Positions 1 to 32,000 of a DNA stretch of 32,000 bases are shown piece after piece. The notes under the pieces were generated by a model. That model ran no database searches, had not been told where the DNA came from, and saw only the letters and a list, made by a program, of their open reading frames with translations. Source of the DNA: Geotalea daltonii FRC-32 (lineage in GTDB: Bacteria; Desulfobacterota; Desulfuromonadia; Geobacterales; Geobacteraceae); the NCBI RefSeq assembly GCF_000022265.1, contig NC_011979.1:2220001-2252000 (forward strand), given 5' to 3'. A program made the translations under genes and the position numbers. Numbering within the stretch: the stretch's first letter is position 1; each line of letters starts with the position of its first letter.

Positions 1-573
1 GGCAAGTGCCCGCACCTGCGTCTTGGTCATTTCCCCCAGGGGGAAAAGGGTCATGGCCAGCTGTTCCTGGGTGAGGGTGAAGAGGAAATATGACTGGTCC
101 TTGGTCTGGTCTACCCCCTTAAGGAGATGGAAGCGGCCAGTGTCGTCCCGCAGGGTCCTTGCGTAGTGGCCGGTGGCGATAAAATCGGCACCGAGCCCAC
201 GGGCTTTTTTCAGGAGCAGTTCGAACTTGATCCATTGATTGCAGCGGACGCAGGGATTGGGGGTGCGGCCCTTCAGGTACTCATCGACGAAGTCTTTAAT
301 GACCAGGTCTTCGAATTCATCCTCGAAATTGACCACATAAAAGGGAATACCCAATTGCTCCGCCACCCGCCTGGCGTCATGGATGTCGTCCAGGGAGCAG
401 CAGGTATCGAATTTTTCGCCCTCGGCGGCAGCAAATTTGCCATAGTCCCAGACCTGCATGGAAATGCCGATCACTTCAAAGCCCTGCTCCTGGAGAAGGG
501 CTGCCGAAACCGATGAATCGACGCCACCGCTCATGGCGATGACAACACGTTTTTTGCTCTTTTCTTTATTCAT
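1..573 (-). CDS. mnmA: tRNA 2-thiouridine(34) synthase MnmA, N-terminal ~190 codons (gene runs off the left edge)
   Basis: Absent from the ORF track because no stop lies in the window. Reverse complement of 511-573 reads [21 protein letters not shown] (PP-loop SGGxDS). The frame stays open to position 1 and ends ...[40 protein letters not shown], typical of MnmA/TrmU. The ATG is 15 nt after the desulfurase stop. Confidence 0.88.
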
Positions 574-588
574 GGGCCTTATCTGTCT

Positions 589-1725
589 CTATTTTTGCTG
601 AAGCCGCTGCAGGATCTCCGGCAGGACCCCCAGTAAGTAATTTACCTCTTCTTCGGTATTTGTCCTGCCCAGTGAGAAACGAACGGAACCTTTGGCCGAA
701 GCAGGATCGACCCCCATGGCAGCGAGGACCGGTGATGCCTTGAGGGTTCCTGAGCTGCAGGCGGAACCGGACGAGACGGCGATGCCTTGCAGATCCAGGT
801 TCAAGAGCAGTGAGTCTGCCTCAAGTCCTGTGAAAGATATGTTGGCAGTGGTCGGCAGGCGGTTTTCACGATGGCCGTTCAGACTTGCCTGTGGAAAGAT
901 GGCCATGATACCCTCTTCCAGTCGGTCACGCAACTGCTGCACTCTTGCAGCCTCGGAAGACATCTCCTCCCTGGCGATCTGGCATGCTTTGCCCAGAGCG
1001 ACAATCCCTGCGACATTCTCCGTGCCGGCTCGCCGGTTACGCTCCTGGGCGCCGCCGTGGAGCAGGGGATGCAGTTTGATCCCCTTTCTGACCACCAGTG
1101 CACCGATACCTTTGGGGGCGCCAATCTTATGGCCGGAGAGGGATAACAGGCCAATGTCCATGCCACGGCAGTCAACCGGTACCTTGCCCACCGCCTGCAC
1201 GGCATCGCAGTGGAAATAAACTCCGCGTTCCCTGCAGATGGCCCCAATTTCCCGAACAGGGAAAAGGACGCCGGTTTCATTGTTGGCAAACATGGCCGAT
1301 ACAAGAATGGTTTGGTCGCCGATAGCCGACTTCAGCTCCTGCGGGTCCACGAGGCCATCTCTATCGACCGGCAGCCTGGTAATCCGGTATCCCTCATGTT
1401 CCAGATAGTGGCAGCTGTTGAGCACGGCTGGATGTTCAACTGATGTGGTTATGATATGGTTGCCCTTGCTGCGATTGGCGGCGGCGACACCTTTGATTGC
1501 CATGTTGTCCGACTCGGAGCCGCAGGAGGTGAAAATCATCTCGGACGGTGCGCAGCCCACCAGCCCGGCCACCTCTTCACGGGCTTTCTCCACCGCACCC
1601 TTGACCATCCTGCCTGCCCAATGGATGCTGGAAGGATTGCCGAACTGCTCCCGGTAAAAGGGGAGGATCGCCTCAAGAACTTCCGGATGGACCGGAGCTG
1701 TGGCATTGTAATCCATGTAAATCAT
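589..1725 (-). CDS. cysteine desulfurase, class I NifS/IscS family (378 aa)
   Basis: N-terminus YMDYNATAP, PLP-lysine motif SLSGHKIGAPKG and catalytic-Cys loop SSGSACSSG. Lies between an Rrf2 regulator and mnmA. Confidence 0.9.
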   Translation of the reverse strand: MIYMDYNATAPVHPEVLEAILPFYREQFGNPSSIHWAGRMVKGAVEKAREEVAGLVGCAPSEMIFTSCGSESDNMAIKGVAAANRSKGNHIITTSVEHPAVLNSCHYLEHEGYRITRLPVDRDGLVDPQELKSAIGDQTILVSAMFANNETGVLFPVREIGAICRERGVYFHCDAVQAVGKVPVDCRGMDIGLLSLSGHKIGAPKGIGALVVRKGIKLHPLLHGGAQERNRRAGTENVAGIVALGKACQIAREEMSSEAARVQQLRDRLEEGIMAIFPQASLNGHRENRLPTTANISFTGLEADSLLLNLDLQGIAVSSGSACSSGTLKASPVLAAMGVDPASAKGSVRFSLGRTNTEEEVNYLLGVLPEILQRLQQK

Positions 1726-1773
1726 TTTGACCTGTAAATGTGTAGGATTATGAAGGTAATGGCAGGTGGCAAA

Positions 1774-2199
1774 TCAGGCTTCCAGGTTGCGTCGCGCTTC
1801 CTGGGCCAGGTCTTCCAGGGTAATACCATCGAGAAATCCCCGGATTTTTTCCCCCAGCCCTTTCCAGATGTTGTGGGTGACACACTGGGAGATTCGCGAG
1901 CAGCCGGTGCTGCCCTCATCCATGCAGGCCACCGGGCTGAGCGGCTCTTCCACGGTGACGACGATCTCTCCGACTTTGATGAGGGAACTCTCTCTGGCCA
2001 GGATGTAGCCCCCCCCGGGCCCACGGATACTGGTGACGATGCCGCCGTTTTTCAGGCGGAAGAAGAGCTGTTCCAGGTAACTCAGGGGGATTTCTTCCCT
2101 TTGGGCTATTTCTTTGAGCGATACAGGCTTGCTGGTAGAGTAAAGGGCAAGATCAACCATTGCCCTTACTGCATATTGAGCCCTTGTTGACAAGCGCAT
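1774..2199 (-). CDS. Rrf2-family transcriptional regulator, IscR-like (141 aa)
   Basis: N-terminal wHTH MRLSTRAQYAVRAMVDLAL. Three spaced Cys (CMDEGSTGCSRISQC) in the position of Fe-S ligands of IscR-type Rrf2 proteins. The ATG is 1 nt after the cysE stop, with GAAGGAAAG as RBS. Confidence 0.85.
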   Translation of the reverse strand: MRLSTRAQYAVRAMVDLALYSTSKPVSLKEIAQREEIPLSYLEQLFFRLKNGGIVTSIRGPGGGYILARESSLIKVGEIVVTVEEPLSPVACMDEGSTGCSRISQCVTHNIWKGLGEKIRGFLDGITLEDLAQEARRNLEA

Positions 2200-2200
2200 G

Positions 2201-2878
2201 CTACTTTCCTTCTTCGATCCGCTTTTTCAATTGCTCATGCTCAAGGGTGAGAGCGGAAAATTTGCGTTCTAATTCCCTGATCTGGTCGAACAGGCAGGAA
2301 ATGGCCTTGGCTTCAGGATCCGGAAGCTGGCCATGCTGCAGATCCATTTTTTCCGCGGGTTTTTCAACGGCCATTACGGCCCGGCCAGGTATGCCGACAA
2401 CGGTGGAATTGGGGGGGACTTCCTTAACGACGACTGAATTGGAGCCGATCTTGCTGTCCCTGCCCACGGTAAACGGTCCAAGGACTTTGGCCCCCGAGCC
2501 GACCACCACGTTGTCTTCCAGTGTGGGATGGCGCTTGGTTTTCTCCCAGCTGACTCCACCAAGGGTTACGCCATGGTAAAGGGTGACGTTGTCGCCGATC
2601 TCGGCTGTTTCGCCTATCACCACTCCCATTCCGTGGTCGATGAAGAAACCCTTGCCGATCCTGGCGCCGGGGTGAATTTCTATGCCGGTGAAAAATCTTC
2701 CCCAGTGTGAGCAGAAACGGCCGAGAAAGAACAGCTCGTGCTTCCACAACCAGTGGGAAACACGGTAGAACCAGATGGCATGAAGACCCGGATAACAGAA
2801 AAACACCTCCAGCTTGCTTCTTGCTGCAGGGTCCCTGTCGAATACCGCCTTGATGTCCTGTTGTAACCTTGAAAACAT
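2201..2878 (-). CDS. cysE: serine O-acetyltransferase
   Basis: SAT N-terminal signature [30 protein letters not shown] followed by hexapeptide repeats ([34 protein letters not shown]...). I chose the start at 2878 (MFSRLQQ) because it has an AAAGGAAAG RBS and leaves a ~30-nt leader from the promoter at 2915-2943. The track start at 2902 is an alternative. Confidence 0.88.
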
Positions 2879-2914
2879 GGCTTTCCTTTCATGGCTGCAC
2901 AAAAGTTAAGCCAG

Positions 2915-2947
2915 ATTAAACCATACCTTACTATTTCAGTCAATTAT
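2915..2947 (-). promoter_or_regulatory. sigma70-type promoter (TTGACT-17-TTTAAT) overlapped by an IscR type-1-like operator
   Basis: The minus strand reads ATAATTGACTGAAATAGTAAGGTATGGTTTAAT. The -35 TTGACT is at 2943-2938, the spacer is 17 nt and the -10 TTTAAT is at 2920-2915. The 25-mer ATAATTGACTGAAATAGTAAGGTAT (2947-2923) matches the E. coli IscR type-1 consensus ATASYYGACTRWWWYAGTCRRSTAT (quoted from memory) at 23 of 25 positions by my count. Confidence 0.5.
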
Positions 2948-2976
2948 TATGTGAGGGGGATTAAACCGGGGGAATT

Positions 2977-5013
2977 TCAGCGTGTCAGGGGGATGGCGAA
3001 GGAGAAAGTGGTTCCTCTGTCCTCTGAGCTTTCGACCCAGATGCGGCCGTTATGGGCATCGATTATCCTTTTGCTGACGGCCAACCCCAGACCGCTTCCT
3101 TTTTTAAGGGAGCCCTTGGCTGATTTCAAGTGGTAAAATTCATTGAAGATCCTGGTCACGTAGGCTTCCGGAATTCCTTCCCCTGTGTCCGATATGGAAA
3201 TCTTCAGCTCAAGATCGTCCGCATCCACCGAAATGCCGATCTCGCCGCCCCGGGGGGTGAATTTGATAGCATTGCCGATCAGGTTGGTAAGGACGCATTT
3301 GATCTTGTCGCCGTCAAAGGATCCAAAAATATCGCTCTGTAGAGAGGTTACGGTCATCTGCACCCCATTGCCGCTGGCAAAAGGAGCGAGGACCGTGTAA
3401 ACCTCCCGGATGGGATCCATTATGTTCTGTTTTCCTATGGTCAGGGCATAATCCTTGAGATCGAACCTGGAGCTGTCCAGCAGTTCCTCGATAAGGTCCA
3501 TGAGCCGGTCGCAGCTTTCAATGGCGGCGTCCAGATGCTCGCACTGTGTTTCCGTAAGGTTCTCCGTGTCCGACTCTCTCAGTTGCAGGCAATTGCTGTG
3601 CAGGACTGCTACCGGCAGACGCAGGTCGTTGGTGGCCGTGTAGATGAATTCCGATTTGAGCAGGTCAAGGGCCTTCAGTCGCTCGTTTGCCTCGGCCAGC
3701 AGGTGCTGGTCCCTTCTTTCCCGGGTCACATCAATAAGGGCAAGGATGGCGTAGTTTCCTTCCAGGCGGTGATTACTGACCGAGACGGCGACACAACGCT
3801 TTTCCCCTGAGGATGTCTTGAAAAGGACGTCGTATTTTCTGGAAAATTCACGCCCCAGGAAGAAGTTGATGTGGTTTTCCATGCCCACCTGCAGGCTTTC
3901 TTCTGCCAGGAAATCCTTCAACGACATTTTCAGCATCTGCTTTCCACTGTAACCGAGCATTTCAGCAGCGCTTCTGTTGACATACTGCGGCTGTCCAGCC
4001 GCATTCAATACCATCAGCCCTTCCGAAGCATGTTCGAAGAGACCTTCGTAAACCGTCTTCTCTCTAAGTTCTTTTTCCAGCTTTTCTTTCGTCTCCCGCA
4101 GTTCGTCCGATTCCTCAAGAACTTTCTCAAAAAGAGATGCATTTTTTATGGCATTTGCTGCGGCATCGGCGATCGATTGACAGAAAGCAAGCTCGCGACT
4201 ACCGAACGAATTTTCCCCACCCTTTGTTCTCAAAATAAGGGCGCCGATGATCTCCTGTTCGTGGTGTATGGGGATGACGAGGATGGTGTCGAAATCAATA
4301 TCTTCAATGTATTCCCTGACCTCAGCCAGAAGTGGATGACGCTTGGCATCTTTGACGACAAAAGCCTTGCCGGTGCGGATCATCTCCTGCAGTTCGGGAT
4401 AACGGGACAGTTCGATTCTTAATCCCTTTGCTGAGGGATCGTCGTTGGAGGCGAGAACATGACCATGGCTACTGTCGCTGAACCTGACGATGGAGCAGCG
4501 CCTCATGTTGACGTGTTCAGCAATCCTGGCGACAATGATCTGCAGAATCTTTGCGGCATTGAGCGTAGAGGCAATTGAGAGGGAAAGGTCAAGGATGATC
4601 CCGGCATCTGTTTTCTTCTGTTCCACCAGTATCAGTGCGTCACGTTTGTAAAGGTTCGCCTGGACTCGTGCCAGGAGCTCATTGGTGGAGAAGGGCTTGG
4701 TAATGTAATCATCGACTCCTTCGGCAAAAGCGGAGAGCAGGTTGTTCTTTTCCTTGCTTGCCGTAATGACGAGGATCGGAATGGAGGCTGTCTGGAGATC
4801 GCTTTTGATCAGGCGGGAGGCTTCGATGCCGCTCATGTCGGGCATCATCAGGTCCATTAGAATGATATCCGGGCGGAAATCCATTGTCTTCATGACGGCT
4901 TCGCGGCCGTCACCGGCCTCTTCGATTACAAATTGAAGCGGGGCCAGGATGTCGCGCAACATCTGCCTGGCATACTTTTGATCGTCTACAATGAGAATTT
5001 TCGTCGCTTTCAT
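2977..5013 (-). CDS. hybrid sensor protein REC-GAF-PAS-HisKA(degenerate)-HATPase_c (678 aa)
   Basis: The receiver has DD (10-11), D54 (ILMDLMMPDMSG) and K106 (ITKPF). GAF spans ~140-295 and PAS ~320-430. The H-box reads KSEFIYTATNDLRLP, with Asn462 where the phospho-His is expected. The ATPase boxes are intact: N (NLIGNAIKF), G1 (DTGEGI), F (FNEFYH) and G2 (GSGLGL). Confidence 0.85.
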   Translation of the reverse strand: MKATKILIVDDQKYARQMLRDILAPLQFVIEEAGDGREAVMKTMDFRPDIILMDLMMPDMSGIEASRLIKSDLQTASIPILVITASKEKNNLLSAFAEGVDDYITKPFSTNELLARVQANLYKRDALILVEQKKTDAGIILDLSLSIASTLNAAKILQIIVARIAEHVNMRRCSIVRFSDSSHGHVLASNDDPSAKGLRIELSRYPELQEMIRTGKAFVVKDAKRHPLLAEVREYIEDIDFDTILVIPIHHEQEIIGALILRTKGGENSFGSRELAFCQSIADAAANAIKNASLFEKVLEESDELRETKEKLEKELREKTVYEGLFEHASEGLMVLNAAGQPQYVNRSAAEMLGYSGKQMLKMSLKDFLAEESLQVGMENHINFFLGREFSRKYDVLFKTSSGEKRCVAVSVSNHRLEGNYAILALIDVTRERRDQHLLAEANERLKALDLLKSEFIYTATNDLRLPVAVLHSNCLQLRESDTENLTETQCEHLDAAIESCDRLMDLIEELLDSSRFDLKDYALTIGKQNIMDPIREVYTVLAPFASGNGVQMTVTSLQSDIFGSFDGDKIKCVLTNLIGNAIKFTPRGGEIGISVDADDLELKISISDTGEGIPEAYVTRIFNEFYHLKSAKGSLKKGSGLGLAVSKRIIDAHNGRIWVESSEDRGTTFSFAIPLTR

Positions 5014-5247
5014 CGCACCACCCGGTTTGTCATTGCAGCAAATAACATACCAGCAGGGCCATCAGTTCTGAAGCGTGGCTAGTCGCGGTCAATGGGCGGG
5101 CAAGATGATAAGCAGGGATTCTGGCGGGTTATCCGCAAACCGATATCGGCAGATTTCGTCTCAGAAAAACGATATATGAGAGGCTTTGAATGTTGAGGTG
5201 GTAACAAGATAGGTGGTGAAAAGGTGTTATTTGGTTAAATCACGTTT

Positions 5248-6510
5248 CTATGGGGCAAACTGGCGCTTTTGCAATGTTTTTAGCTGGTCCGCCACCCTTT
5301 CAGCCGGGGCCTCGCCTGCCAGACGAAGGAATTCCGGAACACATTCATGGGGACTGCAGCAGGGAAAGGCCGTGGCGGAGAGGTGGTGGACCAGTTTCAT
5401 GGTCCTCAGGCCGTCGAACCAGTCATGAAAAGCCTTATGCCGAGACCTGTGGTCCTTGTTGTTCTGCCGCAGCTTGTCCCAGGTGGGTGAAAACACTGTC
5501 TGATCAAGAAAAACAGTTAATTCCGGCGATATTCCTTTGGCTAGCTCCATTAGCTGTGCTGCTTCGGAGCCAAGATTGTCGGCGACCAGCTTCAGCCATT
5601 CCTTAAGGATCAGAAAGCATTCGCTCTGGTGGAAGACGATGGCATTCGGCTCGCCGGCCAGCACTCGGGACATGGACCTGCCGGTACCGAACGGCACCCG
5701 ATGGGAGGCGCGAGGGGAAGGATGTACCACGGTGCCGCACAACTGCGAGACTCCGGCAACCCGGTGCATCTGCTGAAGGAAATAGAAGTCCTCGCCGGCG
5801 GCACGGCTGTTCATTCCGCCCATGCGGGCATAATCCATGGCGCGGCAGGCCATGGCGCTTCCTACCGTGTGGAAGGCATAGGGGGACCCGGCAATCTCCA
5901 GGCCCAGCACATAACAGCGGAGAAAGAGCTCATAGGTGTCGATCGCCTGCTGCTCCGCATATGTTGCCGGCTGCTGGTGGCGAAAGGGGATAACGGCGCC
6001 CCCTGCCGTCGAATACTGAAAGTGGCGGGTAATTGCATGGAGGTAATCGGGCTCGACCAGCGTGTCGGCATCAAGGTAGATAAGAAGAGGACTGCAGCTG
6101 GCATAATCGAGACAGGGGAGGGCCAGGTCGGCGCCGATTTTTCGTGCAAGGCCTACTCCGCCCCCCTTGATGGGCATTTCACTTCCGGGCGAGGCAGCAT
6201 CCACCCATGCCAGATTAGGTATGGACAGCTCGGCATCACCCGATTCAAGCATTTTGAGCGTAGCATCGTTATCCGTCTTGTCCTCTGGCGGCGCATCCTC
6301 CCGGTGATTGACCACCACCAGCACCAGGAACCGGTCGAGTAGCTCGGGGGGGTTCTTTGCCAGCGACTTCAATGTATGAAAAAGTCGGGGGCTTTCTGCC
6401 AAAGCCGGGATGATGACTGCTCCGGCATGGAGGGTCTCCGTCCTGCCGGAAATGGACCAGGCGCGGACACCTCGTTTACGGAGATAATCCGAGACAGGGG
6501 TGGGAATCAT
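5248..6510 (-). CDS. glycosyltransferase family 2-like protein (421 aa)
   Basis: GT-A-like layout: AVIIPALAE...LVLVVVNH... then an LIYLDADTL (DxD) motif. I moved the start to ATG 6510, whose ATGA overlaps the miaA stop (6507-6509). The longer track ORF to 6642 would overlap miaA by 136 nt. Confidence 0.5.
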   Translation of the reverse strand: MIPTPVSDYLRKRGVRAWSISGRTETLHAGAVIIPALAESPRLFHTLKSLAKNPPELLDRFLVLVVVNHREDAPPEDKTDNDATLKMLESGDAELSIPNLAWVDAASPGSEMPIKGGGVGLARKIGADLALPCLDYASCSPLLIYLDADTLVEPDYLHAITRHFQYSTAGGAVIPFRHQQPATYAEQQAIDTYELFLRCYVLGLEIAGSPYAFHTVGSAMACRAMDYARMGGMNSRAAGEDFYFLQQMHRVAGVSQLCGTVVHPSPRASHRVPFGTGRSMSRVLAGEPNAIVFHQSECFLILKEWLKLVADNLGSEAAQLMELAKGISPELTVFLDQTVFSPTWDKLRQNNKDHRSRHKAFHDWFDGLRTMKLVHHLSATAFPCCSPHECVPEFLRLAGEAPAERVADQLKTLQKRQFAP

Positions 6511-7430
6511 GGCCGGCAAAATGGAGTGGACTGGGTTTTTTGATGGGAAAGGATCCCCAGTGCTTCCGCCAGGGGATCTGCGGCGCCGTCCAACCAATGG
6601 ATGACCGTGCCGTGCCGTTCCATGCGGGAGAACCACGTGCACTGGCGCTTGGCAAAGTCGTGGATGGCGCTGTTCAATTTCTGGAACATGTCGTTGCGGC
6701 TCAGTTCCCCCTTGAGGTGCCTGGCAATGAAGCGATACTCCAGACCATAGAATTCAAGGGTCTCGAAGGGGATGCCGGTGTCGTGCAGCCGTTCCACCTC
6801 CTGGATCATCCCCTGGTCGAGCCTGAGTTTCAGCCTCTCGGTTATGCGTTGGCGAAGGATCGGACGATCCCACTGGATGCCGAAGATCAGGGGGGACAGG
6901 CCGGGGAGGAACGGCGCCTGCGGGGGAGCCTCATATTCGGCGATTTCGATGGCCCGCACCAGGCGGTGATGGTCAAGGAGGTCGGTGGAGTTGTGGAGAC
7001 GGGGATTGGCGTTTCCAAGGCGCTCCATGAGAGCCTCGTGAGAAAAACCGGCCAGTTGCCGTCGCAGCTGGGCGTTCTCAGGCACTTCTACCAGTCTGTA
7101 CCCCTTCAGCACCGATTCAAGGTACATGCCGGTTCCCCCAACCATCACCGGCAACTTGCCACGCTCCGTAATATGGTTGTAGGCTTGCTCGAAGCGGCGC
7201 TGGAACTCAAAGACATTGAATTCATAACCGGGATCGACGATATCGATCAGGTGATAGGGAACTTCCCCATACTCGGACAAGTCCTTGCCGGTGCCGATGT
7301 CCATGCCCCGATAGACCTGCCTGGAATCGGCGGAAAGGACCTCGCCGAAAAACCGCCGGGCCAGTTCCACCCCCAGCCTGGTTTTGCCCGAGGCGGTCGG
7401 GCCAAGTATGACAAGAAGGTTGAAGAGCAT
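6507..7430 (-). CDS. miaA: tRNA dimethylallyltransferase
   Basis: P-loop LVILGPTASGKT, then ADSRQVYRGMDIGTGK and GGTGMYL motifs. 307 aa. Starts 8 nt after the ctpA stop. Confidence 0.92.
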   Translation of the reverse strand: MLFNLLVILGPTASGKTRLGVELARRFFGEVLSADSRQVYRGMDIGTGKDLSEYGEVPYHLIDIVDPGYEFNVFEFQRRFEQAYNHITERGKLPVMVGGTGMYLESVLKGYRLVEVPENAQLRRQLAGFSHEALMERLGNANPRLHNSTDLLDHHRLVRAIEIAEYEAPPQAPFLPGLSPLIFGIQWDRPILRQRITERLKLRLDQGMIQEVERLHDTGIPFETLEFYGLEYRFIARHLKGELSRNDMFQKLNSAIHDFAKRQCTWFSRMERHGTVIHWLDGAADPLAEALGILSHQKTQSTPFCRP

Positions 7431-7437
7431 CGAGGAA

Positions 7438-8781
7438 CTACTTCTTCATCTTCAACTGGGACAGCATGTCGATCCCCTTCAAGAGGTCCAGTGCCCTTGA
7501 GAGCTGGTAGTCATCCTTTTTCGACTTGTCGACAGCGCCCCTGGGGGCAGGCTTTTCCTGCTTCTGTTCCTGTTTCTGCTCCGTTGCACCCCCTTTTCCC
7601 TCGAAATGGTTCTCCAGGTCTTTTTCCCTGATGGCCTGGTCCTTGTCCGGCTCTCCATTCTTCGGTTTCATCATGCTGACGACGATATCGGGGGTGATCC
7701 CCTTGGCCTGGATGGATCGACCATTGGGGGTATAATATTTTGCAGTGGTGAGTTTGAGGCCGTCGCCGTTTTTCAGGGGCAGCACGCTCTGAACCGATCC
7801 CTTGCCGAAGCTCTGGGTGCCCATGATGATGGCCCGTTTATGATCCTGCAGTGCTCCGGCGACAATTTCCGAGGCGCTGGCGCTGCCGCCGTTGATCAGC
7901 ACCACCATCGGATAGCGGGGTTCCTTTTCCCCCACATAGGCGGTCCAGCTTCTTTTTGCCGACGGCTCACGTCCCTCGGTGTAGACGATGAGGCCGTTGG
8001 AGAGCCCTTCGCCAATGAAGCGATCAGCCACCATGAATGCCGAATCCACCAGCCCTCCGGGATTAAAACGAAGATCGAGCACCAAGCCGCGCAATGTGCC
8101 ACCATTTTCTTCCCGCAGCTTCTTCAGGGCATTGGTGAAATCTTCACCGGTCCTCGCCTGAAACTCGGCAATGCCGATATAGCCGAAACCCGGCTCCAGG
8201 GTTTTTGCCTTGAGACTTTTAGTTTTGATGATGTCCCGTACCAACGGGAAGATCAACGGGGTGCTGGAGCCGTTGCGCAGGATGGTAAGGGTGACGCTGG
8301 TTCCCTTTTCGCCGCGCATCAGGCTGACCGCCTTGGAGATGTTCATGCCCCTGGTCAGCTTGTCGTCGATCTTCCAGATGTGGTCCGCCGGCTTGATGCC
8401 GGCCTTGAAGGCAGGGGTGTCTTCGATGGGGGAGACCACCACCAGCTTGCCGTCCAGCATGTTGATTTCGATGCCCAACCCGCCGAAGGAGCCGGACATG
8501 TGCACCTGCATTTCCTTGAACGGTTCAGCCGCAAGGTATTCGCTGTGGGGGTCGAGGGAGGCGAGCATTCCCTTGACCGCGTTCTGCATGAGCTTCTTGC
8601 TCTCCACCTCTTCAACGTAATGTTTTTTGACGATGGCGACAACCTCGACGAACAGTCGAATGTAGTCCTGGTCGTCAGTCCGGGTGATGCTTTTCCGGGT
8701 GTTGATGATGCCGATGATGGCTGAAGCCAGGATAATGATGATCAGGATCAGGGAGAGGATTATTTTTCTGCTTCTGCCCAT
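7438..8781 (-). CDS. ctpA: S41 carboxy-terminal processing peptidase with PDZ domain
   Basis: PDZ segment GLGIEINMLDGKLVVVSPIEDTPAFKAGIKPADHI. Ser/Lys dyad context VLINGGSASASEIVAGALQD ... TQSFGKGSVQ. I chose the start at 8781 (MGRSRKIILSLILIIIIL, a membrane anchor) because GGAGG lies ~8 nt upstream. Confidence 0.88.
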   Translation of the reverse strand: MGRSRKIILSLILIIIILASAIIGIINTRKSITRTDDQDYIRLFVEVVAIVKKHYVEEVESKKLMQNAVKGMLASLDPHSEYLAAEPFKEMQVHMSGSFGGLGIEINMLDGKLVVVSPIEDTPAFKAGIKPADHIWKIDDKLTRGMNISKAVSLMRGEKGTSVTLTILRNGSSTPLIFPLVRDIIKTKSLKAKTLEPGFGYIGIAEFQARTGEDFTNALKKLREENGGTLRGLVLDLRFNPGGLVDSAFMVADRFIGEGLSNGLIVYTEGREPSAKRSWTAYVGEKEPRYPMVVLINGGSASASEIVAGALQDHKRAIIMGTQSFGKGSVQSVLPLKNGDGLKLTTAKYYTPNGRSIQAKGITPDIVVSMMKPKNGEPDKDQAIREKDLENHFEGKGGATEQKQEQKQEKPAPRGAVDKSKKDDYQLSRALDLLKGIDMLSQLKMKK

Positions 8782-8867
8782 GCGGGACGCGCCTCCATTC
8801 TGTGAATAAGCCGAACGGCTTAATTTAGATTCACCCCGGCAAATTGTCAACTTGAAAGCAGTTTCCC

Positions 8868-8922
8868 CTTAACCATCTTTTAATTTGCCTGTAACACCAA
8901 TGCCACATAGTGCATTTAGGAT
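8868..8922 (+). promoter_or_regulatory. Pho-box-like array plus -10 for the porin gene
   Basis: CTTAACC ATCT TTTAATT TGCC TGTAACA CCAA TGCCACA, i.e. heptamers in 11-bp register, followed by 9 nt and TAGGAT (8917-8922). Confidence 0.5.
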
Positions 8923-8987
8923 GTGGCCAGTCAAAACGATCCGCGAATCTAAAGCCGGGTTATCCGGCAAACCTAAAGGAGGAGAAA

Positions 8988-10205
8988 ATGAAAGCAGGAG
9001 TTGCAGCAGTGGCACTTTTAACCGCCGCTCTTATGAGCCAGGGGGCAATGGCCAAGACACTGGAGGATGTGCTCAAGGAAAAAGGCGTTATTACCGAGGA
9101 AGACTACAAGGCCGTGACCAAGAGCAAGCCCCTGGATTACAAGCTTGGGAAGGGGTTCACCTTTAATTCCCCGGATGAAAAATTCCAGATGTCCCTGGGA
9201 GCCCGCCTCCAGAGCCGTTATACGTTTACCGACAGTGATGGCGGCCAGAATACTTCCGAATTCAGGGTCCGCCGGATGAAGCTGTTCATGAACGGCTATG
9301 CCTACAGCAAAGACCTCACCTACAAGCTTCAGGTGAATTTTGCCGATTCGGGAAAGCTTCTTGAGGATGCCTGGCTCAATTACCGGCTCATGGACGAGGC
9401 ACAGTTTCTGGTCGGACAGGAAAAAGTCCAGTTCGCCCGTCAGGAAATCACCTCTTCCGGCTCCCAGCAGTTCGTCGACCGCTCCAATGCCACCGATACC
9501 TTCAAGATGGGACGCGATACCGGGCTCATGGTCCACGGCAAGATTGCCAAAGGGATATTCAACTACAACCTGGGCGTTTACGGCGGGGTAGGTCAGAACA
9601 CCCAGCGCAAATTCACCAACAACGCCTTTGCGGCAAGGGTCGCCGTCAACCCTTTCGGCGACATGGCCTATTCTGAAGGGGATCTGGACAATAGCCAGAA
9701 ACCGCTCCTGTCCATCGGCGCCGGCTACTTCATGGATACCCTGGCAAAAACCAGCGCCACAGCCCTGGAGAGCAACAACCTGACCTTTGCCGGGTCCAAC
9801 GGCTGGCTGGGTAAAGGATTGAGCAAATTCGGCACTGAAAAGATCGATACCAACAGCGTCGGCATCGATGCCGCTTTCAAATGGATGGGCTTCTCCGCTC
9901 AGGGTGAATACTTCCTCGGCCATGCAAACGGCCAGGATACTGATAAGACCCTCCGCGCCCACGGTTTCTATGCCCAGGCCGGCTATTTCATCATTCCCAA
10001 ACATCTGGAAGTGGCAGCCCGTTACTCCTTTGTGGACCCTGACCGGGACAAGGCCAACAACATTCAGACGGAAACCGCCGGGGCCGTTTCCTACTACTTC
10101 AACAAGCACAACCTGAAGCTGCAGGCTGATGTGACCAATATTCACAAACAGCCGGCTCGTTCAGACGACATGCAGTACCGTTTGCAGGCACAGATTATCT
10201 TCTAA
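8988..10205 (+). CDS. phosphate-selective porin O/P family outer-membrane protein
   Basis: Start at 8988 behind AGGAGGAG. Signal peptide MKAGVAAVALLTAALMSQGAMA. OprO/P-like strands (FQMSLGARLQSRYTF, EFRVRRMKLFMNGY, LEDAWLNYRL, FLVGQEKVQFARQE) and a C-terminal aromatic residue (QAQIIF). Confidence 0.75.
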   Translation: MKAGVAAVALLTAALMSQGAMAKTLEDVLKEKGVITEEDYKAVTKSKPLDYKLGKGFTFNSPDEKFQMSLGARLQSRYTFTDSDGGQNTSEFRVRRMKLFMNGYAYSKDLTYKLQVNFADSGKLLEDAWLNYRLMDEAQFLVGQEKVQFARQEITSSGSQQFVDRSNATDTFKMGRDTGLMVHGKIAKGIFNYNLGVYGGVGQNTQRKFTNNAFAARVAVNPFGDMAYSEGDLDNSQKPLLSIGAGYFMDTLAKTSATALESNNLTFAGSNGWLGKGLSKFGTEKIDTNSVGIDAAFKWMGFSAQGEYFLGHANGQDTDKTLRAHGFYAQAGYFIIPKHLEVAARYSFVDPDRDKANNIQTETAGAVSYYFNKHNLKLQADVTNIHKQPARSDDMQYRLQAQIIF

Positions 10206-10244
10206 TCAGGCTGCCCAGCTTGATAAGCCTCCTTCATTGTTATC

Positions 10245-10272
10245 GGCCCGCCTCCCGGCGGGCTTTTTTTTA
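10245..10272 (+). terminator. rho-independent terminator after the porin gene
   Basis: GCCCGCC TCCC GGCGGGC (10246-10263) followed by a run of 9 T. Confidence 0.8.
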
Positions 10273-10306
10273 TTTCGTCACAGCTCCCGAAGCCATGAGG
10301 ACCTGT

Positions 10307-10361
10307 TTTTACCAATCATTAACCTTTTTGTAACACCACCGGCATATTCCTTGGCTACCCT
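10307..10361 (+). promoter_or_regulatory. Pho-box-like array plus -10 for the Zn-ribbon ORF / pstS unit
   Basis: TTTTACC AATC ATTAACC TTTT TGTAACA CCAC CGGCATA, then 9 nt and TACCCT (10356-10361). Confidence 0.5.
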
Positions 10362-10394
10362 GTAGGAAAAGAAAAGGACAAAAGGAGAACGAAA

Positions 10395-10589
10395 ATGCAA
10401 TTAACGCCAATGGGAGACTACTACGTCTGGTACTGTGAGTGGTGCGACTCGCGCAACATGACATTGTGGACAAGAATGGACAGCAAGGAAGTTTCATGTG
10501 GTTGCTGTCACCGCAGCTTTCCCCTTTCTGCCGAACCCCCATCGAAAAAAAGCACCGGGTTTGCCGCAGCTCAAGCCAACCTTCACTAA
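10395..10589 (+). CDS. small Cys-rich protein (64 aa), Zn-ribbon-like CxxC...CxCC
   Basis: AAGGAGAA RBS 5 nt upstream of the ATG. Cys pairs CEWC and CGCC are 20 residues apart. The ORF lies between the Pho-box-like promoter and pstS, and its stop is 15 nt before the pstS ATG. Confidence 0.5.
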   Translation: MQLTPMGDYYVWYCEWCDSRNMTLWTRMDSKEVSCGCCHRSFPLSAEPPSKKSTGFAAAQANLH

Positions 10590-10604
10590 GAGGAACATTT
10601 GCTG

Positions 10605-11636
10605 ATGATCAACAAAATGAAAAAATATATGGCAATACTGGCAGCGGTAGCCGTGACGCTTTCAGCCGGGCAGTCCTTTGCCGAGACGGTACTCAAGGGG
10701 GCAGGAGCAACCTTTCCGTATCCTCTGTACAGTAAGTGGTTCAGGGATTACACCCTGGTTGATCCGGTCGTGGCATTTACCTATGATGCCATCGGCAGCA
10801 GCGGGGGGGTAAAGCAAATCATGGCGCAGGCGGTGAATTTCGGCGCAAGCGACCGCTTTCTCACGGATGAGGAGCTGGCAGCCGCCCCGGGAAAACTCCT
10901 GCAGATCCCGACAGTAATGGGGGCAGTAGTGCTGAGTTACAATATCCCGGGCCTGCATTCGGAACTGAAACTTACCCCGGAGGCCGTCAGTGCCATTTAT
11001 CTGGGTGAAATCAGCCGCTGGAACGATTCCCGGCTGGTAGCTCTGAACAAAGAGCTGAAGACCATCGATCAGAAAATCATTGTTGTCCACCGCAGTGACG
11101 GCAGCGGCACCACCAGCATCTTTACCGATTACCTTTCCAGTGTCAGCAGCGAATGGGCCGGAAAGGTAGGCAAGGGTAACACCGTCCAATGGCCGGTCGG
11201 CATAGGGGGCAAGGGGAGCAAAGAGATGGTCGAGCACATCAGAACGGTGCCCTTTTCCATCGCCTACATGGAAAATGCTTATACCATGGTCAATAATCTC
11301 CCCACAGCCGTGCTGAAAAACAAGACCGGCCGCTTTGTCAACCCGACCATGCGCTCCATCAGGGCAGCGGCGGTTGATGCCATAAAACATGTGAAGAATG
11401 ATTACCGCGTATCACTGGTAAACCAGGCGGGCAAAGACGCCTATCCCATAGTCGGACTGACCTGGCTGCTTGTCTATCAGGAACAGAAAGACCCGGTGAA
11501 GGGAAAGGCGCTTGTGGAGTTTTTGAACTGGGAGTTGAAGAAGGCAGAAAAAATGACCTCGACGCTTTTTTACACGCCCCTTCCCGAAAAGCTGGGCAGT
11601 ATGGTAAACCAGGTGATCCGGAGCATCCGTTACTGA
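10605..11636 (+). CDS. pstS: phosphate ABC transporter substrate-binding protein PstS (copy 1)
   Basis: Signal peptide ...AVAVTLSAGQSFA, then GAGATFPYPLYSKWF, VVHRSDGSGTT and other typical PstS motifs. I preferred ATG 10605 (AAGAGGAA 9 nt upstream); the track start at 10599 is a TTG. Confidence 0.92.
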   Translation: MINKMKKYMAILAAVAVTLSAGQSFAETVLKGAGATFPYPLYSKWFRDYTLVDPVVAFTYDAIGSSGGVKQIMAQAVNFGASDRFLTDEELAAAPGKLLQIPTVMGAVVLSYNIPGLHSELKLTPEAVSAIYLGEISRWNDSRLVALNKELKTIDQKIIVVHRSDGSGTTSIFTDYLSSVSSEWAGKVGKGNTVQWPVGIGGKGSKEMVEHIRTVPFSIAYMENAYTMVNNLPTAVLKNKTGRFVNPTMRSIRAAAVDAIKHVKNDYRVSLVNQAGKDAYPIVGLTWLLVYQEQKDPVKGKALVEFLNWELKKAEKMTSTLFYTPLPEKLGSMVNQVIRSIRY

Positions 11637-11659
11637 AGGATATCCATTTTTTACCTAAT

Positions 11660-11694
11660 AAAAAAAGCCATTTCCTTGCGGAGATGGCTTTTTT
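11660..11694. terminator. bidirectional rho-independent terminator between convergent pstS and the GH3 gene
   Basis: An A-run, then AGCCATTTCC TTGC GGAGATGGCT (10 bp, one G-U pair on the plus transcript), then a T-run. Confidence 0.7.
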
Positions 11695-11712
11695 AATGCA
11701 ATTTCTTCGCGA

Positions 11713-13287
11713 TCAGCCCTGCTTGCTGAACTCGACCAGGCTCCTCACCAGTTCTCCCTCCAGCGTCGGGTCAATATGGGGAATCTTGCTTTGGCCGCCG
11801 AGCTTGCCCCGCACCTCTTTCGACCACCGATAGATCAGTCCTGCCTCAACCTGGATAACGACCGGCTCCTTGATCCTGCCTTGACTGCGAAAGGTGGCAT
11901 AGTCGTCGTTTTGGGCGGTCAATGCCTTGTCAAGCCGGTCTGCCAGGTTAATGCCGCTCACATTTCCATTCCCAACCGCCAATACCCAAAGGTGGCGTCT
12001 CTCCGCAATTTGAGGGCCGACCATGAATTCGCGGATGTCCGCTCCTGAATGGCCGTTAAGTCCGGCGACGGCAGCTTCAACTTCCCCTTGGGTCACCTTC
12101 TCTTCAAAGCGGTCGAGGAATTTGTCACGGCCGGTGAATTCAATGAACAAGGGATCGCGAGCAGTGAAGCGGATGGTATCGCCGATGTGGTAGCGCCAGA
12201 GGCCGGCACAGGTGGAAAGTATTACGGCATAGCGCCGGCCTGTTTCTATTTCTGCCAACGGTACTGCAGCCACATCGGCCGGCGGGATGCCGCGGTCATT
12301 CAGATGTTCGAAGGGAACAAATTCAAAAAAGGCACCGTAGTATGGGGCCAGCCGCATTTGGGGGTCGCCGTGCACCTGGAAGGCCATGAAGGCTTCCGAG
12401 GATGGCAGAACCTCCAGGAAGTGGGGAGGGTGTTCCTGGAACAGGTCGGCAAATTCGTGCCGGTAGGGGGAAATGCTGGTACCGCCATGAATGATCAGCT
12501 CCAGGTTTGGCAGCAAGCTTGGGAGCGGCGCCTTTCCCAGCTCTGTACAACGCTTCAATAGGAGCAGAATCCATGGGGGGACGCCGGAGATGGCCCTGAT
12601 GTTCCTGTCCCTGAGAAGCAGGTGGGCCAGGCGCTCCAGTTTCTCTTCCCAGGGGAGGGCGGCGGTGGCTGCGTCGGGTGCTATGAACGGATTAAGATAT
12701 AAAGGGGGATGGCTCAGGGTGATGGCGCTCATGTCGCCGCTTTTGATGCCATTCCCCATGTCATTCAGCTGGGTATTGCCGGCCATGTAGAGCAGTTTCC
12801 CACTGAAGAGGCGGCTGTCCCGGTTCTGATGCAGGTACATGGCCGTCAGGTCCAGGGCTGCCCGCCGGTTGGCGGCAAACATCTCCATGGAAAAGGGAAC
12901 ATACTTGCTCGGCGCGGTGGTGCCGGAGGTTTCGCAGAAAAAGGGAATCTTTCCCGGCCAGGTCTGGTCTTTCAGCAGCAGTTGCCGTCGCCCTTCCTGC
13001 ACCTGCCAGCCCTTGGCCAGATAGTCTTTGCGGAAATCGTCATAGGTTCTGATCGGGACCCTCTCCCGATAAAGGGGATAAGCCTGGGCAAAGGGAAGGC
13101 GTGTAAGTTCCGTAAACCCGTAGTCCATGCCGAAGCGGGCTTTACTGCCGCGAACAAGCAGGTGGGAAAATATTTTTTCCTGGGCTGCCACAGGATCGCG
13201 TTTGAGGAATTTCCTCGCCGCTATGGAGGCTCCGGATTTGAGAATTTTATCAAAAATGGGATTAGCAAGGTAGCTGGAAATTTCCAT
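11713..13287 (-). CDS. GH3-family acyl-acid amido synthetase-like adenylating enzyme (524 aa)
   Basis: The three GH3/ANL motifs are readable: ETSGTTAPSK (P-loop-like), LPSSEAF and LWRYHIGD. The ATG is 2 nt after the upstream gene's stop. Confidence 0.65.
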   Translation of the reverse strand: MEISSYLANPIFDKILKSGASIAARKFLKRDPVAAQEKIFSHLLVRGSKARFGMDYGFTELTRLPFAQAYPLYRERVPIRTYDDFRKDYLAKGWQVQEGRRQLLLKDQTWPGKIPFFCETSGTTAPSKYVPFSMEMFAANRRAALDLTAMYLHQNRDSRLFSGKLLYMAGNTQLNDMGNGIKSGDMSAITLSHPPLYLNPFIAPDAATAALPWEEKLERLAHLLLRDRNIRAISGVPPWILLLLKRCTELGKAPLPSLLPNLELIIHGGTSISPYRHEFADLFQEHPPHFLEVLPSSEAFMAFQVHGDPQMRLAPYYGAFFEFVPFEHLNDRGIPPADVAAVPLAEIETGRRYAVILSTCAGLWRYHIGDTIRFTARDPLFIEFTGRDKFLDRFEEKVTQGEVEAAVAGLNGHSGADIREFMVGPQIAERRHLWVLAVGNGNVSGINLADRLDKALTAQNDDYATFRSQGRIKEPVVIQVEAGLIYRWSKEVRGKLGGQSKIPHIDPTLEGELVRSLVEFSKQG

Positions 13288-13289
13288 AT

Positions 13290-14372
13290 CTAGACCACCG
13301 CAAACAGCACTGGCGCAACCAGCTTGTCATACCAGGCCTTTATGATGGGATTATAGTGCAAATGGTGAAATATGAGCGAGGCATGGGCGACGCTATCTCC
13401 TGCAGAACCGGAACAGACAACCCGTACCTTGCCCCGTGGGAACAGTTGTCTGCATGTATCGGGGGTACGCAGTGCTGCCATGGTTGGCGAAGTCGGGACT
13501 AGCAGGTCGCCTTCCTGTTCAGCCAGAAGTGTCAATGCCGGGCCGTTGAAAATGGGCCGATGGGGGAGGGGCCTGGAAAATCCTTTGAGCGCCAATACCC
13601 GCTGGTAGCCCCCGGCAGCCGAAGTCCTCTCAATGACATCCATGATTTTTTTCCTGATGGTCAGGTGCCGGCCGGATAACTGCCGGTTTTCCGCACCTGC
13701 TTCGAAGAGTGCCTTGAAACAGCGGCGGGCGCGGTCAATCTGCCTGTTTACGTCTTCTTCGGCGGATGGATCGGCCTTGAGAATCCGTTTCAGATTGATC
13801 TCAAGCATCCGGACGCCGCCTGATTTATCCCGTTCCGGCCTGATCAGGTCCTCGGTGCAGAGCACCGGGCTGGCCATCACTATGCCTTTGATGCCAAGTT
13901 TTTCGGGTTCCATCCATTCCTGGAGAAACCGTGCCAGAAGGCCCGAGCCGAAACTGACGCTGAAGATGACCGGCTTGTTGCCGTGGTTGTTTATATCTTC
14001 GATGAGATCGGCCAGCTGGGCAAAGAATAATTCTGACGTGAACCCGTTGCGCGGATAGTTCATATAATAAATGCTGCCGTATTGCCTGAAGAGATCCCGC
14101 TGGAATTCGACCAGCTCGGTGGCGTCGGGGACGAAACCGCCGATAACGATGGTGGGGGTGCTGCCATATCCCTTTTCCTTGAAGATTTGAGAACGATTGG
14201 CAAGGATGCTGGCAACGCTGTCCCTGAGCTGGAATTCCCGTCGCCGGTTCCGTGGGGTGAAGGGCTTTAGAGCCATGTGCCGGAGCAAACCGGTGGCAGT
14301 TGTCACCGCTCCCAGCAGGGCGGGATGCCTGGTGAAATTTTTCCGGACAAAGGGGATGACTGATCCGTTCAT
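13290..14372 (-). CDS. hypothetical protein, possible alpha/beta-hydrolase fold (360 aa)
   Basis: GGGAGGAA RBS. Nucleophile-elbow-like FSVSFGSG after a beta-strand (KPVIFSV). No other family signature recognised. Confidence 0.4.
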   Translation of the reverse strand: MNGSVIPFVRKNFTRHPALLGAVTTATGLLRHMALKPFTPRNRRREFQLRDSVASILANRSQIFKEKGYGSTPTIVIGGFVPDATELVEFQRDLFRQYGSIYYMNYPRNGFTSELFFAQLADLIEDINNHGNKPVIFSVSFGSGLLARFLQEWMEPEKLGIKGIVMASPVLCTEDLIRPERDKSGGVRMLEINLKRILKADPSAEEDVNRQIDRARRCFKALFEAGAENRQLSGRHLTIRKKIMDVIERTSAAGGYQRVLALKGFSRPLPHRPIFNGPALTLLAEQEGDLLVPTSPTMAALRTPDTCRQLFPRGKVRVVCSGSAGDSVAHASLIFHHLHYNPIIKAWYDKLVAPVLFAVV

Positions 14373-14441
14373 AATGTTCCTCCCTAGGGGTTTGCACCAT
14401 TATGAACGGGAATGGTTACGGACGTGTTGCGGTTCGGGAAA

Positions 14442-15716
14442 TTATCTGTGGAGAATGGAACTGCAGGAGACAGGTGCGTTGGAAGGTCTTGCCAGCAGGT
14501 ATCCCTGGCCGAAAGATACCCCCATTTGCGTAAGGAGGTCTAATTCCTCCTTGCGTTCTATGCCCTCGGCGATGACCTTTGCTCCTATCTTGCCGCAAAA
14601 GGTCACCAGCGCCTCCACCAAAGCCTGCCTGGTTGCCGAGGTGTCGATGTCACTGACCAGGAAACGGGCCAGCTTCACGTATTCCGGCTCCAGCTGGGCG
14701 AGCATTTTCAGGCCGGCATAACCGGAACCCAGGTCGTCTATGGCAATGGAATAGCCCTGTTCCCGGTAATAGGAAAGGACCCGGTTGAAGAGGCCATAAT
14801 CTTCGATCAGTGTCCGTTCCGTAAGCTCAAAGGTGATGTTCGATCGCTCGATGCCCAGTTCTTCAAGGAGTGCAGCGGTGACGCCCCGTTCGTGATCGTT
14901 GGCCTGGAGGAGGCTCGGGCAGACGTTGAGGAAAAGTCGTTCGGAGATGCCCAACTCCTTTGACCGGATCAGCGCATTCCTGCGGCAGAGCATTTCCAGC
15001 TGAAAGGTAAGTCCATGTTCAGCGGACTTGGCAAAGAGCAATTCCGGATCGGAAAAGGGGCTGGGTCTGCCGACGCGGCTCAGTGCTTCGTAGCCATGGA
15101 CGGTGCCTTCACCCAGGGAAAAGATGGGTTGAAAGACAGGAGTTATCAAGCCACCGGAGATAATATCTTCAATTTCCTGTCGCTCATGGAGATGTACCGG
15201 ACTTATGGACGTAGAGCCGCTGAACAGCTGCTGGAATGCGCGAAACAAGGTGTTGTCTGCGTTTTCCCCGCTATTATTGGCAAGAAATACACCGTAGATG
15301 GTGAACAGATCTTCTGCCCGTCTCTCGCTAAAGTTCCTGCTCATGTGCGGCAGGGAGAAATAACGGCACAGCTCGTGGCGGATGGTTGCCAGGTCCCCTT
15401 GAAAATCACTTTCACGGTAATCCCTGTCCGGCACGATGAGCAGGAAAAATTCTCCTTCGCTGGCTTTGTATCCCCCTTCGATGCGACCTGACAGCTTTCT
15501 GTCCATGGTTCTGATAAAAAGGGCAATGGACTTGCCAATCTTTGCATGAACCGGTTCTACGAATTTGAGGGCGACAATGGCCGCATGACCGCTTCTTTTA
15601 AGATGTTCCTTGAATTTCAGAAACAGGTAGCTGCAGTCGGAGAAGGAGTTTTCCAGCCTGGGAATGCGCCGCTGGTCCGGGGCAAGGTAAAGGGGTTTCA
15701 GTTGCAGATTGTTCAT
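14442..15716 (-). CDS. degenerate-GGDEF / EAL domain protein (predicted c-di-GMP phosphodiesterase)
   Basis: EAL-domain residues are present: YEALSR, FLNVCP, ELTE, DDLGSGYAGL, KLARF, EGIE, QGYL. The N-terminal half is GGDEF-like with SEGEF in place of GG(D/E)EF. I chose the start at 15716 (MNNLQL) because AAGGAGG lies 4 nt upstream; the track start at 15752 is an alternative. Confidence 0.85.
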   Translation of the reverse strand: MNNLQLKPLYLAPDQRRIPRLENSFSDCSYLFLKFKEHLKRSGHAAIVALKFVEPVHAKIGKSIALFIRTMDRKLSGRIEGGYKASEGEFFLLIVPDRDYRESDFQGDLATIRHELCRYFSLPHMSRNFSERRAEDLFTIYGVFLANNSGENADNTLFRAFQQLFSGSTSISPVHLHERQEIEDIISGGLITPVFQPIFSLGEGTVHGYEALSRVGRPSPFSDPELLFAKSAEHGLTFQLEMLCRRNALIRSKELGISERLFLNVCPSLLQANDHERGVTAALLEELGIERSNITFELTERTLIEDYGLFNRVLSYYREQGYSIAIDDLGSGYAGLKMLAQLEPEYVKLARFLVSDIDTSATRQALVEALVTFCGKIGAKVIAEGIERKEELDLLTQMGVSFGQGYLLARPSNAPVSCSSILHR

Positions 15717-15744
15717 GGGTCCTCCTTGGCTTTTGGCCAGGTCG

Positions 15745-15891
15745 TCAATCATTGAGCAGTGCAGCCAGTTCGCTGCCGTAGTGGCGGATGTTGGCTTCGC
15801 GGTAGGAATCCCGCAGCTCCCTCAGCTTGTCTATCTGCCGGTCCAGTTCCGAAAAATCCACACCAAGAAATCTGAAAATAAATGATTTCAC
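15745..15891 (-). CDS. 48-aa micro-ORF with GTG start
   Basis: Below the ORF-track size cut-off. The minus strand reads AAAAGGAGGAACT GTG AAA TCA ..., translating to MKSFIFRFLGVDFSELDRQIDKLRELRDSYREANIRHYGSELAALLND*. It fills the gap between the STAS gene and the EAL gene. Confidence 0.4.
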   Translation of the reverse strand: MKSFIFRFLGVDFSELDRQIDKLRELRDSYREANIRHYGSELAALLND

Positions 15892-15910
15892 AGTTCCTCC
15901 TTTTAAGGCC

Positions 15911-16225
15911 TCAGTCTTTGGCTGCTGCCGCCAGCAGAAAAATGCCGGTCATCTTGAAGAGCATGGTGTTGGTTGCGTTAACTTGCAACACTTGTATCTC
16001 TGCCCGCTTCTCCTCTTTGATACGTTTGAAGCAACGCAGAAGCAGGGCTATGCCCATGGAGTTTATCCGCCCTGCATTGCCGAAGTCGAATTTTACCAGT
16101 TGCTGGTTCACCTTTGCCGGCAGCGCCATGAGCTGCGTCTCGGCCTGGGCGTCTATATTTCCTGCCAGTGAGAAATAATTGCACAGCACCTTGGGGTGGG
16201 GCACGATCTTGAATGATGCATCCAT
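15911..16225 (-). CDS. STAS-domain protein (anti-sigma-factor-antagonist type, 104 aa)
   Basis: SpoIIAA-like length and layout. A candidate phospho-Ser lies in GRINSMGIALLL (canonical DSSGL position). Start at 16225 (MDASFKIV) behind GGAGGAGAAAG. Confidence 0.7.
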   Translation of the reverse strand: MDASFKIVPHPKVLCNYFSLAGNIDAQAETQLMALPAKVNQQLVKFDFGNAGRINSMGIALLLRCFKRIKEEKRAEIQVLQVNATNTMLFKMTGIFLLAAAAKD

Positions 16226-16248
16226 TGTTCTTTCTCCTCCTTTTTTGT

Positions 16249-17211
16249 TCAACCGGTGGTTGTTATGTGAAAGCCATGTATGGTTTCCGGCGGGATCTGT
16301 GATGACTTTTTAAGATGTCCGCCGATCAAAGTCTCTTTGCCCGGATTTACGCAAACATGGAAATGATCCAGGAAACGCCAGATGATGAAAAGTCCTCTTC
16401 CACCTGCATCATCTGCCGCTCCCATGTCCGCCGAATTTTTTGCCAGATATTCAAGCACCATGTCGGCGCCGAGGCTGCCCCAGCCGTCTTTAATTTCCAT
16501 GGCCAGGGTTTCCCCATCAAAGGCGAAGCGGAAAACTATACCCTCGTCCGGCAGAATCTGTCTTCTTTCCCCCTTGCGGAAGATTTTCATACCGTCATCA
16601 CTCTTGGGAGCGCCGTAGAAAGCATTTTCCAGCATTTCATCCGCCAGCAGCGCACCCTTTTGGCGGAGCATCTCGTATTCCATCGAGTCTCCGACGATGG
16701 AATCCTCAAGTGCCTTGATGATCTGTTCCTTCTCTTCCGAAAATGAGAGTTGGAATTCTTGAATTTCTGTCCCCCTTTTCACATATTGGCCAAGGTGCCA
16801 CTGCCTTTTTAAGATGAGATTACCAATGGCGACGGACAGGGGCTGATCTCCATCGCCGGTCGCTGCCTTTTCCTGCCGATTTTCTATGATCAGATGCCGC
16901 ACCTGGTCGAGCATGAACCTTTCCAGTGAATGAGGCGGCATTGATGCCGGCGCAAGGACCAGTATCTCCAGCCCTGGGAAGTAACCGCGCAGTTCTTCCA
17001 CCAGCTGTGGCCTTTTCCCCGGATAGAGAGCACTTGAGATCACTGCCAGTCCGGGATCTATCCGGGCAGAGGCAATTTCGCCCAGGGTTACTTTGAGAAA
17101 GCGGTCGGCTATGACGCTGATAACTTCGGGGACATGGAAGAAACAGCTGCTCATGGCCTCAGCATCGGCATTGTCGGCGAAAAGCGCGAGAATGGTTTTA
17201 TTCTGCTGCAT
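16249..17211 (-). CDS. GHKL-ATPase protein of the anti-sigma-factor Ser-kinase type with a ~160-aa N-terminal extension
   Basis: The C-terminal ~140 aa carry an N-box EMLENAFYG, a G1-like IKDGWGSLG and a G2-like GGRGLFIIWRFL, comparable to SpoIIAB/RsbW. The N-terminus (KTILALFADNAD ... LEILVLAP) is loosely receiver-like. The ATG overlaps the PP2C gene's end by 14 nt. Confidence 0.55.
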   Translation of the reverse strand: MQQNKTILALFADNADAEAMSSCFFHVPEVISVIADRFLKVTLGEIASARIDPGLAVISSALYPGKRPQLVEELRGYFPGLEILVLAPASMPPHSLERFMLDQVRHLIIENRQEKAATGDGDQPLSVAIGNLILKRQWHLGQYVKRGTEIQEFQLSFSEEKEQIIKALEDSIVGDSMEYEMLRQKGALLADEMLENAFYGAPKSDDGMKIFRKGERRQILPDEGIVFRFAFDGETLAMEIKDGWGSLGADMVLEYLAKNSADMGAADDAGGRGLFIIWRFLDHFHVCVNPGKETLIGGHLKKSSQIPPETIHGFHITTTG

Positions 17212-18415
17212 GGGGGGCTCCTTTAAATGTCGAAGAGGCGATGAAAATAGTCACGTCATCGGGGAACGATTCGCTGCCGGTGAAAAGCTCTGCCTCCCGC
17301 AGCAGTTTTCTTTTCAATACGCTGGGCTTTAAATGGATATTTTTCGCCAGGGATGCTGACAGGCGTTCATAACCGAATTCCTCGCCAGCCCGGTCGGTAC
17401 ATTCCACAATGCCGTCGGAATACAGCAGCATGGTGTCGCCATATTCGAAAGAGGTTAAACACTCTCCATAGCTGTTATTTTCTTCGAACCCCAGGGGAAA
17501 GCCGGAGACGCTGTCCAGCATCATGAGCAAACCTGAACCGGACCGGTGGATATAGGGAAAATTATGGCCGGCATTGGCAAAGGTAACCTTGCCGTTTTTG
17601 GTGTCTATGACGGCTATGAGGCAGGTCATGAGCAGTGTCTGGCGGGCGGTGGCCAGAATGGCATTGTTCATGCCGAACAATAATCCGGCAGGGGTGTCAA
17701 CCCCTTGGGAAATAAGGCAATTCAGGCTCGCTTTGGCCGCGGTAGTGACCATGCCCGATTGGACACCATGGCCGCTGACGTCGGCGACCAGCAAACCGAT
17801 TCTGTCTTTATCCAGCTGAAAATAATCGAAATAGTCTCCGCCTATTTCCGAGGAAGTGGTTATTTCTCCGCTGACGGTCAATCCCTCGAAGCTGAATTCG
17901 GAAACGGGAAGCAGTGCCTGCTGTATTTCACCAGCTTTTTTTACCTCACTCTGAATACGTTCGCCGAGACTTTCCAGTGTTTGAACCAGTGATGCCTGTG
18001 TCATAGAGATGGTCATCATCAGATCCGATACGGAAACCATCCCCGCGTACCGCTGTGCTTCAGTGATTACGAAGCAATCTGTCTCAAGGGACGGATCAAA
18101 GTCCAGTAATCGCGAAAGTGCCCCATTCACGTCCAGGTCCGCTTCCATTGTCATGCAGTCTTCTTCTTGAAGAACCATGATCGGTTTTTTGCCAAAGAGT
18201 TCCATGGCGAATGGACGCCCCAGATGGTTGTAAAAAAGAGCTCTCCGGCTGATAATGCCGGTAAATGTCCCTTCCGCTAATATGGGCAGGGCCAGCAGCG
18301 ATGGGTTTTTCTGGAAAATCTCCACTACCTCCGATACCGGTAATTGGGGGGAGATCGGTTCCTGTTTCTTGAGAATTTCACCTAACGTTGGAATGATATG
18401 CTGGCAGTATGTCAT
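17198..18415 (-). CDS. CBS-pair / PP2C (SpoIIE-RsbU type) serine phosphatase (405 aa)
   Basis: PP2C metal motifs GGDYFDYF, VADVSGHG, LLYSDGIVE and DDVTIF. The N-terminal ~130 aa are CBS-like (VSEVVEIFQKNPSLLALPILAEGTFTGIISRRALF). Confidence 0.85.
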   Translation of the reverse strand: MTYCQHIIPTLGEILKKQEPISPQLPVSEVVEIFQKNPSLLALPILAEGTFTGIISRRALFYNHLGRPFAMELFGKKPIMVLQEEDCMTMEADLDVNGALSRLLDFDPSLETDCFVITEAQRYAGMVSVSDLMMTISMTQASLVQTLESLGERIQSEVKKAGEIQQALLPVSEFSFEGLTVSGEITTSSEIGGDYFDYFQLDKDRIGLLVADVSGHGVQSGMVTTAAKASLNCLISQGVDTPAGLLFGMNNAILATARQTLLMTCLIAVIDTKNGKVTFANAGHNFPYIHRSGSGLLMMLDSVSGFPLGFEENNSYGECLTSFEYGDTMLLYSDGIVECTDRAGEEFGYERLSASLAKNIHLKPSVLKRKLLREAELFTGSESFPDDVTIFIASSTFKGAPHAAE

Positions 18416-18450
18416 CGTTCATCCGCCTCTCTCTCATTAACTTTGTACCT

Positions 18451-18483
18451 ATCATAGGAGCGAAGCGTTAAGATGATGTTACA
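18451..18483 (-). promoter_or_regulatory. Pho-box-like promoter in front of the PP2C operon
   Basis: The minus strand reads TGTAACA TCAT CTTAACG, then 9 nt, then TATGAT (18456-18451). The geometry is the same as at the porin, Zn-ribbon/pstS and phoB promoters. Confidence 0.4.
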
Positions 18484-18540
18484 GGCGGATAAATGTTCAA
18501 TGAAGGATGATAATTTCTGATTGGAAAGACTGGAACAAAG

Positions 18541-18566
18541 AAAGGGCACACTGTCGTGTGCCCTTT
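18541..18566 (-). terminator. rho-independent terminator after pstS copy 2
   Basis: AAAGGGCACAC / GTGTGCCCTTT, an 11-bp stem with a 4-nt loop. On the minus transcript it is followed by CUUUGUU. Confidence 0.7.
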
Positions 18567-18590
18567 CCGGATGCCCATGATGGATAGGTT

Positions 18591-19619
18591 TTATTTGATG
18601 GTCTTGATGGTCTTTTCCACCATCTTTGCCACATTGGCCGGAAGGGGCGCATAGAGAATCTTCTCTGCCATCTTCTGGCCGTGCTTCAGTTCCCAGTTGA
18701 GGAACTCGACCAGCTTCTTCCCTTTGGCCTTGTCCTTCTGATCCTGGTAAACGAGCAACCAGGTGAAGCCGACAACGGGGTAGGAGTCTTTGCCCGGCTG
18801 GTTGACCAGGGAGACGCGGTAATCGGCGGGCATGGATTTGGCGGCGCCGGCAGCGGCGGCGCTGGTGGATTTGATGGTCGGCTCGACGAAGACGCCGCTC
18901 TTGTTCTTGAGGCTTGCATAGGGCAGCTTGTTTTCCACGGCATAGGCCAGTTCAACGTAGCCGATGGTGTACTGGGTGGTTTTGACCTGTCCGGCGACCC
19001 CTTCGTTACCCTTGCCGCCAAGACCTACCGGCCATTTTACCGAGCTTCCCTTGCCCACTTTGCCGGACCATTCCTGGCTTACAGACGAGAGGTAGTCGGT
19101 GAAGATGCTGGTGGTGCCGCTGCCGTCGGAGCGGTGAACAACAATGATCGGTTGGTTGGGGAGATTGACGCCCGGGTTGTCATTGGAGATCTTCGGATCG
19201 TTCCATTTGGTGATCTTGCCCAGGAAGATATCGGCCACATCTTCGGAGGAGAGCTTCAAGCCTTTTGCTACGCCGGGAATGTTGTAGGTGACGACCACCG
19301 CACCCATTACCGTTGGGATGTGGAGCAGCTTACCTGGAGCGGCCTTCAGGTCGCTATCGCTCAAAAATTTGTCGGAAGCGCCGAAATCGACGGTCTGGGC
19401 GGTGATCTGTTTGATGCCGCCGCCGCTGCCGATGGACTGGTAGTTGAATTTGACCGACGGATCGACCTTGGCATATTCGGTGAACCATTTTGAATAGAGG
19501 GGGTAGGGGAAGGTCGCCCCGGCGCCGTTGATGAGTGTTTCGGCCGAAGCCGCCCCGCCAGTGGCGGTCAGCGCCAGGAGCAGCGCTGCTGCAAGTTTTT
19601 TGCGAAAAAATACCGACAT
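18591..19619 (-). CDS. pstS: phosphate ABC transporter substrate-binding protein PstS (copy 2)
   Basis: Signal peptide ...TATGGAASA, then GAGATFPYPLYSKWF and VVHRSDGSGTT. Collinear with copy 1 along its full length. Confidence 0.92.
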   Translation of the reverse strand: MSVFFRKKLAAALLLALTATGGAASAETLINGAGATFPYPLYSKWFTEYAKVDPSVKFNYQSIGSGGGIKQITAQTVDFGASDKFLSDSDLKAAPGKLLHIPTVMGAVVVTYNIPGVAKGLKLSSEDVADIFLGKITKWNDPKISNDNPGVNLPNQPIIVVHRSDGSGTTSIFTDYLSSVSQEWSGKVGKGSSVKWPVGLGGKGNEGVAGQVKTTQYTIGYVELAYAVENKLPYASLKNKSGVFVEPTIKSTSAAAAGAAKSMPADYRVSLVNQPGKDSYPVVGFTWLLVYQDQKDKAKGKKLVEFLNWELKHGQKMAEKILYAPLPANVAKMVEKTIKTIK

Positions 19620-19652
19620 TTGTTTCCTCCTTTTTGTGGATGTTGCTTTTAT

Positions 19653-19692
19653 TCTGGTTATAGTGAACTGCTTTTGTTACAGCGTTGTTACT
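19653..19692 (-). promoter_or_regulatory. Pho-box-like array between phoB and pstS copy 2
   Basis: The minus strand reads AGTAACA ACGC TGTAACA AAAG CAGTTCA C TATAAC. The best -10 (TATAAC, 19662-19657) lies 12 nt after the second heptamer, so the register differs by one half-site from the other sites. Confidence 0.45.
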
Positions 19693-19717
19693 GAAGGGCA
19701 AAGATTGGGTGGATATT

Positions 19718-20398
19718 CTATTCTTCCTCGATCTTATAGCCGAAGCCACGCACGGTCTTGATCATGTCCCCGGCAGACCCCAGCTTGGTTCGCAGTCGCG
19801 TCACATGGGTGTCGACGGTTCTGCTGTCCCCCACATAATTGTAGCCCCAGACGTTCTGCAGCAGGATGTCTCTGCTTTGAACCCTGCCGGCCCGCTCCGC
19901 CAGATCCAGAAGCAGTTTGTACTCTATAGTGGTGAGGAGGATCTCTTTATCGGCAACGGTTACCAGATGACGTTCCGTGTCGATGGAGACCGGCCCGACA
20001 CTGAAGACCTTTTTCCGTGGCTGTTCCGGTAGTGTCCGACGCAGCAGTGCCTTTACCCGCAACATGAGTTCCCTTGTGGAGAAGGGTTTGACAATATAAT
20101 CATCGGCACCCACTTCGAAACCGACGACACGGTCTATCTCCTCCCCCTTGGCGGTCAGCATGATAACCGGTATGGAGGCGGTTTTCCCATTGCCCTTCAG
20201 GATTTTGCAGATCTCTGTGCCTGCCATGCCGGGAAGCATCAGGTCAAGCAGAATAAGGTCGGGCGGATTCTTGCGCGCTGCTTCGAGGCCGACAAGCCCA
20301 TCGAGGGCAATAAGCGGCCGGTGCCCTTCCTTTTCCAGGTTGAAGGCAATCAGTTCCGCCAGGTCCCTTTCATCCTCGATTACCAGTATCGTATGCAT
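19718..20398 (-). CDS. phoB: OmpR/PhoB-family response regulator
   Basis: Receiver (ILVIEDE, LLDLMLPGMAG, IVKPF) plus a winged-helix C-terminal domain (VDTHVTRLRTKL). It sits directly upstream of pstS behind a Pho-box-like site. No histidine kinase gene is adjacent. Confidence 0.8.
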   Translation of the reverse strand: MHTILVIEDERDLAELIAFNLEKEGHRPLIALDGLVGLEAARKNPPDLILLDLMLPGMAGTEICKILKGNGKTASIPVIMLTAKGEEIDRVVGFEVGADDYIVKPFSTRELMLRVKALLRRTLPEQPRKKVFSVGPVSIDTERHLVTVADKEILLTTIEYKLLLDLAERAGRVQSRDILLQNVWGYNYVGDSRTVDTHVTRLRTKLGSAGDMIKTVRGFGYKIEEE

Positions 20399-20441
20399 CG
20401 TTCCGTTCTTTCCTTAATAGCCTGCCGATCGATTGGTGACC

Positions 20442-20485
20442 ATGCTACGGGGTTCAGGTTGCATTCATGTTACAGATCTGTAAAA
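20442..20485 (-). promoter_or_regulatory. Pho-box-like array plus -10 for phoB
   Basis: The minus strand reads TTTTACA GATC TGTAACA TGAA TGCAACC, then 9 nt, then TAGCAT (20447-20442). Confidence 0.5.
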
Positions 20486-20500
20486 AGAAGGTGATAGGAG

Positions 20501-20684
20501 TTAGTTTCCATCCGGAAACTCCGGATGAGAAACTAGTGGTTTCCGATTCGGAAAGAGGGGATTTTTTGTTCTGGCAGGGAAATCAAGGGCTTGCGCGGAG
20601 ACGTACATCGGTACGTCGCACAAGTAAGCCCGCAGATTGATGCCGCCAGGGCAGAAAAGAACCCTTTCCGGATGGAAACTAGTT
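20501..20684. repeat. nested-palindrome element with three TTTCC-N4/5-GGAAA palindromes around a long imperfect hairpin
   Basis: TTTCCATCCGGAAA (20505-20518), TTTCCGATTCGGAAA (20540-20554) and TTTCCGGATGGAAA (20665-20678). The outer 17-nt arms TAGTTTCCATCCGGAAA (20502-20518) and 20665-20681 are exact reverse complements. The core has GACGTAC ATCG GTACGTC (20600-20617) nested in GGGCTT/AAGCCC and ATCAA/TTGAT. Confidence 0.6.
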
Positions 20685-20842
20685 AATATCCTGAGCGTTT
20701 CAGCAGATTGGCAAGGGGAGGTATTTGTTTGGGCGGGATCGGATGGGAGACGGGCGGATGCCCTGTCGCTATTGGCGGCAAGGCATCCGCCCGCAAATGG
20801 AATAATCTGGTCTAGTTCGGTAGAGGATCGACGGGTGCGGCT

Positions 20843-21025
20843 TTATTTCGGGCAGTCCTGCCGCCAGAGGCAGCTTTCCTGACCACATTCCGAAGCCTTG
20901 CCGCTGGCAAAGCAGGGGTCGTTTCCTTCGGTATCCTGGATGGTCTTGATCAGATCGGTCTTATTCAACTTGCCGGCTTTGATGCCGCGCTGTTTGGCTA
21001 TTTCCTTGACTTCATCAACTTTCAT
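20843..21025 (-). CDS. SAP/Rho_N-like small protein with a C-terminal 4-Cys tail (60 aa)
   Basis: Start at 21025 behind AGGAGGAAAAGCG. MKVDEVKEIAKQRGIKAGKLNKTDLIKTIQ is a SAP-type helix-extended loop-helix; the tail is CFASGKASECGQESCLWRQDC. Confidence 0.6.
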   Translation of the reverse strand: MKVDEVKEIAKQRGIKAGKLNKTDLIKTIQDTEGNDPCFASGKASECGQESCLWRQDCPK

Positions 21026-21213
21026 CGCTTTTCCTCCTGGGTAAATTAACTTGAGTTCGACAATAATTGCTAATTCTACCAGGAGAAAATCCCTTTGCAA
21101 CCGGTGATGAAATCTTTTGTTTATTCGTTACGGCATGTTGCAAAGGTTTTTTTGTTGTGGACGGGGATAAATATGGCATGGTAGATAGGTAGGCAATACA
21201 ATGGAGGGCTTAA

Positions 21214-22323
21214 ATGATCGACAGACAGCGGTTGTATGCCACGTTCATGGAATTGTGCAGCATCGACTCCGAACCGAAAAACGAGCGTCCCATGGCCGAC
21301 CGGCTTACGGCGATACTGAAGGAATTGGGCTTCAGCGTGACCGAGGACGACACCGGCACCAGGATCGGCGGTAATGCAGGCAATCTGATCGCCCGTCTCG
21401 AAGGCACCAAACCTGGGGCTCCGCTGCTCTTTTCCTGCCACATGGACCGGGTGGCACCGGGTGTGAGGGTAAAGCCCCGCATTGAGGGCAATTACATTGT
21501 CAGCGACGGCACTACCGTGCTCGGTGCCGACGATGCAGCAGGCTTGGCGGCGATAATCGAAGGGGTGACGGTAATCCGTGGGCAGAACATTCCCCATCCC
21601 ACCCTGGAGGTTCTCTTTACCGTAGCCGAAGAGCTGGCCCTGACCGGTTCCGCCCACCTGGAGAGCAGCCGGATAACCTCCCGCTGCGGTTTCGTCCTCG
21701 ATGCCGGCGGTCCGGTGGGCGAGATCGTTGTCCAGGCCCCCGAGCAGGCGAAGATCAATGCCGTTTTCCATGGCCGGAGCGCCCATGCCGGTTTTGCCCC
21801 CGAAGAGGGTATATCGGCAATCCAGATGGCCGCCCTGGCCATAACCCGCATGAAACTGCTGCGCATCGACCCGGAAACCACCGCCAACATCGGCAGCATC
21901 CAGGCTGCAGGTCCGACCAACATCGTCTGCGACCGCTGCAGTCTGCAGGCCGAGGCCCGCTCCCTGGACCCGGCCAAGCTGCAGGCCCAGGTGGAAGTGA
22001 TGGTGGAGGCAATGGAAAATGCTGCCGCTGAAATGGGGGGTAGCGTGGAGGTCGATGTCCAGCGCTGTTATCCATCCTACCGGCTGGAGCAGGATGCGGA
22101 GCCGGTGCGACGTGCCGCCGAAGCTGCCGGACGGATCGGCGTGCCGGTCCGGTTCAAGCCCACCGGCGGCGGCTCGGACGCCAACCATTTCAACAACCGG
22201 GGTATTCCGGCGGTGGTTCTAAGCTGCGGCTATGAGAAGGTCCATACCACCGGGGAGCGGATAGCCCTGGAACAGCTGGATTTGCTGGGCCGGTGGGTGG
22301 TTGCGATTGTTTCGGGGGGGTGA
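21214..22323 (+). CDS. M20-family metallopeptidase (peptidase T-like, 369 aa)
   Basis: GGAGGG RBS. Metal and catalytic motifs SCHMDRV, GADDAAG, VAEELA (EE) and C-terminal GGGSDAN. Confidence 0.8.
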   Translation: MIDRQRLYATFMELCSIDSEPKNERPMADRLTAILKELGFSVTEDDTGTRIGGNAGNLIARLEGTKPGAPLLFSCHMDRVAPGVRVKPRIEGNYIVSDGTTVLGADDAAGLAAIIEGVTVIRGQNIPHPTLEVLFTVAEELALTGSAHLESSRITSRCGFVLDAGGPVGEIVVQAPEQAKINAVFHGRSAHAGFAPEEGISAIQMAALAITRMKLLRIDPETTANIGSIQAAGPTNIVCDRCSLQAEARSLDPAKLQAQVEVMVEAMENAAAEMGGSVEVDVQRCYPSYRLEQDAEPVRRAAEAAGRIGVPVRFKPTGGGSDANHFNNRGIPAVVLSCGYEKVHTTGERIALEQLDLLGRWVVAIVSGG

Positions 22324-22383
22324 AAATGCTCATGGGGCTTAGGGTGGTAACACTGAAAAGAAAGTAACTTGCCCAGGTCCATT

Positions 22384-22713
22384 TTACGGGGCAAACAGTT
22401 CAGAAAGAATCGTCAAAACCTCTTCCTGGGTCGGTTTAGGGATTTTACCGAGTCTCTGAATCAGCCGAGTCTTATCGACGGTCCTGATTTGATCGAGCAC
22501 CACTTGTCCATCCTTGCCCTTGAATGTGCAGGTCACTCGTGTGGGGTAATCTCTGCCTTTGGTCGTCATCGGCGCAACGATGACCGTGGCGATATACCGA
22601 TTCATTTCGTCGGGCGAGATAATGAGGCATGGTCGTGCCTTGCGGATTTCACTACCGACAGTCGGGTCAAGGTTGACCAGATAAACATCGAAACGTTTGA
22701 CTACCATTCCCAT
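22384..22713 (-). CDS. mazF: type II toxin, MazF/PemK family endoribonuclease
   Basis: KRFDVYLVNLDPTVGSEIRKARPCLIISPD ... VAPMTTK ... LDQIRTVDK is the PemK signature. Overlaps the antitoxin stop; the start is ATG 22713 or 22707. Confidence 0.88.
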   Translation of the reverse strand: MGMVVKRFDVYLVNLDPTVGSEIRKARPCLIISPDEMNRYIATVIVAPMTTKGRDYPTRVTCTFKGKDGQVVLDQIRTVDKTRLIQRLGKIPKPTQEEVLTILSELFAP

Positions 22714-22955
22714 TCATCCCGGTCCCATTCAGACTGCCCGCTCAAATTCTCATCGACCATCTTGTCGTCACCGCTTTCAGACATCAGCCTGAATGCATCG
22801 GCCCACCCCTGCCTTGGGTGGGAAGCTGAGCGAATGATGATCTTCTCGTCTTCCACTTCCAGGTCTACTTCGGTCCCCAGATTGCTTTGCTCAAGAAGAA
22901 TCTTGGGAATCCGAATCCCCTGAGAATTTCCTATTCGAATTATGTTTGTGCGCAT
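22701..22955 (-). CDS. mazE: type II antitoxin, AbrB/MazE/SpoVT family
   Basis: MRTNIIRIGNSQGIRIPKILLEQ is the SpoVT-AbrB swapped-hairpin motif, and the C-terminus is acidic. I preferred the start at 22955 (GAGGAA 7 nt upstream); 22961 is an alternative. Confidence 0.85.
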   Translation of the reverse strand: MRTNIIRIGNSQGIRIPKILLEQSNLGTEVDLEVEDEKIIIRSASHPRQGWADAFRLMSESGDDKMVDENLSGQSEWDRDEWEW

Positions 22956-22992
22956 GGGCATTTCCTCTTCGAAAAAAAAGATCCGTATGCAC

Positions 22993-23020
22993 ATTGTAAT
23001 TACTTTTCTTCGGAGGTCAA
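22993..23020 (-). promoter_or_regulatory. sigma70-type promoter for mazEF (TTGACC-16-TACAAT)
   Basis: On the minus strand TTGACC is at 23020-23015, the spacer is 16 nt and TACAAT is at 22998-22993. A GTAATTAC palindrome overlaps the -10. Confidence 0.45.
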
Positions 23021-23120
23021 TAATTTTTTGAGGCTCTCTGATAAACGGGGTTGTGGTTTTGCAGCATCGGTGGGAGCGAGGGCAACAGCATCCGCCAACA
23101 AATGTGCAGGTTTGTTCCCT

Positions 23121-23693
23121 TTATGCTCCTCCTTTTTGGAGAGTCAGCAGATAATTGAATTCGCCGATCTCTCCCAGGTATGTCTTGAGAAAACCGTGTT
23201 TTCGGAGAGTCTCTTCAGCTTCCTGTTCGGACAGACGTATGCTTACCGGAGGTCCGGGCCCTTTATCTATTTTCTTGAATTCTATCACGGCAAGCACGCC
23301 ATCATTCTTGAGAACCCTTTTGATCTCCTTCAGCGTTTCGTCCTGCCCTGCCGGTGACAGGTCGTGAAGGATCGTGGCCATGAGGCAGAAGTCGATGGAC
23401 CCGTCATCAAGGGGAATGCGCTTGGTTATATCGGCCCTGACCGGCTTGATATTCCGTATCCCCTGTTGCCGGATCGATTCCTTAAGGAGCTCGATCCCCT
23501 CTTCCCACATGTCCACGGCATGAATCATTCCCCGTTGATCCAACAGCTTTGCCATTTCCATGCTGTACCGTCCCACTCCGCAGGCCACATCCAGCACCTC
23601 GATGCCCGGGGCGAGGGGTATCCGGGAAAAGAATTCGGTGGTGTCGATCAGGTCGAAGCTGCTCTTTCCGGCAGCAACCGGTTTTTTACTCAT
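23121..23693 (-). CDS. class I SAM-dependent methyltransferase (small-molecule type, 190 aa)
   Basis: Motif I VLDVACGVGRYS, a post-I acidic residue (HAVD) and a Methyltransf_11/25-like length. Confidence 0.75.
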   Translation of the reverse strand: MSKKPVAAGKSSFDLIDTTEFFSRIPLAPGIEVLDVACGVGRYSMEMAKLLDQRGMIHAVDMWEEGIELLKESIRQQGIRNIKPVRADITKRIPLDDGSIDFCLMATILHDLSPAGQDETLKEIKRVLKNDGVLAVIEFKKIDKGPGPPVSIRLSEQEAEETLRKHGFLKTYLGEIGEFNYLLTLQKGGA

Positions 23694-24010
23694 ATTTTCT
23701 CCTTGTTATGGATTTTTCCGCTATGGGCGATCGACACCCATTTTCTTCTGGGGACGACCAGGTTTCCGGGGAATTACGGACACAATGCTTAATTCCTCTG
23801 GCTTTGGGTTACCTCATTTTAGGGCATCAAGGAATGCCTACAACTGAGCATTTTGCACCGACCTCAGCTTCTTTCGTCGTACATGCATATCGGCGCCGCC
23901 GATTTCACTTATGGCAAACAAGGCTGCCACCATCACTACACCAAAAATGTGGTCATCTCAATTGGAAAATTAAAAATATTGGCCTCCGAAAGGAAAAGGA
24001 AGGGGAGGGT

Positions 24011-24046
24011 TAAAACAAAACGGCCGGGTGCTGATGACCCGGCCGT
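24011..24046 (-). terminator. rho-independent terminator downstream of HAF paralog 1
   Basis: ACGGCCGGGT / ACCCGGCCGT, a 10-bp stem (24020-24046) with a 7-nt loop. On the minus transcript it is followed by UUUUGUUUU. Confidence 0.7.
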
Positions 24047-24172
24047 GGTACGTCCTTCCTAGAGCATTTCAGCCGTCGATTTCACTCTTAGAGGCAGTGC
24101 CAGGCTTGCACTTTTGGAATTACGACTCTAACTGCAGGCCCGGCAATATTGGGTTCCTCTGGTTTCCTGCGA

Positions 24173-25408
24173 TTATTTGATCTTCCAGAGAACGGCATGC
24201 CTTGCGATTGACCCCTGGCTGAGTTGGCTGCGACCCACCGCCTGCCCATGATCGTTGATGTCCACGGCGAAGCTGTTCCCGCCCAGTGTGCCCAAGTCTG
24301 TCATTACGCCTTTCTGCCAAACGAAGGCCTTTGTCGTGCCTAAAGTTCCCGTACTGTAACCTACCACCTGTCCCTTATCGTTCACATGGAACGCTCCGCT
24401 TTCACCTCCGTCAAGAGTCCCAAGGTCGGTCATGACCCCATCATTCCAGATGAAGCCATGCTGGGAACCCGTTGAGGATGCGCTGTCGCCTATGACCTGC
24501 CCCTTATCGTTGATGCCGGAAGCAGTACTCCAATTTCCACCCAGCGTACCAAGGTCCGTCATCTTTCCTTTCTGCCAGATGAAGGCATGTCTGGCCCCTG
24601 TAGACGTATAACTATAGCCGACCACCTGGCCTTTTTTGTTGATGGCATAAGCGTAGCTGGATCCCCCGCCGAGGGTTCCCAGGTCGGTCATGACGCCGTC
24701 CTGCCAGATGAAGGCATGCTCACCTCCCGAGGATAGTGTGCTAGAGCCTATGACCTGCCCCTTATCGTTGACGTCGAGAGCAATGCTCTTATTTCCACCC
24801 AGTGTTCCCAAGTCTTTCATCTTCCCTTTCTGCCAGATGAAGGCATGAGCGGTCCCTGCAGAAGTGCCACTATAGCCAACCACCTGGCCTTTCTTGTTGA
24901 TGGCCAAACCGTAGCTATACCCCCCACCCAGATTTCCCAGGCCTGTCATGGCGCCGTCCTGCCATATGAAAGCATCCACGGCACCTGAGGATGTCAGGCT
25001 TGTGCCCACCACCTGTCCCTTGTCATTGTTGGCCAGTGGCTCACAATAATCTCCACCCAGCGTCCCCAGGTCGGTCATTACGCCGTTCTGCCAGATAAAG
25101 CAATGAGACTCCCCCAAAGATGTACTGCTTTGACCAAACACCTGCCCCTTTTCGTTGATGCCGCCGGCAGCACTCGGATTGCCGCCCAGTGTTCCGAGGT
25201 CCGTAATCGTTATCCCTTTAATTTTGCTCGAAGCAGCACCTTCTTCACTGCCATCCCCATTACAGCAAAGGGCGTTGGAAGGCAGCAAAGAAAGCAGTGC
25301 TAAAGGTAAAAACGCTTGTATCACCAAGTTTTTAAACATGCCCTTCTTCTTTGGATGCCCGGAGAATTTGAAAACCGAGTGATGTCCCTCTTCCTTTGAG
25401 ACCACCAT
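24173..25408 (-). CDS. HAF-repeat protein, paralog 1 (411 aa)
   Basis: Eight ~43-aa repeats of the form G.SxAxxINxKGQVVGxSxxxxGxxHAFIWQxGxMTDLGTLGG (HAF family, TIGR03803-like). Start at 25408 (MVVSKEE) behind AAAAGGAGGAAAAAGAC. An N-terminal hydrophobic segment is present. Confidence 0.8.
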   Translation of the reverse strand: MVVSKEEGHHSVFKFSGHPKKKGMFKNLVIQAFLPLALLSLLPSNALCCNGDGSEEGAASSKIKGITITDLGTLGGNPSAAGGINEKGQVFGQSSTSLGESHCFIWQNGVMTDLGTLGGDYCEPLANNDKGQVVGTSLTSSGAVDAFIWQDGAMTGLGNLGGGYSYGLAINKKGQVVGYSGTSAGTAHAFIWQKGKMKDLGTLGGNKSIALDVNDKGQVIGSSTLSSGGEHAFIWQDGVMTDLGTLGGGSSYAYAINKKGQVVGYSYTSTGARHAFIWQKGKMTDLGTLGGNWSTASGINDKGQVIGDSASSTGSQHGFIWNDGVMTDLGTLDGGESGAFHVNDKGQVVGYSTGTLGTTKAFVWQKGVMTDLGTLGGNSFAVDINDHGQAVGRSQLSQGSIARHAVLWKIK

Positions 25409-25908
25409 GTCTTTTTCCTCCTTTTTGATGTTTGTCCCATCCTTTTGGGCCGCGCTTTGTTTATAGAAAAACGGTACCAAAATTAGCATGCACTGCCACT
25501 ACCCACTGCGTGCATTATTAGAAATTTCTACATGTAGCAGGTGCAGGGGTCACTGTCGCCACTGGACTATTGTTCGCGGACTGCCCATGGATCGGGAAAA
25601 GGAGGGGGAAAAGCTGGTAGTATGTGACAGGTTCTATTAAAGAAAATAATAGTGCATCCCCTGAATTTTAATCAGGGGATGCATCGGGGATCAAGGCAGG
25701 GAATATCAGACAATGGTGTGGTGGATATTCTTGCCCTGACTATGTAAATGACCGTCTCGGCTACTTTGGTGGCGTGGTCGGTGATGCACTCCAGGCACTT
25801 GGACATGTAGCTCATCTTATGCGTGGCTGATTGTCTTGGGGGCCGAGAGCATGAAAGTGAAAGCTCCAGCTGGATCTGCTCGTTCAGGTAGTCGACCAAC
25901 TGAATCAT
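25409..25908 (-). repeat. segmental duplicate of 28498-~29000 (HAF leader/promoter region, phoU terminator, phoU 3' end)
   Basis: Blocks shared with 28498-29000 include the RBS region CTTTTTCCTCCTTTT, GCACTGCCAC, CTGCGTGCAT.ATTAGAAA, GTAGCAGGTGCAG.GGTCACTG, CCCATGGATC, and an identical 29-nt hairpin GCATCCCCTGAATTTTAATCAGGGGATGC (25654-25682 versus 28741-28769). Confidence 0.8.
25706..25908 (-). pseudogene. phoU 3'-terminal relic (about the last 66 codons, frameshifted)
   Basis: Track ORF 25672-25908 reads QLVDYLNEQIQLEL...MSYMSKCLECITDHATKVAETVIYIV, against PhoU QVVDDLNEQIQREL...INYMSKCLERIADHATNISEMVIFMV. The PhoU-like end QGKNIHHTIV* (stop at 25706-25708) lies in a different frame from the rest, and there is no N-terminal two-thirds. 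Confidence 0.8.
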
Positions 25909-25914
25909 TTTTAT

Positions 25915-25966
25915 GGGAAAAGCAGTGCCAAGCTTGCAGTTACAACTCTGCTGCTAGCCTGGCACT
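25915..25966 (-). terminator. probable terminator after HAF paralog 2
   Basis: The minus transcript has AGUGCCAGGCU ... AGCUUGGCACU (11 bp with one G-U, 21-nt loop) followed by GCUUUUCCC. A related sequence follows paralog 1. Confidence 0.45.
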
Positions 25967-25992
25967 ATTGGTCCCTCTGTTTTCCCTGCGTC

Positions 25993-27201
25993 TTACTTAA
26001 TGCTCCAGAGAACGGCATGCCTCGCTAACGACCCCGGGCTGGTCTGGCTGTGACCAACCGCCTGTCCATGATTGTTAATGCTCACGGCCCAGCTGTCCCC
26101 GCTCAGCGTGCCCAAGTCGGTCATTACGCCGTTCTGCCAAATGAAGGCCTTGGTCGAGCCGTAACTTGCCGTACTGTAGCCCACCACCTGTCCCTTATCG
26201 TTCACATCGAACGCTCCGATTAGATCTCCGGCAAGCGTCCCCAGGTCGGTCATGACGCCGTTCTTCCAGATGAAGCTATGCTGGGAACCCGTGGAGGATG
26301 CGCTATCGCCTATGACCTGCCCCTTTTCATTGATGCCGCTAGCAATGCTCCAACTTCCACCCAACGTCCCCAGATCGGTCATCACCCCCTTCTGCCAGAT
26401 AAAGGCATGCATGGCTCCTGTAGTATTACTATAGCCAACCACCTGTCCGTTCTTGTTGATGGCATAAGCGATGCTAGATCTCCCTCCGAGTGTTCCCAGG
26501 TCGGTCATGACGCCGTCCTGCCAGATGAAGGCCTGCTCACCTCCCGATGAGGATGATCTATAGCCTATGACCTGCCCCTTATCATTGATGCCGACAGCAG
26601 TGCTCCAATCTCCACCTAGCGTTCCAAGGTCGGTCATCACTCCGTTCTGCCAGATGAATGCATGCATGGCCGCTGTAGAAGTCCAACTATAGCCAACCAC
26701 CTGTCCGTTCTTGTTGATGGCAGAAGCGTGGCTATATCCTCCCCCGAGACTTCCGAGGTCGGTCATAACGCCGTCCTGCCATATGAAAGCAAGCGGGACC
26801 CACGAGGATGTCACGCTTGTGCCCACGACCTGTCCTTTGTCATTGATAGCGACTGGCTCACAATAATCCCCACCCAGCGTCCCCAAGTCGGTCATTACCC
26901 CGTTCTCCCAAATGAAGCAATGAGCCGCCCCCGAAGACGTACTACTTTGACCCATCACCTGCCCCTTTTCGTTGATGCCGCCGGCTGAACTCCGATCTCC
27001 GCCGAGTGTTCCAAGATCAGTAATAGTTATCCCCTTAATCCCGCTCGAAGCAGCAACTTCATCATTGCCATCCCCAGCCCAGCAAACAGCGTTAAAAGAC
27101 AGAAAAGAAAGTAGTGCTAAAATTCTGAACGCTCTCTTGATCTTTGAGCATGCGGAGAACATTAATGCTGAGCCATTTCCCTCTTCCTTTGGGTAGTTCA
27201 T
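25993..27201 (-). CDS. HAF-repeat protein, paralog 2 (402 aa)
   Basis: Same eight-repeat architecture. AAGGAGGAAACAAC RBS. Only 60 nt downstream of paralog 3. Confidence 0.8.
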   Translation of the reverse strand: MNYPKEEGNGSALMFSACSKIKRAFRILALLSFLSFNAVCWAGDGNDEVAASSGIKGITITDLGTLGGDRSSAGGINEKGQVMGQSSTSSGAAHCFIWENGVMTDLGTLGGDYCEPVAINDKGQVVGTSVTSSWVPLAFIWQDGVMTDLGSLGGGYSHASAINKNGQVVGYSWTSTAAMHAFIWQNGVMTDLGTLGGDWSTAVGINDKGQVIGYRSSSSGGEQAFIWQDGVMTDLGTLGGRSSIAYAINKNGQVVGYSNTTGAMHAFIWQKGVMTDLGTLGGSWSIASGINEKGQVIGDSASSTGSQHSFIWKNGVMTDLGTLAGDLIGAFDVNDKGQVVGYSTASYGSTKAFIWQNGVMTDLGTLSGDSWAVSINNHGQAVGHSQTSPGSLARHAVLWSIK

Positions 27202-27261
27202 GTTGTTTCCTCCTTGTAGGTGTTACCTTTACGTGGGTAGCTTCGTTCGATGATGCTGCGG

Positions 27262-28497
27262 CTATTTGATGGTCCAGAGAACAGCATGGCTCTCCATAGA
27301 TCCCTGGCTTGTCTGGCTGAAGCCCACCGCCTGGCCATGATTGTTTATGTCTACGGCCCAGCCGGCCCCGCCCAACGTGCCCAGGTCGGTCATTACGCCA
27401 TTCTGCCAGAGGAAGCCTTTGGTTTGGCCGAAACCCGCCGTACTGTAACCCACCACCTGTCCCTTATCGTTCACATCGAATGCTCCGCTTTCAACTCCGG
27501 CAAGGGTACCAAGATCGGTCATGACCCCATCCTGCCAGATGAAGCCATGCTGGGAACCCGTGGAGGTTGCACCAACGCCTATGACCTGACCCTTGTTATT
27601 TATGCCATAAGCATGGCTCCAATTTCCACCCAGCGTTCCAAGGTCGGTCATCACCCCCTTCTGCCAAATGAAGGCATGCATGGCCCCTGTGGAAGTATAA
27701 CTATGGCCAACCACCTGTCCGCTCTTGTTGATGGCATAAGCGATGCTATAGTCCCCCCCGAGGGTTCCCAGGTCGGTCATGACACCGTTCTGCCAGATGA
27801 AGGCATGCTGTCCTCCCGAGGAGGATGTGCTATAGCCGATGACCTGACCCTTATCATTGATGCCGATAGCAAGGCTCCGATCTCCACCCAGCGTTCCAAG
27901 GTCGGTCATCATTCCATTCTGCCAGATGAAGGCGTGCGAAGCACCTGTAGCAGTACCACTGTCGCCAACCACCTGTCCGCTCTTGTTGATGGCATAAGCG
28001 CTGCTATACCCGCCCCCGAGCGTCCCCAGGTCGGTCATGGCTCCGTCCTGCCATATGAAAGCGCGGTAGGCATGCGAGGATGTCACGCTTGTGCCGACCA
28101 CCTGTCCTTTGTTATTGATGGAAGTTGGCTCACAATAATTCCCACCAAGCGTTCCCAGGTCGGTCATCACCCCGTTCTCCCAAAAGAAGCAATGGTCCTC
28201 CCACAAAGATGTACTACCTCGACCCATCACCTGACCTTTTTCGTTAATGCCGACGGCGCCACTCGTATATCCGCTGAGTGTTCCCAGATCCGTAATAGTT
28301 ATTCCTTTAATCCCGCTCGAAGCAGTAACCCCATCGCCGCCATCCCCACCCCAGCAAAGAGCATTGAAAGACAGTAAAGAAAGCAGTGCTGAAGATAGAA
28401 GCGCTTGTGTCACCACCTTTTTGAACATCCCCCTCATCATTGAATTGCCGGAGAACATGAGCACTGCGTGATTTTCGACTTCCATTGTGACCACCAT
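27262..28497 (-). CDS. HAF-repeat protein, paralog 3 (411 aa)
   Basis: TDLGTL recurs at residues 69, 112, 155, 198, 241, 284, 327 and 370, an exact 43-aa (129-bp) period. Start MVVTMEV behind AAAAGGAGGAAAAAGAC. Confidence 0.8.
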   Translation of the reverse strand: MVVTMEVENHAVLMFSGNSMMRGMFKKVVTQALLSSALLSLLSFNALCWGGDGGDGVTASSGIKGITITDLGTLSGYTSGAVGINEKGQVMGRGSTSLWEDHCFFWENGVMTDLGTLGGNYCEPTSINNKGQVVGTSVTSSHAYRAFIWQDGAMTDLGTLGGGYSSAYAINKSGQVVGDSGTATGASHAFIWQNGMMTDLGTLGGDRSLAIGINDKGQVIGYSTSSSGGQHAFIWQNGVMTDLGTLGGDYSIAYAINKSGQVVGHSYTSTGAMHAFIWQKGVMTDLGTLGGNWSHAYGINNKGQVIGVGATSTGSQHGFIWQDGVMTDLGTLAGVESGAFDVNDKGQVVGYSTAGFGQTKGFLWQNGVMTDLGTLGGAGWAVDINNHGQAVGFSQTSQGSMESHAVLWTIK

Positions 28498-28740
28498 GTC
28501 TTTTTCCTCCTTTTGATGTTGTCCATTCCTTTTGATCCATGCGGGACGGCTGGAAACAAAATAGCAAAGTTATCTCGCACTGCCACAACCTGCTGCGTGC
28601 ATGATTAGAAAATTCTGCACGTAGCAGGTGCAGTGGTCACTGCCGGCTTTGGGGCATTATTCAGGTCATACCCATGGATCAGTAAACAAAGGGGAAAGGC
28701 AGGTGGTACAGGATGGTTTATATTGGAAGAAAATAATGTA

Positions 28741-28769
28741 GCATCCCCTGAATTTTAATCAGGGGATGC
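28741..28769 (-). terminator. rho-independent terminator after phoU
   Basis: GCATCCCCTGA / TCAGGGGATGC, an 11-bp stem with a 7-nt loop. On the minus transcript it is followed by UACAUUAUUUUCUU. Confidence 0.65.
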
Positions 28770-28797
28770 ACCGGGAGAATGAAAGACGAGGAAAATA

Positions 28798-29469
28798 TCA
28801 GGCGATGGTGTGGCGGATGTCCTTCCCTTTAACCATGAAGATGACCATTTCAGAGATATTGGTGGCGTGGTCGGCGATGCGTTCCAGGCATTTGGACATG
28901 TAGTTGATCTTGATGGCCCGGCTGATGGTGGCGGGGTCCGAGAGCATGAAGGTGAGGAGCTCCCGCTGGATCTGTTCGTTCAGGTCGTCCACCACCTGGT
29001 CGTCCTTGCAGACCTTGATGGCCAAGTCTGCATCGGCGCGGACAAAGGCATCCAGCGATTCCTTGACCATGAATGACGCGGCCTGGGCCATGCGGGGCAT
29101 GTCGATGAAAGGCTTCAGCGGCGGCTCCGCATTCAGCTCCCGTGCCCTTTTGCAGATGTTGGTGCACTGGTCGCCGATCCGCTCCAGATCTGTGACGATC
29201 TTCAGGGCCAGGGTGATGAAGCGCAGATCGCGGGCAGCCGGCTGGCGACGGGCAAGGACCTCCAGGCATTTCTCGTCGATCTCCATCTCCAGACCATTTA
29301 TCTGGTGGTCGAAGGCAATGGTCTGCTCCGCCAGCGGAGTATCCCTTTCCACGACCGATTTCATGGCGTTGGAGATCATCGATTCCACCTTACCACCCAT
29401 TTCCAGGAGCTTTTCCCGGATGACGTTCAATTCCGCATCGTAATGTTTACTGAAATGTTCCCGTTCCAT
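28798..29469 (-). CDS. phoU: phosphate signalling complex protein PhoU
   Basis: 223 aa with two PhoU repeats (ARDLRFITLALKIVTDLERIGDQCTNI and INYMSKCLERIADHATNISE). Last gene of the pstCAB-phoU unit. Confidence 0.93.
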   Translation of the reverse strand: MEREHFSKHYDAELNVIREKLLEMGGKVESMISNAMKSVVERDTPLAEQTIAFDHQINGLEMEIDEKCLEVLARRQPAARDLRFITLALKIVTDLERIGDQCTNICKRARELNAEPPLKPFIDMPRMAQAASFMVKESLDAFVRADADLAIKVCKDDQVVDDLNEQIQRELLTFMLSDPATISRAIKINYMSKCLERIADHATNISEMVIFMVKGKDIRHTIA

Positions 29470-29485
29470 TTAAATCCTCTTTAAA

Positions 29486-29640
29486 GTTCGATGTTCGAAG
29501 TTCGACGTTCGAAGTTGATTAAATAAAGTTCGATGTTCGCAGTTCGACGTTCGAAGTTGTAAATCTTTGAATTTCAGAGGTTCGATATTTGGGGGTAGCC
29601 TTAACCTCGAACTTCTAACCCCGAACGTCGAACGTCGAAC
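29486..29640. repeat. inverted arrays of a GTTCGAN heptamer in the pstB-phoU intergenic region
   Basis: Plus strand: GTTCGAT GTTCGAA GTTCGAC GTTCGAA GTTGATT (29486-29520); GTTCGAT GTTCGCA GTTCGAC GTTCGAA GTTGTAA (29528-29562); a single GTTCGAT (29580-29586). Minus strand: GTTCGAC GTTCGAC GTTCGGG GTTAGAA GTTCGAG GTTAAGG (29640-29599). Confidence 0.85.
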
Positions 29641-29645
29641 GTTTT

Positions 29646-30404
29646 TTAACCAAACCTTCCGGTAATGTAATCCTCTGTCTGTTTCTTGTCCGGCGTGGTG
29701 AAAATCTTACGCGTTTCGCCGTCCTCCACCAGTTCTCCCAAGTAGAAAAAGGCGGTATAATCGGAAACCCGGGCCGCCTGCTGCATGTTGTGGGTGACGA
29801 TGATGATGGTGTACTTCTCTTTCAGTTCCTCGATCAGTTCCTCGATCTTCAGTGTGGAGATCGGGTCCAGTGCCGAGGCGGGCTCATCCATGAGAATAAC
29901 TTCCGGCTTGACGGCGATGGTCCGGGCAATGCAGAGACGTTGCTGCTGTCCGCCGGAAAGCTCCATGGCATTGCCTCTAAGGCGGTCTTTCACCTCATCC
30001 CAGAGGGCCACCCTTTTCAGTGACGATTCGACAATGCCGTCAGCCTCAGCCCGGTTGATCCTGCCGTTCAGCTTGTAACCGGCTATGACGTTATCATAGA
30101 TGGACATTGCCGGAAAAGGGTTGGGCTTCTGAAAGACCATGCCCACCCGCCGCCTGATGGTGACGGGGTCGGCGCCCTTGTCGTAGATATCGGTATCGTC
30201 CAGAAGTATCTTGCCGGTTACCTGGGCCGATGGTACCAGATCGTGCATACGGTTGATGGCCCGCAATACCGTTGATTTGCCGCAACCGGACGGACCGATG
30301 ATGGCGGTAACGCTGTTTTCGGGGAATTCCATGGAAACGCTTTTCACGGCATGGTTAGCGCCGAAATGAACATTCAGTTGTTCGAGTTTTACCTTGTTTT
30401 GCAT
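29646..30404 (-). CDS. pstB: phosphate ABC transporter ATP-binding protein
   Basis: Walker [13 protein letters not shown] signature LSGGQQQRL and Walker B ILMDEP, with a PstB-typical N-terminus and C-terminus (YITGRFG). Confidence 0.95.
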
Positions 30405-30418
30405 TGAAACCTCATTTA

Positions 30419-31258
30419 TCAGTTTTTCTGTCTGCTTCTACCGAAGTACCTGGCCGAGAGGCTCAGGGCGAACATGATCGTTACCAGCACCAGTGCGCCG
30501 GCCCATGCCAGCCGATGCCAGTCCTCATAGGGAGAGATGGCGAAGTTGAAGATCTGCAGCGGCATGGCAGCCATGGGTGAGGTAAGCTTGTTGCTCCAGA
30601 ACTGGTTGCCAAGGGCGGTGAAGAGCAGCGGTGCTGTTTCACCAGCCACCCTGGCAATGGCCAGTAGTACTCCGGTCATGACCCCGGTCATGGCGCTTCT
30701 CAAGGTGACCTTGATGCTGGTCCGCCACAGGGGGACGCCCAGGGCGAGAGACGCCTCGCGCAAGGTACCGGGAACCATCTTCAATTGCTCCTCGGTGGTG
30801 CGCAGGATAATGGGAATCATGATCATTGCCAGGGCCACGGCGCCGGCCAGGGCGGAAAAGCCCTTCATGGGCACCACCAGCAGCGTATAGGCAACCATCC
30901 CGGTGATGATGGAGGGAATGCCGGCCAGGACATCCGCCGCAAAACGGATGGTGGTAGAAATGCGGCTGCCGCCAAACTCGGCCAGGTAAACGGCTCCGAA
31001 AATACCGACGGGAAGGCCGATTACGGACGCCATGCCAATCATCACCGCCGAGCCGGCCATGCCGTTGGCCATGCCGCCGCCGGTTTCACCGGTCGGCTTC
31101 GGTATCTGGGTGAAAAAGTCAATACTGATGGAACTCAAGCCCATCTTTACAATATGGACGAAGATAAATATCAACGGTACCAGCACCGCCAGTGCTGCGG
31201 CAAGCATAAGGCCGGTCATGGCCATGCTGGTTGTTTTGCGCAGGGCAACGCTTTTCAT
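30419..31258 (-). CDS. pstA: phosphate ABC transporter permease PstA
   Basis: 279-aa polytopic permease with the EAA-like loop [14 protein letters not shown]. The ATGA overlaps the pstC stop. Confidence 0.9.
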
Positions 31259-32000
31259 CGGCTACCTCCGCTTTGTCCTCTGGTCACGCTCCAGATAAGA
31301 AATCTGGCCAGGGCGTTGATGACGAGGGTCACCACCAGCAGGATCAGGCCGATTTCCATCAGTGCCGAAGAATGGATATTGGAGGTGGCTTCGGCAAACT
31401 CGTTGGCAATGACGCTGGGCATGGTGTAGGCGGGGGAAAGGAGTGACAGTGATATCTGCGGCGTGTTGCCGATGACCATGGTTACCGCCATGGTTTCGCC
31501 GATGGCCCGGCCCATGCCGAGTATGACTGCGCCGAGAATGCCCGATTTGCCGTAGGGGAGGACCGCCATGCGGATCATCTCCCAGCGGGTGGCGCCAAGT
31601 GCTATTGCCGCTTCCTTCTGGCTTTGAGGCACTGCCAGCAGCACCTCACGGCTGATGGAAGTAATGATCGGCACCACCATGATCATGAGGATGAAGATGG
31701 CGGCCAGCATGCTCACCCCGTAGGGTGCCCCCTCAAAAAAGGGGAGAAAGCCGAAATGGTCGATGAGAAACGGCTGAACAGTCTTCTGCAGCCAGGGAGC
31801 CATGACCAGTACCCCCCACAGGCCATAGATAACGCTGGGGATGGCCGCCAGAAGTTCCACCAGGGAGGCTACCACGGCGCCTACTCTTTTCGGGGCTATC
31901 TCGGTAATGAAGACGGCGCTGCCGACACTGAGGGGGGTGGCCAGGGCAAGGGCCAAAACGGATGAAACCACGGAGCCGTAGATGTAGGGGAGGGCGCCGA
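31255..32000 (-). CDS. pstC: phosphate ABC transporter permease PstC (C-terminal ~248 codons; gene runs off the right edge)
   Basis: The frame stays open beyond the track's GTG at 31971 (upstream codons read GALPYIYGS). Permease loop KEAAIALGATRWEM. Confidence 0.9.
   Translation of the reverse strand, partial: GALPYIYGSVVSSVLALALATPLSVGSAVFITEIAPKRVGAVVASLVELLAAIPSVIYGLWGVLVMAPWLQKTVQPFLIDHFGFLPFFEGAPYGVSMLAAIFILMIMVVPIITSISREVLLAVPQSQKEAAIALGATRWEMIRMAVLPYGKSGILGAVILGMGRAIGETMAVTMVIGNTPQISLSLLSPAYTMPSVIANEFAEATSNIHSSALMEIGLILLVVTLVINALARFLIWSVTRGQSGGSR

Follow-up and report, generated by a model that had tools for sequence, protein, structure and literature searches.

Two probable units side by side in a phosphate-regulon island

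Seven co-directional genes of Geotalea daltonii FRC-32 probably make up two adjacent phosphate-starvation (PhoB-type) units within a Pho island, a five-gene unit combining a partner switch with an EAL phosphodiesterase and an OlsI/OlsH-like aminolipid pair, a reading that we hold with moderate confidence. On balance, we regard the two as separable modules united by shared regulation, and not as one seven-gene machine. All seven ORFs are present in the window, the 32-kb stretch of DNA that was analyzed and to which all positions refer:

17198-18415, minus strand, PP2C gene, 405 aa
16249-17211, minus strand, kinase-like gene, 320 aa
15911-16225, minus strand, STAS gene, 104 aa, ATG start with ribosome binding site AAGGAGG
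15745-15891, minus strand, micro-ORF, 48 aa, GTG start with its own ribosome binding site AAAGGAGG
14442-15716, minus strand, EAL gene, 424 aa, ATG start with ribosome binding site AAGGAGG
13290-14372, minus strand, hydrolase-like gene, 360 aa
11713-13287, minus strand, GH3 gene, 524 aa

The seven ORFs and the junction lengths given in an earlier note on this DNA were exact on recheck: the PP2C and kinase-like genes overlap by 14 nt, followed by gaps of 23 nt (kinase-like to STAS), 19 nt (STAS to micro-ORF), 28 nt (micro-ORF to EAL), 69 nt (EAL to hydrolase-like), and 2 nt (hydrolase-like to GH3). For STAS and EAL, the ATG starts with ribosome binding sites were preferred to the mechanical ORF list, which runs to a TTG at 16252 and to 15752, respectively. 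The cluster sits among genes for a porin O/P, two PstS equivalogs, a PhoB-like regulator, PhoU, and PstBAC, a phosphate-regulon setting that is absent from the earlier note and that explains why these genes sit together. The neighbors that bear on the argument are:

18591-19619, minus strand, pstS, with Pho-box repeats 5´ (NCBIfam PstS, 420 bits, cutoff 205)
19718-20398, minus strand, phoB-like response regulator gene, with Pho-box repeats 5´ (best match PhoB TIGR02154, 243 bits, cutoff 296)
ending at 10205, plus strand, phosphate-selective porin O/P gene (Pfam Porin_O_P, 3.6e-27), with Pho-box repeats at about 8858-8906
between porin O/P and the second pstS, within 8858-11636, plus strand, small CxxC ORF
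10319-10334, Pho-box repeats in the plus-strand context of 8858-11636
10599-11636, plus strand, second pstS, pstS2 (Pfam PBP_like_2; NCBIfam PstS, 340 bits)

Predicted promoters and terminators

Four predicted signals frame and divide the seven genes:

18451-18484, minus strand, predicted promoter P1, 5´ of the PP2C gene: Pho-box-like direct repeats CTGTAAC-ATCA-TCTTAAC (18467-18484), a 10-nt spacer, and the -10 TATGAT (18451-18456)
14399-14432, minus strand, predicted internal promoter P2, in the 69-nt EAL-hydrolase gap: repeats CCGCAAC-ACGT-CCGTAAC (14415-14432), a 10-nt spacer, and the -10 CATAAT (14399-14404)
18536-18566, minus strand, intrinsic terminator of the upstream pstS: hairpin AAAGGGCACAC-GACA-GTGTGCCCTTT, then CTTTGTT
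11660-11694, bidirectional intrinsic terminator common to the end of the GH3 gene and the convergent pstS2: hairpin AAAAAAGCCATCTCC-GCAA-GGAAATGGCTTTTTTT, with a T-run

Both signals named in the earlier note are there: the terminator after the last gene has its hairpin and T-run, and the promoter-like site at 18451-18483 is present as a Pho-box-like repeat, 10 nt, and TATGAT. P1 went unscored in a generic sigma-70 scan because the Pho-box-like repeat occupies its -35 position. The terminator at 18536-18566 would insulate P1 from the upstream pstS.

The repeats are of the type CTGTAAC-N4-CTGTAAC, about 10 nt 5´ of a -10, and were scored as two repeats out of 14. We take them for Pho boxes on the strength of their likeness to the E. 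coli consensus and of their enrichment. CTGTAAC occurs seven times in the window against 1.25 expected, and four of the seven copies stand 5´ of the porin, PP2C, pstS, and phoB-like genes, in the same orientation as the gene. Across related loci, scores of at least 11/14 were found upstream of pstS (9/10), porin (5/7), PP2C (13/39), and hydrolase (5/10) genes, and upstream of 0/117 internal genes. For PP2C and the hydrolase, the Fisher p values against internal genes are 2.6e-9 and 1e-6, respectively, and they overstate independence because the loci are phylogenetically related. At a threshold of 10/14, the motif precedes the hydrolase gene in 8/10 loci compared with 6/117 internal genes, a score that no more than about half of the regions upstream of PP2C reach. 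The position is kept at -50 to -77 in orthologous loci, with a -10-like hexamer about 10 nt later; it is -60 to -77 for PP2C in many of them, and -50 to -69 for the hydrolase in all 10 loci analyzed, regardless of the upstream gene.

One operon or two units

The earlier note had proposed that the seven genes form one operon in which the STAS protein may gate the EAL enzyme; the other two enzymes, hydrolase and GH3, could then be further outputs or ligand-making parts of one system. We consider this rather improbable. The short junctions and the lack of a terminator between the genes fit such a system, and read-through from P1 into the hydrolase-GH3 unit is likely since no terminator separates the units (weak 5-bp terminator-like matches within genes numbered 17 against 11.2 +/- 3.2 in shuffles, modestly above the mean, and none of the 17 fell in a gene junction). 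The order also recurs in L001, L003, L005, and L025, and in L016 the pair directly follows the 48-aa gene with no EAL gene between. However, these four are the only loci with the seven-gene order among the 39 species-level related loci compared, and the conserved Pho box and -10 stand directly 5´ of the hydrolase gene in every arrangement. A pstS and a porin gene separate the pair from the module in L006, in L027 and L033 the pair runs on the other strand, and it is absent from seven loci that have the same EAL gene and in which the sequence continues for about 9.6 kb beyond STAS. A homologous pair also occurs in Fibrobacteria without any partner-switching genes. The pair thus moves independently of the module, and a lipid pathway like that of OlsH and OlsI is a sufficient independent account of it (PMC12493201).

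The earlier note had itself listed internal promoters and a lack of conserved gene order as grounds for giving up its proposal. With a predicted promoter inside the 69-nt gap and the pair contiguous in only 4/39 loci, the seven-gene unit fails on these grounds, and the five-gene unit (PP2C, kinase-like, STAS, 48-aa, and EAL), judged from gene order and predicted signals, survives them. In 39/39 loci, as far as the contig allows, the genes for PP2C, the kinase-like protein, and STAS stand side by side, with PP2C present in 38/38 whose contig extends upstream of the kinase-like gene.

In no fewer than 22 genome loci and in nine metagenome loci, the 48-aa gene comes directly after STAS. Its product has no Pfam or NCBIfam family match and carries the motif LD-x-QI-x-KLR-x-LRDSYR-x-AN-x3-YGE-x-LA-x-LLDD; pN/pS values of 0.12-0.39 against seven orthologues indicate purifying selection. 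By these measures the micro-ORF is a conserved gene, and the protein is probably part of the core module.

A predicted partner switch without a sigma-factor gene nearby

The predicted trio of an RsbU/SpoIIE phosphatase, a GHKL kinase-like protein, and a STAS protein is borne out by profiles and fold. Among the Pfam domains expected, SpoIIE, EAL, and GH3 scored above gathering thresholds, HATPase_c_2 and STAS_2 fell below, and GGDEF was undetected. The product of 17198-18415, with matches to SpoIIE (2.3e-39) and CBS (1.9e-7), is a CBS-PP2C (SpoIIE/RsbU-type) serine phosphatase, and we infer a second CBS repeat from its sequence; its nearest NCBIfam models, RssB (Pseudomonas), SiaA, and SpoIIE, are all far below their cutoffs. 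For the kinase-like protein, the HATPase_c_2 match (1.4e-4) is under the gathering score, but the AlphaFold model (pLDDT 88.5) and Foldseek matches to LvrC (9qih, 5.9e-8), RsbW (6m37_C, 1.1e-4), SpoIIAB (1th8_A, 2.5e-4), and UsfX confirm the GHKL assignment. The motifs LLADE-x-x-EN, DGWG, and GGRGLFIIW are invariant. The N-terminal domain, noted earlier as receiver-like, indeed has a CheY-like fold, matching TadZ, CpaE, and RcsB receivers, with the phospho-acceptor Asp replaced by Ser59. The protein is thus a pseudo-receiver joined to an RsbW/SpoIIAB-like Bergerat-fold (GHKL) domain and is presumed to be the kinase and binding partner of the STAS protein.

The STAS_2 match (1.1e-3) is likewise under the gathering score, but family profile matches to MlaB (7.9e-6), SpoIIAA (5.3e-5), and RsbV (2.8e-4) confirm the assignment. 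Ser56, in the motif RINS56MG, is invariant in 23/23 aligned orthologues and stands at what we take, from our own reading of the DSSG and NSMG motifs, to be the position of SpoIIAA Ser58. The slightly better MlaB score, the location among pst genes and beside lipid-remodeling genes, and a distant Methylovulum homologue in which STAS is fused to a phosphonate-binding-protein-like domain could suggest an MlaB-like accessory to an ABC ATPase, such as PstB or that of a lipid transporter, with phosphate uptake or lipid trafficking being tuned instead of c-di-GMP. This seems to us very improbable: the score difference is small, the STAS gene invariably adjoins PP2C and RsbW-like kinase genes and not an ABC ATPase gene, the invariant Ser56 is at the SpoIIAA/RsbV phosphorylation position, and MlaB systems are not known to include a PP2C and an RsbW-like kinase.

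As the earlier note had stated, the module is sigma-less: scanning of the window ORFs gave no sigma-factor domain, and the flanking genes examined in related loci include no sigma gene. The 320-aa protein might still be a true anti-sigma factor for a sigma factor encoded at a distance, released by STAS and PP2C in phosphate starvation, with the EAL gene merely co-expressed. Its best structural match, LvrC, is like it a receiver plus Bergerat-fold protein and has been proposed to act as an anti-sigma factor, likewise with no sigma partner known or encoded in its vicinity (PMC13269768); RsbW, SpoIIAB, and UsfX all bind sigma factors; and in L011, L023, L030, and L037 no c-di-GMP enzyme follows the module. 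Besides the missing sigma gene, what makes this reading unlikely in our view is the company that the module keeps. The EAL subfamily was found only directly 3´ of STAS and the 48-aa gene (15 genome loci and 9/9 informative metagenome loci) and, among the loci found, never away from the module. More distant loci have PAS-GGDEF-EAL or EAL-CBS-GGDEF proteins in its place, such that c-di-GMP enzymes of three architectures follow the module across divergent loci; some loci have histidine kinases or an MCP instead. In genomic terms, the tie of the module to c-di-GMP enzymes is robust, and modules of this kind have established non-sigma outputs, STAS partner switches being known to control the diguanylate cyclases HsbD, BgrR, and SiaD (PMC8457831).

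The EAL protein (Pfam EAL, 2.2e-46) has its closest solved relatives in BlrP1 and a Vibrio EAL protein, both at about 3e-27. The catalytic set described as intact is so: EAL-x-R, N, E-x-TE, DD, K, EG-x-E, and QG all align with these relatives. Where BlrP1 has an Asp two residues beyond the catalytic Lys, the Geotalea protein has Ala. In contrast, the degenerate GGDEF half (SEGEF) read into the N-terminus is not demonstrable. The family-specific domain of about 180 aa aligns in register with GGDEF by hhalign at a non-significant E of 0.06, Pfam detected no GGDEF in the protein or in any of 14 orthologues, and PDB profiles gave the domain no match.

A model for the two units

In the two-unit model that we favor, expression of the module would begin when, at low phosphate, a PhoB-like regulator occupies the Pho box standing in place of the -35 of P1. 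The Bergerat-fold protein would phosphorylate STAS Ser56 and PP2C would remove the phosphate, and the CBS pair of PP2C would set the balance in response to an adenylate or another phospho-ligand. Depending on STAS phosphorylation, the EAL enzyme could be free or bound by STAS, the kinase-like protein, or the 48-aa protein, and c-di-GMP breakdown in phosphate starvation would thereby be gated by a second, metabolic signal. The hydrolase-GH3 unit would be driven separately, from the Pho-box promoter P2 within the 69-nt gap. The GH3 enzyme might adenylate a fatty acid and join it to an amino acid (ornithine or another), and the hydrolase-fold enzyme could add a second acyl chain, giving a phosphorus-free aminolipid and sparing phosphate.

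Comparison with known systems

For the five-gene unit, a precedent for phosphate control of an EAL enzyme is the PhoB-induced RapA, which lowers c-di-GMP in Pseudomonas fluorescens (PMC3032553).

The earlier note knew of no described system with the seven-gene combination, GH3 included. In the GH3 protein, all three Pfam GH3 domains (N, M, and C) exceed gathering scores, and NCBIfam NF052613 (OlsH_GH3_orni) matches at 1.7e-105, residues 16-522 aligning to model positions 22-512 of 524; against plant GH3s the values go no lower than 1e-8. By these alignments it is a full-length OlsH homologue, and a predicted OlsH-like N-acyl-amino-acid (lyso-aminolipid) synthetase. The 353.6 bits are well under the equivalog cutoff of 620, so the amino-acid substrate may differ from that of OlsH. 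The hydrolase-like protein has no Pfam or NCBIfam match. Its AlphaFold model (pLDDT 63, moderate) matches esterases and haloperoxidases at 8e-9 by Foldseek, and it has a nucleophile elbow G/S-V-S140-F-G and an invariant D-x-V-x-HASL-x-x-HH motif. It is always adjacent to GH3 in related loci and shares 26% identity (E 2e-14) with a Fibrobacteria hydrolase whose gene overlaps an OlsH-like GH3 gene. The fold points to an alpha/beta-hydrolase and a candidate OlsI-like O-acyltransferase, the likeness to OlsI (Sinac_1601), the alpha/beta-hydrolase partner of OlsH, lying in fold class and GH3 pairing. The GH3-like OlsH and OlsI together make ornithine lipid (PMC12493201; JBC 2025). Reports place OlsH homologues in Geobacterales, and in other bacteria PhoB or a Pho box controls the synthesis of ornithine lipids (PMC12971839). 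The hydrolase-GH3 pair resembles this OlsH/OlsI pathway for phosphorus-free ornithine lipids.

The cluster lies in a phosphate-regulon island

The seven genes sit inside a phosphate-regulon island, a setting missed by the earlier note on this sequence. CTGTAAC-like direct repeats of 7 bp, in an 11-bp phase, precede every surrounding Pho unit and also the PP2C gene, which opens the cluster. The window has seven exact copies of the heptamer, where 1.25 would be expected; four of them precede the porin, PP2C, pstS and phoB-like genes in the same orientation as the gene.

Features of the island and of the seven-gene cluster (window positions)
up to 10205, + strand: phosphate-selective porin O/P
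10599-11636, + strand: pstS
11660-11694: hairpin terminator 3´ of the GH3 gene, common to the convergent gene
11713-13287, - strand: GH3
13290-14372, - strand: hydrolase
14399-14432, - strand: predicted promoter P2, Pho box and -10 (CCGCAAC-ACGT-CCGTAAC, 10 nt, CATAAT), in the 69-nt EAL-hydrolase gap
ATG 15716, - strand: RBS-supported start of EAL, 424 aa
GTG 15891, - strand: RBS-supported start of the micro-ORF, 48 aa
ATG 16225, - strand: RBS-supported start of STAS, 104 aa
18451-18484, - strand: predicted promoter P1, Pho box and -10 (CTGTAAC-ATCA-TCTTAAC, 10 nt, TATGAT), before PP2C
about 18536-18566: terminator closing the gene upstream of PP2C
18591-19619, - strand: pstS
19718-20398, - strand: response regulator with PhoB as best NCBIfam match
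28798-31971, - strand: phoU-pstB-pstA-pstC

The one promoter-like site previously noted upstream of the cluster is real and coincides with the Pho box of P1, but it is not alone, as a second box, P2, lies in the 69-nt gap. At PhoB-dependent promoters of E. coli, the Pho box stands in place of the -35 element, and the P1 and P2 sequences, as predicted promoters, fit this Pho-regulon layout, each with the box about 10 bp before the -10. A generic sigma-70 scan flagged neither; such a scan is of little use for PhoB-type promoters. Terminator-like matches from the generic scan were only modestly above the shuffle mean.

To score Pho boxes, we searched the 160 nt before each gene for its highest-scoring pair of repeats, in the window and in 39 related loci.

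Loci with a Pho-box score of at least 11/14, by downstream gene
pstS: 9 of 10
porin: 5 of 7
phoB-like: 6 of 12
PP2C: 13 of 39
hydrolase: 5 of 10 (at least 10 in 8 of 10)
kinase-like, STAS, micro-ORF, EAL and GH3 combined: 0 of 117

A score of 11 is reached by 1.9% of random 256-nt segments. Fisher p values are 2.6e-9 for PP2C and 1e-6 for the hydrolase gene, and overstate independence because the loci are related. Relative to the start codon, the boxes stay between -50 and -77, with a -10-like hexamer after them, and the box before the hydrolase gene is present with an EAL, micro-ORF, porin or other gene upstream. This positional conservation amid diverged intergenic sequence is persuasive. 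The pstS, phoB-like or porin genes themselves are found in 15 of the 39 loci.

The island holds other features. For the porin O/P gene, an ATG near 8988 (RBS AAAGGAGGAG) is the probable start codon, not the GTG at 8910 of the mechanical ORF list; four 11-bp-phased Pho-box-like repeats precede the gene (region 8858-8990, + strand). A Pho-box-like repeat (10319-10334) and the second pstS flank a 64-aa ORF with two CxxC pairs (10395-10589, + strand), perhaps encoding a small zinc-ribbon protein that belongs to the Pho regulon; the Pfam zinc-finger match is faint. An 85-aa ORF with an SAP/Rho_N-like motif (20843-21100, - strand; 3.7e-5) lies upstream of the phoB-like gene. Between that gene and phoU-pstBAC are three tandem paralogues of 438, 402 and 411 aa (24173-28497, - strand), which all match DUF3466 (Pfam) and contain two more CTGTAAC copies; the one scanned against NCBIfam carries HAF repeats (TIGR02913, 3.7e-109).

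A conserved five-gene order and a mobile gene pair

Re-reading of the sequence bore out the seven minus-strand ORFs of the earlier note, their flanking signals and their junctions, a 14-nt overlap followed by gaps of 23, 19, 28, 69 and 2 nt; the gap lengths are reproduced because the STAS, micro-ORF and EAL starts were placed by their RBSs. Rfam families, riboswitches among them, had no match anywhere in the window, which leaves no role here for a c-di-GMP or cGAMP riboswitch.

With one genome taken per species, a pattern scan gave 39 loci, almost all of them from Geobacteraceae. PP2C, kinase-like and STAS genes are adjacent in every locus where the contig allows, and an EAL gene of the window type follows the small-protein gene in 15. 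A separate metagenome scan seeded on the EAL N-terminal domain gave 10 loci; in all nine that have upstream sequence, STAS and the small protein directly precede EAL, with the kinase-like and PP2C genes also upstream where the contig allows. Within this sample, the EAL subfamily occurs solely with the module. Chance juxtaposition was rejected, given the recurrence of the five-gene order in the 15 species-level loci and the 9/9 metagenome contigs.

In more distant loci, other proteins follow STAS: PAS-GGDEF-EAL proteins (L020, L021, L022, L026 and L031), an EAL-CBS-GGDEF protein (L034 and L035), hybrid histidine kinases (L011 and L037), a histidine kinase (L023) and an MCP (L030). Counting the window-type EAL, c-di-GMP enzymes of three architectures thus occur with the module, in about 22 of the 39 loci. 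In L035 (Geobacter argillaceus, 11427-13349), as in L034, the small protein is retained and the EAL-CBS-GGDEF protein replaces the window-type EAL, so that both the phosphatase and the output enzyme carry CBS there. A distant relative, in L039 (Methylovulum psychrotolerans, 7808-11787) and likewise in L038, fuses PilJ, PAS, SpoIIE and GHKL in one 938-aa protein, and the protein encoded next joins STAS to a domain of the PhnD-like phosphonate-binding-protein type (PF12974, 5.6e-20); the surroundings of this relative contain no pho genes.

The hydrolase and GH3 genes are always mutually adjacent, and their placement relative to the module varies. The pair directly follows EAL only in the window and in L001, L003, L005 and L025; elsewhere it follows the small protein (L016) or pstS and a porin gene (L006), lies 5 kb off (L014), or is on the opposite strand near a porin gene (L027 and L033). 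Seven loci with this EAL type, including that of Geotalea sp. SG265 (L002), lack the pair although their sequence extends about 9.6 kb downstream of STAS. In L001 (Geotalea toluenoxydans draft, NZ_BBCJ01000034.1), tblastn matches to PP2C, EAL, GH3 and the second pstS are fragmented, and the hydrolase is 69% identical by tblastn versus 99% for the deposited protein, which suggests frameshift errors in the draft assembly.

The check on gene order that the earlier note had proposed therefore divides its claim of one seven-gene operon and system. The trio and the five-gene order stand, the latter recurring in 15 loci, but the seven-gene order is found in only 4 of the 39 related loci. The reading in which all seven products form one machine has the short junctions on its side and is weakened by the predicted internal promoter P2 and by the mobility of the hydrolase-GH3 pair; we consider it quite improbable and treat the five-gene module and the pair separately.

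The predicted partner-switch trio

Motifs of a phosphatase, a GHKL kinase and a STAS antagonist had been read in the first three proteins, and Pfam, Foldseek and a family profile, respectively, agree. PP2C matches SpoIIE at 2.3e-39 (Pfam; gathering score 25 bits), as expected of this phosphatase type, and has an N-terminal CBS domain (1.9e-7); a second CBS repeat is probable on our own reading of the sequence.

The kinase-like protein (320 aa) belongs to a family of about 245 full-length, well-conserved proteins from Geobacteraceae and Desulfuromonadales, its closest match being from Geotalea toluenoxydans (98% identity). Its Pfam HATPase_c_2 match is below the gathering score (22.3 vs 27.4 bits), and a PDB sequence-profile search with the family gave a marginal best E of 0.013 and nothing to RsbW or SpoIIAB. 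Only fold comparison placed the domains. The AlphaFold model is confident (pLDDT 88.5, 68 homologues in the alignment), and in Foldseek it divides into an N-terminal CheY-like receiver fold (TadZ/CpaE, RcsB), in agreement with the receiver-like domain previously suspected, and a C-terminal Bergerat fold as in RsbW, SpoIIAB and UsfX (RsbW 1.1e-4, SpoIIAB 2.5e-4, probability 1.00). N-box- and G-box-like residues are invariant in the family (E192/E195/N196, D242-G-W-G and G270-G-R-G-L-F). The modeled fold is thus of the RsbW/SpoIIAB GHKL type, and kinase activity is putative.

The best whole-chain match of the model is LvrC of Leptospira (5.9e-8), described in a 2026 paper as a receiver with an anti-sigma output domain whose sigma partner is not known (PMC13269768). 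A canonical, LvrC-like receiver with a phospho-acceptor Asp was considered and rejected: Ser59, which varies little across 68 sequences, occupies the place of the acceptor, and there is no Lys after beta-5, so we regard the N-terminal domain as a pseudo-receiver. The likeness to LvrC raises the alternative that the kinase-like protein is a real anti-sigma factor whose sigma gene lies elsewhere, as proposed for LvrC. Within the window, the earlier statement that there is no sigma gene was confirmed, as none of the ORFs scanned has a sigma-factor domain, and we judge an anti-sigma role unlikely, while giving it more weight than the seven-gene machine.

A profile of 23 STAS orthologues matches MlaB, SpoIIAA, RsbV and TM1442 (7.9e-6 to 3e-4). 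Ser56, in the motif R-I-N-S56-M-G, is invariant in the 23 aligned orthologues and, in our alignment of NSMG with DSSG, is at what we take to be the position phosphorylated in SpoIIAA. The protein is accordingly predicted to be a single-domain antagonist with a conserved phosphorylatable Ser. A MlaB-like role would have a marginally better profile score as its sole hint, and we think it very improbable. We favor a partner switch, and by gene linkage the EAL enzyme is the candidate target of the module.

The EAL enzyme and a conserved 48-aa protein

The EAL domain is clear (Pfam, 2.2e-46). The claim that its catalytic residues are intact was upheld by alignment to the active enzyme BlrP1 and a Vibrio EAL: EAL-x-R, N, E-x-TE, DD, K, EG-x-E and QG all align, and the predicted catalytic set is complete. 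The position neighboring the catalytic K (K-x-D in BlrP1) is Ala. The N-terminal 180 residues are conserved within the family; they align in register with the GGDEF domains of related loci at a non-significant level (hhalign probability 0.9%, E 0.06), Pfam gave no GGDEF match in 15 members, and a PDB sequence-profile search with this domain returned nothing. The degenerate GGDEF half (SEGEF) of the earlier note thereby gained no significant support.

The micro-ORF is a genuine gene. Proteins of 45-60 aa with its motif, LD-x-QI-x-KLR-x-LRDSYR-x-AN-x3-YGE-x-LA-x-LLDD, follow STAS in at least 22 species-level loci, and pN/pS is 0.12-0.39; a spurious ORF was rejected on this conservation and these ratios. 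The 48-aa protein, conserved and unannotated, could easily slip past standard annotation and is the most original element of the signaling part.

The hydrolase-GH3 pair

The earlier note had left GH3 as an unplaced partner in the seven-gene set, a view that does not survive the NCBIfam comparison, in which it is an essentially full-length homolog of the lyso-ornithine lipid synthetase OlsH (NF052613, E 1.7e-105). Its 353.6 bits fall below the equivalog cutoff of 620, for which reason we file it as OlsH-like, not OlsH, and the head-group amino acid may differ from ornithine. Pfam finds the GH3 (7.3e-21), GH3_M (8.9e-16) and GH3_C (2e-9) domains, the nucleotide motifs ETSGTT and YHIGD are visible, and plant GH3 structures match at 1e-8 only.

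The 360-aa hydrolase has no Pfam or NCBIfam family, and a PDB sequence-profile search with its family found nothing. Its model is moderate (pLDDT 63) and matches alpha/beta-hydrolase esterases at 8e-9 (Foldseek), with a nucleophile elbow of G/S-V-S-F-G. The family is small: a full HMMER sweep of 1.84 billion proteins yielded 114 representatives. Remote members are found in Opitutaceae, Planctomycetota and Fibrobacteria. A search from a Planctomycetota relative returned no protein named as Singulisphaera. The Fibrobacteria hydrolase (26% identity, E 2e-14) overlaps an OlsH-like GH3 gene by 4 nt; the two genes are 2 nt apart in the window, and the pairing is kept in 10/10 loci analyzed. One planctomycete homolog does not adjoin a GH3 gene. 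In two Planctomycetota MAGs (L040, 1551-6230, and L041), a remote homolog lies beside a GT4 glycosyltransferase, a PAP2 phosphatase, a metallophosphoesterase and a 5´-nucleotidase, which looks like another phosphate-sparing lipid-remodeling neighborhood, one without a GH3 gene.

An enzyme of alpha/beta-hydrolase fold is thus encoded beside GH3; its O-acyltransferase role and its homology to OlsI (Sinac_1601) are putative, and the pair is best called OlsI/OlsH-like.

A tentative model

From the parts, their folds, their linkage and the common upstream motif, we infer a mechanism, all functional statements of which draw on sequence, fold and neighborhood. Phosphate limitation would activate the PhoB-like regulator and thereby turn on P1 and P2. 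P2 would drive synthesis of a phosphorus-free aminolipid. P1 would yield the partner switch, in which the Bergerat-fold protein would phosphorylate STAS on Ser56 and the CBS-PP2C would reverse this in response to a nucleotide-type ligand. Whether the dedicated EAL enzyme is active or available would then depend on the phosphorylation state of STAS, with the 48-aa protein and the N-terminal domain of the EAL protein as candidate docking elements. That a PhoB-induced partner switch composed of the CBS-PP2C, the pseudo-receiver/RsbW-like kinase, STAS-Ser56 and the 48-aa protein directly gates EAL in Geobacteraceae is a possibility that we rank well short of probable.

If true, this would be the first demonstrated case of a partner switch acting on c-di-GMP breakdown, not synthesis. 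It would integrate phosphate starvation, acting through transcription, with an energy or adenylate signal acting through the CBS pair, and the small protein would be a new adaptor or decoy. According to field work as cited in one source, subsurface Geobacter relatives are phosphate-limited (PMC2996986). If the model holds, phosphate limitation would be coupled to a gated, post-translational drop in c-di-GMP, and hence to attachment and biofilm behavior, traits that matter for bioremediation and electrode biofilms, and to a membrane change toward phosphorus-free aminolipids, made by the GH3-type route that was discovered recently.

Comparison with known systems

A known pathway, under regulation of a known kind, accounts for most of the hydrolase and GH3 part. 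In Singulisphaera acidiphila, GH3-like OlsH makes N-acyl-ornithine from fatty acid and ATP, and OlsI, an alpha/beta-hydrolase of the same operon, adds the second acyl chain to give ornithine lipid; the NF052613 model derives from this 2025 study, and the GH3-type route has so far been demonstrated only in this one planctomycete (PMC12493201). According to a 2026 review, Geobacterales is one of the orders in which OlsH homologs occur, and ornithine-lipid formation is under PhoB or Pho-box control in Sinorhizobium, Serratia and Vibrio; a phosphorus-free lipid would fit phosphate starvation here, as the same is true of other ornithine-lipid synthases (PMC12971839). In the window, as in Singulisphaera, a GH3-like adenylating enzyme adjoins a predicted alpha/beta-hydrolase. 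In contrast to Singulisphaera, the order is hydrolase then GH3, no OlsG methyltransferase lies between, and a Pho box precedes the pair.

The signaling part is a new variation on known partner-switching and Pho/c-di-GMP themes; our literature search found no described Geobacter system of this kind. The trio consists of the same three protein types as RsbU-RsbV-RsbW and SpoIIE-SpoIIAA-SpoIIAB of Bacillus, with Ser at the same STAS position, but it has no cognate sigma gene in the window and its similarity to them is very low, the Pfam matches of the kinase-like and STAS proteins being under gathering scores. LvrC (PDB 9qih) shares with the kinase-like protein the receiver-fold N-terminal domain, the RsbW-like Bergerat domain and the lack of a known sigma partner, whereas its receiver is canonical and phosphorylated on Asp53, where the window protein has a nearly invariant Ser and lacks the Lys after beta-5.

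AcgA of Vibrio cholerae is a Pho-induced EAL phosphodiesterase. Likewise, in Pseudomonas fluorescens, PhoB induces the EAL enzyme RapA, and c-di-GMP falls (PMC3032553). The window EAL enzyme would resemble RapA in its Pho control, as predicted from the Pho box, but RapA is, as far as described, controlled by transcription only, while the window enzyme is embedded in a putative post-translational switch, which would add a metabolic gate to a response described as purely transcriptional in P. fluorescens.

Close counterparts are HptB-HsbR-HsbA/HsbD of P. aeruginosa, BgrSTUWV/BgrR of S. meliloti and SiaABC/SiaD, in which a PP2C, a serine kinase and a STAS or STAS-like protein that can be phosphorylated likewise go with a linked, non-sigma c-di-GMP enzyme as output (PMC8457831). 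The window module differs from these in the pseudo-receiver on its kinase, in its extra conserved 48-aa protein, in the CBS pair as phosphatase input in place of a receiver or transmembrane sensor, and in its apparent Pho control. The known STAS switches that touch c-di-GMP act on the diguanylate cyclases HsbD, BgrR and SiaD (PMC8457831), whereas the enzyme linked here is an EAL phosphodiesterase; an EAL output would be a new variant.
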